A stretch of 64,000 nucleotides of DNA, taken from positions 1-64,000 of the forward strand of contig NZ_SBIV01000007.1 of NCBI RefSeq assembly GCF_004765795.1. Reading direction: 5' to 3'. Shown piece after piece: positions 1-64,000 of the stretch. This DNA comes from Halorussus marinus. GTDB taxonomy: Archaea > Halobacteriota > Halobacteria > Halobacteriales > Haladaptataceae. The translations under genes and the position numbers were made by a program. The notes under the pieces were generated by a model. It saw only the letters and a program-made list of their open reading frames with translations. It was not told the origin of the DNA and did not search any database. Each line of letters begins with the position of its first letter. Position 1 is the stretch's first letter.

Positions 1-127
1 GCTTCGCCGTGCGAGCGCGGTCATGGTTTCGTGAGTTCCGCGAGATCGCGCTGATGTGTGTCGTCTATAACATCAAACGCTTCGTCAAACAGTGAATCTC
101 TCCGCCTTACAGCGATTCAACACAGCC
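1..127 (+). mobile_element. 3' end of an IS5-family (haloarchaeal ISH-type) element: transposase C-terminus (3..95) plus terminal IR
   Basis: Frame 3 reads ...FAVRARSWFREFREIALMCVVYNIKRFVKQ*, typical of haloarchaeal IS5 DDE transposase C-termini. It is followed by cgattcaacacagcc, after which homology to the intact paralog at 48452 begins abruptly. Confidence 0.75.
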
Positions 128-344
128 CCTCAACGAGAATCCGATGGATAATAGTCCGGACAGTCTCCGAGCCATATCTGTCGACGACAGTCGCCATCAC
201 TTCGTCTAGGTGGGCGTCTTGGTGGTCCACTCGTGGGTTCTCCGCCCGCTCGAAGACGAGGTCGGCGACGTCATCAACCAATGGATGCTCGGGGTTCCCG
301 GTGCGCTCACGAACGTCAAAGAGGGGCTCAGAGTCGGTCATCAT
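128..344 (-). pseudogene. Hypothetical protein truncated by the IS5 insertion (intact paralog 48336..48668)
   Basis: Near-identical to the N-terminal ~70 aa of 48336..48668, diverging exactly at the IS end (127/128). Confidence 0.75.
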
Positions 345-346
345 AC

Positions 347-700
347 TTACTCAGCCACGTCCTCGTTCGTGTCTTCCGCCGTTGGCTCCAGCCGTCGCTG
401 TCGACGAACCTCCGCGAGCGTGTCCTCCAGCGTTCCGAGGCCCTCGATGGCTGCGAGTTCATCGGTAATCTCTTCTAGAAGGCGGGCTCGCTCGATTGCG
501 TCTGCAGCGCCGGCGGTCGTCTCGATTGCCTCAACGCGGAGCCGGCGCTCCTCTTGCCACCCACAGTCCCAGCACATTCGGACGACGTCGAGACGCTCGT
601 CTTCAGCAGCATCGAGAACCGCGTCGGACAGTGACGTCGACGGCAGTCGGTCCGGCCCGACCTCGAGCGTGACCGGGCCACCGCACGCAGGACAGTCCAT
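347..700 (-). CDS. Small Zn-ribbon protein (CPACG...CWDCG); paralog of 48671..49024
   Basis: Start refined to MDCPACGG; two CxxC pairs; acidic; duplicated in this window. Confidence 0.8.
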   Translation of the reverse strand: MDCPACGGPVTLEVGPDRLPSTSLSDAVLDAAEDERLDVVRMCWDCGWQEERRLRVEAIETTAGAADAIERARLLEEITDELAAIEGLGTLEDTLAEVRRQRRLEPTAEDTNEDVAE

Positions 701-1340
701 ATCCGACAGGATGCGCGCCGCGGTCATCAACATCAGGGGCCCCTGAGACGAACTCACAGACAGGGCTCTCGAGGAGGCAAAACCCGATACCTCAGGCTGG
801 TCGTTGGGACGACGAACGCTCCGGTGACTCAGTAGACGATACTGTGCTCTCAAACTGATACATTTCGGAAAGCAGGACTCCAGAGATGGCCCCTCGGCCG
901 GAGAGAGCCGGCGGCCTTCGCACATTGCATATCGCTTCTTTCTTTGGACGAATTCCACGATATGCAGGGCGGAATAACGGCCTCAAATCGAAGAAGAACC
1001 TCGTCGGGCCGATTTGAGGGGGTAGAAAATACCTCGACGAGCTACTGCCTCACCACTATTTCGCTAAAATTGCTCGACCACGGGGTAAACGGGGCAAATT
1101 CGGGGAGTACCGATGAGAGCCACGAACGACTCTGTGTCAAGAATGCCTCGCTGGATGGCCGCGCTCTTCCGGACCACATCGAAAGAACCACTGATTCCCG
1201 CGAATTCGGGACTTTGAATCCACTCAAAATTGCCCGACGGGGTTTCAGTACAAGAGAGACAGCACTACAATCCACCCTGTCGAAATACTGAGAGGATACT
1301 CGTTCACAGTCCGTACTCGACAGTGGACACGTTCGGAATG

Positions 1341-1380
1341 TTAACCAACAATTTGAACCAAAACAGAGCCTGTTGGTTAA
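1341..1380. repeat. TTAACCAACA-N20-TGTTGGTTAA inverted repeat (copy 1 of 11)
   Basis: Perfect 10-bp arms read directly from the sequence. Confidence 0.9.
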
Positions 1381-1507
1381 TAATCTACCCCTCCACTGTT
1401 TCCGGAGCTTTGTCTGGGCGTAATGTGCGGTGAAGTAGCACCTTTGAACTGCCTGATTCAGTGAGATCACCGATAATCCTTAGGGGCGTCGCGTGCTATC
1501 GAAGCAC

Positions 1508-1822
1508 ATGTTCGATCTCTTCGGCGATGACGGCCATGACGACCGTGTGGAGGCCCAAGCAGATCTGTTCAACACGCTCGGTTATTCAGATGTGCGGGCG
1601 GATCACACATCGGACTACCCTGACCCCGAGCAACGAAACGGACGAGTACCCGATGTAACAGCTGATAGCCCATTTGGCCGTGATCCCGTAGTCGAGATAG
1701 ATAGCGGTACGACGACCTCCAAACGCGATCAGCGCCAACTGGATGATCTTGAGTCTGGGATTGGTCCAGATGAGCGCTTGGTCCAAATCGACGATGATGA
1801 CCAGCTGTTCGGTGGTTGGTAG
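1508..1822 (+). CDS. Hypothetical acidic protein, possible PD-(D/E)xK-like fold
   Basis: VPDV...VVEID motif; halophilic composition; start refined to MFDLFG. Confidence 0.6.
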   Translation: MFDLFGDDGHDDRVEAQADLFNTLGYSDVRADHTSDYPDPEQRNGRVPDVTADSPFGRDPVVEIDSGTTTSKRDQRQLDDLESGIGPDERLVQIDDDDQLFGGW

Positions 1823-2547
1823 GCCGTTCTAAATATCATAGAGCAGTACATCGGCGGGATTCTTAGAAGTCATCGACCAGGATAGCGGCTTAGCCCCACC
1901 AAGTGGACATTGCAAGACGTATTTCAAGACTACAGCGCAATTAGATGAGGGTAACCGAGGGACGACGAATGGAGCACGCTCCACAAACAGCTCGAATAAG
2001 AGCTGATGATGTCCTCGATGGTAGGTTACCACCGGCGCCCAAGCTTGTACTCTTTGGACTGAAGAGAGTCCATACTCAATCCTGATTGGGAGAGCTCTGT
2101 CTACTAGCGGAGGGTGTTCTGATTGTAGAATTCGGTTTTAGCCCCATATTCGCATAATAATCCCGAAATTGGAGGATAGAGCAGAACTAGAAAACGGCCG
2201 AGGGATAAAGTGAATTGATTATCCGAGAACGGCAGTTACAATATCTTGATACAATACGCTCAACTCAAAGAGAGCTAAATTCAGAGATCACAGGTGAAAT
2301 GGGTTACTCGAACCTATTTCGGGCATCTGGAATATGCTTATCGTGTATAAGACAATAGTAACACAGAGTACAGGGTGGAAAACCATTAAGTTCAGACAGC
2401 ACTTTCGTTGGGGTAGGCGGTCGAGAATACGACGTTGCCTGGAAAGAGCCCGCTCACAGCGCCGTGGACGCCTACTTCTCGAACAGTACCCGGACTCACG
2501 GCGAGGAACTGCCACCCGTAGTGATCGAGAACCCACCACACTACACA

Positions 2548-3309
2548 ATGAACACCAGCGATTCCGACGACACTGACCGACTCGAACAGTACATCCGCGA
2601 CGAGAAGGGCCATCTCGACAGTTGGGAGAGTATGATCACGCTCGCGAATTGGCTCTACACGCACGAGTATTTCGAAACCAACGATCGCGTGGTCCCCACG
2701 AGCGATCTCAAAGAGATCCTTGGCGACCGGCTCGAATACGGTGTGGACACACTCCTCGACCATCTCGAAGATATCAACGTCGTCGACGAAGTCTCACAAG
2801 GAGGCGGTCGGTTCATTCTGCATGAACGGAGTGGGCGGGCTTTTTTCGACCCAAACAACAGAGAGATGCTGCCACTCCTCGACGAAGAGATCTCGCGGTT
2901 CCTCGAGGACCTACACGAGCAAGAAAGCCAAGCGCTGGAGTCCGAAGACGCCGGTGACGACGAAACTCAGTCGGTCGCTGACGGCGGAGAACCCGAAGAC
3001 GCCGATCCGAACGAGACCGACAAGGCGGAGGCTGGCAACCAGGAGGACCCCGACGATGGGCCGACAACGCTTCGCGCAGTCGCCGCAGCTGCACTAGACG
3101 TCAAGGAACCGGTCGAGGACGCGCTCACGAACCCCACGGACCATATCGAGCGGATCGTCCGATTCGACGACGTGGTTACGGAAGTCATCGAGAGCGACGT
3201 CGTGAACCGCGGACGTGCGTACGAGCCGATGGGCTGGCGCAACGCTGCCAACAAATGGGTGCTGAAGACGACGGCGAAAGCACGCAAAGAGAACGAATCC
3301 TTGTCGTGA
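2548..3309 (+). CDS. Hypothetical protein (possible wHTH N-terminus, acidic linker)
   Basis: Long acidic ORF with haloarchaeal codon usage and a VADGG motif. Confidence 0.75.
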   Translation: MNTSDSDDTDRLEQYIRDEKGHLDSWESMITLANWLYTHEYFETNDRVVPTSDLKEILGDRLEYGVDTLLDHLEDINVVDEVSQGGGRFILHERSGRAFFDPNNREMLPLLDEEISRFLEDLHEQESQALESEDAGDDETQSVADGGEPEDADPNETDKAEAGNQEDPDDGPTTLRAVAAAALDVKEPVEDALTNPTDHIERIVRFDDVVTEVIESDVVNRGRAYEPMGWRNAANKWVLKTTAKARKENESLS

Positions 3310-3340
3310 TCTGTCAGCACTAGTTATCGGCGTCGACCAG

Positions 3341-4060
3341 TTAGTTCAATTCATTCCGTACAGCTGAGTAGAGGAAGTCCTCGACGTCCCGGTATGTCGG
3401 GTCGTCTGCGACCTCGGCCTCGATCCGATCCCAGAGTTCCTCGGGTACTTCGAGCCGCCGGCCGCCTGTCCGCGCCTCCCGCAGCGCCTCAAGGTCGATG
3501 TCGTAGGCCTCCTCGTCGTAATGGGCGTTGAACGCGGCGTCGGCCGCCTCGAGGTTGGTGTGGTTGTCGGGTATGTCCGGCGCCGACTCGGACTCGTCAA
3601 TTACCGCCCGGAGTTCGTACTCCTTGTACGCCTCTCGGATGTCGTCTACGAAGTCCCAGTACTCCTCGACGGACGCCGTCTGCCTGTTGGGTGCATCGTA
3701 GCCGAGCGCCTCCATCCCGATCACAGCCCGCTTGTTGAGGATGGCATACGTGTCCGGGGCGAGAACATGGAGTAGCTCGGTTGCGGTCGCCCAGCCGAAG
3801 CCGTCGAGTTCCAGCACGTCTTCGAGGGCATCCGTATCCTCGAGCGCCCGCTCGACGGTGGCAACGACCTCATCGGGACTCTGGTCGTCCAAGACGATGT
3901 TGTCGACGTAGTGGTCGATGCTTCCCCGTGTCTCGGTCGCCCAGAAGCCGTTGTGGGAGACCAGTTCCACGAACGTGTCGCGGGACGGGGTTTCGAGGAA
4001 GTTCTCGGCCAGTTCACGTTTCTCTCCGATGTCGTCGTTCCGATCTGGGTAGTAGCTCAT
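3341..4060 (-). CDS. Hypothetical protein with an HhH-like segment (GFGWATATELLH...YAILNKR) and an RHH-like C-terminus
   Basis: Acidic ORF; resembles DNA-binding domains seen in restriction-associated proteins (inference). Confidence 0.7.
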   Translation of the reverse strand: MSYYPDRNDDIGEKRELAENFLETPSRDTFVELVSHNGFWATETRGSIDHYVDNIVLDDQSPDEVVATVERALEDTDALEDVLELDGFGWATATELLHVLAPDTYAILNKRAVIGMEALGYDAPNRQTASVEEYWDFVDDIREAYKEYELRAVIDESESAPDIPDNHTNLEAADAAFNAHYDEEAYDIDLEALREARTGGRRLEVPEELWDRIEAEVADDPTYRDVEDFLYSAVRNELN

Positions 4061-4413
4061 TTGCTTCATCTCGTTCTGTTTCGAACTTCGTTCCTTCTCG
4101 ATAGCGACCAATCTTCATTCTCTGTTCGTAGTTCTATTGGGATAAGTATTTTCCCAAGTCGTGCAATCAGTAGCGCGTATTCGAAAAATTTCCGGGAAAT
4201 AGAGCATCTGAGCGGGAAACTCGCCGTCCCTATAGTCGATTTTCCGGTTCTGTTAATGGGATCAGGCTTCCGGAATGCGATTGATTCAGGGGATTCACAA
4301 TCGCGTTACTGGCCGCTAATTTTCCCGATAGCACCAGGGTCGTCCAGATGTTTTCCGGAAACAACCCAATCACGTTTTTAGTACTAGCCAGAAAACCAGT
4401 CTACCAAGCAACG

Positions 4414-5442
4414 ATGATCCGCGATGCTCGCGTTCTCCGCGCCGGGTTCGTCCCTCGGGAAGTTGAGCATCGCGACGCCGAAGTCAACCACCTCTCCAGC
4501 GTCCTCGAGCCCATCACGAACGGAGAACCAGCCGACACAGCCATCGTCACCGGACCCAGCGGCGCCGGCAAGACCTGCATCTCGCAATTCGTCACCGAAC
4601 GACTCCGGGAAGAGGTCCTGGACGTTGAGGCCACCTACGTCAACTGCTGGCGTAATTACACCCGATTTCGGACGCTCTACCAGATCCTCGACGACCTCGG
4701 CGCGACCATCGACATCCACCGGCAGTCGACGCCGCATGACGAACTCGTTGACCGCCTCCAGCAGCATGACGGCCCGCGAACCGTCGTCATCCTCGACGAG
4801 GTCGACCAGCTCGAAGACCCCAGCGTCATCTACGACCTCCACAGCCTCCCGCAGTTCGCGATCATCTGCATCGCGAACAAGGAAGAGGAGCTGTTCAGCC
4901 GCGTCGACGACCGCCTCGTGAGCCGCCTGCGCTCCAGCGAACACGTCCGGATGGCCAAGTACCACGACGAGCAGCTGTACGACATCCTGAGTGCGCGGGC
5001 GAAGTGGGGGCTCGACGAGAACGTCATCACCGACGACCAGCTCTACCGGATCGCCGACGCGGCCGCCGGCGACGCCCGCCTCGCAATCGGCATCCTCCGC
5101 ACGGCCGCCGGCAAGGCCGACCGCGAAAACCACGAACGCATCACCGACGACATTCTCCTGGACGCCGCCGAGGATGCTCGGGCCCAGATTAAGCAGAAGA
5201 GCATCGATTCACTCACGCCACACCAGCGGGTTGTCTACGACATTGTCTGCGACTATGGCCCACTCGGACCAAGCAAAATCTATGATCGCTATACTGACGA
5301 GGTTGATGATCCACGAACTAAGCGAACCATTCGGACGTATCTGTCCAAAATGACGCAATACAACCTCCTCAGAGCGGACGGGTCAAGCCGGGATCGAGAA
5401 TACACAGCCATCGATCAACCATCTCCCATACTCGCTGAGTAG
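4414..5442 (+). CDS. cdc6: Orc1/Cdc6 family protein (short plasmid-type paralog)
   Basis: Walker A GPSGAGKT, YVNC, Walker B ILDEVD, GDARLAI, C-terminal wHTH. Confidence 0.92.
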   Translation: MIRDARVLRAGFVPREVEHRDAEVNHLSSVLEPITNGEPADTAIVTGPSGAGKTCISQFVTERLREEVLDVEATYVNCWRNYTRFRTLYQILDDLGATIDIHRQSTPHDELVDRLQQHDGPRTVVILDEVDQLEDPSVIYDLHSLPQFAIICIANKEEELFSRVDDRLVSRLRSSEHVRMAKYHDEQLYDILSARAKWGLDENVITDDQLYRIADAAAGDARLAIGILRTAAGKADRENHERITDDILLDAAEDARAQIKQKSIDSLTPHQRVVYDIVCDYGPLGPSKIYDRYTDEVDDPRTKRTIRTYLSKMTQYNLLRADGSSRDREYTAIDQPSPILAE

Positions 5443-6799
5443 GGGGAAACGGAACTGGCCCTTCCGGTAACTATTAAGTGGCTTTGTGACTACATTGAAT
5501 ATAGTGTCGGACGACGAGTATCACCGCCGAACGGCCATCACACGACTGGCTGTATCCCCATCTGACGAAAAACTTCTCCGAGATACCATCAAGCAGTGGA
5601 AACAGGGGTGCCAGATTGCCGTAGATAAGGCGTGGGAGCGGTGCCACTCGAAGTCCGACATCCAGCAACTTGCCTACGACGACGTGCGAGAGGCCACTAG
5701 TCTCAGCAGCCAACACGCCATTCTCGCGTGTCATCAAGCAGCTGAGAACATCAAATCCTGTATCTCCCGTCGTCAAAACGGGAAGAAAGCGAGCAAGCCC
5801 ACATATACGAGTCCGACCATCACTTACGACAGTCGGACAATGACCCTCTTCCCCGAGAAAGAAGAGGTGACGCTCACCACGCACGGCGACCACTCGCGAA
5901 CCCGAGTCAGCCTCGTCCTACCAGACGAGGAAACCGGCTACCAGTACCAGTATTTCGACAGCGACGAGTGGGAATCCACGGAATCCACGCTCCACTACCG
6001 TGACGGCGGATGGTATCTACACATTGGCTTCCGGAAACTGACGCAAGACGCTGAGGAAGAGACGACCGAGAACGGAACGGTTCTCGGCGTTGACCTTGGC
6101 GTGAACGAGATAGCTGTGACCAGCACTGCTCGGTTCTTTTCTGCTGGTGAATTAAGTCATAAGCGCCGGGAGTTTAAACGAGTGCGTGGGAATCTCGAAG
6201 ATCGTGGTACGCGGAACGCTCACCGTGCTCTACAAGCGGTGAGTGGCCGGGAAAACGAGTACGTGAAACACATCCTCCACAGGGTGGCAAACGGAATCGT
6301 CGAGGAAGCGCTGCGCTACGACTGTGATGGAATCGTTTTTGAGGAGTTAGATGGAATTCGGGAGCGACTTCCTAAAGCGGATTGGCACTCTGAATGGGCA
6401 TTTCACCGTCTCTACGAGTACGTCGAGTACAAGGCAGAGGCAGAAGGAGTGTTCGTAGATACAACGAATCCAAAGAACACCAGCATACGGTGCGCTGAGT
6501 GTGGCTCGATACACAGAAAGAACCGCTCTACTCGAGAAAGATTCGAGTGTCAGAACTGTGGGAACCGGAACCACGCGGATTACAATGCCGCTAAGAACGT
6601 CGCAGACGTGTATCTCCGACGTGAGCAACAGTCCTCACGTCGGAGGGGCGTCAGTCAATACGCCCTGAAGTCCGGGACTGTGACGCCGAACCGGGGATAC
6701 ACCCCGTACCCCGACGGGTTCGAGGCTGAGTCCGCGGACAAGCCCCACTCTCCACGAGCGAACCCACCAGGGTGAGCGAAGCAGGTTGGGGTTGTTGAC
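5443..6799 (+). mobile_element. IS1341-type element 1 (tnpB only); right end ...gttgttgac at 6799; left end approximate
   Basis: tnpB followed by a hairpin-containing end terminating in TTGAC; no tnpA. Confidence 0.7.
5504..6775 (+). CDS. tnpB: TnpB, RNA-guided endonuclease (IS200/IS605, IS1341-type)
   Basis: RuvC-I GVDLG, RuvC-II VFEEL, Zn finger CAECG/CQNCG, RuvC-III ADYNAAKN. Confidence 0.92.
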   Translation: MSDDEYHRRTAITRLAVSPSDEKLLRDTIKQWKQGCQIAVDKAWERCHSKSDIQQLAYDDVREATSLSSQHAILACHQAAENIKSCISRRQNGKKASKPTYTSPTITYDSRTMTLFPEKEEVTLTTHGDHSRTRVSLVLPDEETGYQYQYFDSDEWESTESTLHYRDGGWYLHIGFRKLTQDAEEETTENGTVLGVDLGVNEIAVTSTARFFSAGELSHKRREFKRVRGNLEDRGTRNAHRALQAVSGRENEYVKHILHRVANGIVEEALRYDCDGIVFEELDGIRERLPKADWHSEWAFHRLYEYVEYKAEAEGVFVDTTNPKNTSIRCAECGSIHRKNRSTRERFECQNCGNRNHADYNAAKNVADVYLRREQQSSRRRGVSQYALKSGTVTPNRGYTPYPDGFEAESADKPHSPRANPPG

Positions 6800-7049
6800 G
6801 CAGAAGAGTCTCGATTTACTCACTCCGTACCAGCGCGTCGTCTACGACATCGTTCGCGAGCACGGCCCGGTCGGGCCGAGCGAGATTCACGAGCGCTATA
6901 CCGAGGAGGTCGATGATCCACGGACGAAGCGGACTGTTCGGGCGTATTTGTCTAAGATGACTCAATACAACCTCGTCGAAGCAGACGGATCCAGCCGAGA
7001 TCGCGAATACACAGCCATCGACCAGCCATCTGCTACGCTCCCTGAGTAG
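6800..7049 (+). pseudogene. Second copy of the cdc6 3' end (wHTH), diverged duplicate of 5193..5442
   Basis: 250-nt colinear match (QKSLDLLTPYQRVVYDIV...EYTAIDQPS) starting exactly at the IS right end. Confidence 0.85.
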
Positions 7050-7207
7050 TTGGGTAGGACAACACACCTTCACCAAGACAGCCTATGATCCGTTGTAATC
7101 TCGGAGCGAGGGAAAACCGGCCTAAGTCTAGAGAAATCCACTCCAGCATCACGTTTCTAATCCAGGAAGATTCAGGAGACAATTTTCAACTTGGTTGTTG
7201 AGATTGT

Positions 7208-8317
7208 CTACTCGTAGACGACTTCTAGAATCGTATATAATGTGAACATCAAGAACAGAATCGATATTGTTGAGATATTTTCATCGAAGTATGCAGTTAG
7301 ACTGCCGTGCATGATTGCGTTTCGATGATCCCAGAAATCCTCCAGATTGGCTTCAATCTTGTCAGCATCAACTCCGTAGTATCCGTGGTCAATCTCTTCG
7401 TATGCTTCCTTCAGTGCCTGACGTTTCTGAGATGAAGTGTAGTAGCCATTACCGTCAGGCGTTTTGCCTTGATCTGAACAGAGGATATCCATCAAACCAT
7501 CCTGAACACTAATGAAAATGAAACAGGGAAGCATGAACTCCTCATTCAGATAGGCCTCTAGTCCTCTATCGATCCGACCGGTATAGTCATCTAACTCTGC
7601 TTCATCCGACTCTTCCAAATCCTTCAGTAACGAGGCCACAGATTCAACACCAACCTGCTGTGCCCGAGTATCAATCTCGACATCGTCAATTTCGTAGTTT
7701 TCTGGGTTATCGAAGTTCTGAATGCCGTTCTCTAATGCTTGTTGAACTTCCAGATAGTGTTCCCGAATTGACGCTATTATATCTCCAAAATCAATATCAG
7801 CCAATACCCCTTGAAGAGTCCTTTCCAAACGCTGCATGCCCTTGTTGACCGGCTCCCAATCAACCCGATCAATTGTCTCAGCCAATTTTTCTGCTGGTAC
7901 CCCACCAGTGAATTCTCTGGGAGGGTCTTTCAATTCGACACTACTGAGATCGTGTTCCTGATACAATGCTCCGACAAACTCGCGGACATAATCTTTTGCA
8001 GCTTCGACAGACCAATCACCTTCTCCAGCTACTTCTTCTATACTATTTTCCCGGACGAAGAACCGAATACCGGCCATATAACCACGGGTTGAAGCAACAT
8101 CTAAAGGATATGAATAAATCAACTGAAAAAGTTTCAAAGCTTCTCTCGCCCGGTCTTCATCTAAACCGAGATCTTCCTCGACTTGGGACACATCCTCCGT
8201 TTCCTGATACAGATGGCCCGCCTCGCGAATCGTTTCACACCACCGAAATTCGACCAGACGTTGTTGTTCCTCTCTCTTCTGTCTAAGCGTTTCTAGCAAC
8301 TCATGAACATCCGACAT
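7208..8317 (-). CDS. Hypothetical protein with a C-terminal HEPN-like RxxxxH motif (RNAIMH)
   Basis: 369-aa AT-rich ORF; HRNAIMHG near the C-terminus. Confidence 0.65.
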   Translation of the reverse strand: MSDVHELLETLRQKREEQQRLVEFRWCETIREAGHLYQETEDVSQVEEDLGLDEDRAREALKLFQLIYSYPLDVASTRGYMAGIRFFVRENSIEEVAGEGDWSVEAAKDYVREFVGALYQEHDLSSVELKDPPREFTGGVPAEKLAETIDRVDWEPVNKGMQRLERTLQGVLADIDFGDIIASIREHYLEVQQALENGIQNFDNPENYEIDDVEIDTRAQQVGVESVASLLKDLEESDEAELDDYTGRIDRGLEAYLNEEFMLPCFIFISVQDGLMDILCSDQGKTPDGNGYYTSSQKRQALKEAYEEIDHGYYGVDADKIEANLEDFWDHRNAIMHGSLTAYFDENISTISILFLMFTLYTILEVVYE

Positions 8318-8464
8318 TATCTTGATTAGTTACTTCTCTGCCGTATAATGATTTTCCTACCGTTAGCAGCTATACCATTTCGGGAGCACGCTTCATCACC
8401 AAGAGAGCCAGTGTCCACGCCGGGAGAAACAGATGATCCGAACGTATCTCTCGAAGATGGAGCA

Positions 8465-9807
8465 GTGAACCGCCCCAGAGTCAAGCTCCGAGACTTCCTG
8501 CTTCCACGACGCGCTTTGCAGACACCGAATCGGTGTCCGTAGGGAGCGCAGTCTCCACAGGCGTGTCTTCGGGCCATCCCAGCCCTAACTCAGCAAAGCC
8601 GCGTTTAAGCACATTCATCGCTGCGTTCGCGTCCCTGTCGACCTCGAACCCGCACGACGGACAGGAGTGTTCCCGAACCCAGATAGATTTTGCCGTCTCC
8701 ACACCACACTTCGCACATTCTTTCGTTGTCCCAGCAGCTTCCACCTGCACGACGTGCGTGCCATACAGCTCGGCTTTGTACTCGAGGAGGGAGATGAACT
8801 GTCGCCACGCAGCATCCTGGGTGTTTCGCGCGAGGTGCGAATCCTCCAACATCCCCTTCACGTCCAAATCCTCGACGAAGACGGCGTCGTACTCACGGAC
8901 GAGCCAAGTCGTAATCTTATGCTGGAAGTCCTCGACCTTCCGCTTGATGTGGCGCTTGACTTTCGCTACCTCACGACGCTGCTTCTCGTAGTTGGACGAC
9001 CCCCTCTGCTTGCGAGACAGCTTACGTTGCTCGCGTCGGAGGCGCTCGTATTCGCCTTCGAGATCGAGCCAATCCACGGTCTTGCCATCAGATGTTTGGA
9101 TGTAGTTGAGGATGCCGAGGTCGATACCCACGCTGTTGCTTGCGTTCAACGAATCCACGTCGGGCTTCTCGGGGAGATCAGCCTCGTCGGTTTCGAGGGC
9201 GAAGGTGACGAACCACTCACCAGTCGTCTCCTTCTTGATCGTGACCTCCTTGATGTCCGCTTCATCGGGAAGGGGACGATGGTAGCGGATCGGAATATCT
9301 CCGATTTTAGAGAGCCAGAGCGTCGCACGTCGGCCACTCGTGTTTTTGAGTTTGAAGCCGTGCTGCGAGTACGTGATACTCTGGAACTCTCGTGGTGATT
9401 TCCACTTGAGATTCCCGACCTTGTTCCCGTTCTCTTTTTGTTGAGAGAGGTTCGAGAGGTTGTCGTAGAACAGGGTGACGGTTCGCTGAAGGGCTTTCGC
9501 GTTCACCTCTGTGAACACGGGGAACTCGTCCTTCCAGTCCGGGAGACGACTGTGGTGTTTGTATGCAGACCCGGTACTGTCAGCATCGAGGTGCGTGTAC
9601 TCGTATCGGGTGTAGTTGTACGCTTGGCGATGAATGTCGATGTGATGTTCCAGCTCAGCCGCTACCTCTTGTGTCGGGTACGCGGGGTAGCGGTGAGTGT
9701 ACTCCATCGCTGTCTTCTCATTAGAACGTGTCCGGCAAATGGTTTGTGGGACGGACCGTTGAGTTCATTCCCGGAATTCAAGCTCTCGGGAAAGTCGCCT
9801 GAACAGT
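8465..9807 (-). mobile_element. IS1341-type element 2
   Basis: Right end on the minus strand: ctcggagcttgactctggggcggTTCAC. Left-end hairpin ttcccggaattcaagctctcgggaa near 9770-9793. Left boundary approximate. Confidence 0.7.
8481..9707 (-). CDS. tnpB: TnpB, RNA-guided endonuclease (IS605 OrfB)
   Basis: N-terminal HTH_OrfB-like YPTQE, GIDLG, FVEDL, CAKCG/CPSCG, DRDANAAMN. Confidence 0.93.
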   Translation of the reverse strand: MEYTHRYPAYPTQEVAAELEHHIDIHRQAYNYTRYEYTHLDADSTGSAYKHHSRLPDWKDEFPVFTEVNAKALQRTVTLFYDNLSNLSQQKENGNKVGNLKWKSPREFQSITYSQHGFKLKNTSGRRATLWLSKIGDIPIRYHRPLPDEADIKEVTIKKETTGEWFVTFALETDEADLPEKPDVDSLNASNSVGIDLGILNYIQTSDGKTVDWLDLEGEYERLRREQRKLSRKQRGSSNYEKQRREVAKVKRHIKRKVEDFQHKITTWLVREYDAVFVEDLDVKGMLEDSHLARNTQDAAWRQFISLLEYKAELYGTHVVQVEAAGTTKECAKCGVETAKSIWVREHSCPSCGFEVDRDANAAMNVLKRGFAELGLGWPEDTPVETALPTDTDSVSAKRVVEAGSLGA

Positions 9808-9894
9808 CAGTACAACCTCCTCGAGGCGGAAGGGACGAGTCGGGACCGAGAGTACTCGCTCGTCGATTCAGCGGCGGCGTCGCCGATGCAGTGA
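9808..9894 (+). pseudogene. Third cdc6 C-terminal fragment (QYNLLEAEGTSRDREYSLVDSAAASPMQ*)
   Basis: Manual translation matches the QYNLLRADGSSRDREY end of cdc6 4414..5442. Confidence 0.8.
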
Positions 9895-10140
9895 CCGTGA
9901 CCCCGTCAGCTATCAGGAACTGAACTCGCCGAGGCCCGATTGCTCGTGGTCCAGCGGCTCGATGATCTGGGGATCGTCGTTGCCGGGGTTGTTAACTCGC
10001 GTCGAGATCTCGTAAGCGTCTAGATCGTCCTTCGGATACGGCTGACACAGTTCCTTGCGGGTGTCCGGATCTGCGGCGAGCCAGTCAGATTCCGCGTCCT
10101 GTGGAAGGACGACCGGCATCCGGTCGTGGATTGAGTTCAT

Positions 10141-11560
10141 AGTGATTGTGAGGCGGATACCCTGATCCTTGAGGGCAGGGAGGAAGCCGACACCCGATGA
10201 CACAAACTAAACACGGTGCCAAGGCCGACTCCCTCGGCATCTATAAATACCTTCAAGTATCTCTAAGCGTACTAATGAAGTATGGAGGTCGTCCGCAACA
10301 TCCAGCTCAAGCTCGACGTTCCCGAGGACGCTCACAGTGTCCTCGACGAGACGTTCGAGCAATTCCGTCAAGCGGCCCAACACGTCGCTGACGCTGGATG
10401 GAGTGACGACCCCACACAGATCAAGGACACGAAGAACACGCTCCACGAACAGACCTACACTACTGTTCGGGAGCAGACTGGTCTGCAAGCCAGCCTCGTC
10501 CAATCCGCCCGCAACCTCGCCGCCGACGCCCTCGGCAACTGCAAAGACCGTATCCTTGACGACGGCAAGAAAGCCAGCAAGCCCGAGTTCCGAGGAAGCG
10601 TGGTCGTGTACAACGGACGCACCATCACGTACAACGACGACCACGTTACCCTCGCCACCGTGGACGACCGCGTGACCGCCGAGTTTGTCACACCCGAAGA
10701 TGAGGAAGGGACGCCGTTTGCGGAGTATTGGACGGACGACTGGGAACGCAAGGAAGCCACGCTCCACAAACGTGACGGCACGTACTACCTCCACGTCGCA
10801 GTCGAGAAAGAAGTCGAACCCGCTGATTCTGGTGACCAGCAACCCGAGAACGGAGTGGTTCTCGGCGTCGATTTGAACGTGGACGGATACCTCGCCGTCA
10901 CCAGCACGGGAGCGTTCCTCGGTAATGCAGACTACCTCAACCACAAACGCGACGAGTATGAACGTCGGCGCGGCAACCTCCAACAGACAGGCACTCGCTC
11001 CGCGCACCTCACCATCAAGAGCATCGGCTCACGGTTTTCTCGGTGGAGTGCGGACTACCTCCACCGCGTCTCGAAAGCGATTGTGCAGGAGGCCGTGGAG
11101 AATGACTGCACGGCGATTGCGTTCGAGAATTTGAACCACATACGGAAGCGTATCTCGAACGCCAGCAAGTTCCAGCAGTGGGCGTTCCGCGAACTCGAAC
11201 GCCACGTCGAATACAAAGCCGAAGAGTACGGCATCGACGTAGACGATGTTGCCCCTGCCTACACGTCACAGCGGTGTAGTCACGACGAGTGCGGATTTAC
11301 CCACGAGGACAACCGTGATGGTGATGAGTTCGAGTGTCTGAAGTGTGGAAAGAAACTCCACGCCGATTATAACGCCGCTCGGAATATCGGGTGGCGGCTT
11401 GTCCAGCACTGGCTCAAGTCTGGTGCTGGACGGGCCACCAGTCAACTGGCCCTCAAGTCAGGGACGCTGAACGCGAATGGCACTTTCACGCCTTCCGCCC
11501 TGCGCGGATAGAGCGGGAGCCCACTGACAAGCCTCGGGGCTTGACCCCGAGGCAGTTGAC
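10141..11560 (+). mobile_element. IS1341-type element 3, inserted 3' of TTCAT with no target duplication
   Basis: Both junctions defined by in-frame restoration of SRAP. Left-end hairpin ccctgatccttgagggcaggg; right end cctcggggcttgaccccgagg-cagTTGAC. Confidence 0.9.
10282..11511 (+). CDS. tnpB: TnpB, RNA-guided endonuclease
   Basis: GVDLN, AFENL, YTSQRCS..CG, CLKCG, ADYNAARN. Confidence 0.93.
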   Translation: MEVVRNIQLKLDVPEDAHSVLDETFEQFRQAAQHVADAGWSDDPTQIKDTKNTLHEQTYTTVREQTGLQASLVQSARNLAADALGNCKDRILDDGKKASKPEFRGSVVVYNGRTITYNDDHVTLATVDDRVTAEFVTPEDEEGTPFAEYWTDDWERKEATLHKRDGTYYLHVAVEKEVEPADSGDQQPENGVVLGVDLNVDGYLAVTSTGAFLGNADYLNHKRDEYERRRGNLQQTGTRSAHLTIKSIGSRFSRWSADYLHRVSKAIVQEAVENDCTAIAFENLNHIRKRISNASKFQQWAFRELERHVEYKAEEYGIDVDDVAPAYTSQRCSHDECGFTHEDNRDGDEFECLKCGKKLHADYNAARNIGWRLVQHWLKSGAGRATSQLALKSGTLNANGTFTPSALRG

Positions 11561-12229
11561 CAGGTCGTTCGGCTCCGTTGTGATAATCGTGACGCACGAG
11601 ATCCTCTCGTCGTCGCCCTCCCAGACGTCCCAGAGCCCGGCCATCGCGAATGCGGGGTCGTCTTCGCGGTAGATCCGGTAGGGCTGTTTCGACCCGCCAT
11701 TCGATGATTGCCACTCGTAGAATCCCGACGAGAGGACCAGGCAGGGGCGGGATTCCCACGCCCGCTCGAAGACGCGTTTCTCGCCGGCAGTCTCGGAACG
11801 AGCGCTGATGATGCCCTCCTCGTGCTCATCCGCCCAGAACGGAATCAGCCCCCAGTGGTAGGCGTCGATCTCGTCGGAGCCCTCGTTCGTGATGATGTAG
11901 AGGTCCTCACCTGGCGCGATGTTGTATCGGGGTGTATACCCGCCGTCTGCGACGACCTCGGCGTCGAAACGGGCCTCGAGGTCGGCCTGATCGATGAAGA
12001 GCGAGTTTCGACCACACATACATCCTGATCCAACTGGGAGAGTCTTCAACGTATTTGAAAATGTGAAGGGCTGGTTCTGAGGCCCCTTCGTTTGATGGTA
12101 GATTTGGGATGATTGGCAAGTACAGAGGTTCTATACAACAGAGGAGGCTTCTATGGAAAACAGATAAACGGCACTTCTCTACTGACAACCTACAAAACTA
12201 TTTCACCATTACATCCGATTGGTGGAAGC

Positions 12230-12826
12230 ATGAAACGGGTGTTCTTCGACAAGATCGATTCTGTGGGTACATTCCCAGATAACAGAATCAAGATGGATAT
12301 CATCTTCCAGGATAGTAACGGGAATGAGTATGTCTGGACGCCGAAGTGGGAGGAGGTGATGAGTATATACGCTGAGTCAGAGAGAGTAGAGGAAATGAAT
12401 CTGGCAGGCGGAGAGTGGTTGGAGGAGTTGAAGGAAAAGAAGCAGTTCAGTGACGAGGTGCTGGATGAACTGGCAGAGGTTATCGCTGACGGACGTAGTA
12501 CGGATGAGATAGCTGATTTCTTCGAGATAGTTGGATTTGACGCGGATGAAATGGGGTACAATTTAAGCCATGATGATCCGTTGCGGAGTAAGGCTGAGGG
12601 CCATAGTAATCGCGTTTATATTGCTAAAGAGAAGTTGCAAGAGCTGAACAGCGAGGATTACCGATATGTTGTGCAGATTGTTCAGAAGGCCGCGGATCCT
12701 AAGCAGTATATCGGCGAGCAGGAGAAGCATCAAGAAGTGGTAGAGAAGTTGAATACGGCTTTAGAGTTTGAAAATCTCCGTGTTACGGAGGATGGGCGGG
12801 TTCTTCCGATAGAAAAGGACGGTTGA
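12230..12826 (+). CDS. Hypothetical protein (AT-rich, accessory)
   Basis: Acidic ORF; start refined to MKRVFFD. Confidence 0.6.
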   Translation: MKRVFFDKIDSVGTFPDNRIKMDIIFQDSNGNEYVWTPKWEEVMSIYAESERVEEMNLAGGEWLEELKEKKQFSDEVLDELAEVIADGRSTDEIADFFEIVGFDADEMGYNLSHDDPLRSKAEGHSNRVYIAKEKLQELNSEDYRYVVQIVQKAADPKQYIGEQEKHQEVVEKLNTALEFENLRVTEDGRVLPIEKDG

Positions 12827-12929
12827 ATCCTTCCCCTTCGTGTGTGTAAGACTCGCAAGCTTACGTACCGGCTATTGGTATGTGGCCAAGAGGATTTTTA
12901 CAGAGCCGAAAAGCCTCTGAATCGTGCGA

Positions 12930-13520
12930 TTAGAGCTCGGTCGGTGGCAGAAGATCACAGAGAACAGGTGCTTGGTCAAGAAGTGCGTCGAAGAGCCGTT
13001 CAGTCGGTCGATATAGCGCGTGGTGTTCATCAACAGAGTATGGGGTTTTCTCATCATCTGTGTGTGAGAGAAATCCGCACTCGAGAAGCGGAGCAAGGGT
13101 AGTATCCAGCGCAGTTCCGGAACGGCCAGATTCAACTTCGAGAGTGTGTCGAGAGAACTCAGAAAGGAACCGTGTACAGCAACTCAGGACGTGAGCACGT
13201 CGATCAGCGAATAATTCGTTGAGCGCAGTACGATGGGTGCGTGTCCAATACTCGTCGAGTTTGACGTATGTGCGAACAATAGGGGATAGCTCGTTCAAAG
13301 AACCAGTAGCATGGACGATTCCAAGGTCGTTGAGCGCATGTTGGTCTTTGGTGTCCAGAGACTCGCCGAGAGGATGGAGAACAGTTTGAAGCGCATCGTG
13401 GTACCGTGAAGTGAGGAATTCACCGGCAACAACGTGGGCGTTCGCGATATTTCGAGTTGGATGCATTGACTCGTGGTGATCGGGGTTTCGGTGGTCGACG
13501 TGGGTTTGTGGGTAGCTCAT
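12930..13520 (-). CDS. Hypothetical protein, possible C-terminal wHTH
   Basis: 196-aa ORF with GAGGTG SD-like sequence upstream. Confidence 0.5.
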   Translation of the reverse strand: MSYPQTHVDHRNPDHHESMHPTRNIANAHVVAGEFLTSRYHDALQTVLHPLGESLDTKDQHALNDLGIVHATGSLNELSPIVRTYVKLDEYWTRTHRTALNELFADRRAHVLSCCTRFLSEFSRHTLEVESGRSGTALDTTLAPLLECGFLSHTDDEKTPYSVDEHHALYRPTERLFDALLDQAPVLCDLLPPTEL

Positions 13521-13594
13521 AGAGCACCTCTTCCAACGTGGCGTCGAGCATTAACATACCGAGCAGTCAGGCCCGAGACTATAGCTGTGAAGGA

Positions 13595-13636
13595 TTAACC
13601 AACAAACCGCCGTCGATACGCACCAGTGTTGGTTAA
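13595..13636. repeat. TTAACCAACA-N22-TGTTGGTTAA inverted repeat
   Basis: Direct reading. Confidence 0.9.
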
Positions 13637-13743
13637 CACGGAGAACGCTGGATTCAGGAACTATTCTCGGAAACGGGATCCAAACAGAGATTACTCGGGA
13701 CTGTACCGGGATTGGAGGGGATCAAGTCGAGTTCCCTGAAACG

Positions 13744-13767
13744 CGGAAGCGACACGCCGCGGCTTAT
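13744..13767 (+). promoter_or_regulatory. Conserved 24-nt upstream element cggaagcgacacgccgcggcttat (identical copy at 23041..23064)
   Basis: Identical sequence ending 25-27 nt upstream of the starts of the iRadA-like gene and polB2; its 3' end sits at the TATA position for leaderless transcripts. Confidence 0.75.
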
Positions 13768-13792
13768 CGGGAACGTAGACAACTAGTCGAGT

Positions 13793-14734
13793 ATGGGAGA
13801 ACACTCAACATCGAACCGATTGGCGGTGGACCAGCCGACACGGGGCGCTGACCGCAATCGGTCCCTCGCTGACCAGGCCGATCCGGCTACGGACGAGATG
13901 TTGTTGCCGCAGCTCGACGACGGCATCACGCTGCTCGACGTCGAGGGGGACCGCGGCGTCCCGATCCTGCAGTCGCTCGTGCTCGACCATCTCCTCCTGC
14001 ACGACGGGCCCGCCTTCTGGGTCGACGCAAATGGACACGCGACGACGACGACACTCTCCCAGATCGCGCCCAGTCAACGGTTGCTCAACCGAATCCACGT
14101 GGCACGCGGTTTTACCGCCTACCAGCACTACGGCGCCGTCTGTGATCTCCCGACGGCAGTGAACAAGTCGATCCAGATGTCCACCACCGACGCCGGGGCA
14201 GCCGGTCGAGGGGGACCGAGTCGTGACGAGGACACGTCGCCCCACACACCCGCCCTCATCGTCGCGCCGGCCGTCGACGCCCAGTACCGCGCCGACGATA
14301 CCCTCGGCGAGACCCACGCGAAAACCCTCCAGGCCCGAACTCTCGCCCGGTTGGCGACCTACGCCGATGGGTACGACATCCCGGTGCTCGTTACGCGAAA
14401 CGAACGAAACGAATTCACCGAATCAATCGCGACGGTCGCCGACCACCACCTGGAGTGTGAGCAAACCCGGATGGGGCCACGGGTCGTCGGCGAGGACTTC
14501 GAGACGCTCGTCTATCCCGTCGACGACGGCGCGTACTACCAGACGACGTTCGCGTACTGGCGGCAGCTGCTCGCGGCACGCGCCACGCAGGTCGGTACAG
14601 AACCGACGACGCCGGCGCCATCGACGCCGACTCCGGAGGGTGTCGGAACGGGCGTCACCGCTGACGGTGAGACGGTGGCGGCCACCGCGGATCCCCTGCT
14701 CGATGCGTGGACGGCAACCGGCGGAGGGCGATAG
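13793..14734 (+). CDS. Inactivated RecA/RadA-like P-loop protein (PolB2-associated iRadA type)
   Basis: Degenerate Walker A, WVDANG, IHVARGFTAYQH and PVLVT motifs; context with the small helical partner and polB2. Confidence 0.7.
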   Translation: MGEHSTSNRLAVDQPTRGADRNRSLADQADPATDEMLLPQLDDGITLLDVEGDRGVPILQSLVLDHLLLHDGPAFWVDANGHATTTTLSQIAPSQRLLNRIHVARGFTAYQHYGAVCDLPTAVNKSIQMSTTDAGAAGRGGPSRDEDTSPHTPALIVAPAVDAQYRADDTLGETHAKTLQARTLARLATYADGYDIPVLVTRNERNEFTESIATVADHHLECEQTRMGPRVVGEDFETLVYPVDDGAYYQTTFAYWRQLLAARATQVGTEPTTPAPSTPTPEGVGTGVTADGETVAATADPLLDAWTATGGGR

Positions 14735-14736
14735 CG

Positions 14737-15057
14737 ATGGGACGCACGAACCCGACGTACCGAGATGCGTTGCGGGCCATCGAAGAGCGCTGGGCGGAGT
14801 TCCGCCGGGCACTGCGGCGTCGCGACCAGCCGCGATTCGACCGGCTGTTCGAGTATGCCCGTGAACACGCCGACGCGAGCGGGCTGTTGAACCATCAAAA
14901 TCCGCTGCTGCCGGCGCTGCTCAGCATCGATCTCGAACAGGAGGCCAAACTGGATGACCACGAGGAACGGCTCGAAGAGGTTGAGCAACGGCTTTCGGAA
15001 ACTGTCGGCGAACAGCAGCAATCGTCTACCGAAGGTAACACTGGAGGTGTAGAATGA
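14737..15057 (+). CDS. Small PolB2-associated helical protein (arCOG07300-like; MGRTNPTYR...FRRALR)
   Basis: Characteristic GRT.PT.R / FRRALR motif; operonic with the iRadA-like gene. Confidence 0.75.
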   Translation: MGRTNPTYRDALRAIEERWAEFRRALRRRDQPRFDRLFEYAREHADASGLLNHQNPLLPALLSIDLEQEAKLDDHEERLEEVEQRLSETVGEQQQSSTEGNTGGVE

Positions 15058-15698
15058 CGGAGTTGACGACGATTGCCTTCGATATCGAAACGACGGGATT
15101 TCAGGCCGGTGATGAACTCACAGTAGTTGGGTTCGATTCAGCGGTCTCGTCGCGGGTATTTCTCCATACCGGGACGACACCAGAAGCAGGCCTCGCAGAT
15201 CGGCTCAGCGATGCCCTCCAGACACCGGTACAGCTCTCACTCCATGACAACGAACAGGAACTCCTGAACGAACTAGCGACGTTCGTCACGTCGACACTCA
15301 CCCAACGAGATGCAAAGCTCGTCGCATACAACGGTGAGCGGTGGAACGGAGGATTCGACCTCCCGTTCCTTCGCACACGGCTCTGTACGCACGGGCTCGA
15401 GTGGCCGTTTGGCACGTTGCCATACGTCGACGTGATGGATGTCTTCGAGACACGCTTCAATACGAGTGAAGACACACTGAGTGGCGTCTACGAGGAACTG
15501 ATCGGCGCCGGATTGAACGACCTGGATCCATTCACCGACAGTAGCGAGGCAGTCACCGCATGGGAGGAGGGAGCCTACGAGCCACTCATCATCCACAATG
15601 TCGCGGATATCCGACGGACTCGAGCGTTGATGGAGCTTGCAGAACGGTATTGTTCAAAGTCAGATTTCTCTATGAAGTCGCTGGAACCTATCGCCTGA
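15054..15698 (+). CDS. RNase H-fold 3'-5' exonuclease (DnaQ/PolB-exo-like, YprB-like)
   Basis: ExoI FDIETTG, ExoII YNG..W..GFDLPFL, ExoIII HNVADI. Confidence 0.8.
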   Translation: MTELTTIAFDIETTGFQAGDELTVVGFDSAVSSRVFLHTGTTPEAGLADRLSDALQTPVQLSLHDNEQELLNELATFVTSTLTQRDAKLVAYNGERWNGGFDLPFLRTRLCTHGLEWPFGTLPYVDVMDVFETRFNTSEDTLSGVYEELIGAGLNDLDPFTDSSEAVTAWEEGAYEPLIIHNVADIRRTRALMELAERYCSKSDFSMKSLEPIA

Positions 15699-15748
15699 AG
15701 AACTCGCTTCTCAGTGGGGGTTCGTAAAGGAAAGCACCCGGATGGTTC

Positions 15749-16231
15749 CTACGGTGGGTTACGACCTGCGTTGAGTGGTTCATACGAGTCCGTGTGGTAG
15801 GCGACCCGCCAGAGTTTAAGGACCGCGCGGGTGACCAATTCTTCAGGAGATTGTGAAATACAGGACGCTTCGACCTCGTCTGGATCAGAACTCGCGTTCG
15901 GCGGTGGATGATAGTGTTCTAATCCGGGGACGTGGATATAGTCTCCTGCGTGTGGGTGCTTCCCCCAGCGCAGATTCACCCCTTCCGTGTCCGTGTAATG
16001 GAACTTGTAATCATCTCGTGTCGTCCACTGGATATCGATCCGGGCGTTCTCGGCCTCACACAGTCCATCGTCAAGCATGACTTCGAGGACTGATGGATGG
16101 AGGTAGTCGTCGAGTTCAGGTGTTGCGAGCGGTTCCATCTCCTCGACGACATCACGAATCGTCAGTAGCACCGGCCGATCCGCAGCTCCCCGGAGAGTAT
16201 GGGTTTCTGCTTGGTCAAGCGAATCCCGCAT
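15749..16231 (-). CDS. Hypothetical protein, putative toxin partner of the upstream HTH protein
   Basis: FHY...RWGKHPH...HYHPP motif; lies 3 nt downstream of the HTH gene. Confidence 0.65.
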   Translation of the reverse strand: MRDSLDQAETHTLRGAADRPVLLTIRDVVEEMEPLATPELDDYLHPSVLEVMLDDGLCEAENARIDIQWTTRDDYKFHYTDTEGVNLRWGKHPHAGDYIHVPGLEHYHPPPNASSDPDEVEASCISQSPEELVTRAVLKLWRVAYHTDSYEPLNAGRNPP

Positions 16232-16234
16232 TGC

Positions 16235-16822
16235 TCAGGCAGGGACGCTGTCGTCAGTCGAGCGACGGTCACTATCGACGAACTGCTCGGCGTTGCCGAT
16301 CGAGAGGGCAGCGTTCGCGAACGCGAGATCCCGTCGGAGCGTCTTCCACTCACGAATCGTCTCTGGGTCGATCTCGTCCTGTGACCCGGTCTCGCTGAGG
16401 GCCTGGTTCGTCTGGTTGACCGCCAATTCTTCGGGGGAATCAACACCGAATTCGGACCGATATTCGGTGAGCTGCTCGCGCATCTCCTGAATTCGGGTGA
16501 CGAGTTCATCGGTCGAGACGTGCTCAAGGATGTCGGCAGCCTGTTCGACGACGAGTGATTCAGGTGAGCGCCGATAGAGCGTGCCACCCTGTTCGCCGGG
16601 TGTCGTCTCGACAAACCCCTCGTCTGCGAGTGTGTTCAGGTGCTTTCGAGCGGTCTTTGGAGCCGTCCGTGCATCGTCAGCTACGGCATCAGCTGAGACG
16701 GGGCTGTACGTATGCGCAACGACGTGTCGAATGCGCTCATAGGGTGTTGTTTCTGCTTCCCATTCCTCACCAACCGCTTCGTTGACGTCTGTAAACTCAT
16801 CTGGTGGGTTTCGGTCGTTCAT
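16235..16822 (-). CDS. wHTH (ArsR-like) protein, putative antitoxin
   Basis: VADDARTAPKTARKHLNTLADEGFV helix-turn-helix. Confidence 0.75.
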   Translation of the reverse strand: MNDRNPPDEFTDVNEAVGEEWEAETTPYERIRHVVAHTYSPVSADAVADDARTAPKTARKHLNTLADEGFVETTPGEQGGTLYRRSPESLVVEQAADILEHVSTDELVTRIQEMREQLTEYRSEFGVDSPEELAVNQTNQALSETGSQDEIDPETIREWKTLRRDLAFANAALSIGNAEQFVDSDRRSTDDSVPA

Positions 16823-16951
16823 ATAGAAACACACGGATCAGAAGAACATAGTTCTTTGGTGAAATACTATATTCCACTCATGGAGAGTGCACCGGCTGGA
16901 TCCAACCAGGTGAGTTCTGGAAAGCGAACGACGGAGGCGTGAGCGAGTAGG

Positions 16952-17249
16952 ATGGGGCAGTATACTATCGACTTCTGGACGATGGTCGCGTCCTGAGGTG
17001 GGAGGCAACCGCCGACGGCGGCGTCGCGACCAGCCACGCTTTGACCGACTGTTCGAGTACGCCCGCGCGCATACCGACGCGAGCGGGCTGTTGAACCACC
17101 AGAACCCGCTGCTACCGGCACTGCTCAGCATCGATCTCGAACAGGAGGCTCGCCTCGACGACCACGAGGAACTTGAGACCACAATCAAAAGCGAGGGAGG
17201 AAGTACCGAGAGACAGCCTGGTCACGACCCCAATGACCGGGAGGTTTGA
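16952..17249 (+). pseudogene. Deletion chimera: polB2 5' fragment fused to an arCOG07300-like 3' fragment
   Basis: YTIDF..DDGRVL.WEATADG (matches the 23092 N-terminus, frameshifted) joined to RRRDQPRFDRLFEYAR (matches the 14737 gene). Confidence 0.8.
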
Positions 17250-17276
17250 TTACGGGAGTATACAAATAGGACGAAT

Positions 17277-17690
17277 ATGGCAAACAAAGAGCAAGAAGAA
17301 AATCCCTTAGCGGATCTGTATGTCGATGCCAGTGAGGAGGATCGGGAACGAATACGGGACGCAATCTCCGGCTTGATTGGAATTGACACCGAAACCGCAA
17401 AGCCAGTCCTGCGCGAGAAGTTCAGTTCCTTAACATCGAAGAAACAGTTTACAGCGCTTCTACTGTATCGTCGGGCCTTACTAAGCCTCGATGAGCTTGA
17501 AGAAGATGAGACAGTTGGTCAAGACTCAACCTATTTTGCGGACCTGATTGGTGTTGACGACAGTACCATCCGACACGCAGCGACCGATCTGGATTTTGTC
17601 GTTAATGACGACGAACAAGGAGGATATCTCGTTCCACCTCATAAAACCCACCAGGCTACGAAATGGCTTAATTCAGGCGAGGAAGATTGA
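17277..17690 (+). CDS. Small wHTH-like protein (paralog of 21438 and 22223)
   Basis: Shared L.DL.VD / F..LT.KK....LL / GY.VP.H pattern. Confidence 0.75.
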   Translation: MANKEQEENPLADLYVDASEEDRERIRDAISGLIGIDTETAKPVLREKFSSLTSKKQFTALLLYRRALLSLDELEEDETVGQDSTYFADLIGVDDSTIRHAATDLDFVVNDDEQGGYLVPPHKTHQATKWLNSGEED

Positions 17691-18631
17691 TGAGTTACGC
17701 GACACCCAGGAAGGACGCCTCCGTAGAAAATCTACTCTCTCTGTGTGAAATCCTTCGAGAGGGCCCCCTCCCTCGCGAGGAGATATATGAGGAAGCAGAC
17801 ATTGGACGAAGTTTAGTCAGCGATACAATAGAATACGGAACGCGACTGGGATTCCTATCAGACTCGGAAGGGGAGATTAAAGCCACTGAACGAGGGATTG
17901 GTGCAAGCTACTACAATGAGGGGGACAGCGATCTTGAAGAACACATCATAGAGGGGCTAAGCGAGTATGATCTCTATAGGAGTGTACTCGAAACTCTGGC
18001 TCCAGAAGCACAAGACAGCGGGGTAATTACAAAGAAAGACGTCCTTCGGACCTTCCGGACCGAGATGGGACTGAGTGGGAGTGAAAGCACGTTAGGAGAT
18101 GCTGCAATAACGTTCCTGCAAACACTCGATGCTGGTGGGTGTGGAGACTATATCGTCGGTCGTCGCGGGAAAGAATCTCGGGTAGAAGTTACGGAAGAAT
18201 TCGAAAATATTGTAGAGAGGATAACAAACGTAGATACTGGAACAGGACAGGGCGACCGAAACGCTTCTCCTGAATCTAGTGCTAATCTCAAAGCTGGACC
18301 AGACACTTCCGAGGGGGATATCCCATCCCAACGAGGTCCGGGGCAGGACGAGATAGGACAACAAAAGCCACTGAATCAAACTCAATCAGACTCGTTCACT
18401 GTCAGCCTGGAATTGAGCGGTGATGAAGAACCCGAGAATGTTGAGCAACTTATTCTCGCAATACGTCGCGGGCTCGAGAAGGATCTCAGCAACGAGTTAA
18501 CGAACACGGGAGGTGAAGAAGCTGATTCTGCAGACAATCAAGAGTCCGAGGAGGATCCAGACTCTACCGACCAATCACTAGATTCTTTCATGAGTCAGGA
18601 TACGGCGAATGAGGAAAACGGAGGTGAGTAG
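17690..18631 (+). CDS. Tandem wHTH protein with acidic low-complexity tail
   Basis: wHTH-like LGFL...TERG segment; translationally coupled to the upstream gene. Confidence 0.75.
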   Translation: MSYATPRKDASVENLLSLCEILREGPLPREEIYEEADIGRSLVSDTIEYGTRLGFLSDSEGEIKATERGIGASYYNEGDSDLEEHIIEGLSEYDLYRSVLETLAPEAQDSGVITKKDVLRTFRTEMGLSGSESTLGDAAITFLQTLDAGGCGDYIVGRRGKESRVEVTEEFENIVERITNVDTGTGQGDRNASPESSANLKAGPDTSEGDIPSQRGPGQDEIGQQKPLNQTQSDSFTVSLELSGDEEPENVEQLILAIRRGLEKDLSNELTNTGGEEADSADNQESEEDPDSTDQSLDSFMSQDTANEENGGE

Positions 18632-18708
18632 CAGGGATAGGTCCAAAAGATGACAGAAATCGTATAGTTTTTACGTTAACAGCCCGTGGCTTCTCCTAAG
18701 AGTGGCCT

Positions 18709-20451
18709 ATGTCTAATCAGGCCGATTCCGGGAGTGAAGCTTCAGAAGCGAGCTCCCAAGATGCAATCCAGATCAACGAATCGGGAGACGCTCTTCCCGT
18801 CGTCGAAGTTCTTACTGGACGAGGAGTGATTTTAGGGAAATCAGGTAGTGGGAAGAGTAACACGGCAAGTGTCGTGGTAGAGGAATTGCTCGAAGACGGC
18901 TATCCAGTACTGATCGTCGATGTCGATGGGGAGTACTTCGGGCTCAAAGAGGAATACGAACTTCTACATCTGGGAGCGGACGAAGAGTGTGACCTACAGG
19001 TCGGGGCAGAACATGCAGAAAAGATCGCGGAACTCACCCTTGAGGAAAACATTCCCGTCATTCTCGATGTGTCCGGGTATCTCCATGAAGAAGACCAGAA
19101 AGAACTGATCAAAAAAGTTGGACGGCATCTCTTCGCGAAAGAAAAGAAGCTGAAAAAGCCGTTCTTGTTCCTTATTGAAGAGATTCATGAGTATATCCCA
19201 GAGTCGGGCCTCGATGATGCTGGGCAGATGCTCATCAAGATCGCGAAACGCGGGCGCAAACACGGTCTCGGCCTCTGTGGCATCTCGCAACGCCCCGCAG
19301 ATGTCAAGAAAGATTTCATCACGCAGTGCGACTGGCACGTTTGGCATCGCCTGACCTGGGAGAATGACACAAAGGTCGTACGAAGGGTCTTGGGATCGGA
19401 ATATGCGGAGATGGTCAAAGATCTCGATGATGGGGAAGCGATTCTCCATACAGACTGGAATGACCAAATCAGGCGAGTACAGTTCCGTCGAAAATACACC
19501 TTTGACGCAGGGGCGACGCCGGGGCTGGAAGAGATTGAGCGACCGGATTTGAAGTCTGTTAGCAACGATATCCTCTCTGAGCTGGAAACGATATCTGAAA
19601 GAAAACAGGCCGAACAGAGTGAAATAGAACGCCTCCGATCTGAGTTGGAAGCACGTGAGAAGCGCATTAGTGAACTTCAAGAAGAATTAGAGAGGTCTCG
19701 TGATGTTAGTGACCTCGCAGAGCGGTTTACTGAAGCTCTCGTTGAGGCTGATGGGCAAGGAGCAACGTCGGAGACAATCGAGGACACTGTTGAAGAGATC
19801 CGGGAGGAGAAAAACGAGCAGATACGTTCGCTACAGGAAGAGAATCAGGAACTCCGTCAGGAGAACCAAGAGTTGCGTAACCGAGTTCAGGAGCTGGAGC
19901 AGACAGCCGATCACGTCGAGAGTGTCGAGGCTCTCAACGAGAATATCGAAGAAGTATCAGAGGCGTATCTTCGATTAGGAGAGGCACTCGGTCTGGACCC
20001 GCAAGAGAACGAGATAGAACAGCTCCGGGAGCGCGTAGAGACGCTTCAAAAAGAACTGTCAGCACAATCGAACACTCCAACCGAGCAGCCCAGCGAAACG
20101 GCCGATGGGAGTGTTCATACCTATCAGGAATTCCTGAGTGACGAAGCCATCCAAGACAAGATTACGTCTGCGAAGGATGAAGCGACATCACCTCGGTACG
20201 TTGAAGGAGTCATCACAGCGATAATGGCGCATAATGAGCCGGTTACCTACGAACAAATCGCCGATGAGCTCAATATTAGTTCGACAGGCCATGTGGCCTC
20301 TGCAGTTAATGCTCTTCACAGTCGGGATGTCGTAACGAAATCAAAGAATGGTCGAGTCACGGAAGTCGACCTGAATATTGACGATCTGGGAGAGATTCGC
20401 GCCGCTGCTGCACGGCGAGCTGCCTCAGAAGAACTCATGAGCAGTATCTAA
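18709..20451 (+). CDS. HerA/FtsK-like (DUF87) ATPase with coiled coil and C-terminal wHTH
   Basis: Walker A GKSGSGKS, IVDVDGEY, IEEIHE, RGRKHG, SQRPA; long heptad region; YEQIADELNI HTH. Confidence 0.88.
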   Translation: MSNQADSGSEASEASSQDAIQINESGDALPVVEVLTGRGVILGKSGSGKSNTASVVVEELLEDGYPVLIVDVDGEYFGLKEEYELLHLGADEECDLQVGAEHAEKIAELTLEENIPVILDVSGYLHEEDQKELIKKVGRHLFAKEKKLKKPFLFLIEEIHEYIPESGLDDAGQMLIKIAKRGRKHGLGLCGISQRPADVKKDFITQCDWHVWHRLTWENDTKVVRRVLGSEYAEMVKDLDDGEAILHTDWNDQIRRVQFRRKYTFDAGATPGLEEIERPDLKSVSNDILSELETISERKQAEQSEIERLRSELEAREKRISELQEELERSRDVSDLAERFTEALVEADGQGATSETIEDTVEEIREEKNEQIRSLQEENQELRQENQELRNRVQELEQTADHVESVEALNENIEEVSEAYLRLGEALGLDPQENEIEQLRERVETLQKELSAQSNTPTEQPSETADGSVHTYQEFLSDEAIQDKITSAKDEATSPRYVEGVITAIMAHNEPVTYEQIADELNISSTGHVASAVNALHSRDVVTKSKNGRVTEVDLNIDDLGEIRAAAARRAASEELMSSI

Positions 20452-21441
20452 CTACGGCGTTACAGCTTGTTCATCGGGCTCTGCTGATAGAACTAATTCT
20501 CCGTGGGTCTCGTCATCCGCAATCTCAGTGTAGGTGAGCCAAGGGATGAGTCGGTTGGCACGAGTCTGAACGGTGACTTCACTCCAACCTTTAAGATGGG
20601 CTTCTGAAACCCGATTCATCACAGTTTCAGCACTGAATTCCTCATCAGGGGCTTCCTCACAGAACGCTCGAACCAACGGGATCTGGAGTAATTCTTCAGC
20701 GAGAATCTTTTTTCGGTTGCCAATGCTTGATTGTTGCAACTCCCTTCCTCGGTCAGTTACAACCGGACCAGTACGGGTATAGTCAGCAATCCCAAGGGCA
20801 TAACAGGTCGATAGGGTCTTTTCGACCGTTTTTGTAGACATCTCCGTACTCGCCTCCAAATCCTCACGGGAGTCTGCCTTCGAGATGCGAGGAAGTAACT
20901 CAAAGACTTTCTCCGGAGCAACGCGGGGACAGTTTGCTCCCCGCGGGTTTTCTAAGGGCTCCGTTTCGACCGAAACCTGTTCTGGGCTCGAAGCGAGAAC
21001 GCCGTCAGATCTAGTACCGAGATCAAGATAGCTAATCCAATGGGCATAGACAGAGCCATATGCTCGAAAAGTATCTTCAGCCGCAGCACCAGATTTAGTC
21101 TCGAAGCTGATAAGACGACCAGCTTCTTCAAACGTCACAGAGTCGTCCTGGATCTGATTGAGAAGCTTTGAGACACCCGGAAGTTTCTCAAAGGCCTCGC
21201 GTAGAGGGGTTAGATCCTGCAGCTGGACGACCCGTCTTGCGTCCTCGGTCACTGAAAGCTGACCATCTTCTCGGTTGATCAGGCCGAGGATGACACCATC
21301 ATGGATTTTATTCATCGCCGTCTTGCGCGAATTACCGAGCCCATCAGCGACTTCTTCAGTAGTAGATGCCCCACTAGTGATTTCTCCGAGAACGTCTTCC
21401 GTGTGCTTCGGACGTCTAAAGAGTCGTTTTGTGGTCATCAT
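20452..21441 (-). CDS. Multi-wHTH protein (restriction-endonuclease DNA-binding-like repeats)
   Basis: Two repeats of LG.I....VT..GR; convergent with the HerA gene. Confidence 0.7.
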   Translation of the reverse strand: MMTTKRLFRRPKHTEDVLGEITSGASTTEEVADGLGNSRKTAMNKIHDGVILGLINREDGQLSVTEDARRVVQLQDLTPLREAFEKLPGVSKLLNQIQDDSVTFEEAGRLISFETKSGAAAEDTFRAYGSVYAHWISYLDLGTRSDGVLASSPEQVSVETEPLENPRGANCPRVAPEKVFELLPRISKADSREDLEASTEMSTKTVEKTLSTCYALGIADYTRTGPVVTDRGRELQQSSIGNRKKILAEELLQIPLVRAFCEEAPDEEFSAETVMNRVSEAHLKGWSEVTVQTRANRLIPWLTYTEIADDETHGELVLSAEPDEQAVTP

Positions 21442-21839
21442 TCACCACCCCCCATCGCATCCTCAATTTCATCAAGAGCCTCCGGCAGGTTCTCAACGAG
21501 CAGTTCGTGATGACTTTGCCCCTCTTTCGAAAGATACCCCGCTTCGCGGAGTTTCTGAAGGTAGTTCCGAACAGTACGGTCGCTCTTATCGATGCGGCTG
21601 TAGAAGAATGACGACTCCAGTTCTGGATCATCCACTAGGTCGGCCTCAGACGCGAACCGCTGCCCGATGAAATACACCAGAATTTGGAGTTCAGCATCGA
21701 GCGACCGAGCTCGACTATCCAGATTGATAGTTCCGTCACTATGCAGGTCGAATAGCTTCTTAACACGGTCGAACTCCGATTCTAAGATCGTCGCATCGTC
21801 GACGACCATCTCCTCGTTGATTCGTTCATTCAGATCCAT
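21438..21839 (-). CDS. Small wHTH protein
   Basis: SDRTVRNYLQKLREAGYL; paralog of 17277 and 22223. Confidence 0.75.
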   Translation of the reverse strand: MDLNERINEEMVVDDATILESEFDRVKKLFDLHSDGTINLDSRARSLDAELQILVYFIGQRFASEADLVDDPELESSFFYSRIDKSDRTVRNYLQKLREAGYLSKEGQSHHELLVENLPEALDEIEDAMGGGE

Positions 21840-22230
21840 TGTTCGAACCCTCCTCGACGGTTTTCAGGGCGGTTGCGGTCAATTTCCACAGCTGTGCACG
21901 GCCGTCAGTACCTGCCCGAAGGACCCAATCACGATCTTCCATCCGACCCAGTACGTCGCTCATATTACCGGCAGGTTGGACTCGACACTCACGATAAGCA
22001 TCCTCAATATCACCAACCGTGAACTCGTCAATCCCACGTTGGGTTTCGAGGTAGTACGCAATATAGAGGGACCGCTCAGTGTGACTCGAGGGATCGTTCT
22101 CCTCAACAAACTCCCTGAGATTCGCTCCAGCGGTTGGCTGGTCTGTCCCATCGAGTCGATTTTCGATCTCCGTGACTCGCTGCTTCAGCTCCTCAACTTG
22201 TTCCTCTAGACTTTCAGCGCTGTCACTCAT
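21826..22230 (-). CDS. Small wHTH protein with N-terminal coiled coil
   Basis: Start refined to MSDSAES; IAYYLE...WKLTATA wing motif. Confidence 0.7.
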   Translation of the reverse strand: MSDSAESLEEQVEELKQRVTEIENRLDGTDQPTAGANLREFVEENDPSSHTERSLYIAYYLETQRGIDEFTVGDIEDAYRECRVQPAGNMSDVLGRMEDRDWVLRAGTDGRAQLWKLTATALKTVEEGSNNGSE

Positions 22231-22624
22231 CGGTATCACCTTCGTTAATATAGTCACGGACTTGGTCGATACTATGCGAGGGAATGCGATAGGCGCCGTC
22301 GTCGCTCTCAACTAGACCCTCGTTATCCAATTCCCTTACTGTGGGGTACACCGTGTTCTGATTGACTCCGCTTTGTGTGCTAATCTCACCTGGAGTCATC
22401 CACTTGGTGTCGACCATGTCCAGTTCCGCACGAGCCTTCTGTGCCAGCAGTACTATCAGCGTCTTTTTCTTTGCCGTCAGCTCCCGGAAGTGGTCTTGTG
22501 GGATAAGGTCCCCACTCTGCTTGCCAATTCGAATGTACTCTTCCAGGAGATCATGAAGGATCTCTTCGTGCATCTCTTGCTCATCAACGAGCAAATTTTC
22601 GAGAGTTTTCTGGTTCTCGGACAT
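22223..22624 (-). CDS. Small wHTH protein
   Basis: TPGEISTQSGVNQNTVYPTVRELDNEGLV helix-turn-helix. Confidence 0.75.
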   Translation of the reverse strand: MSENQKTLENLLVDEQEMHEEILHDLLEEYIRIGKQSGDLIPQDHFRELTAKKKTLIVLLAQKARAELDMVDTKWMTPGEISTQSGVNQNTVYPTVRELDNEGLVESDDGAYRIPSHSIDQVRDYINEGDTDE

Positions 22625-22909
22625 CGACACTTTGCCCTTCATACCTCCACCCATATAGTACTTTGGCAATCTTGGAATCTTCTTCGCAGTGTTCCCTCTT
22701 CGGAAATACCCACGTTATATAAACGATTCCGATATGGTTCCCGGCTCTCGATATTGCCAAGTTGCCAAATGGGGTTTCTTGAGCTCATATTATAAAAGAA
22801 TCGGCTATTCAGGGAATAGCTTGGGGGTTGCATCGTAGAGCGAAGGTCTTGGCAAGTCTGATTACAGGGTTGTTACTCGATTGCTGGTGTGATTGAGTAT
22901 CCCCATAGA

Positions 22910-22952
22910 TTAACCAACATCTGAGACGGTGAATTCAGAGTGTGTTGGTTAA
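22910..22952. repeat. TTAACCAACA-N23-TGTTGGTTAA inverted repeat
   Basis: Direct reading. Confidence 0.9.
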
Positions 22953-23040
22953 GTCAATTGCGAATCCCGGAAAGAGGCGAGAATGTACAAAGCGTTCGAA
23001 TATGTACTTTAGAAGGTGCTTCGCGTCTGTTCCGGAAATT

Positions 23041-23064
23041 CGGAAGCGACACGCCGCGGCTTAT
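23041..23064 (+). promoter_or_regulatory. Second copy of the 24-nt element cggaagcgacacgccgcggcttat, upstream of polB2
   Basis: Identical to 13744..13767. Confidence 0.75.
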
Positions 23065-23091
23065 TGTTAAGGCCAATATCTTGACCACATA

Positions 23092-25242
23092 GTGCCATTC
23101 ACCATCGATTTCCTGAATGACGGCCGCATCCTGGAGTGGGAGGCAACCGCCGATGGCGCCGTCGCGACCGAGCGCGATGATTACACCCCACGCTTCTACG
23201 TCGCCGCTCGCGACTCAACGACCGACCTCGACCTCACGACACTTCAGTCGGTGTACGACCAGCACCCGGATGTCGTCGCGACCGAAACAGCTGCGCGACG
23301 GCCCAGGTTTCGGCGGGACGAGGAGACAGTCCTCGCCGTCGACGTCACCCACATTGACCGCGTTACCCCACTCGCCCGGCAAGCGCGTCAGCTGTCGGAG
23401 TATCCAGTCGGGGATCTCGCCTGCTTCAACGTCGACTTCTCGCGAGAGTTCCGATACTGTCTGGAGACCGGCGCCGATCCGACGCCGGCGAGCGAACTGT
23501 CGACGCTCCGGCTCAGCGTCCCAGTGACCGAAGCGAGCAACGACATCTATGGGGAGCTGTCCGTCGCCGGCGACACCGTCACCGGCTCGCCGACGGATAT
23601 CCTGACCGCCGTCCAAGGGGCGCTCGACGCACACGATCCGGACGTCCTGGTCTGCTCGACGAGCGAGATCGTCCCGACCCTGTACGAGATGGCGACGGAT
23701 GCCGGCATCGACGACTTCTCGCTGAGCCGGTGGCCGGACGTCGACTACCAGCAGCTTGCGAGCCGGTCGACGTACTCGAGCTACGGCCGCGTCGGTCACT
23801 CCCCGGCGCGGTACAACGTCCCCGGGCGGGCGATCATCGACGAGTCGAACACGTTCTTCTACGGGGAGACGAACCTCGACGGCGTCTTCGACCTCGTGTC
23901 GCGCTCGAAAAAGCCCGTCCAGGAACTTGCGTGGGCGTCGATCGGGAACGTGCTCACGACGATCCAGATCTGCGAGGCCCACGACCGCGGTGTCCTCGTC
24001 CCGTGGAACTCCTGGCGCCACGAGTTCTACAAGCCGATGGGGACGCTCCACGATGCCGACCGCGGCGGCTTCATCTTCGCGCCCGAGGTCGGCCTCCACG
24101 AGAACGTCCACGAACTCGACTTCTCCTCGTTGTACCCGAACATCATCTGTACCCGGAACGTCTCACCGGACGTTATCCGGTGTGACTGCCACAGCGACCG
24201 CGACGACGTCCCCGGCCTCGGATACTCGATCTGCGACGACCGGGGCTACCTCGTCGACGTGCTGCAGCCAATCATCGACGCCCGCGACGAGATCAAGGCG
24301 GCCATCCGTCGCGAAAAGGAACGAGACGACCCCGACGAGGACCGGCTGACGGAGCTCGAGGGACGGTCGGGTGCGCTGAAGTGGATTCTCGTCGCCTGCT
24401 TCGGCTATCAAGGGTTCAGCAACGCGAAATTCGGCCGTATCGAGTGCCACGAGGCAATCAACGCATTCGCTCGCGAGATTCTGCTGACGGCGAAACAGCG
24501 GCTGGAAGCTGGCGGCTGGCGCGTCGTCCACGGCATCGTCGACTCCATTTGGGTGACCCCGGATCCCGACGTCGACGACGATGACCGCGAGGACCTCGAG
24601 ACGCTCGCGACGGAGATCACGGAGCGCGTCGAGATTCGGCTTGAACACGAAGCCCACTACGACTGGGTCGCGTTCGTGCCGCAGCGCGAGAGCGACGCCG
24701 GCGCGTTGACGAAGTACTTCGGGAAGGTGGCCGGCGACGATGGCTTCAAGATCAGAGGTATCGAAGCCCGGCAGCGCTCAACCCCACCGTTCATCGAGGA
24801 CGTCCAGCGGGATTGTCTCGAACGGCTCGACGCGACTCGATCTCCGGATGCCGTACTCGACTGTCTTCAGGAGGCGGTCAAGCGCCTCCACGCTGGGACG
24901 GTGCCGGTCGAGGATCTCGTCGAACGGAATCGTGTCTCCAAGCCGCTGGAAGGGTACTCGCAATCCACTCAGAACGTGGCGGCGCTAAAGCGGGCTCGCG
25001 ACCAGGACCTCGCCATTCACCCGGGACAGGACATCAAGTACGTGGTCGTCGACGACGAGAAGAGTTCGCGAGAGCGGGTCGCGTTGGCGCACGAAGAGAT
25101 GGAATCGTACGATGCGTCGTACTACGAGACGCAACTCGTCAGAGCTGTCGAGAGTGTACTGTCACCGCTTGGGTGGGACCGCACGGAGATACACCAAGGA
25201 CTCGCAGGGACACGTGAGCCAGAGCTAACCGATTTCCAGTGA
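23092..25242 (+). CDS. polB2: Family B DNA polymerase, PolB2-like
   Basis: DFSSLYPNII, KWILVACFGYQG, altered motif C GIVDSIW, KIRGIE. Confidence 0.88.
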   Translation: MPFTIDFLNDGRILEWEATADGAVATERDDYTPRFYVAARDSTTDLDLTTLQSVYDQHPDVVATETAARRPRFRRDEETVLAVDVTHIDRVTPLARQARQLSEYPVGDLACFNVDFSREFRYCLETGADPTPASELSTLRLSVPVTEASNDIYGELSVAGDTVTGSPTDILTAVQGALDAHDPDVLVCSTSEIVPTLYEMATDAGIDDFSLSRWPDVDYQQLASRSTYSSYGRVGHSPARYNVPGRAIIDESNTFFYGETNLDGVFDLVSRSKKPVQELAWASIGNVLTTIQICEAHDRGVLVPWNSWRHEFYKPMGTLHDADRGGFIFAPEVGLHENVHELDFSSLYPNIICTRNVSPDVIRCDCHSDRDDVPGLGYSICDDRGYLVDVLQPIIDARDEIKAAIRREKERDDPDEDRLTELEGRSGALKWILVACFGYQGFSNAKFGRIECHEAINAFAREILLTAKQRLEAGGWRVVHGIVDSIWVTPDPDVDDDDREDLETLATEITERVEIRLEHEAHYDWVAFVPQRESDAGALTKYFGKVAGDDGFKIRGIEARQRSTPPFIEDVQRDCLERLDATRSPDAVLDCLQEAVKRLHAGTVPVEDLVERNRVSKPLEGYSQSTQNVAALKRARDQDLAIHPGQDIKYVVVDDEKSSRERVALAHEEMESYDASYYETQLVRAVESVLSPLGWDRTEIHQGLAGTREPELTDFQ

Positions 25243-25284
25243 CTGGGCAGCGAATGGTTCAATAGAGAACCACGGTCACACTCC

Positions 25285-25830
25285 CTCCCCCCGTCATCGA
25301 TGTGTAAAACTATGAGAGGAGGGAGGGGGTGACGGGAATAGAATGGCGAAAACCGACGATGAGACCATTAACACGAAGAAGAGCGTCTCAGCGACGTAAT
25401 CTATATTCTTGTAACCAATGCATATTGTCTGACAAAGTTTTATATGTAGTGCGTTACAACCCGAACCGTACTGCATTTGGATGTGAAGGTTAGGAGAAGC
25501 GACGCTTCGACTAACCGAACAGGGGCGTCCCTATCACGCTTCTCGATCTCCTACGCCATCTCTTTTGTTTTCAGCCGTCTCGTGGCGCCAAACCCGACTT
25601 TCGTGATTTGTTCTACGTGAGTACCCCCTTCCACCTTCTGTTGTTTACACATCGATGACGGGGGGTGGGGGTCACGAGACCCCGTGTCTTGATCTCATTT
25701 TCTATCCGTTCGGGGGATTTGGTGTGGAAGCGACTACTCCTGTTCGCTGCATCACCGACTCCAGTTCAGGACTCTCTCGACCTCTGCCCCGCTACTATCT
25801 CGACTTTACACATCGAACACGGGGGGTGTG
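25285..25830. repeat. Iteron/ORB-like repeats CCCCCCRTCATCGAWGTGTAA downstream of orc1/cdc6 #2
   Basis: Copies near 25287 (+), 25644 (-) and 25805 (-), each with a G/C string. Confidence 0.7.
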
Positions 25831-25857
25831 TCCTCCACCGGGTGCTCGCCGAGATTC

Positions 25858-27312
25858 TCACTCTTCGTGAAATTCTTTCAGCTGCGCATTCACGACTGAA
25901 CTGAGGAGTTCTTCCTGCTGGGCTATTCCTTCCAGGCGCGTATCATCGACGATCCGGGTCATCATCGCCTCAGGATCACCCGTGAATGTGAACTCCATAT
26001 ACATCCCACCGCCTCGTCCGCGGCTTTTCCGAGATGTTGAAATCAACCCGTACGTCGAAAGTTCTTTGACATATTTGACGTACGTCTCACGAGTCATCTG
26101 GTCCGCATCGAGTTCGTTCGTGACCCACTGATAGACTTTGAATCCAACCGGACTTGGGACTGAGCTTCCCGTCCGGTTCGAGTGATGCGCAACTGCTGCA
26201 GTTGCGTAGAGTGAAATCTTCTTTTGTGTCGTGAGTCCCTCAACGAGCTTCAGCGACCGGTCTTTGTCGATCTCCTCTTGGGATTCTCGGACGTGGTCCT
26301 CCGTGACCACTTCATCTCCTCGTTCGTCTGCGAGGTCGCCGGCACCGCGGAATAGGTCGATCGCCTTCCGTGCGTCACCGTGACTCTGTGCAGCGAACGC
26401 CGCCACAAGCGGAATCACGTCATCCTCGAGAGCATCTTGACGGAACGCATCGCGTCGATTTTCGAGAATTTCGCGCAGTTGATTCGCGTCGTAGTCAGGG
26501 AAGTAGACGTCACGTGGATTGAACGAGCTCTCGGCACGCCCGTCGATGTCTTCCATAAACTTTGGATCATTCGTCAGCGCTGCGACGGACACGCGGCCTT
26601 CGATTTCGTTCGTGTTACTCGCCCGCGAGAGCTGATAGAGGAGTTTCGAGTACGCGGGTTCGTCGTTTTCGCGCCGGCCGACTAAGAGGTCGATCTCGTC
26701 GAGAATGAAAATGACCGAATTGTAGTGCTCGTTGATGAGTTCGTACAGACGTCGGTACTTGCGCTTCGTCGATACGCCGGTCTCTGGAACACCGACTTCC
26801 CTCCCAACGTCCTGGGCGACAGTTTGGACGAGTTCGTAGACGGCCTGATCGAGCGTATTGATTGGCTGGCAGTTGATATCGACAACGCCGAACCGTTCGC
26901 CTTTGGATTGACAGAGCTCGATGATCTGTTGCGTGACGGCCCCGATGATGAGTGACTTACCTGTTCCTGCGGGACCGTACAGCAGCATATTCGGCGGCCG
27001 ATTTCCTTGGAGAGTCGGTTTCAGAAACGAGACGACGGACTCGAGCTGGTCGTCACGGCCGACGATTCGCTCCTCGTCGATAATCGTGTCAGGCTCGACG
27101 AGATCCCGGTTGACGAAAACCGATGCCTCCCCCTCATCATCGAGCATATCACGGATCGACCGCTGAGCGCTCTCTTCAGTCGATCCCTGATTGTGGCTTG
27201 AGTCTCCGGCAGCGTCCTCACGGGCGGATTCTAACTGCTGTCCATCCGACGTAGAACTAGTTTCTTCATCAAGGGTGGATTGGTCCGCCCCTTCTTGATC
27301 ACTACCGGCCAT
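25858..27312 (-). CDS. orc1: Orc1/Cdc6 replication initiator
   Basis: GPAGTGKS, DINC, ILDEID, FPDYDANQL, GDARKAID, SRGRGGG wing. Confidence 0.95.
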   Translation of the reverse strand: MAGSDQEGADQSTLDEETSSTSDGQQLESAREDAAGDSSHNQGSTEESAQRSIRDMLDDEGEASVFVNRDLVEPDTIIDEERIVGRDDQLESVVSFLKPTLQGNRPPNMLLYGPAGTGKSLIIGAVTQQIIELCQSKGERFGVVDINCQPINTLDQAVYELVQTVAQDVGREVGVPETGVSTKRKYRRLYELINEHYNSVIFILDEIDLLVGRRENDEPAYSKLLYQLSRASNTNEIEGRVSVAALTNDPKFMEDIDGRAESSFNPRDVYFPDYDANQLREILENRRDAFRQDALEDDVIPLVAAFAAQSHGDARKAIDLFRGAGDLADERGDEVVTEDHVRESQEEIDKDRSLKLVEGLTTQKKISLYATAAVAHHSNRTGSSVPSPVGFKVYQWVTNELDADQMTRETYVKYVKELSTYGLISTSRKSRGRGGGMYMEFTFTGDPEAMMTRIVDDTRLEGIAQQEELLSSVVNAQLKEFHEE

Positions 27313-27449
27313 ATGCCTGCTGTACACCGGAGCATTAAAAAGATTAACCTCTGTCGATGTTTATTCGCCCGCTGTATCCAATACACCGCCTGAATTCCGC
27401 GGTTTCACGGCTCGTCAGTAAGAACCGACACCGAAGTACATCTGGTGGG

Positions 27450-28082
27450 AGGCCCCCCGTCATCGATGTGTAACGTAGAATCGGCGCCCCTCTTGTGAAT
27501 TTGCGTATCTCTGATTGGAACTAGTCGTCCCACCCCCCATCATCGAAGTGCAAGCCGCGCGTCTGACACCCCCCGTCATCGAAGTGTAAACGCAGGGTCG
27601 ACCATCCCCCCATCATCGAAGTGAAAATCGGTCCAGTCTCCGGCTCTCTTGATGTTCACCGTTCGAATTTCATTTTGCACACGGGGTGTTCCTGCTCGAC
27701 TTGTTACTCAATTCATCTCTTACACGGAATCCAGTACGTCTGTGTCATCCCACGAGGCCATACTCAATATACAAAACCAGCCTAATATCTCTCTATCGTC
27801 GGAATACGGCACATTTACACTTTGCACACGGGGTGTGTGATGAGAACCTATCAGTGGATACACTCGTGATCAGGGGTGTGGTCTGTCTCAAATAGAAAAA
27901 ACCATGCTTCAACTGTGGAACCCTGTTCGACTGTTCGTGCCTAAAAACGGCTCTATCGACTATTAACGGCTTAATTTAATCTCAAATTCTTTCTCGTTCC
28001 CACTGTTTTCACTCTGGACGAGGGGTGTGTCCACCCCCCTTTTCAAGTGCACCAAAATCAAATAGCACACGGGGTGTGGGAA
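27450..28082. promoter_or_regulatory. Putative replication origin upstream of orc1 #2
   Basis: Four CCCCCCRTCATCGAWGTG repeats (27453, 27533, 27569, 27606) and three GCACACGGGGTGT repeats (~27677, 27824, 28065), separated by AT-richer DNA. Confidence 0.72.
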
Positions 28083-28107
28083 ATCGATAATCGGATGTAT
28101 TGACCCC

Positions 28108-28431
28108 TCATTCGTCCGGATTGACTGGCCCTTTATATTTGGACGTGACCTTGTCCCCCTCTCTCCACTGCCAGTAGTAGTAGCGGTTGTCGTTGATTTC
28201 CTTGATCGTGATCGTTGCCTTCGACGGGACCTCGTCCGGAAGATCATCGGGTCGGTCGTCGATCTCGTCGTCCTCCGACTCCTCCTCGAGGCGGGCCTCG
28301 CGGGCTTTGTGCTCTGCCAGCTCCTCGGCATAGCGTGCGACATGCTGGAGCTGGTCTGGCGAGTAGCCGTTGAGCGTGTCGACGATCTCTGTCGGGAGTT
28401 CGGCTGGCGGCGTCGGTGGCTCGTAGGACAT
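28108..28431 (-). CDS. Hypothetical protein (KEIN.NRYYYWQWREG..V.SKYKGPV); paralog of 53877..54203
   Basis: Start refined to MSYEPPTPP; duplicated in this window. Confidence 0.8.
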   Translation of the reverse strand: MSYEPPTPPAELPTEIVDTLNGYSPDQLQHVARYAEELAEHKAREARLEEESEDDEIDDRPDDLPDEVPSKATITIKEINDNRYYYWQWREGDKVTSKYKGPVNPDE

Positions 28432-28447
28432 TAGCGGTCGCCTCGTG

Positions 28448-28488
28448 TTAACCAACAAAGTGCGTACCGGCATAGATTTGTTGGTTAA
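28448..28488. repeat. TTAACCAACA-N21-TGTTGGTTAA inverted repeat
   Basis: Direct reading. Confidence 0.9.
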
Positions 28489-28635
28489 TCAGATATCGTC
28501 CCTTCGCGGGCTGAAGAGTATGAATAGCAGGCTATTCAAAAATAGCAACCCGGGAACGCTGTCGATGTCAAACCAACGGCAATCAATTAAACCTCACCGT
28601 GGAGGAGGTCGATAATTCAATTGCTGCTGTGAAAC

Positions 28636-29310
28636 TCACGAGCATTCTCTTTCTGACTCACGGTAGGAAACGTCGAGATCGAGATCGTCGTACATGCGAT
28701 CGAGCATAGCGAGTGCTGACTGAAACGTCGCATAATGCTCCCGCATAAACGCTATCGTCTCGCGCCGAGAGATGACTGGATATCCTTCGACGTGGTCGGG
28801 GTTGAGCACCGAACGCTCGTTGAGGACGACTTGGAGAGGACCTTCAAACGATTCCTCCGGTTGTCGCTCAAATCCTGTTGGGATTCCAAACTGTTCGAAA
28901 AAACGCTGCCAGGCGTCGATGTCCTTCTCAAGGACGGCAAGAAAGAGCGGGTAGTCGCCGGGCTCGCGACCAACCTGATAGCCCCCTTGGGTCCACACGT
29001 AGACGGCGTCCACCTGTGTAAAGGCGAAGGGCCAGTCACCGAACTGTGGGAGTACGTACGCCTCTTCGATGGACGGTGGATTCACGGCGGCACTCGTGGC
29101 CAGCAGGTCTCGTGCCGCCTTACGGACGCGATCGTCGGTCACGAACAGTCCATCATCATATCGAAGATACCCTGCATCCTCTAGTTGATTGACTGCTTGT
29201 CGAACCGTTTCGTAGGGGGTGTGGAGATGTTGGGCTACCGTTCGGATCGAATCTCCAGGATTGACTGTGAGCAACACTCTAGCAGCAGTCTCATCAAACG
29301 GATCGTACAT
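28636..29310 (-). CDS. HTH-domain protein with a possible antitoxin/NTase-like C-domain
   Basis: SIRTVAQHLHTPYETVRQAVNQLEDAGYL; DAVYVWTQGGYQ. Confidence 0.75.
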   Translation of the reverse strand: MYDPFDETAARVLLTVNPGDSIRTVAQHLHTPYETVRQAVNQLEDAGYLRYDDGLFVTDDRVRKAARDLLATSAAVNPPSIEEAYVLPQFGDWPFAFTQVDAVYVWTQGGYQVGREPGDYPLFLAVLEKDIDAWQRFFEQFGIPTGFERQPEESFEGPLQVVLNERSVLNPDHVEGYPVISRRETIAFMREHYATFQSALAMLDRMYDDLDLDVSYRESERECS

Positions 29311-29381
29311 CTAATAATTACCAATATTGTGGTAACAGTCAAATAGATTACTACACTTTCGGCTATGCCGTTCTGAACGGC

Positions 29382-29675
29382 CTATGCAATCTGTCTGACT
29401 GACTCAAGTCCCGGGACACCAGCCAGTCTGTCTCTGATCTCCTCCTCGCCAATTGCCGTAGCCCACCGGACCGTAATTTCGACGGTAATGAGTGTGGCCG
29501 ACAGCTGTGGATCGATACTATCCAATTCGTCAATCGTGACGGCATCGATAGTTTCGGGCCGCGAGAGACGCTTCTCAGCGTCAGTGACGAGGTCCCCATC
29601 TGCGCCGCAGGGGATTCGAATCGTCACGACGGCAATTGTCGTCGATTCTGGGTCGGTAGTACTGGATACTGCCAT
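29382..29675 (-). CDS. Small hypothetical protein downstream of the RNA operon
   Basis: 97 aa from MAVSSTT; acidic; GGAGATGA SD-like sequence upstream. Confidence 0.6.
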   Translation of the reverse strand: MAVSSTTDPESTTIAVVTIRIPCGADGDLVTDAEKRLSRPETIDAVTIDELDSIDPQLSATLITVEITVRWATAIGEEEIRDRLAGVPGLESVRQIA

Positions 29676-29734
29676 ATTTTCATCTCCGTTGAGGCGCGTC
29701 TCACGGGCCAGATGTTCGACAACTGTACTCCGAA

Positions 29735-29806
29735 TGCGCGAGGGCGGTTCGAACGCCCGTCTCGGACGTGGCACGACCGCGTGTTTCCGAACTCTACCAC
29801 TCGCGC
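29735..29806 (-). tRNA. tRNA-Gly(GCC)-like, possibly degenerate
   Basis: GCGCGAG..GTAG AGTTCGGAA ACAC..CGGTC GTGCCAC GTCCG..GGGCG TTCGAAC CGCCC TCGCGC A; one anticodon-stem mismatch; T and acceptor stems compete for one C. Confidence 0.7.
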
Positions 29807-29812
29807 ATCCTC

Positions 29813-29822
29813 AAACAAAAAA
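29813..29822 (-). terminator. T-rich archaeal terminator-like tract after the TROVE gene
   Basis: TTTTTTGTTT starting about 12 nt after the stop codon. Confidence 0.45.
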
Positions 29823-29833
29823 TACGGACAGGG

Positions 29834-31363
29834 CTAGGTCGGCTCGAACGCCTCGATTTCATCGATGATCTGCTTCGGATTCTCGGCGTGTTCGATGAAC
29901 GAGAGGACGTTCTCTGACCATCCCGAGATGTTGTAGACGTTCTCGTAGCCTTCTGGCGTCACTAGGTCTCCGTAGGCCGCGAGATCGACGAGATACAGCG
30001 CGGTGTCCGCAGACACCGCGTCTCGATACGCATCGAACGCGTCCTTGACCGTCTGGGAATCGCGGGCCGTGAACGGCGTGTTGTCCCAGATCTGCATATC
30101 GGTGAAGACGACGATGCGTTCGACGGGCTCACCTCGCTCGCGGAGGTAATCGATTGCCTTCCAGCCGTTCGTCGAGTTCCCGGTATCCTCGTCGATCGCC
30201 AACACCGCTGCTTGGCGCTGCAGGACTGGCGTGTCGACGTGCATCGGAACGGTCTGGAAGTCGTCGCCGAACCCGCCGACGTCAGCACCTTGGTCGGCCA
30301 GGATCGCACCGAACAACGCACCGATCTCCTTCAGTCGGAGCGTGCTGTTCGCGGACAGCGGCTGATCCATCGACCCTGACAGGTCGACCGCGACAAAGGT
30401 ATCGCCGAATCCGCCAGGCACCGTCTCGACCGCGACATCAATTGCATCTTCGAGCCACTGCTCGACCGTCGGTGCCTGGACGTCCGCGTCTTGCAGCGCG
30501 GTGTAGGCCTGGTAGTACCGGAACGGGTACAGCGGCGCGTGTCGGACGGCCTCCAGGTCGAGGTGATCCACGACGGTGTCCTCCGGCACGCCGGCTTCGA
30601 GCATATTCCGGAGGTTCCGGATCGACGCGAAGATGGGCAGCGTGTACTCGTCGTCCTCGATGAGCAGTTCCCAGGCGGCTTGGGTGTTGCCGCGCTCGGA
30701 AATAACCGTCTCCCACGTGTTCGGCGCCGGCAACGGGTCGACGTCGGGATAGTCGTCAAGGCCACCACGCATGAACCGCTCGAAGAGCGCTTCCTGCTCG
30801 GCGTCGACGGGCGTGGGGTGGACGCGGTTGAAGACGTCGTGCAGCGTCACCTCGCGCCGCGACAGGTCGTACTTGCCCAGCGTGTAGGCGTCGGCCATCT
30901 CCACCAGTGCGTCCTCGATCCCGCGTCGAAGCGGCCACGGCGCAGTCCCGCCGAACAGCTGATCGTGGACCGCGAGCGCGGTGGCCGTCTCGTCCATCCG
31001 CTGGATGATCGCCGGCGCCCATTCGCGGATGAGCGACTCGGGGGAGTCGTCCTTGAATCGGTCGTCGTTGGCTGCCAGTACGAGTAGCACTTGTGGGATG
31101 TCCCGCAAGTAGAGCTCCTGGCGAGCATAGGCCGCGAGCTTCAGGACGAACTCCGGGTCCTCGTTTGCGGCGGCATCGAACTGGCGAACGACAGCAGCCA
31201 GCTGCTCGTCATCGGTCTCGTAGAACGACCCCTCCAGCAGCTGGTTGATCGTGCGCTTGTACAGTGCGAGTAGGGGGTCGGCAGGCTCGAACGCTTCCCC
31301 ACCTTCGTAGTTGGTGGTCCGCGTTGCCTCCGCGACCGTTTGCTTTGGCGTGTTGAATTCCAT
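29834..31363 (-). CDS. rsr: Ro60 / TROVE-domain RNA-binding protein (Rsr-like) with vWA domain
   Basis: TROVE motifs TTNYEGGEAF, DPEFVLKLAAYAR..LYLRD.P, DAYTLGKY, TWET, ASIRNLRN, YPFRYY; vWA MIDAS DLSGSM and VFTDMQ; SD GGTGA upstream. Confidence 0.93.
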   Translation of the reverse strand: MEFNTPKQTVAEATRTTNYEGGEAFEPADPLLALYKRTINQLLEGSFYETDDEQLAAVVRQFDAAANEDPEFVLKLAAYARQELYLRDIPQVLLVLAANDDRFKDDSPESLIREWAPAIIQRMDETATALAVHDQLFGGTAPWPLRRGIEDALVEMADAYTLGKYDLSRREVTLHDVFNRVHPTPVDAEQEALFERFMRGGLDDYPDVDPLPAPNTWETVISERGNTQAAWELLIEDDEYTLPIFASIRNLRNMLEAGVPEDTVVDHLDLEAVRHAPLYPFRYYQAYTALQDADVQAPTVEQWLEDAIDVAVETVPGGFGDTFVAVDLSGSMDQPLSANSTLRLKEIGALFGAILADQGADVGGFGDDFQTVPMHVDTPVLQRQAAVLAIDEDTGNSTNGWKAIDYLRERGEPVERIVVFTDMQIWDNTPFTARDSQTVKDAFDAYRDAVSADTALYLVDLAAYGDLVTPEGYENVYNISGWSENVLSFIEHAENPKQIIDEIEAFEPT

Positions 31364-31371
31364 CCTATCAC

Positions 31372-31473
31372 CCGGAGCCGCAACAGGCGACTCCGATTTT
31401 GGTGCTGCTCACACGTGGTGCGAGCAGCGAGTCTCGGGAGCGAAATTTCCCGAACCAGCCTCGCATCGCTCGG
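31372..31473 (-). ncRNA. Degenerate Y-RNA-like element (Y0) immediately upstream of rsr
   Basis: Terminal pairing CCGAGC/GCTCCGG; GCGA opposite TGTTGCG (cf. GGTTGCC in Y3); GGC/GCC; AAATTTC variant of the YUNCUUC motif; internal GCTGCTCGCAC/GTGTGAGCAGC hairpin. Confidence 0.45.
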
Positions 31474-31478
31474 CTGGA

Positions 31479-31553
31479 CGTTCCCGGCACGATTCGAACG
31501 TGCGACACCCGGCTTCGAAGGCCGGTGCTCTGTCCTGACTGAGCTACGGGAAC
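31479..31553 (-). tRNA. tRNA-Arg(TCG)
   Basis: Canonical cloverleaf: GTTCCCG TA GCTC..GAGC A CCGGC CTTCGAA GCCGG GTGTC GCACG TTCGAAT CGTGC CGGGAAC G. Confidence 0.95.
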
Positions 31554-31556
31554 ACG

Positions 31557-31640
31557 AGTGGCCGAACAATTTCTGGAGCGAACGACGGGATTCGAACCCG
31601 TAGCGTGCCATCGACGTAGCGCTCCAGATCGACGGCCACT
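31557..31640 (-). ncRNA. Y-RNA-like ncRNA Y1 (84 nt)
   Basis: AGTGGCCG/CGGCCACT stem; TCGA x AATTGTT loop; TCTGGAGCG/CGCTCCAGA 9 bp; CTACGTC; T-arm ACGGG TTCGAAT CCCGT; no anticodon arm. Confidence 0.75.
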
Positions 31641-31647
31641 GGCGACA

Positions 31648-31795
31648 CGGCGACCGGAAAACTGTCGGAGCGGGACCGGTGTCGAGCGTCCTCTCGGACG
31701 CTCTTTGTCCGGGATGTTCTCGATGGACTGCGCCACCGACAGGATTTGAACCTGCGAGTTCCTGGCGAAGCAACGCTCCGACTCGACGGTCGCCA
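31648..31795 (-). ncRNA. Y-RNA-like ncRNA Y2 (~148 nt)
   Basis: TGGCGACCG/CGGTCGCCG; TCGA x AGTTTTC; GTCGGAGCG/CGCTCCGAC; TTGCTTC; T-arm GCAGG TTCAAAT CCTGT; extra GAGCGTCC-GAGA-GGACGCTC GNRA hairpin. Confidence 0.75.
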
Positions 31796-31887
31796 CGTGC
31801 GGTCGGGCAACCGGTGGTGCGACGGGCTATGACTCCCGTTGGTGTGCTTTGCGGGCGAAGAAACGCACCACCTCGACGACCACACGC
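31795..31887 (-). ncRNA. Y-RNA-like ncRNA Y3 (~93 nt)
   Basis: GCGTGTGGTCG/CGACCGCACGT; TCGA x GGTTGCC; GGTGGTGCG/CGCACCACC; TTTCTTC; T-arm-like ACGGG AGTCATAG CCCGT. Confidence 0.72.
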
Positions 31888-31889
31888 TT

Positions 31890-31976
31890 GGGGAAAGCCG
31901 ACCGTGACAGCGTCACAGATCCGTGGCTGCCCGCTATGTCAGACACGGAATAAACGCTGTCAGGGCCAGCCTCCCC
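31890..31976 (-). ncRNA. Rod-like structured RNA related to the Y module
   Basis: GGGGAGGCTGGCC/GGTCGGCTTTCCCC, TGACAGCGT/ACGCTGTCA, TCCGTG/CACGGA; ...GCG followed by TTTATTC; lacks the TCGA loop. Confidence 0.5.
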
Positions 31977-31979
31977 GAG

Positions 31980-32055
31980 TGCTCCCGAGGGGAATCGAAC
32001 CCCCGAACTCCACCTTGAAAGGGTGGCGTCTCTCGCCAACGGAGACTCCGGGAGC
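31980..32055 (-). tRNA. tRNA-Glu(TTC), non-canonical G8 and D-arm
   Basis: GCTCCCG GA GTCT CCGTTGGCGAG AGAC G CCACC CTTTCAA GGTGG AGTTC GGGGG TTCGATT CCCCT CGGGAGC A. Confidence 0.88.
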
Positions 32056-32102
32056 GCAGTAGGGACGAAATCAAGCGCTGAGGTGCGGCGGATACGCACG
32101 GA

Positions 32103-32507
32103 TTATCGCAGGCGTTCGAAGCCCTCGAGTTGCCCGTGCGTGAACGTCACTTGATACGTGACGAGTGTATCGAGATCCTCGAAGGAGTGTTTGAGCTTGA
32201 AGCGGCCGTGGTAGTCCTCTCGTTCGATCCAGCCGTCGTGGACTCGGTTCCGACTGCCGGCCATGTAGCGAAAATCGTCCTCGTCGACGTCGTCACGGCT
32301 CGCGTATGGCCGGTCTTCTGGCGGGACCGCTTCGGTGTGCCACTCCTCTTCGAGGAGCCGACCGTCCGCCGTAATCCGAAATGTGGTCATGGTCGGTCGA
32401 TCGATGCCTTTCGTCTGCCAGTCGACATCCTCGGCAGGAGTAATCCCTTCGGGGTACTCTGGCAGGTGGACGTCGTCGTAGAGTTCGACTGTATCGAATA
32501 GGCTCAT
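32103..32507 (-). CDS. Hypothetical protein embedded in the tRNA operon (SLFD...WQTK...FRITADGRL)
   Basis: 134-aa acidic ORF co-oriented with the tRNAs; haloarchaeal codon usage. Confidence 0.75.
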   Translation of the reverse strand: MSLFDTVELYDDVHLPEYPEGITPAEDVDWQTKGIDRPTMTTFRITADGRLLEEEWHTEAVPPEDRPYASRDDVDEDDFRYMAGSRNRVHDGWIEREDYHGRFKLKHSFEDLDTLVTYQVTFTHGQLEGFERLR

Positions 32508-32686
32508 CTTGATACATCGAGGGAATCCCGCCCTTCCCGTGAGTGAAGAGTGTTCCAACTGGTCGGAACCGAGAAACGAACAGGGCGGGAGGGAATCGTG
32601 TAATCTTCGGGCGACAACCGCCAGGACTGTCGTCTAACTGAATACCGGACGTAAGTGTTTACTTACACGGCTACTTACATAGCTCT

Positions 32687-32827
32687 GTGCGAACCGACGT
32701 GGATATGGAGCGGGACGGCGACCTACACGAACGGGTCAAAGAATACGCCCGTGAGAACGGTATCCGCCACCCACGAGCATACCGCGAGCTAATCGAGAAG
32801 GGATTAGAGGCCGCCGATGCCGACTAA
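32687..32827 (+). CDS. Small RHH-like protein upstream of tnpB (IS passenger or regulator)
   Basis: Manual translation VRTDVDMERDGDLHERVKEYARENGIRHPRAYRELIEKGLEAADAD*; overlaps the tnpB start. Confidence 0.6.
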   Translation: MRTDVDMERDGDLHERVKEYARENGIRHPRAYRELIEKGLEAADAD

Positions 32828-34058
32828 GACGCTCGAAGCGACACTCGCGCCGCCGACAGCCCACAAAGAGCGAAAGCTACAGGAACTCCACGACCTGTAT
32901 CACGAAGGGCTACACGAGGCGTTCGAGGCTGGCGCTGATACGCAGTCAGCAGTCAACGACATTGTGACTTCCTACGACCTGCCGTATCAGGTCAAAGACG
33001 CGCTCAAAAACTACGTGCCGTCGTTGGATGATGCACAGGAATTGAGCGACGGCCACCCGACACGAATGGTCAACCGTGCCGCTCGCTTCGACTACTCGGA
33101 GGACCGAACACACAGCTACGTGTGGGAAGTCCCCCAACCCGGACGCGGGACGAATTTCTGGATTCCGCTTCGCATCAACCCCGAACAGGAACATCTGTGG
33201 GCCGACCTGCTGGCCGGGAATGTCTCGCCCGGTCAACTCCAACTGATACAGAATCGAACATCATGGATGCTACACGTCGCTGTCGAGTATCCTGTCGAAG
33301 AGCCCGATCACGATACCGACAACGACGATGTGACGCACATCGGTCTGGACATTGGTGAATCGTCTCTTATTATGGGCTGTGCCCTCAAAGACGGTTCACC
33401 GACCCGCCCGCTTGTGTGTGACGGGAGCCGTGCGAAGCATCTCCGCAAAGAGATGTACACCACACTGAAACGACTGCAAGAGCGAGACGCAGCCGAGTGG
33501 CGGATCGACGAGCGATTCGACCACTATCAAAACGCCCTTACCGATATTGTCGAGAAGGCGTCTCGACAGGCTGTCGAGTACGCCCGGCAATTCGAGAAGC
33601 CGGTTCTGGTGATGGAAGACCTGACGTACATCCGCGAGTCGCTTGATTGCGGCGAATTCATGAACCGGCGGCTTCATGCGTGGGCGTTCGCTCGATTGCA
33701 GGACCGTATCGAGGACAAAGCCACCGAAGCGGGAATCCCGACGATGTACGTCAATGCCGCGTACACGTCGCAGATGTGCCACGAGTGCGGTCACATCGGC
33801 TATCGAGACGGTGGCGGAGAGTTTCACTGTACGCACGACGAGTGCCACGTCACGACGTTTGAGGGCGATATAAACGGCGCTATCAATATCGCACAGCGGG
33901 CAGACCCGTGGGGAGAGAGCGTGCCGCTGAAACCGGCAGGCAATGACTCGCCTCGGGATGGGAGTGCCTGTGACAGCACCACGACCCACACCGAGCAGAG
34001 CCAATCAGAGCAGATGACGCTCAGTGAGTTCGGGTCGAAACCCACTGCCAGCGACTAG
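32817..34058 (+). CDS. tnpB: TnpB, RNA-guided endonuclease
   Basis: GLDIG, VMEDL, YTSQMCHECG, C...C, DINGAINIA. Confidence 0.92.
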   Translation: MPTKTLEATLAPPTAHKERKLQELHDLYHEGLHEAFEAGADTQSAVNDIVTSYDLPYQVKDALKNYVPSLDDAQELSDGHPTRMVNRAARFDYSEDRTHSYVWEVPQPGRGTNFWIPLRINPEQEHLWADLLAGNVSPGQLQLIQNRTSWMLHVAVEYPVEEPDHDTDNDDVTHIGLDIGESSLIMGCALKDGSPTRPLVCDGSRAKHLRKEMYTTLKRLQERDAAEWRIDERFDHYQNALTDIVEKASRQAVEYARQFEKPVLVMEDLTYIRESLDCGEFMNRRLHAWAFARLQDRIEDKATEAGIPTMYVNAAYTSQMCHECGHIGYRDGGGEFHCTHDECHVTTFEGDINGAINIAQRADPWGESVPLKPAGNDSPRDGSACDSTTTHTEQSQSEQMTLSEFGSKPTASD

Positions 34059-34122
34059 CTGGTATTCCTACGCAGGGAAGCGGCGCCGTTCACGGCGCGG
34101 AGGATGTCACTGTTGTCCTCCA

Positions 34123-34193
34123 TTGCGGGACCAGGAGTCGAACCTGGGCCTCGGGGATATGAGCCCCGTGGACTGCCATTATCCTATCCCGCA
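34123..34193 (-). tRNA. tRNA-Met(CAT), initiator-like
   Basis: TGCGGGA TA GGAT AATGGCA GTCC A CGGGG CTCATAT CCCCG AGGC CCAGG TTCGACT CCTGG TCCCGCA A; consecutive G-C pairs in the anticodon stem; U1-A72. Confidence 0.88.
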
Positions 34194-34296
34194 GCACACA
34201 ATTCGGAACTCACTCATGGACATCTCTCAGTTCTCCACAGCTGTCCGTCCCTCAGTTTCGTCGGCTGGAAGTGAGAGGTCTCGGACTGTTGGAGAA

Positions 34297-34369
34297 TGCT
34301 CCAGCCCGGATTCGAACCGGGGGCTCGGCCGTGAGAGGGCCGTGAGTTTGGCCGCTACTCCACTGGAGC
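34297..34369 (-). tRNA. tRNA-Glu(CTC)
   Basis: GCTCCAG TG GAGT..ACTC A CGGCC CTCTCAC GGCCG AGCC CCCGG TTCGAAT CCGGG CTGGAGC A. Confidence 0.93.
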
Positions 34370-34403
34370 GGGTTGGCCTCGTCTGGAACGGGTCGTCGGC
34401 TAG

Positions 34404-34530
34404 TGGGACGGGCAGGATTCGAACCTGCGTGTTCTCGTTACAAGTGAGATGAAGGAACTCTCACCGTCGCACCGGGTCTCCGGTGAAAACTCGGCGAGAG
34501 TGTGTGAATGCCAGGCTCTTCCACCGTCCC
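34404..34530 (-). ncRNA. YrlA-like tRNA-mimic Y RNA: tRNA body (TGT anticodon-like loop) carrying a permuted Y module
   Basis: Acceptor GGGACGG/CCGTCCC-A; D-like GAAGAGCCTGGCATTC; insert CTCTCGCCG AGTTTTC ACCGG-AGAC-CCGGT GCGA CGGTGAGAG TTCCTTC; then TCTCA CTTGTAA CGAGA; T-arm GCAGG TTCGAAT CCTGC. Confidence 0.75.
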
Positions 34531-34534
34531 GCAG

Positions 34535-34606
34535 TCTCCCCAGCACGACTCGAACGTGCGTCTCCTCCTCTACAGGGAGGCATCGTAGCCGCTACACCAC
34601 AGGGAG
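34535..34606 (-). tRNA. tRNA-Tyr(GTA)
   Basis: CTCCCTG..CCTCC CTGTAGA GGAGG AGAC GCACG TTCGAGT CGTGC TGGGGAG A; archaeal C1-G72 and A73; weak D-stem. Confidence 0.85.
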
Positions 34607-34610
34607 AAAA

Positions 34611-34693
34611 TGTCGCCGCGAGGATTCGAACCTCGGAAGGACCTACGCCAGCGGGTCTGAGCCACTTCTCGTTGACCACTTGAGTACGGCGAC
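34611..34693 (-). tRNA. tRNA-Leu(CAG)
   Basis: GTCGCCG/CGGCGAC-A; AGTGG CTCAGAC CCGCT; long variable arm; CGAGG TTCGAAT CCTCG. Confidence 0.9.
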
Positions 34694-34735
34694 GGAACGG
34701 TGAAGCAATGATTGTCTCCCGGCACGACGGCCGGA

Positions 34736-34817
34736 TGCCGCCACCAGGATTCGAACCTGGGAAGGACTAACCACACGGGTCTCGACCGTGTCCGTTCGAC
34801 CACTCTGGCATGGCGGC
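34736..34817 (-). tRNA. tRNA-Leu(GAG), C33 variant
   Basis: GCCGCCA/TGGCGGC-A; CACGG TCGAGAC CCGTG; long variable arm; CCAGG TTCGAAT CCTGG. Confidence 0.88.
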
Positions 34818-34864
34818 GCAATTCGAGAATCGCCGGCGACTCTGCGAATCACTTCGGCACGCAG

Positions 34865-34950
34865 CGGCGGGAGAGCGATTTGAACACTCGTGTCCTTGCG
34901 GACGCTGCGGTTCCAACACAGTCCCTTGACCAAGCTAGGGAAACCCCGCC
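34865..34950 (-). tRNA. tRNA-Ser(GGA)
   Basis: GGCGGGG/TCCCGCC-G; CTGTG TTGGAAC CGCAG; variable arm GTCC GCAA GGAC; GAGTG TTCAAAT CGCTC. Confidence 0.88.
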
Positions 34951-34952
34951 AA

Positions 34953-35034
34953 CGGTGAGACGGAGAGTCGAACTCCGAAGACTCCCGGCTCTCGGTTTCA
35001 AACCGAGCGCGGTCGCCTATCCGCATGTCTCACC
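34953..35034 (-). tRNA. tRNA-Ser(TGA), C8 and atypical D-arm
   Basis: GGTGAGA/TCTCACC-G; CTCGG TTTGAAA CCGAG; variable arm; CGGAG TTCGACT CTCCG. Confidence 0.85.
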
Positions 35035-35176
35035 ATCTCCGTCGGAACTTGCTCCGATGAGCCCGCCTCGCGTTTCTCACCAGGACACCGAAAGACGCGC
35101 ATTACTCAGCTTCTGAGCTTTACTACCGAGGCGAATGTGTTCATCAGCATCCAGTCACGGCAGGGATGGATGGCGG

Positions 35177-35317
35177 TCACCTCGTTCCGTGGAAGTATGC
35201 GCCGTCCTCGGTGACGCAGATTTCCACGCTTCCAATCGTGTCGATGGACGTTGTTTCACCGAGCGGGACGTGACGGAACGCTTCCTCCTCGCAGGTAGGG
35301 CAGACATTCGTTGTCAT
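35177..35317 (-). CDS. 46-aa micro-protein with CPTC motif (small Zn-finger-like), inside the tRNA array
   Basis: MTTNVCPTCEEEAFRHVPLGETTSIDTIGSVEICVTEDGAYFHGTR*; ATG 2 nt after the 3' end of tRNA-Ser(GCT). Confidence 0.6.
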   Translation of the reverse strand: MTTNVCPTCEEEAFRHVPLGETTSIDTIGSVEICVTEDGAYFHGTR

Positions 35318-35319
35318 GA

Positions 35320-35406
35320 CGCCGCGACCCGGATTCGAACCGGGAGACCGATAGCAGACGGCCACGGCATAGCAGGCCGCTGGGTTCCCCAATACCCAGT
35401 CACGGC
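35320..35406 (-). tRNA. tRNA-Ser(GCT), C8 and extendable D-stem
   Basis: GCCGTGA/TCGCGGC-G; GGGT..ACCC; GCGGC CTGCTAT GCCGT; long variable arm; CCCGG TTCGAAT CCGGG. Confidence 0.87.
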
Positions 35407-35410
35407 ACAG

Positions 35411-35483
35411 TGAGCCGACGAGGATTCGAACCTCGGTCCTGTGCGCCCGATGCACAGATCGTCGTCCGCTGGACCATCGGCTC
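35411..35483 (-). tRNA. tRNA-Pro(CGG)
   Basis: GAGCCGA/TCGGCTC-A; TGTGC ATCGGGC GCACA; CGAGG TTCGAAT CCTCG. Confidence 0.87.
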
Positions 35484-35732
35484 ACGGGACTGCCGAGCGT
35501 TCGGCAGCTGATTATCTATCTGTACGACTTTCCAGCTGCGCAACCACGAACGGGTGGTCGTGGTTGCGCGTCTCATCGCGGGGGCGTACTTCGGGTGCTC
35601 CCGGGAATACCACACCGGCTCATGTAGGTTGCAGACCCTGCTGGGCCCAGCATCGTCGGAACGATCCAGCTGATCGCACCAACGGGCTGCCTACCTCGAT
35701 GGGTATCCCCACGTGGCCACGCCACGCATCCA

Positions 35733-35806
35733 CGCCGACGCCGGGATTTGAACCCGGATCACGGCCGTGACAGGACCGTATGCTCGCCGGATTACACCAC
35801 GTCGGC
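35733..35806 (-). tRNA. tRNA-Asp(GTC)
   Basis: GCCGACG/CGTCGGC-G; CGGTC CTGTCAC GGCCG; CCGGG TTCAAAT CCCGG. Confidence 0.93.
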
Positions 35807-35809
35807 ATG

Positions 35810-35885
35810 TCGCCCCGGCCGGAATCGAACCGGCGACCTCCGGATTCAAAGTCCGGCGTCCCTCGCCAGCGGAGACTCCGGGGCT
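35810..35885 (-). tRNA. tRNA-Gln(TTG), G8 and 1-72 mismatch
   Basis: AGCCCCG GA GTCT CCGCTGGCGAG GGAC G CCGGA CTTTGAA TCCGG AGGTC GCCGG TTCGATT CCGGC CGGGGCG A. Confidence 0.86.
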
Positions 35886-35889
35886 CGAC

Positions 35890-36330
35890 GTAGCCGCAGC
35901 TCTCGCTGCGGAGTTGTTGGCTAACGACTTCCGTACGCTCAGCGCGGACGGAGTCCGCTCGCTCCTGTATCGAAACGAACGGAAACCAATCAGCCGCGAG
36001 CCTGGCATCCCGCACTCGCATCAGGCTGTGTCCTGAGCGAGTACTGGGCACAGGCAGGCGGCAATCCCGTGTTCCCCGACCCGTGACGGGTAGTCCGTAT
36101 GGGGGCCGAGTTATGCGGGTGAGAGTGTCCGGACGTCGCCGGATTGCGTCGAACTCTCGTATTCGAAGTCGACGTGGATCCGGCGGTTTGCGCCCGGGCT
36201 CTTCGCACGCTGATCTTGTAGGCACTCGCCGAACACGGGACCCGCGGCTAAGCGAGAACGAGCACGCCGCGGGATGAGGCGAGTGATGATCATCGTGTTG
36301 AACTCTCTCGGTTTGAGGGGTGTCTCGGAC
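35890..36330 (-). ncRNA. Large structured non-coding leader or ncRNA at the head of the tRNA array
   Basis: Multiple perfect helices, including crossing pairings 36231-36240/36065-36074 and 36009-36014/36114-36119; no credible ORF. Confidence 0.55.
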
Positions 36331-36356
36331 GTCAACCTGGAATATCGTGGCAATTG

Positions 36357-36364
36357 TATTAAAA
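36357..36364 (-). promoter_or_regulatory. Archaeal TATA box (TTTTAATA), probable promoter of the RNA operon
   Basis: The only strongly AT-rich tract upstream of the array, correctly oriented on the minus strand. Confidence 0.6.
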
Positions 36365-36608
36365 TTAGTTAGGGTGTGTTACCCACAGGCACGGTAGTTT
36401 CACTTCAAGATGCGGTTGCACACGATTTATTTCTCCAATATCAGCTGTCGTCGATAGCTGGACGCTGGCCGGTGTCCTCGGTTGGACCCACAGAAACTAT
36501 TTACACCAACCTGCTCTCTGTGGCGATAGATGAGTGGCCGATCGCCGGTCCGGTGCTAGCCGGGAGCCCAGTCACACGGCGTGACTGACGGTTCTCGGTT
36601 AGATACCA

Positions 36609-37229
36609 ATGACCGAGAATACCGACTCAAACGAATCTCAGAAGCCAGGGAGTGCAAACAGCGGGTGTTCCAACCACACCGAACAGCGATCATCCACCGG
36701 ATGCCAGGGTAGTGGTGCTTCCCCGCCGTGCGATGCGTGTGACACCACCCAGTCCGACAAACTCCACGAAATCTCCCTTGATGAACGGGCGTATGATGTG
36801 TGTGGAGATTGCCTCCAGCTCCTCGTTGACGACGTCGAGGAGTACCACTGGTGGGACCGCCTGACTGAAGCACACTACAATCGCGCTGCCGAGTTTCTCC
36901 GCTCCCTTGATGCAGTCTGGTGCGTCAAAGATCAGGCCTACGCTGGCGGGGAACTGTGGGTCCACACGCCCTATTGTGACGCTGCCGTCGTCAGAGATGT
37001 GTGTGACCACTTTGGGTTCCAGATTCGCTGGTTTAGCGTTGTCTACCCCGTTGACGATGGCTTCGAATGCGTCTCCGAGCACGGGCCCTGTATCGAGATC
37101 AACCTCACGTTTACAGCCCACCGTTCGGATCCACTCCCGCTTGAATACGACATTCAGAACGACGTGGCATACCACGAGATCGAGTGGCTTGATGAGTGTC
37201 GACGCCTATACACTTCGCATCTTGAGTAG
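36609..37229 (+). CDS. Hypothetical protein with CxxC...CxxC Zn site
   Basis: CDAC and CGDC; acidic. Confidence 0.65.
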   Translation: MTENTDSNESQKPGSANSGCSNHTEQRSSTGCQGSGASPPCDACDTTQSDKLHEISLDERAYDVCGDCLQLLVDDVEEYHWWDRLTEAHYNRAAEFLRSLDAVWCVKDQAYAGGELWVHTPYCDAAVVRDVCDHFGFQIRWFSVVYPVDDGFECVSEHGPCIEINLTFTAHRSDPLPLEYDIQNDVAYHEIEWLDECRRLYTSHLE

Positions 37230-37365
37230 CTTGAACTTGTAGAATGTCCAGGGATACCCCCGCTGGCGCTGGTCGTCGTTTAGGGAGACCACGTTGACGA
37301 TACCGGTCTTGATGAGCTTCTGGATGTAGGGTGTTTTAAATTGGCCTATCATTTACGCTGATGGG

Positions 37366-38214
37366 ATGAATGGCCGTGTCTACTACCATCACCCCGAGGA
37401 CTCTCAGTACTCTCTCGCCTATGTCACTCGGGACAAAGATGAAATAACGACATCCGGGCAAGATGCGATCATTGAGGACTACGATCTTGATAAGGAGTTC
37501 TTTGTACTGTATACGAATCGTGGGGCGAGTGGAACGGTTGAGGATCTTGACGACGAGTTTGAAGATGTGCTTGATGAAATGTCGCCACAGGACCGGATGA
37601 TTACGGTACGGTTGCTTCAGATCTTCGAGGAAATCATTGAGGAGAAAGCGCTCGAAGAGGAAGCGAAGCTCGAAATTTACAAGCAAATCGAGCTGGAGCG
37701 GATTCCCGACGCTATCGCACGTGTTGATTGGAGTGGAACCGCCGTTGATGTTGCAGGGCAGCTGATGTCTACGCTTATTCTGAAACACGCGTTGCCCAAT
37801 GCGAATCACCGGACGTCGATCAGTATGGCTCAGTGGTATCTGGAGAGCATCGAAACCGGGTTCTCATTCCCGGACTTTGCGACTGAAGAGTACGATTGGA
37901 AATCGTGGGTCAACGAGTACATTACCGAGTCGAAACGGCTCCTCACGGTTCGGCGGAATACGACAGCATTCTCGTTGCTTGCTGAATGGGGGTGTGACAC
38001 CGTGCTGCGGAAAAATGGTATTGAGATCGTTCTGGCAGAGTATGACCTAGATTTCACCCGCTCAGAAGCGTACGAGCATTATGGAGAACTCCACACCGAA
38101 CTCTGTACGAACTTCCTTACTGACTCTGTCACGCGTGCTGGGCACGACGAACTCATCGCTACCGAAGGTAATGGAAAAGCGGAATTCGTCTCGTTCCTCG
38201 AAGAGGCAGAATAA
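37366..38214 (+). CDS. Fic/Doc-like protein
   Basis: HALPNANHRTS resembles the Doc-type HxFxNANKRT motif. Confidence 0.7.
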   Translation: MNGRVYYHHPEDSQYSLAYVTRDKDEITTSGQDAIIEDYDLDKEFFVLYTNRGASGTVEDLDDEFEDVLDEMSPQDRMITVRLLQIFEEIIEEKALEEEAKLEIYKQIELERIPDAIARVDWSGTAVDVAGQLMSTLILKHALPNANHRTSISMAQWYLESIETGFSFPDFATEEYDWKSWVNEYITESKRLLTVRRNTTAFSLLAEWGCDTVLRKNGIEIVLAEYDLDFTRSEAYEHYGELHTELCTNFLTDSVTRAGHDELIATEGNGKAEFVSFLEEAE

Positions 38215-38499
38215 CCGCGTTAATCCTGAAGGTCCGCAACGGTGCGCCCGAGCTCCCGGGCATGTTCGCTCTCGCTTACGCCGTATCGCTCTTCTATTGA
38301 GCGGAGTTGTTCTTGGAACGTCATCGTAGGATCCTCCAGTCGCGTCTATCACAAAAAAGCGGTTCCAGCATAAGAACTTTTCCCCGACTGTTGATCGAGG
38401 CAAGCCGATTTGACATCCCACTTCCCCTTCAGGGCGGACCGCACGAGCTTTTCGGGGTCACGTGCGACGTGCTTGACTTGGTCTGGACACAACTAGTGA

Positions 38500-38672
38500 G
38501 TGTGGTGACGATCTCTGTCGGGAGCTCCGGCAGCGGCGTCGGTGGCTCGTAAGATGTCGGCGGTCGCCTCGCATTAACCAACAAAGTGCGTATCGACATA
38601 GATTTGTTGGTTAATCAGATGTCGTCCCGTCACGGGCTGAAGAGTTTGAATAGCAAACTATTCGCGAATAGT
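38500..38672. repeat. Remnant duplicate of 28375..28550 (5' end of the small gene plus TTAACCAACA-N21-TGTTGGTTAA at 38574..38614)
   Basis: Colinear match (gacgatctctgtcgggag...cgggctgaagagt). Confidence 0.8.
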
Positions 38673-38680
38673 ATGTGTCG

Positions 38681-39094
38681 TTAGACGTCGTCGGGACGGG
38701 GGACGTTCTCGTACTTGACCATCTTCTCGGGTTTGTCAGAGATGGTGTCGTAGATCTGCTGGAGCGTCTCCTCCGCAGCGAGCAGGTTGTGCTCCTCTAG
38801 GAACTCCCGCCCCTCCTCCGTGAGCCCATAGAACTTCCAAGGGTAGCCCTGCCGGCGCTGGTTGTCGTCCAGGGCAACCTCCTCGACGATGCCGGCGTCG
38901 ATGAGTTTCTGCACGTTTTTGTAGACGGCCGCTTCGCTCACGCTGGGATTGAGTTCCTCGAGTTCGCACATCGAGGGATGCTGTTGGGGGTGAGCGAGAA
39001 TATCGCTGATAAGCGAAAACCGTGTCTGCTGTGTAATGAAGTGGACGAGTTCCCGTGATGTCGTGTCGTCGACGATACCCGAACCAGCGTCCAT
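38681..39094 (-). CDS. wHTH (ArsR/PadR-like) regulator; paralog of 41232..41720
   Basis: TRFSLISDILAHP...FYGLTEEG. Confidence 0.8.
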   Translation of the reverse strand: MDAGSGIVDDTTSRELVHFITQQTRFSLISDILAHPQQHPSMCELEELNPSVSEAAVYKNVQKLIDAGIVEEVALDDNQRRQGYPWKFYGLTEEGREFLEEHNLLAAEETLQQIYDTISDKPEKMVKYENVPRPDDV

Positions 39095-39547
39095 ACCGAT
39101 GTATTCGACCGGGCGTAGTAAAGTAGTTTACCCGAGAGTAAACTACCGGGCCAACTAGCTCTGATAAGTGTAACGTCAAGCGAGTAGGGCAAGATAGGTC
39201 ACCGTTTCTCGCTCTTTTTGCACTCCGGACTCGGTGTCGGGGACGGGAGAGCGTCGACTGCGGTTCGAAGCTCGTCCTCAGTTGTCCACGGGAAGCATCG
39301 ATCGTGGCGTTCGAATTTGCGGAACTTGTTGAGACGAACCCAGCTGTACGTTGCTGGCTCTTCGCCCTCGCCTGTTCGATCGTCGATCACATCCCAAACC
39401 TCCTGTTCGTCGATACCGAGACCGTTCTCTTGGGCGCGATCAACGAACGGCTCGACGTTTAATTGGACTTCATCCTCCAACAAATCGTCTGCGAACGCTA
39501 TCTCGAGAGCGGCCTGAATGATATGCCCTTTCGATTCAAGATTCGAA

Positions 39548-40954
39548 TCAGTCACCCTCGAGGATGGCAACAATATCGGAGAGATCGAAGAGACGGAGGT
39601 CATCACGCTCGTCTGCAGCTTCCTCAACGGAGCGTTTGAAGCCAGAACGACTGAACAGGGCGAATTCATAGGTCGGCTCATCACCTCCCTTGGGTGTCCA
39701 GTCGATGTGCTCCACGTCATCTTCGAGATTCGAAAGCACATCATAGCCGAGGGGTGTACTGGTGAACTTCGCTTCGCCAACGATCAGCGTTGACTCGTCA
39801 GTTGGGGCGACGACATCTACCTCTCGGCCCTTGTACCACCACTGGCTTGGCACCTGCGTGAGCTGGTAGTCTGCATAGAGCGCCGGCACCGCCTGGTGAC
39901 AGAGCGATTCGAACGTTTCGCTGACGAAGTCGGGCAATTCCGGTTCGATGAGATCCGCGTAGGCGTTCTCGCCGTAGAGTTCGTACTGTCCCCCGCGGCC
40001 GTAGAGATACCGGAAGTAAAACCGGAACACGGGGTCCCGAATCTGGTATCGCGTCCGCTTGCTGCGTGCCGGGTCGGCGAGTGCTGGATGGTGTTTCTCG
40101 ATGATCTGGAGGGTTTCCAGCCGGTCGAAGTAGTACGACGTGTTGGTGCTCTCGATGCCGGCTCCCTGAGCGATTTCATTCCGACTGCGGTTCCCGCTGG
40201 CCATCGACTCTAGAACAGAAAAATACGTGTTCACCTCGTTGAGTTCCATCTGGAGGACGGTTTCGGGCTCGTCGTGGAGTGGGCCATCCGGGTCGCACAG
40301 CAGCCGTGTGATGTTCTCTCCGAGGTTCTGTGATGAATCGAGTGGGCTGAGATATCGGGGTGTGCCGCCGAAGACGCCATAGACGAACACCCGTTCTTCG
40401 GGATCGTACGTCGGCACGAACTCCTGGATGGAGCGAAACGGCAGCTGGGTGAGTTCGAGGCGGCCATTCGGTGTCTGGGATACCCGGCCGTAGAGTGGCG
40501 CACCGCCATCGAGGACGTGCGTATGAATCATACCGATTGCAGAGCCTGTGAGTACGAGCGTTGCCTGACTCTCGTCGACAGCCGTATCCCACAGGTGTTG
40601 AATGACCGACGGAAGTCCCTCGTTCGATTCGATGAGGTACGGGAATTCGTCGATGACGATGATGGCGTCTCTGTCGGTGAGGTACGTCAAGAGCGGTTCC
40701 CATTCCTCTTTGACGGCCGTGATGTCTGGATAGGTCGTCGCTGCTGCTTCGACGAATCGCCTGAGCTGTGTCGTCGCTGTTCCCTGGACTGCCTGATAGT
40801 ACACAGCATCGTCGCGGTCGGCAATCGATTGGCGGACAAGTTCGCTCTTGCCGATTTGACGGCGCCCATAGATAATGGCGAGCTCTGCAGCCTCACTCTC
40901 GTAGAGGGCCTGCAACCGATCGAGTTCATCGAGCCGATTGACGAACTGGTCCAT
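39548..40954 (-). CDS. Archaeal AAA ATPase (ATPase_2) fused to DUF234 / PD-(D/E)xK nuclease
   Basis: FVNRLDEL, YGRRQIGKS, IDEFPYL, GGTPRYL, DPVFRFYF, EVDVV...GEAKF. Confidence 0.9.
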   Translation of the reverse strand: MDQFVNRLDELDRLQALYESEAAELAIIYGRRQIGKSELVRQSIADRDDAVYYQAVQGTATTQLRRFVEAAATTYPDITAVKEEWEPLLTYLTDRDAIIVIDEFPYLIESNEGLPSVIQHLWDTAVDESQATLVLTGSAIGMIHTHVLDGGAPLYGRVSQTPNGRLELTQLPFRSIQEFVPTYDPEERVFVYGVFGGTPRYLSPLDSSQNLGENITRLLCDPDGPLHDEPETVLQMELNEVNTYFSVLESMASGNRSRNEIAQGAGIESTNTSYYFDRLETLQIIEKHHPALADPARSKRTRYQIRDPVFRFYFRYLYGRGGQYELYGENAYADLIEPELPDFVSETFESLCHQAVPALYADYQLTQVPSQWWYKGREVDVVAPTDESTLIVGEAKFTSTPLGYDVLSNLEDDVEHIDWTPKGGDEPTYEFALFSRSGFKRSVEEAADERDDLRLFDLSDIVAILEGD

Positions 40955-41098
40955 ACACCCAGTCGTGGTGGGAGATACATACGTGTTTCGAGTTTTAGAG
41001 GCAAAACTATAATAGTCTGAACGATAATATCCTGGACTCTAATATGGCGAGGTAATGTTCGACGAAGGTCAGAATGCTCCCTGCGGACGCAGAAAAAG

Positions 41099-41138
41099 GT
41101 AACCAACAGATCAGAAAACACCGCCTTTGCGTGGTTAA
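41099..41138. repeat. Degenerate copy of the TTAACCAACA inverted repeat
   Basis: gtaaccaaca ... gcgtggttaa. Confidence 0.6.
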
Positions 41139-41231
41139 CTGGGTAAGATGAAAATTCGCCCTCGAACACCCTTGATGAGTTCTTCTGCCGTTCGATTAAT
41201 TGTTATTGCGCCCTACCTCGTACCATCACGT

Positions 41232-41720
41232 ATGAGCGAAACCGACACTGGCGCGGCCGATGCAGGGCCGTTCGCGGAACAGCAACGGCTGTTCAAGCTG
41301 CTGTCCCAGGATACGCGCCATCTCATCATCCAGGAGCTGCTGGGCCATCCCGCCCATCTGATGTCGCTCGCCGAACTCGAGTATATGACCGGAAAGAGTC
41401 AGGCGGCCATCAAAGACCAGTTGGAGACGTTGATCGACGCCGGGCTCCTCACACGCTACACGTACGATCCAAGCGAGGGGAAACGTGATCTCCCCGCCCA
41501 GTTCTACGGATTTACGGAGCGGGGCGTCGAAGTCCTCCACGACTACAAGTATCTCCGTGGGCTTCCGGTCGCACGCGCCCTCTACGAGAACACGCGCAAG
41601 ACCGAGAAAATCGAGCGCCACGAATCGGCCCCTCGCCCGGAGCTTCCGGATGCCGTCGCGGCAGCCCTCGAGTTCGACGAGCCCGATCTCGACGCCGTCG
41701 ATGGTGGCACAAACTCGTAG
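41232..41720 (+). CDS. wHTH (ArsR-like) regulator
   Basis: TRHLIIQELLGHP...FYGFTERG. Confidence 0.82.
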   Translation: MSETDTGAADAGPFAEQQRLFKLLSQDTRHLIIQELLGHPAHLMSLAELEYMTGKSQAAIKDQLETLIDAGLLTRYTYDPSEGKRDLPAQFYGFTERGVEVLHDYKYLRGLPVARALYENTRKTEKIERHESAPRPELPDAVAAALEFDEPDLDAVDGGTNS

Positions 41721-41782
41721 TTCGTCGTCGAACAGCACCGTTCTCGACGCTGCAGAGAAGGTACGCGGACTTCGTACCTTGG

Positions 41783-42613
41783 TCAGGACTCCATGGGCTC
41801 CAGCATGGCTGGCTCGACGTTGATCCGGAGGCGATACGTACTGTCGGTCGACCCGGTGTCGGGTCGCGTGGGGTCCAGTGGGGAATAGCCACTCGTGAAC
41901 GACGCGACGAGCTCTTCGCGGGCGGGGAGGTTAATGCCGAGCTGGTCGGCGAGGTAGACGATCCGCTTGGTCGCCGCGCCGTTGTCGAGGCGCTTGAGAT
42001 ACTCGCCGACCGTGTCCCAGTCGCAACCCCGTTCGTCGGCGGTGCGCATCGCGGTCGCAAGTTCCCGAAGACCACCACAGAACTCGGGGTGGTCCGCACA
42101 GTCGACCAGCGTCTTTTCCAGGTCGCTGACCTGAACGGTCGTACCCTCGACCGATGTCGGCTCAACGCCGAAGAATTTTCCCTCGGTGACTGTCGTGACG
42201 CGGTACGAAACACCGTGGATCTCCCGGCTTTGCGCTCGGGTCGGCGTAACGACGTACACCGTCCGTGGGACCTGTTCGGTCAGCCCGTGGTGGCTGAGGG
42301 CGCTGTAGTAGCCGATGTACATTGGATCGGCGACGTGGGCGGCGATGAGGTACTCGTTGGTGGTGTACAGGCCCTCTTCACCGGCTGCGAGTGGGATGAT
42401 GAGGTATCGGCCGGGAAACAGTCGGTCGAGCCAGCCCTTCTCGGTGAGCCGGGAGGCAATCTCGCGGGCGGTGTTTGGGGAAACCTCCAGCGTCGTCTCG
42501 ATATCGTCAACGGAGATGATCTGGTGCCCCGCGCCAGCGAGTCGTGCAAAGAGTCGACTTTCTCGAGTCGAGAGCCCCTGGCGTATATTTTGCGATTGTT
42601 CTATGAGACTCAT
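41783..42613 (-). CDS. Type IV TA antitoxin, AbiEi family
   Basis: N-terminal wHTH, YIGYYSALSHHGLTEQVP, SDLEKTLVDC. Confidence 0.88.
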   Translation of the reverse strand: MSLIEQSQNIRQGLSTRESRLFARLAGAGHQIISVDDIETTLEVSPNTAREIASRLTEKGWLDRLFPGRYLIIPLAAGEEGLYTTNEYLIAAHVADPMYIGYYSALSHHGLTEQVPRTVYVVTPTRAQSREIHGVSYRVTTVTEGKFFGVEPTSVEGTTVQVSDLEKTLVDCADHPEFCGGLRELATAMRTADERGCDWDTVGEYLKRLDNGAATKRIVYLADQLGINLPAREELVASFTSGYSPLDPTRPDTGSTDSTYRLRINVEPAMLEPMES

Positions 42614-42681
42614 ACCTGCGTTTCTTACATAGAATATAGTCTCAGACCTGCTTTAGCCTTGCCTCATCCTTCTTAGCTTCC

Positions 42682-42722
42682 TTAACCAACACAAAATCAT
42701 CCAATAGATATGTGTTGGTTAA
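42682..42722. repeat. TTAACCAACA-N21-TGTTGGTTAA inverted repeat
   Basis: Direct reading. Confidence 0.9.
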
Positions 42723-42938
42723 GAATCGTGGAGACTGTGGATGAACAAATCGGATGTGGCAGATTCTGTCGGCAATATCTTCCAACCCCGTCTTCTGGCT
42801 GGTCCAGCTATTGATGTGACATTGGATCGAGTTCGAATTAGTCATTCGATACAAAATTCCGATCGTATTCAAAAACAAGGTGGAGGGGCTTGTTGACGTG
42901 TCCACAGCGTTGACTTGCCGGCACTACGAGACACAGGT

Positions 42939-44378
42939 ATGAACCCACGCGATATCATCCGTCGAGACCATGATTCACGTGACGGTGAGGGCCCGCTGCG
43001 CGTACTGGTGGATACCGCGTCACTGAACGAGCAGCTCGCCGATGGTAACGATGCCGCCCAGCGGGTACTCGACTATGCAGCGAACCGCGAGTTCGAATTC
43101 ATTCGGTCGCCAGACACGCCACGGCATGAGGAGCTTGAGTGTATCCCACCGTATACAATTGAGACGGCAGAGAACGGGGCTCGAGTTGTCCGGAGCGATG
43201 ATGATGGGGAGCAAACAACCACGTCATTCTCGCACCTGTTCGGATATCAGGAACGGGCGATTCGGCGGACTACAGCACGAGTCTTCTCGGATGACGTCGA
43301 CGCGTATGCGACCGAAGTAGAGGACGTCACCGATCGAGAGCTGGCGACAGTCCGGCAGGTGTTCGTCCACGCCGCGCTCAACCATCGTGATGAGGGACAC
43401 CTGTTCATCACGAACCGAGCGGTCCTCCTCACCAACCGACGGTGGTTCGAAGCGCACTTCCCCGGTGGGCAGTTGAACATCATGAGCCTCAGCGAGGCAG
43501 TCGAATATCTCGGGCTCTACCTCCGGTACCGGGAGCAGTTCTACGCTAGTCCGAACCTCACCGTCGGAATGTTCGGCTGGTACTGGCATCTCTTCCGGTC
43601 GTTGGTTCCGCGGTATCACGTGGAGGCCGACGCAAATGACGACTATCTACGAGGATTTAGCATCCGATTTCAGAACTTGCTTATCGCCGTCGATGAGATT
43701 GGCTATCAGTATTTCCAGGAGCCAGATAACCGGACGCAGCTCAACGTCCAGTACCATTTCGACAATGCGATCTCCCTGATCACCGGCGTTTTCGATACAC
43801 TTGCCCTCAAGACCGCGGAGAAGTATGCTATCGACGACATTCGAAAAGAGTTCATCTCGCTCTCGAACAACCGGGGACGGGACTTTCTGGACGAGGTTCG
43901 GGAGGCAAACACTGATCTTCGTGATCACATCGCGGCCCACATGGCGTACATCAATCTGCTCTATGTTCTCCGACCGCTTGTAGTCCATCGCGGAGGATAT
44001 CAGGACAGTCTCCTCGAGGATGCTAATCAGGGTTGGACAGCAGGAGTCATCCCGCTTGACCGGTTCAATGAGGCAGATCGAGATGCCTTCGAGCGGTACT
44101 ACCCCGAGATAGATGACGATCCCTTACCCTATGATCCGCTCACTGAGTGGGGCTTGTATCAGGCAGACTGGGCTGATGCGGGCTACATCGAACCATACCA
44201 CTTCATGAAGGCCGCAGTGAAGACGCTCATCCAGTTTGCTAATGCGTACCTCCAGTTGCTCGGCTATCCGGATTTCATCGAGCAACACAGAGAGGACGAT
44301 CAGGGAGCGACGTTCATCGATACCTGTGATCGAATCCGTCAAACCGGCTTGACCGGCTTCTATCAGGTGTTCCCGTAG
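42939..44378 (+). CDS. Hypothetical protein with PIN-like N-terminus and HEPN-like RxxxxH (RPLVVH)
   Basis: VLVDTASL; LRPLVVHRG; 479-aa acidic ORF. Confidence 0.65.
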   Translation: MNPRDIIRRDHDSRDGEGPLRVLVDTASLNEQLADGNDAAQRVLDYAANREFEFIRSPDTPRHEELECIPPYTIETAENGARVVRSDDDGEQTTTSFSHLFGYQERAIRRTTARVFSDDVDAYATEVEDVTDRELATVRQVFVHAALNHRDEGHLFITNRAVLLTNRRWFEAHFPGGQLNIMSLSEAVEYLGLYLRYREQFYASPNLTVGMFGWYWHLFRSLVPRYHVEADANDDYLRGFSIRFQNLLIAVDEIGYQYFQEPDNRTQLNVQYHFDNAISLITGVFDTLALKTAEKYAIDDIRKEFISLSNNRGRDFLDEVREANTDLRDHIAAHMAYINLLYVLRPLVVHRGGYQDSLLEDANQGWTAGVIPLDRFNEADRDAFERYYPEIDDDPLPYDPLTEWGLYQADWADAGYIEPYHFMKAAVKTLIQFANAYLQLLGYPDFIEQHREDDQGATFIDTCDRIRQTGLTGFYQVFP

Positions 44379-44429
44379 CTATCTCCGACAGTCAAGGGAA
44401 CTGGCTGAAAGAGACTGTAATAGGCGTCT

Positions 44430-45053
44430 TCAGCTCTTCCTGAACGGTGTGGGAATCCCGTCCGCAGTAAAGCGAGCGACTGCTCCGCAGCTGGGACACT
44501 CATCGACGAACGCACAGACTCGAAGCGAGGTTTCTAACTCACGAACGCTCCCGCACACGGAACACTCGTACGCGGTGCGATACCGGACTGATGGACGGTG
44601 CTGTTGCCGTCGTGTGCGGGAGGTCTCTGTCGGTGTCGCTCTGCCGTGAGACGCTGCTGACGGGGATCGCTCCTGGTTCGTCATGGACTGCTCGTGATCG
44701 AGCTGCCAGGCCGAATCGGGAAGCGTGTCATAGATGCGATCTGGCTTGCTGATTCCCACATCGAGAGCAGCAGGCTCGGCTGGGTCGCGTGCGTCATCTG
44801 ATCGGGGCTCATCGACTGAGCTCCCGTCGACGTGTGATGTGTCTCGGTGACCCAGAGGATCCGTCTGTGCCCATACACCGAGTTCGACGGCCTCTGCCTG
44901 CTCGTAGAGCACGCCATCGATGGCGGCCGCCAGTTCAGCGAGTGGCTCGGAGATCTCGGACTCGCCGTGTTTCTCGACCGCGTTCTCGAACAGCCATTCG
45001 CGGAGCGTCCCTGCAGTCTCTCTATCGACTGTATATGATGGAACAGCCTTCAT
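44430..45053 (-). CDS. Hypothetical protein with C-terminal Zn ribbon
   Basis: CSVCG and CPSCG. Confidence 0.65.
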   Translation of the reverse strand: MKAVPSYTVDRETAGTLREWLFENAVEKHGESEISEPLAELAAAIDGVLYEQAEAVELGVWAQTDPLGHRDTSHVDGSSVDEPRSDDARDPAEPAALDVGISKPDRIYDTLPDSAWQLDHEQSMTNQERSPSAASHGRATPTETSRTRRQQHRPSVRYRTAYECSVCGSVRELETSLRVCAFVDECPSCGAVARFTADGIPTPFRKS

Positions 45054-45245
45054 TCGTTTCTCACTCCGCTCCTCGTGGGTACGACAAACCTACAGAATTC
45101 GTAGATTCCGTTGAGAGTGGCTCTTACGGATGAATCGGCCTTTCAGACACGAGTCGAACCTTAGCAGTTCAGAATTGGGAGCTGTTTGGGCACGGAACCA
45201 CCTAATACAAAGCGGCTGGTAGAAGGACGGAGAAAGTAGAGACCG

Positions 45246-45833
45246 ATGGTTACGTATGATTTGTCGAGGATGGATGTGGGATTGATTGCAGAGATGATTG
45301 CAGGGCGATACGGGGGTTTCCCAGAGCCGCTGGAGGAGGCGATTATTACACACGTGATTGACCGGCCTGAGGGGAAGAAGTATAGCAGAGACGACATCCG
45401 GATTCATTCGAAGAGTCGGAATCTGACGGAGGAAGTTCATATAGGGGTATTGGAGGGTGTTACGTTGCCGGAGGATGGTGACTGGGGGTATTCGCAAGGC
45501 TGGATACCTGACGATATTCTCATGGTGCAGGCACTGACACCAGTGGAGGGCACGCCAAGTCCGCCCCATTCGCGAGAGGAGGTAGACCCGACGACGGATC
45601 TGTTGGCGTACTATGCGGTGGAGGTGAAAGCGGTATCGAGTGGGAATCGGGTTAGGTTGACAGAAAATCAGCAGGAGAGTTTGGCAACTGTAAGCAAGAA
45701 AGTGGACCGAGTTCATCCGGTTATCGTAATAGTCGACGTAGGTGACCTCCCGGAATCGGCGGAGGTTGAGGTTGATATCTATGAGGAGTCAGTTTGGGCG
45801 GACGGTCAGATGTCGAAAACCGTCCGGAGCTAG
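45246..45833 (+). CDS. PD-(D/E)xK nuclease-like protein
   Basis: WIPDD ... AVEVKA ... RLTENQ. Confidence 0.65.
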   Translation: MVTYDLSRMDVGLIAEMIAGRYGGFPEPLEEAIITHVIDRPEGKKYSRDDIRIHSKSRNLTEEVHIGVLEGVTLPEDGDWGYSQGWIPDDILMVQALTPVEGTPSPPHSREEVDPTTDLLAYYAVEVKAVSSGNRVRLTENQQESLATVSKKVDRVHPVIVIVDVGDLPESAEVEVDIYEESVWADGQMSKTVRS

Positions 45834-45987
45834 TTCCAGATATAGTCTCACCAGCTGCGTGACGCGCCTGTCAGCGAGGTTGTGGCTGCGCGCGCAGCGA
45901 CCGCAGGGAGCGAGCACGGAGCGGTGGGTGGGGCGGCGGGGCGTCCACGGGCGGTGGTCGCCACTAAAAAACGGGGGAGCGCCCCGT

Positions 45988-47067
45988 TCAGCGCAGGGTG
46001 TCCTGTTCCGCTTCGAGGCCGACACCCGGGTCGTCGGTGCCGTGTTCAGTTTCGTAGGCATCGACGAGCTCCCGACTGTACCGCGCGATCCGGTTTCTGG
46101 ACGTCGGCACGATCGTGCTCGCCGCCACAGCGACCTGCTCCTGGGTGAGGTGCTTGCGCGAGAGCAGGCGATCCGCCGCGTACAGCGCTGACGCCGCGAC
46201 GGTGCACCGTGGCGTTCCCGGCCCGACCGGCACCTGATCGCCGAGTTTCATCAGGTGTTGGGCCAGTCGCCACGTCCGCACGGCTCGCGCCCCGGGGATG
46301 GCGTCGTCATCGAGGGCGTCGACGACCGCCATCACGGCGTTGGGTCTGATGAGCGGCGCGTCGAACCCGCATTCGCACCGTATCTTCCGCGCCGCAGCGC
46401 ATACCCGCTCGTGGGGCGCTTTGGTGTGCGTCGCGACCGCGACGTCGATCTCGTCCCGGTCGACCGATGAGGCCCGCGCGGCTAGGAGGACGGCGCCGCC
46501 GGCGAGTGCCTCCCAGGCCATCCGTCCGCCCGGCAGCCGCGCTTCCGAGGCGCTTCGGAGGAACTGTGCTGCCATCTTGACGACGTGGTCCGGCAAGCTC
46601 AGGTTGCCGCCGATCATCTCGACGTCCCGCAGCCCCTCGTTGAGCCGCTTCGTTCGCTTGCGCTTCTCGCCGAACTGCATCCGCTTGTGCCACTTCCGGA
46701 GGCTTTGGACCTTCTCCCACTGCTCGTTGCTCAGGGGATTACCGCGACCGTCGGTGTTCCGCCCGATCTTCGTGTGCAGGCCCTTGTCCGTCCGCAGCGG
46801 GTCCACCGTCTCGATGCTCTGGTCGGCGTCTCCGACCAGCCCCAGGTCGTTCAGCGTCGGGCTCAGGTCGACCCACTCGTCGGCAACGATCAGCCCACAG
46901 TCCGTGCAGAACGACTGCTCGTCTTCGGTGATCACCTGGCCCTCACACTCCGGACAGGCCGACCGCCCCGACGGTTCGTGTTCGACCGTCGACTCGTGAC
47001 CGCGTTCCTCGGTGGTCGTATTCTGTACGTCCGAAACCGTCTTTTCGCTCGCGTTGTTACTCGACAT
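45988..47067 (-). CDS. tfb: Transcription initiation factor IIB paralog
   Basis: Zn ribbon CPECE/CTDCG, DKGLHTKIG, LRKWH, cyclin repeats. Confidence 0.85.
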   Translation of the reverse strand: MSSNNASEKTVSDVQNTTTEERGHESTVEHEPSGRSACPECEGQVITEDEQSFCTDCGLIVADEWVDLSPTLNDLGLVGDADQSIETVDPLRTDKGLHTKIGRNTDGRGNPLSNEQWEKVQSLRKWHKRMQFGEKRKRTKRLNEGLRDVEMIGGNLSLPDHVVKMAAQFLRSASEARLPGGRMAWEALAGGAVLLAARASSVDRDEIDVAVATHTKAPHERVCAAARKIRCECGFDAPLIRPNAVMAVVDALDDDAIPGARAVRTWRLAQHLMKLGDQVPVGPGTPRCTVAASALYAADRLLSRKHLTQEQVAVAASTIVPTSRNRIARYSRELVDAYETEHGTDDPGVGLEAEQDTLR

Positions 47068-47767
47068 TGCAGTAACCCGAAGGCGCTCACCACAGCGCCC
47101 GACACCCCGTGTTCCAGCACGGGGATTTCCTCGACGTCACGACCGACAGAGCCGTCTGCGCGCTCTCGCTCGCGCCTTCGCGAGCGCCCTACCGGGCGCG
47201 AGCGAGAGCGCGCCCGCACGGAGGGATACAACCAGCGCCGCGCGCCGACCCGCCCGGAGCGAGCGACCAGCGGAGAAAGCGTGGGGGGTGAGCAGCCACG
47301 CCGCGCAACCCCCCGCGCTTTCCCGCTGGCGTCGAGGGCACATTCAATTTAGCCCGGCAGTCCGCCCGCTACTGCAGGCAGACCGCCCGGAATGGTCGGT
47401 CGCGAGCGACGCGGAGGGCGCCAGCGGCGAGCGGCGCGGGCCGTTCGAGAAACACCGGACAGCCGATGTCGTCGTTCGCTATCCCGAGCGCCAGCCTGGC
47501 GGACTCAGAAAGGGCGAGGCCGTCTCGACCGTTCTCCGATCCCGCAAGCACCGAGTCCAACGAGACGCGCAGCGTGGGTCGCGGGTAGTCGAGCGGTCGA
47601 GGGCTTTCTTTGCTGTCTCCGATGCCACGCGAGCAGGGAGCAGTATCTCACGAGCAAACTCGACGGACGTGACCCTGATGGCTAAGGGAGTTAGCTGTCG
47701 AGATACCGCTAGTATCGGTGAGCCGGCCAGTTACAGATGTCTCCGTCGCTGATGTGGCAGAAACCCA

Positions 47768-48247
47768 TTACTCGTCCTGGAGTGCGGCGTAGATATCCGC
47801 ATGCCGCCGGCCGTCGAGGGCCCCCATCTCGAGGGCAATCTTTCGACGTTCGGCGTCGCTCTCGGCCGCCTGATACCGCTCATACAGCTGGCGGACCTCG
47901 GCATCAACCGCTGTCGGGTCGCCATCGTAGACGTCGACGTCGTCGGGGGCAGCGAGATCGAGTGGCTCGTCTTCGAGATCCGCTTTGAGGAGGCGGAACC
48001 GCTGAGCGGTCTCGGCGCCGACCAGCTGCGTGACCGTCTCGAAGTCGAGTTGGTCGTCGTAGTACTTCGTCGCGACGAGCTCCCGGAACGGCTCACTGTC
48101 CGCGGTCTTGTCGAGATACTTGCGGAGGGCCTCGATGAGCAGGGCAGATCGGTTCGTGTCGTAGACCTCCGCAATAGCGTCGAGGCGCTCGACGAGCGAC
48201 GCCGGCGAGTGAAAATGAACTCGCTGCAACTCGTCGCTTGGGTCCAT
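47768..48247 (-). CDS. Ribbon-helix-helix (CopG-like) protein
   Basis: RVHFHSPASLVERLDAIA...NRSALLIEALRKYL. Confidence 0.8.
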   Translation of the reverse strand: MDPSDELQRVHFHSPASLVERLDAIAEVYDTNRSALLIEALRKYLDKTADSEPFRELVATKYYDDQLDFETVTQLVGAETAQRFRLLKADLEDEPLDLAAPDDVDVYDGDPTAVDAEVRQLYERYQAAESDAERRKIALEMGALDGRRHADIYAALQDE

Positions 48248-48335
48248 ACGATGCGTACGTTTCGGACAGACGCTGGTAACGGTTTCGGGGCTGTACAGTA
48301 CACGCTCTGAGCGTCAGGAATCGGGAATGTCGAAC

Positions 48336-48668
48336 TCAATCGTCACTCTGTGCGGGCAGCTCTGCCAGGAACCGGGTGGCTGTTGTCCCGATTCGGACGC
48401 CGTCGACGTTGTCGACGTCAAGGTCCGCCGTAGCAGTTCGAAACGGATACTCCTCAACGAGAACCCGATAGATAACGGTCCGAATAGTCTCCGAGCCATA
48501 TCTGTCGACGACAGTCGCCATCGCTTCGTCTAGGTGGGCGTTTTGGTGGTCCACACGTGGGTGCTCTGCTCGCTCGAGAACAAGGTCGACGACGTCATCG
48601 ATCGGTGGATGCTCGGGGTTCCCGGTGCGCTCACGAACGTCATAGAGTGGCTCAGAGCCAGTCATCAT
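48336..48668 (-). CDS. Hypothetical protein (intact paralog of 128..344)
   Basis: Duplicated ORF. Confidence 0.75.
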   Translation of the reverse strand: MMTGSEPLYDVRERTGNPEHPPIDDVVDLVLERAEHPRVDHQNAHLDEAMATVVDRYGSETIRTVIYRVLVEEYPFRTATADLDVDNVDGVRIGTTATRFLAELPAQSDD

Positions 48669-49738
48669 ACTTACTCCGTCGCGTCCTCGTTCGTGTCTTC
48701 TGCCGCTGGCTCCAGCCGTCGCTGTCGACGAACCTCCGCGAGCGTGTCCTCCAGCGTCCCGAGCGCCTCGATGGCTTCGAGTTCATCGGTAATCTCCTCG
48801 AGAAGACCGGCCCGCTCGATCGCATCTGCATCGCCGGCGGTCGTCTCGATTGCCTCAACGCGGAGCTGGCGCTCCTCTTGCCACCCACAGTCCCAGCACG
48901 TCCGGACGACGTCGAGCCGCTCGTCTTCAGCAGCATCGAGCACCGCGTCGGACAGTGACGTCGGCGGCGGTCGGTCCGGCCCGACCTCGAGTGTGACCGG
49001 GCCACCGCACGCAGGACAGTCCATACCCTACAGGATGCGCGCCGCGGTCATCAACATCAGGGACCCGTGAGACGGACTCACAGAGAGGGCTCTCGAGGAA
49101 GCAAACCGGATACGTCAGGCTGGTCGTTGGGACGACAATCGCCCCGGTGACTCAGTAGACGATACGGTTCGTTTAAACTAATACATTTCGGAAGCTGGGA
49201 CTCCAGAGATGGCCCCTCGGCCGGAGAGAGCCGGCGGCCTTCGCACACTGCATATCGCGTCTTTCTTTGGACGAAAACCGCGATATGCAAGACACTATAA
49301 CGCCCTCAAATCGAAGGAGAACCTCGTCGGGCCGATTTGAGACAGTAGAAAATACCTCGACGAGCTCCCGGCTCACTACTATTTCGCTAAAATTGCTCGA
49401 CCACGGGGTAAGCGGGGTAAATTCGGGAAGTACTGATGAGAGATACGAATAGCCCTGTGTCAAGAACGCCTTGCTGGATGGCCGCGCTCTCCCGGGAGAT
49501 GCCGAAAGAGATCCCTATTCCCGCGAATTCGGGATGCTGAATCCACTCAAAATTGCCCGACGGGAGTTTCAGTACAAGGTAGACAGTACTACAACCCTTC
49601 ATCTCAATATACTGAGAGGACGGCTTGTTCACAGTCCGAATTTGACAATGGATAAGTACGGGCCGTTAACCAACAATCCGAATCAGGAACAGAGTTTGTT
49701 GGTTAATAGTCTTCACCCTCCACTGTTTCCGGAGCTTT
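48452..49738. repeat. Copy 2 of the ~1.28-kb direct repeat; includes the inverted repeat at 49666..49706
   Basis: Colinear with 128..1410. Confidence 0.9.
48671..49024 (-). CDS. Small Zn-ribbon protein (paralog of 347..700)
   Basis: CPACG and CWDCG. Confidence 0.8.
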   Translation of the reverse strand: MDCPACGGPVTLEVGPDRPPPTSLSDAVLDAAEDERLDVVRTCWDCGWQEERQLRVEAIETTAGDADAIERAGLLEEITDELEAIEALGTLEDTLAEVRRQRRLEPAAEDTNEDATE

Positions 49739-49795
49739 TGCTGTCTTCGTCCGTCCGACACAAGGCTTTTCGAGCGCCTCCGTGGAATCACAATT

Positions 49796-50755
49796 ATGCG
49801 CCGCCGTGCCTTCCTTGCGACCGTCGCCACGTCCCTCCCCGCAGTAATCGCTGGCTGCACCAGTCCCGGTGGGTTGGGTGGAAGCAACGCCGCTGCAGAA
49901 GCCCCTACAGCACGCCTCGAACTGACGACGATTGCCGACGCGAAACTCCCGACGAAGGTCCTCTATACAGTCCGCCCTGCTGAAGGCAACGACGAAACGG
50001 CACAACTGTTCGATCGGATTCTCGACGGTGGCACGACAACGAAGGCGACACGGCCGCCACTACCCGAACAGCAACATATCGCCTACCAAGACGGCGTCTA
50101 CGAGCTGGCATACGAGGTGATTGAGGAAACGCCGGCCACCAGATACTCCGTGAAAGTGGATATCGTCACCGGATCGGTAACCGAGGCAGAGGCTATTCAG
50201 TTCGCTGACCTCCCCGAAGTTGATCAAGAGGAATTTGCTGCCCACGGACTCGCTAATGGTGACCCGATCGGAATCGGGACGACGTTCCTCTATACAGACG
50301 CCGAGCGCGAACAATCCGTCCTTGTCCCCGAGTCGGAGTACTCGTACATCATCTGGGACGACGGAACAGAAGCCGAATGGGTCATCGACGACGCCTACGA
50401 CACGACGCTGAACACCTATCGCTACACGCCCGACCAGGTGGCAACAGCCGCCGAGTACGGCCAACAGATGCGCGAGCGGTTTACGTTCGAACTTGCGGAC
50501 CTCCCAGACGCCCAGCGAGAGATCGTCGAGACGGCGATCACGGACGGACCGTACGTTGTCGGGCCCGATGAGACGCCGTCTGATGCGCTTGTGGCGCTCG
50601 CAGATCGGTTTCGCGGACACGAACAGCCCCACGGGCTCGACGAGGAGGGTGAAGGTGACCTGAGCGGCACGTATCTGGTTCGGTACCAAGGGGACGTGTA
50701 TTGGACAACGCTCGTCGTCCAGCATAATGCGTTCCAGACGACATCAGCAAGCTGA
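49796..50755 (+). CDS. Tat-exported lipoprotein
   Basis: MRRRAFL twin-arginine signal; IAGC lipobox. Confidence 0.85.
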   Translation: MRRRAFLATVATSLPAVIAGCTSPGGLGGSNAAAEAPTARLELTTIADAKLPTKVLYTVRPAEGNDETAQLFDRILDGGTTTKATRPPLPEQQHIAYQDGVYELAYEVIEETPATRYSVKVDIVTGSVTEAEAIQFADLPEVDQEEFAAHGLANGDPIGIGTTFLYTDAEREQSVLVPESEYSYIIWDDGTEAEWVIDDAYDTTLNTYRYTPDQVATAAEYGQQMRERFTFELADLPDAQREIVETAITDGPYVVGPDETPSDALVALADRFRGHEQPHGLDEEGEGDLSGTYLVRYQGDVYWTTLVVQHNAFQTTSAS

Positions 50756-51064
50756 TCCGGACTATTCTACTGGCATCTTCATTTGACAGATGAGTTGATA
50801 GACACGATTTTATGGTAGTCCGATATGTACGGGGAACTCGGTCGGAGCACTGAAGTGGATCCTCGTCGCCTGCTTCGGGCATCAAGGGCTTAGCGACGCG
50901 ATGTTTGGCGAATCGAATGCCAAGAGGAAATCGAGTCGTACTACGAGTCGCAGCTGGTCCGAGGCGTCGAGAGCATACGGACACCTATTGACTGGGATCG
51001 GACCGACATCCGACGAGAACTCAACGGAACACATATAGTCGGTATCACGGACTGGACCTGACGA

Positions 51065-51770
51065 CCCCCTCCCCCCTTTTTCGAGTTGTAAACTCGTGAC
51101 GGTGGGGAGGGGTGAACAGCAAGAGGGACTACAAAACAGCCGATTGTGGCGGATATACGCGATAGAGAGGCTGAGTATTTCATTTTCTAAATTGTAGCTA
51201 GGAATGCGAAAGTTTATGTTACACGTTACCTTATCATAACCGCACTAGAGACAAAGAAAACAAATTGTCTAGCTCCGGCTAGACAATTGACACCTCTGGA
51301 GTAGATAACCTCTTCATCTCGTCCGTGGTTCTGATCCCGCGTACTATCACGTCTCATTGCCTCTACGCCAACTTCTGTTAACTCAACGCTCGTCACATAG
51401 CGTTTGGTGTGGCCTGTTCCCATCGACTTACAACTCGAAAAAGGGGGGAGAGGGTGCAACATTCGAGATCACCAAATCAGCTTCACCAGCTACCATGTCT
51501 GAAACCCGGTATTACTCTCATTCGTGAACAGGTCCTACAAGCGTCGTTCTTTCGCTACTATTCTGGTGCTTACTACTCGAAAACGGGGAGTGTGAGTAAG
51601 ACCGTATCACCCAGAGCATCATTCACAAAATTCAGATTATGTGGATTTTGCTTCGAGACTCACTTTGACTCCCTTCTCCTTACAACACGAAAACGGGGGG
51701 TCTGGGTCATCGAGTAAGTTCGACGATAGCGAGCTTCGTCGAACTGTTACAACTCGACAACGGAGGGTGA
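51065..51770. promoter_or_regulatory. Putative replication origin upstream of orc1 #3: TTACWACTCGAAAACGGGGGG repeats
   Basis: Copies near 51070 (inverted), 51427, 51571, 51680 and 51747, with an AT-rich stretch at 51170-51300. Confidence 0.75.
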
Positions 51771-51899
51771 TAGATTCCGAAGACGGTATCTGGCTCATTC
51801 AGAGGATACGCGGTTGTAGTCGTTAGATAGCCTGTTTTCGCCCGGTTACAACTCCACAAGGGTCCATATTTTTATACCCAGAGTTCGAGGGGGTTCATA

Positions 51900-53399
51900 A
51901 TGGGACGAGAGGGACGTAGAGCAGGATCGAATAATCCGGAAGGTGAGGAGGATCGTCAATCTTCTGCTGCTGATCCTGAAACTCCTGAATCGAGGGATGG
52001 GGAGGTGGCATCTCCTGGCACGTCACAAACGACCTTCGAAAACGGATCAGATCCCGCCGATTCGTCTCAAGAAGCAACTAACGGCGACGGTGGCGGCATC
52101 TCAATTCGTGATCGTCTCCAAACCGAGTCGTCCGGTGGCGTTTTCGCGAACAAAGACCTCGTCCGGTCAGATACCATCATCGACGAGGATCGTATCGTCG
52201 GTCGTGACGACCAGCTGGGCCGTGTCGTCGACAATCTAAAACCGGTTCTCCAGAATGAGGGGATCCCCGATATGCTCCTAAGCGGGCCATCTGGAACTGG
52301 GAAGTCGCTCATCATTCATGCGGTCTGCAAACAGATCGTCGAACTGTGTGAATCCCAAGGCAAGACCTTCGGGGTCATTTCAATCAACTGCGAGGGGCCG
52401 AAGACAGCAGATCGGGCTGTCTATCGGTTAGTCAAAGCTGCTGCCGACGACCTCGGCGTTGATCCTGGTGTTCCCCAAACCGGCGTCTCAACGGATCAGA
52501 AGCTCGAGCGACTGTACGAACTCATGCGAGAGTATTACGATGGGGTCATCTTCATCCTCGATGAGATCGATATGCTCGAGGGGCCGTATCAGGAAGCAGA
52601 GTACAATTCTCTCATCTACCAGCTTTCACGGGCTCGCAAACTCGCCGACTTTGATGGCCCCATCTCGCTCACGACAATCACGAACTACGCCGACTTCATG
52701 AAGGACCTCAACAGCCGCGCACAGAGTTCCTACAACCCTGACGACATCTTCTTCGACGATTACGATGCGAACCAGCTCCGCAGTATTCTCCGCAACCGAC
52801 GGGACGCCTTCAAACCAGACTCACTTGCAGATGACGTTGTTCCGCTTGTTGCTGCGTTCGGATCCCAAACCCACGGGGATGCGCGAAAAGCGATTGATCT
52901 CCTCAGATGGGCTGGTGAATTAGCCGAGCGGCGTGGAGCCGACACAGTTACCGAAGCCGATGTCCGTGATGCCCAGGAGAAATACACCGAAAACCGCAAG
53001 CTCCGCCATATCAGCGGCATTTCGACTCAAAAGAAACTCTCCATCTACGCCGTGGCGGCGACGGCCAACTACGCAAGAGAACATCCTGAGTGGATCCCTG
53101 CTGGACCTGCGTTCAAGACGTACCAATTCATTGCTGATACGATGGACGCGGACCAGTACAGTCGTGAGACCTTCGTAAATCACGTCACAGAGCAGAGTAC
53201 GTACGGTGTACTGGACTTTGAGCGTCGAGGCAAGGGGCGAGGCAGGGGAGTGCATATGTATTTCTCCCTCTCCGAGGATCCTGAAACGATCATGGAGACG
53301 ATCCGTGAGGATTCCCGATTCGAAGATCTAGCTCACGAAGAGGCGACTATCAGCGCTGTTGTCCGCGAACGGCTGAAGCAGTTCCGGAGTAAGAACTGA
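51900..53399 (+). CDS. orc1: Orc1/Cdc6 replication initiator
   Basis: GPSGTGKS, SINC, ILDEID, YDANQL, GDARKAID, GKGRGRG. Confidence 0.95.
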   Translation: MGREGRRAGSNNPEGEEDRQSSAADPETPESRDGEVASPGTSQTTFENGSDPADSSQEATNGDGGGISIRDRLQTESSGGVFANKDLVRSDTIIDEDRIVGRDDQLGRVVDNLKPVLQNEGIPDMLLSGPSGTGKSLIIHAVCKQIVELCESQGKTFGVISINCEGPKTADRAVYRLVKAAADDLGVDPGVPQTGVSTDQKLERLYELMREYYDGVIFILDEIDMLEGPYQEAEYNSLIYQLSRARKLADFDGPISLTTITNYADFMKDLNSRAQSSYNPDDIFFDDYDANQLRSILRNRRDAFKPDSLADDVVPLVAAFGSQTHGDARKAIDLLRWAGELAERRGADTVTEADVRDAQEKYTENRKLRHISGISTQKKLSIYAVAATANYAREHPEWIPAGPAFKTYQFIADTMDADQYSRETFVNHVTEQSTYGVLDFERRGKGRGRGVHMYFSLSEDPETIMETIREDSRFEDLAHEEATISAVVRERLKQFRSKN

Positions 53400-53419
53400 T
53401 CTCGCCCGTATTTTCCCCG

Positions 53420-53760
53420 CACTTACTTCTCGAAAACGGGGGGTGTTCGTATCCCGCGTGATGCGTTACAACTCGAAAATGGGGGGTGTCATTCGGCGGG
53501 ATGTCTCGTTACTACTCGAAAACGGGGGTGGGTGAGCCAAGAGATTTGACGTGCCAGTTGATGTACTGTGCCTTCCCCTTTCCCTCTCCCATTTACAACT
53601 CGAAAACGGGGGGTGTGTCCTACGATTTCTTTGTCGTCGGTACCATCGATGATGCGGAGACGGTGGAGAAACGACGGAAATACCGGGGTGTGGTCCCTTC
53701 AAAATCAGCGCCACCCCCTCCACCCACATCCAGTTACGACGGAAACGTGGGGTGGGTGTC
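53420..53760. repeat. Downstream iteron cluster TTACWACTCGAAAAYGGGGGG
   Basis: Copies near 53422, 53466, 53509 and 53593; degenerate copy at 53733. Confidence 0.75.
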
Positions 53761-53876
53761 CTCCATCATCGAGTTTTACTCGTCCGGGTTGACCGGACCC
53801 ATTCACACTCTGGGGGGTGTCATCTGCTACGCTACGAATCACGTTGAAACGACATCAGGCTACAGTTCCATCTCGT

Positions 53877-54203
53877 TTACTCGTCGGGATTCACTGGCCC
53901 TTTGTACTTCGACGTCACCGAATCGCCTTCCCGCCACTGCCAGTAGTAGTAGTAGCGGTTGTCGTTGATCTCCTTGATCGTGATCGTCGCCTTCGCCGGC
54001 ACGTCGTCTGGGAGGTCATCGGGGCGCTCCTCGACCTCTTCTTGATCTGCCGACTCCTCGAGACGGGCCTCTCGTTCCTTGTGCTCGGCGAGCGCTTCAG
54101 CGTACGTCGCAACGTCTCGGAGCTGCTCCGGGTCCGACTCGTTGAGCGTGTTGACGATCTCCGTCGGGAGGTTCGCCGGTGGGGTCGGGGATTCGTAGGA
54201 CAT
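53877..54203 (-). CDS. Hypothetical protein (paralog of 28108..28431)
   Basis: Near-identical protein sequence. Confidence 0.8.
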   Translation of the reverse strand: MSYESPTPPANLPTEIVNTLNESDPEQLRDVATYAEALAEHKEREARLEESADQEEVEERPDDLPDDVPAKATITIKEINDNRYYYYWQWREGDSVTSKYKGPVNPDE

Positions 54204-54217
54204 CGGCTACTCTCGTG

Positions 54218-54258
54218 TTAACCAACACGGGCCACGAATCCATAGTTTTGTTGGTTAA
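54218..54258. repeat. TTAACCAACA-N21-TGTTGGTTAA inverted repeat
   Basis: Direct reading. Confidence 0.9.
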
Positions 54259-54341
54259 GCCGACGGAGACAGTTCTCGCGACCGCTGGCTGTAACACTAC
54301 TCGAAACTTCTTTATATGCAAGTTTCGTACTGTGTTACACC

Positions 54342-55268
54342 GTGCTCCGGCGCATCGAACTCGAGGTCCTCGCCACGGTCAACCGCGGCGACACGATCTC
54401 CGAACTCGCGACGAAGCTCGACCACAGCGAGAGTTACCTCTCTCGTGCCGTCGCCGACCTCGTCGAGAAGGGGCTCGTCTACACGGAACGCGATGGCCGG
54501 CGAAAACGAGTCGTCCCCTCGGATGCTCGCGCCGTCGAACGCTACCAGGACCTCGTCCGCCAGCACTCCCACATCGACTTCCCCGAACTGCTGACCGGCA
54601 AGGCACTCGAAGTACTGTACTACCTCGACCAGCCGCGAACCGTCTCCGAGATCGCCGGCCGGAGCGACAACTACCGCAACACGGTCAACCGCGTCCTCAA
54701 GCGGTTTCGCGACCGTGGGCTCGCCGGGACGGCCGACGGCTACTACGAGTTCAACGCCGACTTCGACCGCCTCCACGAGTTCGCCCGGGAACTCGCACAC
54801 CATCTGCATCGCCAGCGCCTCGAAGCCGTCGCCCCGAAGGGGACGATTCTCTGGGAGGATTACGACGAATTCCTCACCCAGACCGAGACGGAGATCGACG
54901 CAGAGGCATTCCACGAAACCGGCCTCGCTCGATTCGCGGCCTATGACCTCCAGTTCCTGCTCACCGGCCACCGCTACTACCTCTACTCCGAGGACCTCGA
55001 CGCAGTTTCGCCGGCGGAGCTCTGCTGTCACACGCTGCTGATCGACAACGGCAGCCGTCACCGTTCGTACTGTCTCCTCCTGCTCAGCCAGGTCGACGTC
55101 GACGAGGAGGACCTCCGAGAGCAGGCGGCGAAGTATGACCTCGAAGACGAAATCGACGCCTTGCTGCGCTACCTCGAGACGCACGGCGAGGTCGACGACG
55201 ACCGGCTCCCGGAGTGGGACGAGTTCCAAAAGCTGGCGGCTGACTACGAGGTGCCACTATCACCATGA
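54342..55268 (+). CDS. MarR-like double-HTH protein (putative antitoxin or regulator)
   Basis: TISELATKLDHSESYLSRAVADLVEKGLV; second HTH; coupled to the NTase gene. Confidence 0.8.
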   Translation: MLRRIELEVLATVNRGDTISELATKLDHSESYLSRAVADLVEKGLVYTERDGRRKRVVPSDARAVERYQDLVRQHSHIDFPELLTGKALEVLYYLDQPRTVSEIAGRSDNYRNTVNRVLKRFRDRGLAGTADGYYEFNADFDRLHEFARELAHHLHRQRLEAVAPKGTILWEDYDEFLTQTETEIDAEAFHETGLARFAAYDLQFLLTGHRYYLYSEDLDAVSPAELCCHTLLIDNGSRHRSYCLLLLSQVDVDEEDLREQAAKYDLEDEIDALLRYLETHGEVDDDRLPEWDEFQKLAADYEVPLSP

Positions 55269-56068
55269 GACCAACATTCAGACGCGAGTACATCGAGAAC
55301 GAGTTCCAGCGAATTGCGGATGGCCTCTCAGCCCCACTCACGGTCTACCTGATCGGTGGTGGTGCGATGTCGCTGCGCGACCTCAAGGGGGCGACGAAAG
55401 ATATCGACCTGGTCGTCCCGGATGGCGACGCGTACGGCCAGCTGTGGGCCGTCCTGATGGACCTCGGGTATGTAGAAGTTCAATCGCTAGATCCAGATTA
55501 TCGGGCGCTGGGGGCGACGAGCTGCGTCGAGAACGACGATGGTTGCCGCCTCGACATCTTCAACCGGCAGGTCGCGAACAAGCTCGTGCTCACCGACGGT
55601 ATGCAAGAGCGCAGCGAGCCGTTCCTCGATACGGATCGACTGACGGTCCGGCTGGTCAGCACCGAGGATATCTTCCTGTTCAAACTGATCGCAGGTCGTG
55701 ACGACGACATCGAGGACATGAATATGCTCGTGCAGGCCGGTCTCGATTACGATGTCGTCCGGGATGAACTCGAAGCCCAGATTGAACGCCTGGGTGACGA
55801 TCAGTTCGCCACGTTCGCGAACGAGGCGCTGGTCGAACTCGAGGAGCGGTACAGAGTGACCACACCGATCGAGGATCGCGTCCAGGAGCTCACGAACAGG
55901 TACTACCGGGGGCTCGAAGTCCTCCAAGCACTCGACGAGCCGATGACCGTCGACGAACTGGCCGCCGAACTGGAGCTGGATACCGACGAGGTTCACGACC
56001 GGATCGCGTATCTCTCAACGTTCGACCGGGTCAGTCGGGATGGCGACACAGTCCGCCCCATGGAGTAG
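55265..56068 (+). CDS. Nucleotidyltransferase-family protein (DUF6036 / AbiEii-like)
   Basis: LIGGGAM...TKDIDLV; K...GR.DD.ED. Confidence 0.8.
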   Translation: MRPTFRREYIENEFQRIADGLSAPLTVYLIGGGAMSLRDLKGATKDIDLVVPDGDAYGQLWAVLMDLGYVEVQSLDPDYRALGATSCVENDDGCRLDIFNRQVANKLVLTDGMQERSEPFLDTDRLTVRLVSTEDIFLFKLIAGRDDDIEDMNMLVQAGLDYDVVRDELEAQIERLGDDQFATFANEALVELEERYRVTTPIEDRVQELTNRYYRGLEVLQALDEPMTVDELAAELELDTDEVHDRIAYLSTFDRVSRDGDTVRPME

Positions 56069-56081
56069 CTCAATCGTTACC

Positions 56082-56897
56082 CTACGGGGAGGGAAGGCGG
56101 CCGTCTGGTCGGGGAACGCGGCCCCGTTTGATCTCGTGATCGACGCGACGCAGGTGTTTACAGCCGCCCTCGGGTGAACGCTGCTGCCAGTCGGGACAGG
56201 TACACGACTCGTCGATGACGTCGACTTCGTACCGGTTCCCGGACGCGGACTGTACCTCATAGCGGCCACCTTTCGAAAGGAGCGAGACGTCCATCGCTTC
56301 GGCGACGGCACGCCTCGTGCGGGGCTCGAGTTCGTCCTTCGACTGTGCGTTCTCGTCGACGACCAGTCGGTCGCGAACGTCGCCCGTTCGGCCACCGTCG
56401 GGAGCGACGACTTCAGTAGGGCCACTGAGGCGCTCGTGGAGCACTTCCTCCACCGTATGGCCTTCCGGCCAGAGGTAGTGGATCTCACGGCGCTCGCGAT
56501 GGTCGTAGGAGCCGCACGCGGCTGCGCATCCAGTCCAGACGCGCCAGGCCCCGAGCGCGGCCATCACGTCGACGATGTCGCGGGGAACCGTCTGGTGGTC
56601 GTCCGGGAAGAACACCCGGAAGCGGGTACACGCCTCCTGTGGCGGGACGGTCTCCCACCAGTCTTCGCTGGAGCCCCAGCTATCGAACATCGCCTCGTCG
56701 TTCCCGTAGCCGACGGTCACGCCGTCGATCGGTGTAAAGTCCGCCGGGAGGTGTTCTGCCTCGCCTTCGAGCACCCGGAGGACGGCGTATCGGAGGTACT
56801 CGTGGGCTTGGTTGTCTGTCGTTCGGGCGACCTGGTCGTGTTGCTCGGCAACGTGCTCGGCTTCCTCGAGGACCGTCGTGAGATAGGGTTCAGTCAT
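56082..56897 (-). CDS. SWIM zinc-finger protein
   Basis: CTCPD...GCKH. Confidence 0.8.
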   Translation of the reverse strand: MTEPYLTTVLEEAEHVAEQHDQVARTTDNQAHEYLRYAVLRVLEGEAEHLPADFTPIDGVTVGYGNDEAMFDSWGSSEDWWETVPPQEACTRFRVFFPDDHQTVPRDIVDVMAALGAWRVWTGCAAACGSYDHRERREIHYLWPEGHTVEEVLHERLSGPTEVVAPDGGRTGDVRDRLVVDENAQSKDELEPRTRRAVAEAMDVSLLSKGGRYEVQSASGNRYEVDVIDESCTCPDWQQRSPEGGCKHLRRVDHEIKRGRVPRPDGRLPSP

Positions 56898-56948
56898 GAT
56901 TCGACGGAGGTCAGAACGCGCCTCCGCCCCTCCGCGGGCGTGAAAAAC

Positions 56949-56990
56949 TTAACCAACAGAGCGGAAGGAATCAATCACTCTGTTGGTTAA
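56949..56990. repeat. TTAACCAACA-N22-TGTTGGTTAA inverted repeat (overlaps the ArdC-like stop)
   Basis: Direct reading. Confidence 0.9.
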
Positions 56991-57934
56991 CTGGATTGGG
57001 ACGAAAATTCGCTTTCGAGCACGTCGATGAGCTCTTCTGCTGTGGAACTGATCCGTCCGAGCCGATCGTGAACGACCTCGGACTCGTCCGACTCCCACGC
57101 AGCGAGGTAGAACGCCGACCCACTAGTGTCGAGCCCGCAGTACCGCCCGACGACGTACGCGACGGCTTCGGCCTCGACTTCGCGTTTCGAACGCTCCGTG
57201 TCGTCGTCGACGTCGAAGTGGAGCAGAGCGTGGGCGTACTCGTGAATTAGCGTCCGCGCGAGGTCCGCCTCGTTCGCCCGATCACGCACCTCGACGAGCG
57301 GTTGGACGTCGACGAGGCTCAGCTGCTCGCAGATGCCCTTCGCCTCGCCGTGGGTCCACTCCTCGGCTGGAACGATCCGCACCGTCACGCCGAGGTCGTC
57401 AGCGGCGTCAGTCAACTGTACGACGAGGTCGCCGGCGTCCCCATTCGCTTCCGTGTCCAGGTCGGGAAGCGGTTCGCCCTCGGTCTGGGAGACGTCGAAC
57501 ACCGGCGCGGGCTTGAACCCGACCAGCCCCTCGGACCACTCCTCGGGTGGCGTCTCATCGTAGTCACAGTCGCTGTCCTCGTGGTAGCTCGGGGAGTTCT
57601 CGCACTCCGGGCACTGTTTCGCGATGATTGGCGCCCAGATCCAGATGGCCGACTCACCCTCCGTGACGTGACGGTCGAACTCCTCCTGCCACGTCCGGTA
57701 GCCAGCCACGCGGGTTGCCTCGGGACACTGCCGCTTGATGAGGAGCGTGTTCCGATACGAGTAGTCGTGGAAGCGACTCTGGACGTCAAGCCACTCCTGG
57801 AACTCCGCGCTGGCCTGCGCGTCGTCGACGCCGGCGACGAGGTCGTCGATCCACTGTTCGATCGTACTGTTCATCTCGTCGGATCGCGTGTCGGTCTGGT
57901 CGAAGGAGACCGACGAATCACTGGTCGTAGCCAT
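56987..57934 (-). CDS. ArdC-like ssDNA-binding N-domain plus zincin metallopeptidase
   Basis: FHDYSYRNTLLI...VAGYRTWQ, VFDVSQTEG, HEYAH, EVEAEAVAY. Confidence 0.85.
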   Translation of the reverse strand: MATTSDSSVSFDQTDTRSDEMNSTIEQWIDDLVAGVDDAQASAEFQEWLDVQSRFHDYSYRNTLLIKRQCPEATRVAGYRTWQEEFDRHVTEGESAIWIWAPIIAKQCPECENSPSYHEDSDCDYDETPPEEWSEGLVGFKPAPVFDVSQTEGEPLPDLDTEANGDAGDLVVQLTDAADDLGVTVRIVPAEEWTHGEAKGICEQLSLVDVQPLVEVRDRANEADLARTLIHEYAHALLHFDVDDDTERSKREVEAEAVAYVVGRYCGLDTSGSAFYLAAWESDESEVVHDRLGRISSTAEELIDVLESEFSSQSS

Positions 57935-58021
57935 TGTGTTCACCGAATCAAGTTCACGGCAACTGCGTCTGCTCAGACCGCGCCGCACCCCTCAGGGGCG
58001 TTCAAAAAACCGCTCTGTCGG

Positions 58022-58369
58022 TCAGCGGAGCTCGTGGCGTTCCTCCGCAAAGCCAACCGAGACGAGGTACTCGAGGAACTCGTCGAACCGCTCGACGTCA
58101 CTGGGCGTGTCGGTCGCAAGATGACGCGCCCACTCGATGGCCCACTGGAAGGCGGGATCCGTGCCGCCCTTGCCGTGAATGTACCACCACCGGGCCGCCT
58201 TGAGAACCACTATGGGATTCGTCGGCGGCTGCTCACCGGCGAGCCCACGGGTGATGGATTCGATTTCGTTGGGGATGTCGGCGGGATCGACCTCCGCTGA
58301 TTGCGTGTTGTCGATATCGACGGGAATATTGTCGACCGAGACGTTGTCGGGACTCTGTTGTTGACTCAC
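58022..58369 (-). CDS. Hypothetical protein
   Basis: Acidic 115-aa ORF in the same gene run. Confidence 0.7.
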   Translation of the reverse strand: MSQQQSPDNVSVDNIPVDIDNTQSAEVDPADIPNEIESITRGLAGEQPPTNPIVVLKAARWWYIHGKGGTDPAFQWAIEWARHLATDTPSDVERFDEFLEYLVSVGFAEERHELR

Positions 58370-58511
58370 TGGAAGTCACCTCTGAGAGCTTTCGAAGGAG
58401 CCCTCGCCCCTCTCTGGGGGCACGAAAAACAGGTGGCGAAGTCACGTCGGCGGGAGGTAGACGCTCTGTTCGCCGGCAGATACCTTTGTGCTGAACGTGG
58501 GACTTCGCTTG

Positions 58512-59729
58512 TTAGTCAACTACTGGTTGGACTGGCAGCCGTTCGAGTCGGCGATGGCACGGGATACAGAGAGTCAGCAGGTTACTCGGTACATCTGCAT
58601 CGTCGACCGACTGGTCTGGGTCGTTGTAGAACCGGCGTCGAGGAATCCGGTGGTGAACCGGGAGATCACGACCGAATTTCTCGCGGTGAGCTTCACGGCC
58701 CATACCGCAGCGCAGGCAGGACTCGTTGTCACGGGTGATGATCTCCTCACGAATCTGTGGCCAGTTCGAGCCAAACGGAACTATCTCAGTATCTGACTGA
58801 CGGTAGTTTTCTAGATAGTCCGGGTCGGCCGCTTGAAGGGCCGTTCGCCACGTTCCGAATTCACGCTGATACGGATCGATGGTAAACTTCCCGTGTTCGT
58901 TCATTTCCGTTGTTGTCGGTGGGTGGCCCAGCTCATTCGCAACAGCCCGCAGTTCGGCTAATAACTCCTCCCGTGGAATTCGCCACCGCTCATTCGGCTC
59001 GAAGCCGGCAGCTCGGAGAGCTTCATTCCACGAACCGAATCGCTCCTGATAGACTGCTGCACTCCATTTCCCTTGGTTTCGCATTTCATCCTTCCGAGGG
59101 ACATGGCCTAGCTCTTCGGCGAGACGGTTGAGTTCGGATATCAGATCCTCCTCGCTCACATCCCATACGGAGTGGACTTCCAACTCAGCCTGTCGAAGAG
59201 CACGATTCCAGGTTCCAAACGCTCGCTTGTACGAATCCGAGGTGTAGGGGCCACTCCGGTCCATTTCATCTGTTGTGGGCGGTCGACCCAGTTTCTCAGC
59301 GAACCCCTGTAAGGCAGTAATGAGTCTCTCTTCGGAGAGGTTCATTTCAACGTTCGGCTCAAAATCGGCCGCCCGTAGTGCTGCATTCCACCCTCCAAAT
59401 CGCTTGCAGTATGTCTTCACCGAATACTTTCCGTGAGCACTGTATTCACGCTCTGACGGGGTTCCTCCCACGATGTCGGCAACCGATTTGAGATCAGTAA
59501 GGAGGTCCTCTTCGGACGTCGATGGTCGTCCGTCTGGATCATTCGTTCCGGTTTGAAGTCCGGCAGCCTCGAGTGCGTTATTCCACGACTCGAACCGATT
59601 CCCGTACGTCTTCGAAGCATGAGGTCCTGAATCGTCCATCTCACTCTGCGATGGGGGACGACCGAGTTCCTCAGCGAACTTCTGGAGCCGATTGAGGAGT
59701 TCATCGTCTGAGTACAGCTTCTTGCCCAT
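58512..59729 (-). CDS. Homing-endonuclease-associated repeat protein with C-terminal HNH domain
   Basis: Five repeats of EELL..L...A.ELG.PP...FG.W..AL.AAG; RD..SCLRCG, VHH, NLLTLCIPCH. Confidence 0.88.
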   Translation of the reverse strand: MGKKLYSDDELLNRLQKFAEELGRPPSQSEMDDSGPHASKTYGNRFESWNNALEAAGLQTGTNDPDGRPSTSEEDLLTDLKSVADIVGGTPSEREYSAHGKYSVKTYCKRFGGWNAALRAADFEPNVEMNLSEERLITALQGFAEKLGRPPTTDEMDRSGPYTSDSYKRAFGTWNRALRQAELEVHSVWDVSEEDLISELNRLAEELGHVPRKDEMRNQGKWSAAVYQERFGSWNEALRAAGFEPNERWRIPREELLAELRAVANELGHPPTTTEMNEHGKFTIDPYQREFGTWRTALQAADPDYLENYRQSDTEIVPFGSNWPQIREEIITRDNESCLRCGMGREAHREKFGRDLPVHHRIPRRRFYNDPDQSVDDADVPSNLLTLCIPCHRRLERLPVQPVVD

Positions 59730-59911
59730 GATTTCTGAGGGGATTGAGTCACTCAGTTTGGTCCCGACTCGGTATTTGAATGTCCGCACTCACTCATTCC
59801 GGATATTGATCGGAACGGCGACTCAAGGGGCGATCCTCGCGAGTCGTATGGCAGCCACCCCCACTTTTTGGAAGCGACGGCTCGCCGACTAGGATATACT
59901 GAAATTCAGTA

Positions 59912-61582
59912 CTAAGACGTCTTATTCGACGGTTTATGGATAGGCAGTTCGACGACGAAGACTGAACCAGTTGGGTCGTTGTCCTCGACCCATACGTCAC
60001 CACCGAATTGGTCCGTCAGGAGATGGACGAGATATAGACCAATCCCTGATCCTGGACTGTCCAATCCTTTCTCCCCTTTCCCGAAGATTTGTTCTTTCTG
60101 TTGGTCAGGAATGCCAGGTCCATTATCTGTAATCCGGTACCGGACAGTCTCTGAGTTCTCTTCACAGGAGACGGTGATCTCAGGGGTCTCTTTGTCGTTG
60201 TGTCGGACCGCATTCTCGAGGATATTCCGGAAAACCGAAGAAAGCATCTCGTTTGCCTGTACCGACACGTCGCAGAGTTCACCCGATACGTGAAACTGCG
60301 CGTTCGGGAACGAATCACGTACTGCAGCGAGCTCAGCGTCAAGAAGTGGCTGAAGCTGGATTTCTTCTAATTCAGCTGTTCCTTCTTCTGAGAGTGATTC
60401 AACGAACTCACGTGCGACCTCTGTGAACTGAATTACGTGCCGGGACTTCTGTAACACTCGGTCCAGAGCGTCTTCCCCATCTTCATCGATATGGTCTTTG
60501 AGGATCTCGGCCCATCCGAGAATCACGGTCATATCGTTCCGGATATCGTGTCGAACCACGCGATTTAACGCCTCGAGTTGTTCGGTTTTCTCTTCGAGTC
60601 GCTGTCGATATGACTCGCGTTCAGTTACGTCGGTAACCGTCACTAATTGGCCGGTCGTTACCTCACCTGCTAAGAATGGCGTGCTCGACACGTCATAATA
60701 CCGTGTTTCACCTTCCTGCGTAATTGTCAGGATATCTTGTTTGGTGAGATGATCTGCGAGTGCGGTATTCACAGCCTCAAGCGGTTCGCCAAAGGAATCC
60801 TCAAGGGTTGGAAACAGTTTGCGAGCCGCTTGATTGTAATCCTGAATCCGGGTTTCTTGGTCGAGGAAGATTGCGGGTTTCTCTGACTCCCCGGTTAATC
60901 GGATTGCCTCAAACCGTTGTCTGTAGAAGAAGAGCGTTCCAACGGCGAAGAGGGCGACGCCAGGCGGCTCATACATTAATGGGAGCAGCCAGTCGACCTG
61001 GCCGCCAATAATCGTTGCAACAGCTGGGAGGCCTGAGAGTCCAACGAGCACGACGAGCGGACGGCTGTCACTCCCAGTATGATGGAACCGCTCCATCAGT
61101 ACGAAGAATCCGACAGCGATGGCGGCATATGATAACCCCAAGACGATCCAGTAGAGCAGTTCGTGATGGATCACGAGGTGTGGGAATGGTTCTGTGATCC
61201 ATTCCGTCGTAAAGTAGAGATTGTGGAGTGGATTCGTGACTTTGAGAGCGGTGAAAAAGAGGAACGTCCCGAGAATGAGGTTTCGGAATGGGGCGTGTCG
61301 AGGTGGCCGACCGGTATATGCAGCACAAAAGTACAGCCAGGCCCCAACGGCGACGAACGCAAAGATGAAGCCAAATATATAGAAAGCGAGTTTCCCGGCA
61401 CGCGTCGGTGCGAGAAGATAGCCAATGTACCCTCCAGACCACAGAGCAACGGAACCGAGGAAGACGATCAGTCCTTCACGTGTCTCCGGATGCTGTATCT
61501 TCCGTGCTTGTGGAATAGTCGCCACGCAGGCAATCGCAGATAGTGCGAAAATTATGACGTGACCTAGAAGGAGGGGATTCAT
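59912..61582 (-). CDS. Sensor histidine kinase (7TM N-terminus, PAS, HisKA, HATPase)
   Basis: RHDIRN, ENAVRHN, DNGPGI, GIGLYL. Confidence 0.92.
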   Translation of the reverse strand: MNPLLLGHVIIFALSAIACVATIPQARKIQHPETREGLIVFLGSVALWSGGYIGYLLAPTRAGKLAFYIFGFIFAFVAVGAWLYFCAAYTGRPPRHAPFRNLILGTFLFFTALKVTNPLHNLYFTTEWITEPFPHLVIHHELLYWIVLGLSYAAIAVGFFVLMERFHHTGSDSRPLVVLVGLSGLPAVATIIGGQVDWLLPLMYEPPGVALFAVGTLFFYRQRFEAIRLTGESEKPAIFLDQETRIQDYNQAARKLFPTLEDSFGEPLEAVNTALADHLTKQDILTITQEGETRYYDVSSTPFLAGEVTTGQLVTVTDVTERESYRQRLEEKTEQLEALNRVVRHDIRNDMTVILGWAEILKDHIDEDGEDALDRVLQKSRHVIQFTEVAREFVESLSEEGTAELEEIQLQPLLDAELAAVRDSFPNAQFHVSGELCDVSVQANEMLSSVFRNILENAVRHNDKETPEITVSCEENSETVRYRITDNGPGIPDQQKEQIFGKGEKGLDSPGSGIGLYLVHLLTDQFGGDVWVEDNDPTGSVFVVELPIHKPSNKTS

Positions 61583-61745
61583 TATCCAGATAAAGGGTTG
61601 TTCTCGGGGTATTAAATAACGGTTTGGAACAGCCCTCTTTCAGGGGGATATCGGGCTTCTTCCGGCCACTAGGCATTCCTTCTCTCGGTCGATTCCCAGA
61701 GTTGGCGTCCAACTCATAAGGATCCAACAGTACTGGTACAGCGGA

Positions 61746-61787
61746 TTAACCAACAAGGGGGAAATTCACGCGGAGTGTGTTGGTTAA
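61746..61787. repeat. TTAACCAACA-N22-TGTTGGTTAA inverted repeat
   Basis: Direct reading. Confidence 0.9.
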
Positions 61788-61796
61788 GATTAGAGC

Positions 61797-62018
61797 TTAC
61801 TCTTCGTTCTCACGCAGCTCTTCAGCCTTCCACTTGAGCCGGCGCAGAATTTGCGTTCGATTCTGGTGGGCGTTCTCGTAGGCAACGCACTCCTGGAGGG
61901 TTTCCATATCCGGAATCGTCGCGATTCCTGCCTTGATCAATCGGTAATTCGATGCTTCGAGACGTTTCCCAGGTGGGAATTCGTCGTCACTCCCGTCGCT
62001 GATCGTGGACTGTTCCAT
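61797..62018 (-). CDS. Small hypothetical protein
   Basis: MEQSTISD...YENAHQNR; preceded by the CCCC/GGGCG hairpin motif. Confidence 0.6.
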   Translation of the reverse strand: MEQSTISDGSDDEFPPGKRLEASNYRLIKAGIATIPDMETLQECVAYENAHQNRTQILRRLKWKAEELRENEE

Positions 62019-62163
62019 CTCTAAGGCCCTCCACCCCTTGAGGGCGAGAAAGACAGAACAGACGACTACGTCACCACGTGGCGTCAGGCCATCGCCTCTT
62101 CGAAGCACTCGCGAAGCCCATAATATCACTGACCAAACTGATTGGTTTTATTTGATGCCGGTG

Positions 62164-62805
62164 TTATCGAGTGGTTCCAGTCGTATAGTTGCGAACATTC
62201 GGTAACTCCCATCCATATCTGACTGCAATAAGTCGTGATCCCACTGTCATGGTCGCACATCCACCGGCTGCGAGCGCACCGGTTCCAAAATGAATCGACA
62301 GTAGCCAGTAGAGACCTCCACCAAGCACGGCACAGCTCGCATAAAAGTCCTGAAGTAGAATAAACGGGGGACGATCAAGAAGAATATCAGCGAATGCTCC
62401 TCCGCCAACGGCATTAATTGTCGCGACAGCAACTACGCCGAAGGGAGACACTCCGGCATGGGTCGCCACGATTGCTCCGGTGGTTGCGAACGCGCCAAGG
62501 CCGATTGCATCGGCAACCAGTGAGACCGGATGCCGATGCGGCTCATCGAGGAGCACCGAGAGTGCTGCGGCTAAAATCACTCCAAGCACTCCAAACCCGA
62601 TATTTGAAAGTGTCTGGAGCGAAAGTGGGATTCGCAAGACGAGGAGATCCCGTGTTGTGCCGCCGCCAAATGCAGTAACGAGCCCAACCACACTGACGCC
62701 AAACGGATCAAATCCCTCTCGAATGGCTTTACTGGCACCAACGAGTGCAAATGCGACCAATCCGACTGCATTTGCAACCCAGAACAATGCGTTTTCCAAC
62801 ATCAA
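62164..62805 (-). CDS. Trimeric intracellular cation channel (TRIC / UPF0126) family membrane protein
   Basis: GLVTAFGGGTTRDLL, DAIGLGAF, GGGAFADILL. Confidence 0.88.
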   Translation of the reverse strand: MMLENALFWVANAVGLVAFALVGASKAIREGFDPFGVSVVGLVTAFGGGTTRDLLVLRIPLSLQTLSNIGFGVLGVILAAALSVLLDEPHRHPVSLVADAIGLGAFATTGAIVATHAGVSPFGVVAVATINAVGGGAFADILLDRPPFILLQDFYASCAVLGGGLYWLLSIHFGTGALAAGGCATMTVGSRLIAVRYGWELPNVRNYTTGTTR

Positions 62806-63776
62806 TCACTACGAACTTCGTGGTCCGTATGTGCCGATGAATCTGTTTCTCGGAGGCTGACAATCGCTTGGCGCATTGTGGAACGACTGACAAGTGTGAA
62901 CCCTGCAGCCACGGCCACAAACCCGACAACGGTTGTCATACTAATTGTTTGGCCAAGGAGTAGGACTGATACGACCGTTGCAGCTACTGGTTCCAGATAC
63001 GCGACAAGTGTCGTTTCAGTCGCGCCAACCTCTCTTACCAACCGGAAGTACAATAGATACCCTCCGGCTCCAGCGACGAGAGTGATGTATACCAACGAGA
63101 CAACTGCTACTGGGGAAAGCGACTGTACATCCGGCACCGATTCACCACGAAGAAAGCTACCACAAAACAGGAGTGTTGCCCCAACTAGCATTGCCCACCC
63201 TTGGAGTGCTTCCATAGGGAGCCCTTCGTCGAATAACTGGATTGTCACAGATCCAACTGCAAACAGTATCGTTCCGAGAAAGACCAAGCCGACACCGAGT
63301 GCCGTCGACGATAGTGATGTAGTACCCACTGATGGTTGTGAGAGAACTACAACGCCACTTATGCCGAGACAGAACCCAATCACGTCGGGAAGTCCACGGG
63401 ATTCCCCGAGGATGGGGACTGCAACAAGAGCTGCGACGACTGGCGACATCGTGGTGACGACGGATGCGACGGCGCCTGTAATGTGCTGTGTGCCCAAGTA
63501 GAGACCCGCTTGATAGCCACCAAACATGAACCCGCCAACGATGCTGATACTCAGGAGTTCGCGTGTCGTTTCTGGTCGCAACCGGTCCGTAGTCAATCGT
63601 GCATACCCGAGGACGATACAGCCAGAGACAGCATATCGAATCCCAGCAGCACCTAGTGGGGGAAGCTGTGAAACGACGATGTCAATTGCGGGGAACCCGG
63701 CTCCCCAGAGAAGACCCAACCCGATGATAGCTAAGCCTGCCGGAATGTGAAATCGGAATGTGTTTGGGGCCCCCAT
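62802..63776 (-). CDS. EamA/DMT family transporter
   Basis: LLWGAGFPAI, YLEPVAA; ten predicted TM segments. Confidence 0.9.
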   Translation of the reverse strand: MGAPNTFRFHIPAGLAIIGLGLLWGAGFPAIDIVVSQLPPLGAAGIRYAVSGCIVLGYARLTTDRLRPETTRELLSISIVGGFMFGGYQAGLYLGTQHITGAVASVVTTMSPVVAALVAVPILGESRGLPDVIGFCLGISGVVVLSQPSVGTTSLSSTALGVGLVFLGTILFAVGSVTIQLFDEGLPMEALQGWAMLVGATLLFCGSFLRGESVPDVQSLSPVAVVSLVYITLVAGAGGYLLYFRLVREVGATETTLVAYLEPVAATVVSVLLLGQTISMTTVVGFVAVAAGFTLVSRSTMRQAIVSLRETDSSAHTDHEVRSD

Positions 63777-63933
63777 ATTCTGTTGGTCGAGGGTATGTGG
63801 TAGATTGGGAATAAGTGAAGGAACGCGGCATTACTCCGAGCGTATTACGGTAAGTTCGTCATCTATTCGAAACTGAGGCCGCATTTAGTGAATAAGCTGA
63901 AGTAGCTACGAACTATGGCATGAGTCACAGCGT

Positions 63934-64000
63934 ATGGACGAGAAAGATATCCAGATTTTGAAATCGTTAGAAGAACTCGAGACGACGAGTACCGAAGCGG
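63934..64000 (+). CDS. 5' end of an Lrp/AsnC-like regulator (runs off the window)
   Basis: MDEKDIQILKSLEELETTSTEA..., divergent from the DMT gene. Confidence 0.55.
   Translation, partial: MDEKDIQILKSLEELETTSTEA

Follow-up and report, generated by a model that had tools for sequence, protein, structure and literature searches.

The window analysed here is a stretch of 64,000 nucleotides from Halorussus marinus (contig NZ_SBIV01000007.1, positions 1 to 64,000). In its cdc6 module, a cdc6/orc1 gene runs into a 3′ end of foreign origin (copy A), followed by a tnpB gene with a predicted omegaRNA and by a displaced version of the same 3′ end (copy B). A cargo ORF, a third remnant of the cdc6 3′ end and an SRAP gene lie downstream, and three tnpB elements occur within 6 kb. 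The features are summarized in Table 1.

Table 1. Features of the cdc6 module in the window (positions counted from the first base of the window).
Feature	Position	Strand	Remarks
cdc6/orc1 5′ part, AAA+ and lid domains	4414..5192	+	Pfam AAA_22, Cdc6_lid
TTAA, target-motif (TAM) position directly 5′ of the breakpoint	5189..5192	+	
Copy A: foreign 3′ end of cdc6 now in use, 82 codons plus stop, covering the C-terminal helix-turn-helix region	5193..5442	+	
Junction zone between foreign tail and IS	5438..5468	+	IS left-end hairpin region missing
TATA-like element 5′ of tnpB	5472..5479	+	conserved among related elements
tnpB, 423 aa, RuvC D197/E280/D359 and four zinc-finger cysteines	5504..6775	+	Pfam OrfB_IS605, Cas12f1-like_TNB
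Predicted omegaRNA scaffold and IS right end GTTGAC	6610..6799	+	5′ edge approximate
Copy B: native 3′ end of cdc6, displaced; predicted guide in its first 16-20 nt	6800..7049	+	
Cargo ORF, 369 aa	7208..8317	-	AT-rich; no Pfam or PADLOC match
Left piece of the third cdc6 3′ remnant (canonical type)	8436..8464	+	94% to canonical tail
Second tnpB element (ORF 8481-9707), inserted in third remnant	8465..9809	-	
Right piece of the third cdc6 3′ remnant, immediately ahead of the SRAP stop	9808..9894	+	97% to canonical tail
SRAP gene, split by third tnpB element (10141-11560, after TTCAT)	9913..12022	-	Pfam SRAP

The cdc6 gene of the window is an ordinary member of a widespread haloarchaeal family of plasmid type, with matches in 144 of 401 genomes at E<=1e-60. 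Its 5′ part is 93-96% identical to the 27 of 29 homologues that align without gaps, a range that leaves aside the gapped L053 and L055. Copies A and B are colinear and ungapped over 250 nt, at 79% identity and a spacing of 1607 nt (BLAST E 1e-57); their first 9 nt are identical, and identity is 79% afterwards. Among the 82 codons, 28 carry synonymous differences and 18 non-synonymous ones. The GC content is 64.7% in the 5′ part of the gene, 51.6% in copy A and 57.6% in copy B, with GC3 values of 85.3, 56.0 and 67.9, respectively. The initial annotation had described a colinear duplicate with many synonymous differences, whose in-use copy is richer in AT than the rest of the gene, and these values bear that description out.

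The further proposal that the in-use 3′ end is a replacement also held. Identity to the 29 cdc6 homologues is 75-81% for copy A and 80-91% for copy B, and divergence from the majority allele rises from 2.9% to 21.9% at a change point within 5183-5208 (best 5203). In the tree of cdc6 3′ ends, both copies belong to one tail clade (support 0.996), in which the branch of A is long (0.205), that of B is ordinary and the others measure 0.04-0.08. Synonymous divergence follows the same pattern: dS is 0.24-0.38 between B and the tails of other genomes, 1.03 between B and A, and 0.69-0.98 between A and its four nearest tails (dN/dS 0.08-0.14), the other tails of the clade differing among themselves by 0.24-0.42. 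Homologue identities, change point, tree and dS together indicate that B is the native end and that A came from outside. Copy A is heavily re-spelled yet under purifying selection. Trees and change points were computed without L084, and the change point of L080 is misaligned. The claim that the duplication is exact from the guide position survives for one edge: the sharp start of copy B follows from the insertion of the IS at that point, whereas the left edge of A can be placed only to 5183-5208, with a minority base at 5190, slightly 5′ of 5193. Among element-free alleles with other tails, 5 of 16 change-point intervals include 5193.

The protein encoded by tnpB retains the catalytic and zinc-finger residues that are invariant across all 39 aligned relatives. 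The omegaRNA region, which has no Rfam match, folds with a z-score of -4.27, and none of 200 shuffles is equally stable. The right end of the element is GTTGAC at 6794-6799 and copy B begins at the next base, as initially annotated; among 22 related elements, the right end reads GTTGAY in 17, is a variant in 2 and is absent in 3. Based on the haloarchaeal consensus, we take the TATA-like element upstream of tnpB to be a putative promoter; a sigma-70 promoter scan, whose model is unsuited to archaea, gave no result. In the 99.97% complete genome, no Y1_Tnp match to TnpA was found, the control being positive in 6 of 14 genomes. Its tnpB encodes the RuvC triad and a zinc finger, no tnpA accompanies it, and the right end is structured and conserved, all features of the IS1341 type; the element is a derivative of an IS1341-type member of IS200/IS605 rather than an intact one. 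Homology to related elements begins only at 5469-5472, and no left-end core motif was found in 5193-5503. Because the left end is gone, the element cannot transpose. The sequence AGTAGGG at 5438-5444, in the stop region of A, also occurs in related elements, towards the inside of their left ends. The initial annotation had named one finding as contrary to its reading, an empty allele in which a tandem cdc6 fragment already existed and the left end lay at 5443; none was encountered.

Relatives with 74-83% protein identity carry an ordinary left end of about 130 nt and lie at unrelated sites, preceded by TCAA in 7 of 8 cases and TTAA in 1 of 8 (six rechecked), with boundaries taken from alignment rather than from empty sites. 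At the right end, cdc6 is found in none of 22 relatives. A duplicate starting at the right end was seen in 0 of 24 testable relatives, a set without L016, L022, L029 and L030 (too short) and six others with less than 700 nt upstream, and at none of the six further tnpB sites of this genome. These sites and counts indicate that the parent was an ordinary IS1341-type element that inserted in cdc6 by chance, contrary to the earlier notion of an element built to target this gene. A duplicate in L025 was considered as a repaired gene and rejected, as it is a paralogous ORF pair flanking an intact IS. An Rfam scan of 4000-12500 returned no group I intron and a single chance match to a microRNA. The TnpBs of L009, L011 and L015, 53-82% identical to that of the window, belong to elements without a clear left-end core and with nearly the same right flank, possibly reflecting one conserved guide; L009 and L011 are located 3′ of an apparent tRNA 3′ end (putative).

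The position of the target motif was compared in 51 alleles, which are related rather than independent and from which L106 and L107 had been removed as duplicates. It reads TCAA in 37, TTAA in 13 and TCCA in 1, so that TYAA is present in 50 of 51. As stated at the outset, the predicted guide mismatches the resident site at positions 10, 11 and 18. The resident site thereby combines TTAA with two mismatches (10 and 11) within guide positions 1-12, whereas TCAA is combined with one mismatch in these positions in 30 of the 51 alleles and with none in 1 of 51. The guide matches none of the 51 alleles in full: position 18 is mismatched in 51/51 and position 10 in 48/51, both mismatches lying on the guide side. 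The resident 20-mer is also carried by 10 of the 51 alleles, all of them element-free. The predicted protection of the resident site is therefore not a special recoding by the element, and the idea of a recoded, cleavage-resistant tail stands in part: the resident site is more seed-mismatched than the commonest alleles, but a recoding of the tail against its own guide is not supported. Four bases of copy B are absent from a set of 39 alleles, three of them in the first 29 nt, two of these three changing an amino acid. Guide position 10 had at first seemed private to B in this set, a reading dropped when more diverged alleles were added, since T stands there in 3 of 51. In the case of ISDra2 TnpB, a protein distant from that of the window, double mismatches in positions 1-12 abolish cleavage according to the available text of PMC10097598, and by this analogy selective cutting is plausible.

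A 33-nt patch over the target (5179-5226) is identical in 9-10 of 45 alleles belonging to three otherwise different tail clades, and is the sole place in the gene where alleles that are only 71-74% alike over the following 150 nt share an identical minority haplotype of at least four derived bases (scan without L080, L084 and one gapped new row). This stretch fits a resistance patch, but also an older lineage with crossovers just downstream.

In the usual arrangement, the SRAP gene is convergent with cdc6 and directly adjoins it. Cargo lies between the two genes in 9 of 20 longer loci, which represent about three cassettes rather than nine events; all nine have a new cdc6 tail and an orphan remnant before SRAP, and none has tnpB between. 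Given these nine loci, tail replacement at this locus is common and does not require TnpB. A CBASS cassette (SMODS cyclase, E2-E1-JAB, TIR-SAVED) stands behind a replaced cdc6 tail in L105, L092, L094 and L099, and in these four loci the orphan tail begins at +2 of the insertion site of the window. The cargo of L086 and L091 is an NA37-like protein and a 580-aa protein, again between cdc6 and SRAP. In L086, the same cdc6 remnant also contains the two termini of the second tnpB element, whose central part has been lost. The element that splits SRAP is found at the same site in L099, which belongs to another family, at 96% identity over 2.3 kb.

Other samples contain the cassette as well. Between 28-41% of the sampled words occur in each of twenty runs, which come from 17 studies; no RNA run is among the matching runs listed, and four runs were examined in detail. 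Three of the four, produced by three different studies, contain contigs that span the junction of tail A and tnpB (5386-5587 in X1, 5352-5742 in X3 and 5340-5755 in X11, with 11 differences each), the junction variants being 2-5% diverged over 202-415 nt. As the junction recurs in this way, the cassette is a lineage; and as the three variants are distinct, both mutually and from the sequence of the window, these three samples are not the source of the window. The bridging pieces stop short of the 5′ haplotype. In X11, pieces tile tnpB, and the right end is bridged into B at 6642-6847 with 4 differences; the end of this piece at 6847 fits either a retained T at guide position 18 or a fork at 6848. 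The 13 listed changes in the tnpB of X11 comprise 6 synonymous and 7 non-synonymous ones. Pieces of tnpB are present in X2 and, among the pieces listed, none bridges the A junction, an uninformative gap; this run also contains a 92% A-like piece (5194-5399). In X1 and X3, joints lead from 5443 to 8440/8449 and skip tnpB. Five JGI TnpB proteins, known from protein sequence alone, are 97.7-98.8% identical and keep all catalytic residues, and a further protein, P0001, combines A-specific residues with a canonical end. The 369-aa cargo ORF is present at about 96% in X1.

Two observations in these runs were considered as signs of homing and rejected. In X11, the depth is 70-103 on the cassette and about 5 on the 369-aa ORF, but depth here is no copy number; in X2, B-type tails are joined to 8449 with omission of the 369-aa ORF, but these joints lie off the tnpB contig. 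No second assembled cassette was found in its own family (35 genomes, best 78%) or on viral contigs; no plasmid record covers 80% of 5193-7049; nine loci on metagenome contigs are all chance matches, with no second cassette; A is joined to the IS in 0 of 401 genomes; and the junction 15-mer occurs in 9 of 400 genomes, always by chance and with no real cassette, all these counts coming from searches in which the closest records to the window may be missing. With no second assembled copy, homing onto other alleles was not seen.

The reading that we favour, at slightly less than even confidence for the scheme as a whole, is that an accidental repair made a transposase-free homing-and-rescue cassette. 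An IS1341-type element would have inserted after TCAA in cdc6, a well supported step that would have severed the last 82 codons and turned them into the guide template. A diverged cdc6 allele would then probably have entered by recombination, homologous on the upstream side of the site and illegitimate within 5438-5468, where AGTAGGG could have provided microhomology; this exchange would have restored the gene and removed the left end of the IS. The cassette of foreign tail, tnpB and omegaRNA would have persisted from then on as the lineage that the other samples demonstrate. Without TnpA, it might work as an RNA-guided homing or competition element: TnpB would cut TCAA-type cdc6 alleles on sister or incoming replicons, and repair with the 5′ part of cdc6 and copy B as homology arms would copy the cassette, while the spare tail would keep Cdc6 whole and the two seed mismatches would shield the resident site. 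TnpB without TnpA activity biases plasmid inheritance (bioRxiv 10.1101/2025.02.20.638934, available text), and TnpB persists after the loss of TnpA in IStrons (PMC13565253, available text). We consider the origin, by insertion and then one repair event that removed the left end, to be probable. For a present homing or rival-cutting activity, the chances appear about evenly balanced. A stronger combination is rather unlikely, namely that the cassette is an active natural home-and-rescue drive on a plasmid replication-initiator gene, that 5179-5226 is a resistance haplotype spreading by gene conversion, and that the orphan-tail cassette with CBASS is an independent rescue of the same insertion.

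The same origin could also have left a passive relic, inherited with a mobile cdc6 module: its guide would have drifted, its TnpB would have ceased to cut cdc6, and the duplicate would simply be an orphan tail among others at a cargo hotspot. This main alternative is a real possibility, if one that we hold somewhat less probable than its negation. Orphan tails without tnpB in all nine cargo loci, including the CBASS cassette at +2 of the same site in four of them, point that way, as do the three early bases of B unseen in 39 alleles and the persistence, unrepaired, of the two other tnpB elements of the module, one common to L099 and one a relic in L086. A guide without a full match to any allele, which counts against the favoured reading, likewise fits the decay of a dead fragment. 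The favoured reading is also weakened by the failure of the searches above to find the cassette on another assembled cdc6 background, and by the frequency of tail replacement without TnpB at this locus. Against a relic stand the intact TnpB, omegaRNA region and TATA-like element, and a mismatch pattern that sets the resident site, with two seed mismatches, apart from the commonest alleles, which have one; moreover, as T at guide position 10 is found in natural alleles, its presence in B need not be decay. The architecture would be a by-product if recombination, or a deletion, had fused two modules that carried similar IS copies, the first just behind an intact A-type cdc6 and the second within a B-type cdc6. 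The density of tnpB elements in the module and the A-like tails that occur apart from the cassette (P0001, the 92% piece of X2, the tnpB-skipping joints of X1 and X3) favour this origin, but it requires an IS lacking its left end exactly behind the A stop, and a search of 401 genomes gave no case of an A-type cdc6 with this IS behind it and a different right flank; we regard it as clearly unlikely.

Two further origins seem highly improbable. A purpose-built, TnpA-mobile element with its left end at 5193 and a recoded cdc6 tail as cargo would account for the TTAA directly 5′ of 5193 and for the location of 5193 inside the change-point interval, but it conflicts with the missing left-end core, the genome without TnpA, the ordinary left ends of relatives at unrelated sites and the right-end duplicate in none of the 24 testable relatives. 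In the case of an early tandem duplication of this end of cdc6, with divergence in situ and an IS inserted between the copies, the common tail clade of A and B would be expected; B is nevertheless nearer to the tails of other genomes than to A in dS, and the right end adjoins B exactly at the TYAA site. That explanation and an assembly artefact, which we place at the same very low level, are both opposed by the bridging of the two junctions in other samples.

Among known systems, site-specific integrative elements that repair their target gene encode an integrase and are bounded by identical attachment cores. This class was rejected for the window, where only tnpB lies between the copies and identity extends over 9 nt before falling to 79%. 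The favoured reading, of a repaired insertion that became a homing-and-rescue cassette, has closer counterparts in the mORFs and gene hybrids of fungal mitochondria, which, in the text of PMC3630166 available, include Allomyces macrogynus atp6 and Glomus atp6, atp9, cox2 and nad3. There too a foreign C-terminus is in use, an endonuclease ORF lies behind it, and the native C-terminus is displaced downstream and is closer to the genes of relatives. The hybrids described in that text are mitochondrial and have protein-guided nucleases (LAGLIDADG or GIY-YIG); the window has an RNA-guided TnpB in an archaeon, and the displaced end is itself the guide template. With a duplicated C-terminus (foreign copy in use, native copy displaced), tnpB between the copies and no LAGLIDADG or GIY-YIG nuclease, the cassette may be taken to work like an mORF, but it is not one.

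IS1341-type elements, as far as described in the accessible parts of PMC10055086 and PMC4615843, resemble the window in having tnpB alone, a structured RNA at the right end, a guide taken from the right flank and the target motif at the left junction. A TnpB of IS200/IS605 type can displace plasmids without TnpA activity (bioRxiv 10.1101/2025.02.20.638934, in part). The window differs in that the left end is gone and a spare tail restores the gene that was interrupted, a kind of repair absent from the available text of these three sources. In IStrons and free-standing (intronless) homing endonucleases such as T4 SegF, the nuclease persists without a transposase, the own allele can be favoured over a rival and harm to the host gene is avoided (PMC13565253, accessible text), as would hold for the window; here, however, there is no group I intron, rescue is at the DNA level by the duplicate tail and specificity comes from RNA. 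Synthetic Cleave-and-Rescue and homing-rescue drives likewise link an RNA-guided cutter to a cleavage-resistant copy of its target (PMC6442612, available sections), but they are engineered, in animals, whereas the arrangement of the window is natural and probably accidental in origin, its activity being putative. A literature search that left most subscription papers outside its reach found no publication that describes a TnpB element carrying a substitute gene tail.

If the proposed scheme is true, a lethal or harmful IS insertion would have become, in one recombination step, a transposase-free homing element with built-in rescue, of the same design as engineered gene drives, and the mORF architecture would extend to RNA-guided nucleases and archaea. 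A cassette of this kind might spread by cleaving competing alleles and leaving its own intact. The locus offers a small testable system of one TnpB, one guide and natural alleles predicted to be sensitive or resistant. Even if the cassette is inactive, cdc6-SRAP is a hotspot where cargo, CBASS included, comes with a new cdc6 tail.

Upstream of the gene, a palindrome, TTTCCGGAAA, is located at 4351-4360, about 60 nt 5′ of the cdc6 start. It is also present in all five homologues scanned, in one with a single change and often twice, and represents a possible Cdc6 binding site.

Follow-up and report, generated by a model that had tools for sequence, protein, structure and literature searches.

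Tandem YrlA-like elements beside a Ro60 gene on a plasmid-like replicon of Halorussus marinus are probable archaeal Y RNA genes

Ro60 occurs in all three domains of life, as stated in the accessible text of the 2025 phiLo Ro60 paper (PMC12135203), and the described RNAs that come closest to the elements reported here are the YrlA RNAs (Rfam RF02553). The accessible part of Chen 2014 (PMC4201824) gives the bacterial motif as GNCGAAN0-1G and counts 254 bacteria and 22 phages with YrlA-like RNAs close to Ro60, while the string 'archae' is absent from that part of the text. Like our elements, YrlA RNAs are encoded on the strand of the Ro60 gene, a few hundred bases from it at most, and in several copies per locus. 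In both, the 5' and 3' ends close a long stem, the internal loop is asymmetric with 3 nt more on its 3' side, and a GNCGA core is situated close to the 5' end; the long orthologues found in this study also share the YrlA succession of T-arm, closed acceptor hairpin, 2 nt and D-arm. This circularly permuted tRNA design has been described for YrlA (accessible portions of PMC4201824 and of the preprint 10.1101/312249, Wang 2018). A further parallel is offered by the Thermus phage phiLo, in which the Yrl1 and Yrl2 genes, found via a CGAA motif, lie upstream of Ro60 on a mobile genome (PMC12135203, accessible text), and by the Yrn1/Ro60/PNPase system of Deinococcus radiodurans, for which the sources, as far as accessible, describe a modular logic of a Ro60-binding module and an effector-tethering/gating module. 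Animal Y RNAs likewise have a 5'/3' closing stem with a conserved Ro60 site, and the GGUCCGA of vertebrate Y RNAs resembles the GNCGA core (Chen 2014, PMC4201824, accessible text), but they differ in having no tRNA-like module, in their Pol III promoters and in being encoded by separate genes.

For archaea, Morgado and Vicente 2019 (PMC6333295) described a setting like the present one, namely plasmid-linked haloarchaeal tRNA clusters, and located a TROVE gene in 20 of the 29 archaeal clusters surveyed; in the accessible text of that paper the terms 'Y RNA' and 'Ro60' are absent and RNA partners are not described. TROVE proteins are also mentioned, with no RNA partners, in the accessible portions of an Asgard-virus preprint and a Borg paper, and a search of the full-text literature, partly accessible and with some Ro60/Y RNA reviews outside its coverage, returned no described archaeal Y RNA.

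The locus studied here lies in the first 64 kb (the window, meaning the whole stretch of DNA that was analysed) of contig C7 of Halorussus marinus, a contig of 217 kb with a G+C content of 57.6%, compared with about 69% for the large contigs of the 3.76-Mb genome. Genes for several Orc1/Cdc6 proteins, a family B DNA polymerase, TFIIB, HerA, AbiEi and four TnpB-type proteins are found in the window, and on account of this gene content we regard C7 as an archaeal plasmid-like replicon. All 14 tRNA genes called by ARAGORN in the window are on the minus strand, on which the features around the array follow one another in the order tRNA-Glu, 91-nt spacer, Y3, Y2, Y1, 3 nt, tRNA-Arg, 111 nt, Ro60 ORF and tRNA-Gly:

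34123..35885, minus strand: rest of the tRNA cluster, 11 ARAGORN tRNAs and one more tRNA matched by Rfam only
31979..32055, minus strand: tRNA-Glu (TTC), ARAGORN; Rfam tRNA 34.8 bits; 91 nt upstream of Y3
31799..31883, minus strand: Y3, 85 nt; model R1 (see below) 83.1 bits, E 4e-19; fold -42.2 kcal/mol
31650..31793, minus strand: Y2, 144 nt; model R1 60.2 bits, E 3.4e-13; fold -70.9 kcal/mol
31558..31639, minus strand: Y1, 82 nt; model R1 82.8 bits, E 4.8e-19; fold -39.4 kcal/mol
31475..31554, minus strand: tRNA-Arg (TCG), ARAGORN; Rfam tRNA 66.1 bits; begins 3 nt past the closing stem of Y1
29834..31363, minus strand: Ro60 orthologue of 509 aa with a TROVE domain and a vWA_Ro60 domain
29732..29808, minus strand: tRNA-Gly (GCC), ARAGORN; directly downstream of the Ro60 gene

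Within the array, the spacers between the elements and before tRNA-Arg measure only 3-10 nt, and the Ro60 ORF begins 195 nt downstream of Y1 on the same strand, inside the limit of at most 4 kb on the same strand applied by Chen 2014. The tRNA-Glu gene is kept in the aligned related loci, forming the upstream edge of a tRNA - Y - tRNA - Ro60 unit, and in 36 out of 44 loci the last Y element is followed by tRNA-Arg(TCG) at a distance of 3-6 nt. Between this unit and the remainder of the tRNA cluster lie an unannotated 151-aa ORF and a TnpB-type gene (32817-34058, plus strand). The unit itself belongs to the tRNA gene cluster, and the low-GC plasmid-like replicon carrying it has spread among haloarchaeal genera.

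The protein encoded downstream of the array is a Ro60 orthologue by both of its domains (Pfam TROVE, E 5.5e-21, 75.7 bits, cut-off 23; Pfam vWA_Ro60, E 8.1e-7, 29.6 bits, cut-off 27.7). Its closest solved relative is the Ro60 of phage phiLo (PDB 9KOP/9L5Y), with E 2.8e-31 over residues 14-495, and in the alignment to the phage protein a DxSxS (MIDAS-type) motif is found that reads DLSGS. The host differs from the described systems in its nucleases. A search for RNase PH-domain proteins found none in the genome, which is 99.97% complete, whereas the same search was positive in 12 out of 14 control genomes, and we therefore conclude that neither PNPase nor an exosome ring is present. This sets the locus apart from D. 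radiodurans, whose effector PNPase is not encoded here, only one RNB (RNase R-type) protein being found, and from phiLo, a bacterial phage whose RNP assembles with host PNPase (PMC12135203, accessible text). The known bacterial partner is thereby ruled out, so that another nuclease or tRNA-handling enzyme would be needed; RtcB is present in the genome and is unlinked to the Ro60 locus.

An earlier note on this DNA, made from the letters alone, had described Y1 to Y3 as elements of one architecture with stems, a UCGA loop, a 9-bp helix, a motif and a T-arm, and every one of these details was recovered on the minus strand. The three elements have in common a 7-bp closing stem ending in CG, an internal loop of UCGA against 7 nt, a 9-bp stem and a NUNCNUC motif. 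The strand facing UCGA reads AAUUGUU in Y1, AGUUUUC in Y2 and GGUUGCC in Y3, the 9-bp stems UCUGGAGCG, GUCGGAGCG and GGUGGUGCG each have a perfect partner, and the 7-nt motif after them is CUACGUC (Y1), UUGCUUC (Y2) or UUUCUUC (Y3). The T-arm loops are UUCGAAU in Y1 (T-arm 31600-31586) and UUCAAAU in Y2, and the hairpin of Y3, orthologues of which are present in our alignment A1, carries a degenerate 8-nt T-like loop. In Y2, a 6-bp acceptor-like hairpin abuts the T stem and the place of the D-arm is taken by a long arm whose ACAAAG/GACA internal loop is conserved, while Y1 is without the acceptor hairpin and D-arm of its longer orthologues and is 53 nt shorter than its counterpart on contig C11 of the same genome. 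A complete tRNA-like domain is thus seen in none of the three window copies, nor is a D-arm; the full domain of T-arm, closed acceptor and D-arm is found in the C11 copy of Y1 and the other long orthologues. The cores matched by our model lie 1-4 nt inside the outer limits given in the note, and the extra base pairs that those limits include also form. The note named no strand and compared the GUCGA of the three copies with a bacterial GNCGA(A) strand; measured against the published GNCGAAN0-1G, the copies agree in the first five letters and depart at the sixth, which is U or G.

Compared with shuffles, the elements fold well on the minus strand (z of -3.9 for Y1, -4.5 for Y2 and -3.2 for Y3) and also on the plus strand (-4.7, -4.0 and -1.9, respectively); fold energy leaves the strand unsettled because both strands fold well, and the minus strand was assigned because of the T-loop motif, the neighbouring tRNA and Ro60 genes and the covariance-model matches. 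The geometry alone is not unique, because a scan for 7 bp / 4 nt / 9 bp / gap 25-169 / 9 bp / 7 nt / 7 bp with G-U pairs allowed found 18 places on both strands of the 64-kb window, where 20 mononucleotide shuffles average 2.65. UCGA forms the 4-nt strand in three of these 18 places, and these three are the adjacent Y elements.

Rfam families reaching their gathering score in the window were tRNAs only, none of them over the array, where YrlA (RF02553) attained 18.5 bits against a gathering score of 69. Measured against YrlA, the elements differ in being archaeal, in scoring 18.5-32 bits, and in reading GUCGA(U/G) rather than GNCGAA; they have a 4 x 7 loop with stems of 7 + 9 bp, compared with 5 x 8 and 6 + 7 bp in the Rfam consensus, an invariant NUNCNUC after the 9-bp stem, and arrays of 3-5 within a tRNA gene cluster, and in the window copies the D-arm and acceptor parts are reduced or replaced. 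The elements have diverged enough for both the Rfam model and the strict bacterial motif to miss them. Along the long orthologues, the Rfam YrlA model aligns at full length and with high posterior probability, at 31.0 and 32.4 bits against the gathering score of 69.

The array recurs widely. A second cassette, located on contig C11, has 81% nucleotide identity over 2,723 nt and keeps all three elements, next to a Ro60 that is 90% identical to the one in the window. Relatives of this Ro60 were found in six out of 61 related genomes (G000 counted), and 41 more haloarchaeal loci, several on plasmids, carry Ro60 at 75-98% identity, in Haloarcula, Halorubrum, Halosimplex, Natronomonas, Halobellus, Actinarchaeum and other genera. 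A structure scan detected one to five elements upstream of Ro60 in 44 of the 47 loci (132 elements, 97 of them unique) and was blank for L031, with only 23 nt of upstream sequence, for L040 and for L045.

We built the covariance model R1 from 47 unique short elements that MAFFT had aligned on sequence alone, with gap-free ends. In the window, R1 gave three matches at E <= 3.4e-13, the next one having E 0.42, and in the whole genome its four best matches were four of the six elements adjoining the two TROVE genes. The two Y2 copies score 25-26 bits with R1, near a 27.9-bit match at C3:250568-250636, which we rejected as a GC-rich plain inverted repeat without T-arm or loop motifs. Among 46 related loci, 126 matches at E <= 0.001 fell into 43 loci, all upstream of Ro60 and all in its sense; with the filters off, L040 gave one weak 25.5-bit match 1.7 kb upstream of Ro60, and L045, where the Ro60 match starts from residue 13, gave none. 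The earlier note had proposed a covariance-model search for co-location with TROVE genes in archaeal and bacterial genomes, and in a sample of 151 genomes of the archaeal class the co-location was found: R1 matched 12 genomes (E <= 1e-4), corresponding to 12 of the 13 TROVE-positive and none of the 138 TROVE-negative genomes, with G090 as the one TROVE-positive genome without a match. Among the matches listed for this sample, each was on the same contig and strand as the TROVE match, about 0.2-1.5 kb away. These counts overstate independence because many cassettes are near-identical copies of one mobile unit (many loci at 96-98%), and the co-occurrence with TROVE partly reflects one mobile cassette. 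Elements with compensatory changes persist at 75-78% Ro60 identity.

Covariation of both stems, which the note had claimed from three copies, was upheld in the alignment of 47 short elements. Pairing amounts to 98.8% in the closing stem, where four of seven pairs are altered on both sides, and to 98.1% in the 9-bp stem, where five of nine are; here the percentages are inflated because the scan that picked the elements required pairing, and the variety of pair types is not. The covariation score was 0.367 compared with 0.133 for shuffled alignments, none of 500 shuffles reached 0.367, and partners slid out of register scored at most 0.119. Compared with C11, the window shows compensatory changes in each of the three 9-bp stems as well as in the inner hairpin of Y2, and further ones are found among the Y2 orthologues (alignment A3, RNAalifold).

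Across the haloarchaeal loci, the constant part runs through the 7-bp closing stem, the 4-nt strand, the 9-bp stem and NUNCNUC, and returns through the 9-bp partner, the 7-nt strand and the closing partner. Under a filter that demanded NC[GAC]A, the 4-nt strand among the 97 unique copies is UCGA in 76, UCAA in 7, UCCA in 6, ACGA in 6 and CCGA in 2, the G of UCGA being substituted in the 13 copies with UCAA or UCCA. The motif after the 9-bp stem is invariant as NUNCNUC, most commonly in the form UUCCUUC or UUGCUUC, and the 7-nt return strand has the consensus RRUUUYC. The inner part varies in length and kind. Short forms of 72-91 nt, to which Y1 and Y3 of the window belong, hold only a T-arm or a degenerate T-arm. 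In the long Y1 orthologues (128-136 nt, 15 unique, the C11 copy among them), the T-arm abuts a closed acceptor hairpin, and 2 nt (UR) lead to a D-arm whose loop contains GG; T-arm, acceptor and D-arm were predicted without prompting when RNAalifold was given these 15 sequences, and three of the six acceptor pairs show compensatory changes. Y2-type RNAs (136-184 nt) comprise a T-arm, an acceptor-like hairpin, which was read by eye and is absent from the RNAalifold prediction, and a long arm with the ACAAAG/GACA loop and a covarying hairpin. For some long orthologues, Rfam's register pairs the variable region with the 3' strand of the 9-bp stem instead; we rejected this alternative as a conserved fold because compensatory changes in L047 and L041 preserve the pairing of the 5' strand only. 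A coding function can be excluded because steps of 1-2 nt (83/84/85) and of 53 nt separate the lengths of orthologues.

Taken together, the three elements are very probably YrlA-type small non-coding Y RNA genes whose products partner the archaeal Ro60 encoded downstream. The proposal of a paralogous Y RNA family is supported by a closing module that is kept while the inner domains differ, by the covariation of both stems, by model matches that adjoin TROVE genes and by a gene for a TROVE and vWA protein 195 nt downstream. By analogy with the described systems, the closing module, i.e., the 7-bp stem, the UCGA x 7-nt loop and the 9-bp stem, would be the Ro60-binding site, and the tRNA-derived inner module, which differs between the paralogues, might recruit or gate partner factors.

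Public RNA data give a hint, though not proof, that the unit is transcribed and that small RNAs accumulate from it. Parts of the stretch are covered in 19 public runs, of which three are recorded as RNA; these are assembled contigs, which carry no ends and no strand and are a poor measure of level, and some runs leave parts of the stretch without contigs, gaps from which we draw no inference. In two metatranscriptome runs from two studies, contigs over 31576-31991 reach depths of 909-6,926; depths fall to about 25-115 across the Ro60 ORF and do not exceed 12 past 32096. One RNA-seq run contains a 2,326-nt contig of depth 1,086 that spans 29916-32003, from Ro60 through the array, with flanks at 2.6-16. 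A TATA-like TTTATT at 31954-31949 was considered as a promoter and rejected, as it is unconserved in the C11 copy and RNA contigs extend past it.

That single contig over the Ro60 ORF and the whole array would also fit a reading in which the elements are cis-acting structures of a long tRNA-Ro60 transcript, serving as processing signals or as sites of Ro60 autoregulation and not as trans-acting RNAs. Spacers too short for separate promoters and a place upstream of Ro60 that is fixed in 43 of 46 loci point the same way. We nonetheless consider this reading unlikely, given that a tRNA-Arg gene stands between array and ORF in 36 of 44 loci, where its excision would part the two, that the array contigs of the two metatranscriptomes are far deeper than the ORF contigs, as for stable small RNAs, and that the design matches the free-standing YrlA RNAs.

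It is very unlikely that the elements are functionless remains, either tRNA genes in decay or duplicated tRNA 3' ends that integration events left behind. What is conserved is the non-tRNA closing module, which covaries, and the architecture persists at 75-78% Ro60 identity as well as in another archaeal family. The matches adjoin TROVE genes only and not other tRNA genes, and tRNA models fail to recognise the elements: within 31557-31887 there is no ARAGORN call and no Rfam match for a canonical tRNA, and tRNA-Sec matches in the array score 18.6-21.5 bits against a gathering score of 47. Against these observations stand the position of the elements within a tRNA cluster on a mobile element, the GTTCRANTC T-loop kept in 69 of the 97 unique copies, and the tRNA pseudogenes reported for archaeal tRNA clusters in the accessible text of PMC6333295. 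To a reading of the elements as circularly permuted precursors of working tRNAs we give next to no weight, since the elements have no anticodon loop, the stem at that place running on into the closing module, since the window copies are missing the D-arm and since no bulge-helix-bulge was seen by eye, even if the long orthologues are ordered T-arm, closed acceptor hairpin, D-arm as in permuted tRNA genes (10.1101/312249, accessible text).

For the preferred reading of the elements as Y RNA genes, a route of synthesis can be proposed. The array is most likely made as one tRNA - Y3 - Y2 - Y1 - tRNA-Arg (- Ro60) precursor, because its spacers are so short and a tRNA lies on each side. This precursor would be cut by RNase P and tRNase Z as in tRNA processing, and the 3' end of Y1 may be set where RNase P releases the 5' end of tRNA-Arg. 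Beyond this, we tentatively suggest that haloarchaea and at least one other archaeal family possess a mobile cassette of tRNA cluster, Ro60 and Y RNA array, in which diverse Y RNAs, excised from a tRNA precursor by tRNA-processing enzymes, could steer Ro60 to partners other than PNPase and the exosome, possibly as a tRNA-surveillance or counter-defence kit for the element that carries it.

Y RNAs are so far on record from animals, bacteria and phages, and the present loci would contribute the RNA component of the Ro60 particle in the third domain. The well-populated covarying alignment defines the parts under constraint, namely the 4 x 7 loop, the 9-bp stem and NUNCNUC. In cells without PNPase or exosome, the factors that the tRNA-like module may recruit are testable in genetically tractable haloarchaea, and the place of the array inside transferable tRNA clusters ties Ro60 and Y RNA to mobile-element biology and tRNA damage.

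Outside these cassettes, the TROVE loci L065, L070, L071 and L072, taken from the phylum sample described below, gave no R1 or YrlA match within 1.5-kb flanks, a scan of viral contigs with the Ro60 protein returned a single locus, at 30% identity, where neither R1 nor YrlA matched, and BLASTN of the region against phage records showed similarity for tRNA-Arg and tRNA-Glu only and nothing for the Y elements. Elsewhere in the window, a 25-bit YrlA match at 35735-35859 spans two adjacent tRNAs and was discarded as a dimeric-tRNA false positive, a kind of YrlA false positive against which the accessible text of Chen 2014 (PMC4201824) warns. In a phylum sample of 401 genomes, TROVE was found in 16 genomes, including six out of 54 from another archaeal family. 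At one locus of that family, L062, visual inspection gave a single example of a similar RNA, which lies some 175 nt upstream of the TROVE gene. Its closing stem of 6 bp is followed by CGAA against 7 nt and a stem of 8-9 bp, and both T-arm and D-arm are present; the RNA contains GCCGAAG and gives a partial YrlA match of 33 bits.

The genome of Halorussus marinus itself (G000) carries a second, complete tRNA - Y3 - Y2 - Y1 - tRNA-Arg - Ro60 cassette on another contig, C11, at approximately 69437-72103 (locus L011), with 81% DNA identity to the cassette of the window. Y1 of this second cassette is of the long form, with an acceptor hairpin and a D-arm, and its Y3 has ACGA in place of UCGA. Some of the long Y1 orthologues (see 1241-1354 in L011 and columns 28-40 of A2, the alignment of these orthologues) contain, within their variable region, a GGAGC-type stretch which, in place of the 5’ strand of the 9-bp stem, is a potential partner of its 3’ strand, and the register in which this stretch is paired is the one picked by the Rfam model. 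Because this pairing is not kept in two of the compared loci, L047 and L041, we take it to be a remnant or else, possibly, an alternative conformer.

The tRNA genes around the Ro60 loci showed variations of their own. Approximately 55 nt are inserted after the D-loop of the tRNA-Arg upstream of Ro60 in L008, where ARAGORN called no tRNA at the site with the insertion, and four further loci (L017, L024, L028 and L029) have a gap longer by 55-58 nt; the insertion may represent an intron at a non-canonical position. Close upstream of the TROVE gene of L065, a locus from a genome of another archaeal family, three tRNAs were found, two of which gave matches of about 126 nt each (738-864 and 1121-1246) and are probably intron-bearing. 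The link between TROVE and tRNA genes is thus not restricted to haloarchaea. In the window, an Rfam tRNA match of 35 bits on the minus strand (34404-34470), uncalled by ARAGORN, could mark either a pseudogene or an atypical tRNA gene, which would be the fifteenth.

Beyond the tRNA genes, the 64-kb window holds four TnpB / Cas12f-like genes and a fragmented SRAP peptidase gene:

5486-6775, TnpB / Cas12f-like gene
8481-9707, TnpB / Cas12f-like gene
9913-12049, minus strand, SRAP peptidase gene in two fragments (profile positions 159-214 and 1-161)
10282-11511, plus strand, TnpB / Cas12f-like gene flanked by the SRAP peptidase gene fragments
32817-34058, TnpB / Cas12f-like gene inside the tRNA cluster, separating the Y/Ro60 unit from the remaining tRNAs

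From this arrangement in the sequence, the SRAP peptidase gene appears to have been interrupted by an insertion element. Furthermore, the geometric scan returned identical stems at 289-438 and 48613-48762, and the two stretches are therefore near-identical repeats within the window. Immediately upstream of tRNA-Glu lies an ORF of 151 aa (32103-32558, minus strand), for which a Pfam search gave no match and whose DNA is kept in the closest related loci.

Follow-up and report, generated by a model that had tools for sequence, protein, structure and literature searches.

The tRNA array in the window (the whole 64,000-nucleotide stretch of Halorussus marinus DNA analysed here) was found to be headed by a conserved structured leader RNA, the 5' half of which is occupied by a short open reading frame (ORF). 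Homologs heading other haloarchaeal tRNA arrays were found and no Rfam family matched, in agreement with the initial annotation, which had proposed an undescribed element; on comparative sequence evidence, the conserved leader with its ORF is a new motif. A location behind a conserved promoter, the ORF, a Shine-Dalgarno (SD)-like site, a nested structure and the content of the operon were all established from sequence. As to function, the leader was tentatively read as a ribosome-dependent attenuator allowing read-through under translation stress, a reading to which we give slightly less than an even chance.

Promoter, position and spread of the leader

The element is on the minus strand, between the TATA box (36363-36356) and the first base of tRNA-Gln (35885). 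With the TATA box on one side and tRNA-Gln on the other, it was taken as the 5' end of the array transcript. A TATA box near 36357 and an RNA heading the tRNA array had both been claimed earlier, and both were found, the element lying directly 5' of tRNA-Gln. Between 35885 and 29732, ARAGORN located 14 minus-strand tRNAs. The features at the start of the array transcript were as follows.

36372-36382, minus strand: conserved motif upstream of the promoter, GT-N1-3-CAYACY, a candidate binding site for a transcription factor; inspection by eye showed it in most of 42 homolog promoters
36356-36363, minus strand: TATA box, with transcription predicted to start at about 36335-36330
36302-36309, minus strand: SD-like purine stretch, weak in this copy, identified by duplex energy with the anti-SD motif
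36293-36111, minus strand: leader ORF of ATG, 59 codons and TAA, unannotated; frame conserved, peptide not
35732-35885, minus strand: tRNA-Gln(UUG) and tRNA-Asp(GUC), the first tRNAs of the array (ARAGORN/Rfam)

The CAYACY-type motif precedes the TATA box by about 10 nt, and in the whole genome a regular expression for motif plus TATA box had no matches other than the two array promoters. A similar motif was seen by eye in front of two Ro60 loci without a leader (L294 and L296), and it is possible that the motif is the site for an unknown stress regulator. The SD-like stretch was scored against what we take to be the anti-SD motif, giving a duplex energy of -6.5 kcal/mol compared with -2.9 kcal/mol for shuffles, and shuffles were beaten in 40 of 42 homologs.

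A second leader, 79% identical to the first, was located in the same genome (contig C11, 67183-67663), together with a tRNA array and a Ro60 gene of its own. Both leader contigs had a GC content of about 58% (57.6% for the window contig), compared with about 68% in the large contigs of the genome. Matches were obtained in 48 of 401 Halobacteria genomes and 24 of 91 genera, and in 0 of 6 genomes of the same genus; together with the low GC content, this was consistent with mobile DNA. Pattern scans contributed a further 48 and 55 stretches from genomes, 103 from metagenomes and one from a virus, and the distinct core-anchored copies numbered 151, or 152 with L286. Three pattern matches in coding DNA (L086, L208 and L100, the sole viral one) were rejected as chance, and annotated phages gave tRNA matches only. 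When a covariance model of the core was run over 151 genomes of the phylum, scores above 100 bits were obtained only in 3 Halobacteria genomes, for copies already known, and weak matches scoring 16-20 bits, of which five fell outside Halobacteria, were taken as chance. Another full element, close to haloarchaeal metagenome copies, came from a contig (L225) listed under a Bacteroidales MAG; this contig is probably mis-binned.

The Rfam search that had been proposed as a check returned nothing over the leader at the gathering score or at E ≤ 10, a chance match aside. Over the leader and E2, a second structured RNA in the array (gathering score; E ≤ 10 or 5), only a chance match to mir-504 (E 1.6) and a chance opposite-strand match to Scr6925 were returned. 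Over 14 divergent loci, Rfam gave tRNAs and chance-level matches across the element, and no family.

Open reading frame and fold of the leader RNA

The statement that no acidic ORF is present was literally true of this region, but it overlooked the conserved non-acidic ORF at 36293-36111, and the label "non-coding" did not hold for a 5' half occupied by a frame-conserved ORF with an SD-like site. In 133 of the 136 copies that could be tested, the first ATG after the promoter, defined as the first one at least 35 nt past it with the frame ignored, opened a frame ending at the core-hairpin UAA, after 8 copies that were too short and 8 without a match to the promoter expression had been set aside. 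Among the latter 8, five had an in-frame ORF, two had lost the 5' end and one was a chance match. The three exceptions were two Halovenus copies (50 codons, closed in another frame by a TGA that falls 8 nt short of the core UAA) and one copy with a premature stop. The TAA was present in 46 of 46 rows anchored by the loop motif alone; the later search pattern includes the TAA itself. The length of the ORF varied from 147 to 189 nt (49-63 codons); the distance from the UAA to tRNA-Gln took 24 values, spread 8/8/8 over the three remainders modulo 3. Across the 37 tree edges used, out of 45 that join neighbouring copies, gap lengths were divisible by three in 9 of 11 cases inside the ORF, compared with 5 of 56 downstream. 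From 953 parsimony substitutions about 26 stops were expected in the ORF, and 0 were present in the 46 rows, which had been chosen from intact copies.

The peptide was much less constrained. The dN/dS of the ORF was 0.82 over 13 pairs, compared with 0.92-1.04 in five other frames, and change was nearly equal at the three codon positions (16.0/17.5/18.1%). Conserved codons were also fixed at the third base (CGG in 46/46, CAG in 43/44 Gln codons), and in divergent copies the arginines are lost and differences reach 14 codons. The peptide had no Pfam or NCBIfam match, and its relatives were just 13 unnamed or hypothetical gene-caller predictions in metagenomes. As for sensor codons or an arrest peptide, the homologs showed no run of codons and no peptide motif that varied synonymously. 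The GC3 was 0.64 in the leader ORF and 0.86 in host genes. A leader contained 36.9 distinct codons compared with 26.7 in windows of host genes; the gain over the leader's own shuffles was just +1.6, so this diversity is mostly base composition and was rejected as a feature of the ORF. Since the frame is kept and the peptide is hardly under selection, it appears to be the act of translation, rather than the peptide, that selection keeps.

For all stem checks, the region was read as minus-strand RNA. The four helices reported as perfect were present in this copy (8/8, 8/8, 8/8 and 6/6 pairs), as were two proposed crossing pairings (10/10 and 6/6) and 7 of 8 pairs of helix 36026-33/36046-53. Perfect stems by themselves are not above chance: those of at least 6 bp numbered 35, compared with 28.1±5.1 in 200 dinucleotide shuffles, and those of at least 8 bp numbered 5, compared with 2.0±1.5 (6.5% of shuffles get as many), and a 10-bp perfect stem turned up in 15.5% of shuffles. 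The fold of the whole region was strong (MFE -219.4, z -7.24), and 0 of 100 shuffles reached it.

In an alignment of 46 copies with less than 93% identity to each other (A2), a nested structure of 75 pairs was paired in 92.2% of cells, and 40 pairs had changed on both sides. None of 500 shuffles was as good and slid controls were paired in 36-41%, although the structure was derived from the same 46 sequences and the test leans its way. Three of the reported perfect helices, which belong to the nested structure as H1, H2 and H3, were kept in A2 (92.5%, 94.4% and 93.1%) and the 6-bp one partly (74.3%). The elements of the structure were as follows.

36224-36284, minus strand: nested helices H1 (36284-78/36230-24) and H2 (36272-66/36248-42), in the ORF, from the alignment
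36128-36185, minus strand: helix H3 (36185-79/36143-37) and a mutually exclusive alternative (36143-39/36132-28); inner H4 partly kept
36066-36119, minus strand: core hairpin with 4-bp outer stem, 5x5 A-rich internal loop, 8-9-bp stem, 4-bp top stem and ANUAC loop
35993-36062, minus strand: P6, long GC-rich hairpin with variable interior, 92.6% paired, double changes at 8 of 10 pairs
35974-35990, minus strand: U-rich tract after P6, candidate termination site, U fraction 0.46, the top of the 3' half
35894-35980, minus strand: 3' non-coding hairpins P8 (95.3% paired), P9a (91.0%), P9b (90.0%) and P10 (72%)

The core hairpin was the most strongly conserved of the hairpins. Its stems were 99.5%, 95.4% and 99.4% paired, its loop bases were invariant, its A-rich internal loop holds the UAA stop of the ORF, and it persists even in those copies that are the most reduced. 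H1 (92.5% paired) and H2 (94.4%) had two double-change pairs each. H3 and its alternative were 93% and 97% paired in homologs; both use a self-complementary CCGG, and the mean probability of the alternative rose from 0.04 in the full RNA to 0.65 once the sequence 5' of 36145 was removed, with no predicted effect on downstream structure. Pairing of 35988-84 with bases 36215-11 of the ORF is possible (87.8% paired), but its mean probability is just 0.06. Double changes were seen at all 10 P9 pairs, and the 3' hairpins were absent from minimal copies.

The description of the RNA as pseudoknotted was not borne out. In A2 the two crossing pairings fell to 73.7% (9/10 pairs; one unpaired in 32/46) and 56.9%, and helix 36026-33/36046-53 was 40.1% paired. 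Jointly the three were 58.0% paired, which 72 of 500 shuffles reach; not being kept across 28 and then 46 homologs, they were rejected. The 3' strand of the 10-bp crossing pairing pairs instead with 36119-36116, in 99.5% of cells. The expected compensatory changes were present as double changes in the nested helices, but our own phylogeny-aware, R-scape-like test of all pairs, which has low power, gave no pair with E < 1 (best 4.0) and is too weak to exclude pseudoknots other than the two proposed. The covariation support therefore comes from directed tests on a structure drawn from the same sequences, in which pairs with P ≤ 0.001 were found in the 3' hairpins P6b, P8, P9a and P9b, and the pseudoknots had none below 0.2.

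Operon context and RNA libraries

The leader forms the front of a mobile haloarchaeal operon, which comprises spare tRNAs, Y-RNA-like repeats and Ro60 and in some cases RtcB or RlaP; the window contains the following parts of it.

35490-35710 (core 35710-35603), minus strand: E2, second conserved structured RNA, between tRNA-Asp and tRNA-Pro, no Rfam family
31558-31886, minus strand: three tandem Y-RNA-like units (31886-31796, 31795-31648 and 31639-31558), before tRNA-Arg and Ro60
29834-31363, minus strand: Ro60 gene with TROVE and vWA (PF05731, E 5.5e-21; PF25045, E 8.1e-7)
29382-29675, minus strand: 97-aa orphan gene after tRNA-Gly, which stays with the leader in minimal copies

At least 7.6 kb of upstream sequence was available for 33 of 41 Ro60 loci, and the full leader, E2 and 5-26 tRNAs preceded Ro60 in 30 of these 33, many of the genomes having also supplied training copies; the remaining 3 had no ARAGORN tRNA upstream. 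In reduced copies, the promoter, ORF and core hairpin are followed immediately by RtcB, by the 97-aa gene, or by a few tRNAs together with RlaP. The ORF and core hairpin survive where tRNAs and E2 are lost, and the leader is always promoter-adjacent. At seven loci (L034, L040, L043, L044, L103, L159 and L218), tRNA-Gln, tRNA-Asp or both are decayed, interrupted by hairpin insertions or gone, and leader and E2 stay. At L036/L290, a deletion fuses the first 24 codons of the leader near the start of Ro60, and the whole array is gone. RlaP nucleotidyltransferase genes were seen in or after the array at L045, L039 and L211, with an ADP-ribosylglycohydrolase gene also downstream at L045.

In E2, an alignment of 42 sequences gave 28 predicted pairs, 13 of them with double changes. 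It has a 14-pair basal helix, a 5-bp helix with one pair double-changed in 24 of 42 sequences, and invariant junction bases. Long-range pairing between leader and E2, judged by eye from duplex folding, was inconsistent across 47 copies. The Y-RNA-like units have a common bulged closing stem, and two of them a tRNA T-arm. At least one such unit was found in 38 of 41 Ro60 loci, compared with 110 of 8332 genome windows. Their scores were below the YrlA cut-off, and they are candidate archaeal Y RNAs; the open-licence literature searched gave nothing joining Y RNA, Ro60 and halophilic archaea. The family of the 97-aa protein had 151 matches, often as the sole gene left behind the leader, and no family in Pfam or NCBIfam searches. 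For the homolog of the second genome copy a ferredoxin-like fold was predicted (pLDDT 74), with generic matches to SSo6206/MTH889-type, EF-1beta and ACT folds (TM 0.41-0.60).

The RNA data consisted of assembled contigs only, in which coverage gaps carry no weight. In three metatranscriptomes, which have different study codes but the same year and habitat label and possibly come from one campaign, leader contigs ended at 36323, 36302 and 36234, with a minor one at 36268; no contig from these three covers 36324-36440, and a fourth run continues upstream. The ends gave a weak hint that transcription starts near 36330. One contig spans 35347-36323, covering leader and E2, which is not proof of a single transcript. 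Contig depth, a rough summed value that cannot rank genes reliably, was 138, 39 and 13 over the leader, compared with 13885, 4449 and 361 in the Y-RNA-like bin 31544-31807; over Ro60 it was about 43, 38-71 and 10-26. The E2 bins had the highest depth of the operon's 5' part in two runs. The low depth of the leader argues weakly against an abundant, rRNA-like RNA.

Proposed role of the leader and alternative readings

The attenuator reading was drawn from a presumably translated ORF with a free peptide, a stop in the most conserved hairpin, a promoter-adjacent position and downstream genes that relieve translation failure. A short ORF with a start signal indeed lies between the promoter and the downstream genes, as in known attenuators. 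The ORF would be translated as a general trial of ribosome function, as suggested by codons far from the host-preferred set and a peptide that is not conserved. A ribosome reaching the UAA would melt the core hairpin and the ORF helices and expose the pyrimidine- and U-rich RNA behind, and transcription would then stop, probably via FttA/aCPSF1. The genome contains a gene of TIGR03675, presumably the FttA family. With damaged tRNAs or stalled ribosomes, the fold of the leader would persist, and the polymerase would continue past it through the tRNAs, Y-RNA-like units, Ro60 and RtcB/RlaP. RNase P would cut at the 5' end of tRNA-Gln, which the 3' end of the leader abuts, and this cut would free the leader from read-through transcripts. 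Somewhat more tentatively, the whole may be an archaeal ribosome-sensing riboregulator, with a 60-codon test ORF, an arbitrary peptide and a hairpin-locked stop, that turns on a mobile operon of spare tRNAs, archaeal Y RNAs, Ro60 and RNA ligase upon failure of translation; it would then do in RNA what bacterial RtcR and TrcR do as proteins.

Several results did not favour such a switch. No terminator/antiterminator pair was found in the leader, which counts against an attenuator. A scan for intrinsic, bacterial-type terminators, which is blind to archaeal factor-dependent termination, found none in 35400-36500. When the ORF was masked in silico, the 3' helices kept nearly the same probabilities and the candidate alternative hairpin reached at most 0.06. 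Refolding with a ribosome at the stop was rejected, as no notable alternative hairpin was predicted. The leader contigs were no deeper than those of E2 behind, which a strong attenuator might not predict. The two Halovenus copies with the earlier stop, the copy with a premature stop and the all-pairs covariation test without a pair at E < 1 also count against the reading. As the two leaderless Ro60 loci have a similar promoter motif, stress control may act at the promoter instead.

Constitutive protection is the best placed of the alternatives, though unlikely. A ribosome loaded at the leader ORF would spare the long untranslated transcript from FttA polarity or 5' decay, the hairpins would stabilise the transcript, and any regulation would lie at the promoter. 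The kept frame with a free peptide, the dedicated promoter motif and the missing switch output in silico agree with this, as do the 3 of 33 Ro60 loci that have neither a full leader nor upstream ARAGORN tRNAs, and polarity in archaea has been attributed to FttA in the part of PMC12548453 available. However, the ORF and core hairpin remain intact in divergent copies without an array, where a protein gene follows after about 120-220 nt, and the hairpin-buried stop and the alternative helices are left unexplained.

A trans-acting large RNA with an mRNA-like domain, which would bind or park ribosomes or scaffold Ro60/RtcB, is slightly less probable again. It could act alone (about 450 nt) or joined to E2 (about 850 nt with two embedded tRNAs). 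The joined form would fit the contig spanning both and their staying adjacent when tRNA-Gln and tRNA-Asp decay or vanish, and the linker of GOLLD can hold tRNAs according to the available part of bioRxiv 2024.12.08.627333, but no consistent pairing joins leader and E2, and the GOLLD model had no match. The covarying 3' hairpins also favour a trans-acting RNA, yet they are lost in minimal copies, and the far greater depth at the Y-RNA-like units speaks weakly against it.

It is improbable that the 60-residue basic peptide is itself functional, for instance as an arginine-rich RNA binder on the core hairpin. Near-equal change at the three codon positions, almost no synonymous variation at conserved residues, the loss of arginines and length differences in divergent copies and the missing Pfam/NCBIfam match outweigh the intact ORF and SD-like site, the slightly lower dN/dS and the 13 gene-caller predictions. 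The purely non-coding pseudoknotted RNA or processing ribozyme of the initial annotation is very improbable: the strong overall fold and invariant loop bases agree with it, but the ORF is conserved, the pseudoknots are not kept, and Rfam gave no family and no ribozyme match over the element, nothing else found pointing to a ribozyme.

If the attenuator model is right, the leader would act like a leader-peptide attenuator, with neither sensor codons found in its homologs nor an intrinsic terminator in 35400-36500. In PA5471.1/armZ of Pseudomonas and rli80/hflXr of Listeria, as described in the covered parts of PMC13041342 and PMC6310831, full translation stops transcription and stalling gives read-through. 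These share with the leader a short ORF in a structured leader before genes for translation trouble; they are bacterial and use an intrinsic terminator, and the rli80 ORF is of 14 aa with an RLR motif, whereas the haloarchaeal leader has 49-63 codons, no peptide motif or intrinsic terminator found, and a cargo of mostly tRNAs. The trn operon of Anabaena PCC 7120 (TrcR regulon) is a plasmid tRNA array that is silent until translational stress and co-regulated with rtcB (PMC10272220). The haloarchaeal array, for which induction is a prediction, resembles it by gene content, and in the text covered the Anabaena operon has a DNA-binding repressor and no translated leader. With Ro60, Y-RNA-like repeats and RtcB/RlaP, the haloarchaeal operon also resembles Salmonella rsr-yrlBA-rtcBA, in which Ro60, Y RNAs and RtcB respond to damaged tRNA (PMC7790460, in the part covered).

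The suggested kinship with GOLLD or ROOL found no support, as the GOLLD model (RF02032), built on the conserved 3' region, had 0 matches in the genome at E ≤ 10. The ROOL model (RF03087) also had 0 matches, but its controls were equally silent; neither GOLLD nor ROOL was among the Rfam matches. Both are likewise large structured RNAs near tRNA islands, and the GOLLD linker may contain tRNAs (bioRxiv 2024.12.08.627333, in part), whereas the leader has nested hairpins, is half ORF and is not the deepest RNA of its operon. The YrlA model (RF02553), tried for the leader, gave at best 29.8 bits in 5 genomes, compared with a cut-off of 69, and its match in the window fell on tRNA-Asp/Gln. The hallmarks of tmRNA are tRNA-like ends and a resume codon without SD or AUG; ARAGORN found no tmRNA, and the ORF has an ATG and an SD-like site. 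The arrays are of the same kind as the haloarchaeal tRNA clusters already described by Morgado and Vicente (PMC6333295), with TROVE in 20 of 29 and plasmid links; "ncRNA" and "non-coding" are absent from the main text, and no leader appears in the portion covered. A search of titles and abstract openings, with subscription journals mostly absent, found nothing on a haloarchaeal leader-peptide attenuator, this element or haloarchaeal Y RNAs.

If the attenuator reading is true, the leader would be a compact genetic handle on archaeal transcription-translation coupling and FttA termination, the switching-on of silent haloarchaeal tRNA arrays would be explained, and the arrays would belong, with Ro60 and the abundant Y-RNA-like RNAs, to an operon for RNA repair. 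Even without a switch, a covarying RNA of 450 nt with an ORF apparently kept for its frame and not its product would be a new motif.

Two further genes were observed in the window. A TnpB/Cas12f-like gene (PF07282; 32817-34058, plus strand) is inserted in the array on the opposite strand, and a 282-aa ORF (37366-38214, plus strand) had a weak death-on-curing (Fic/Doc) match, with E 1.7e-4, below the cut-off.
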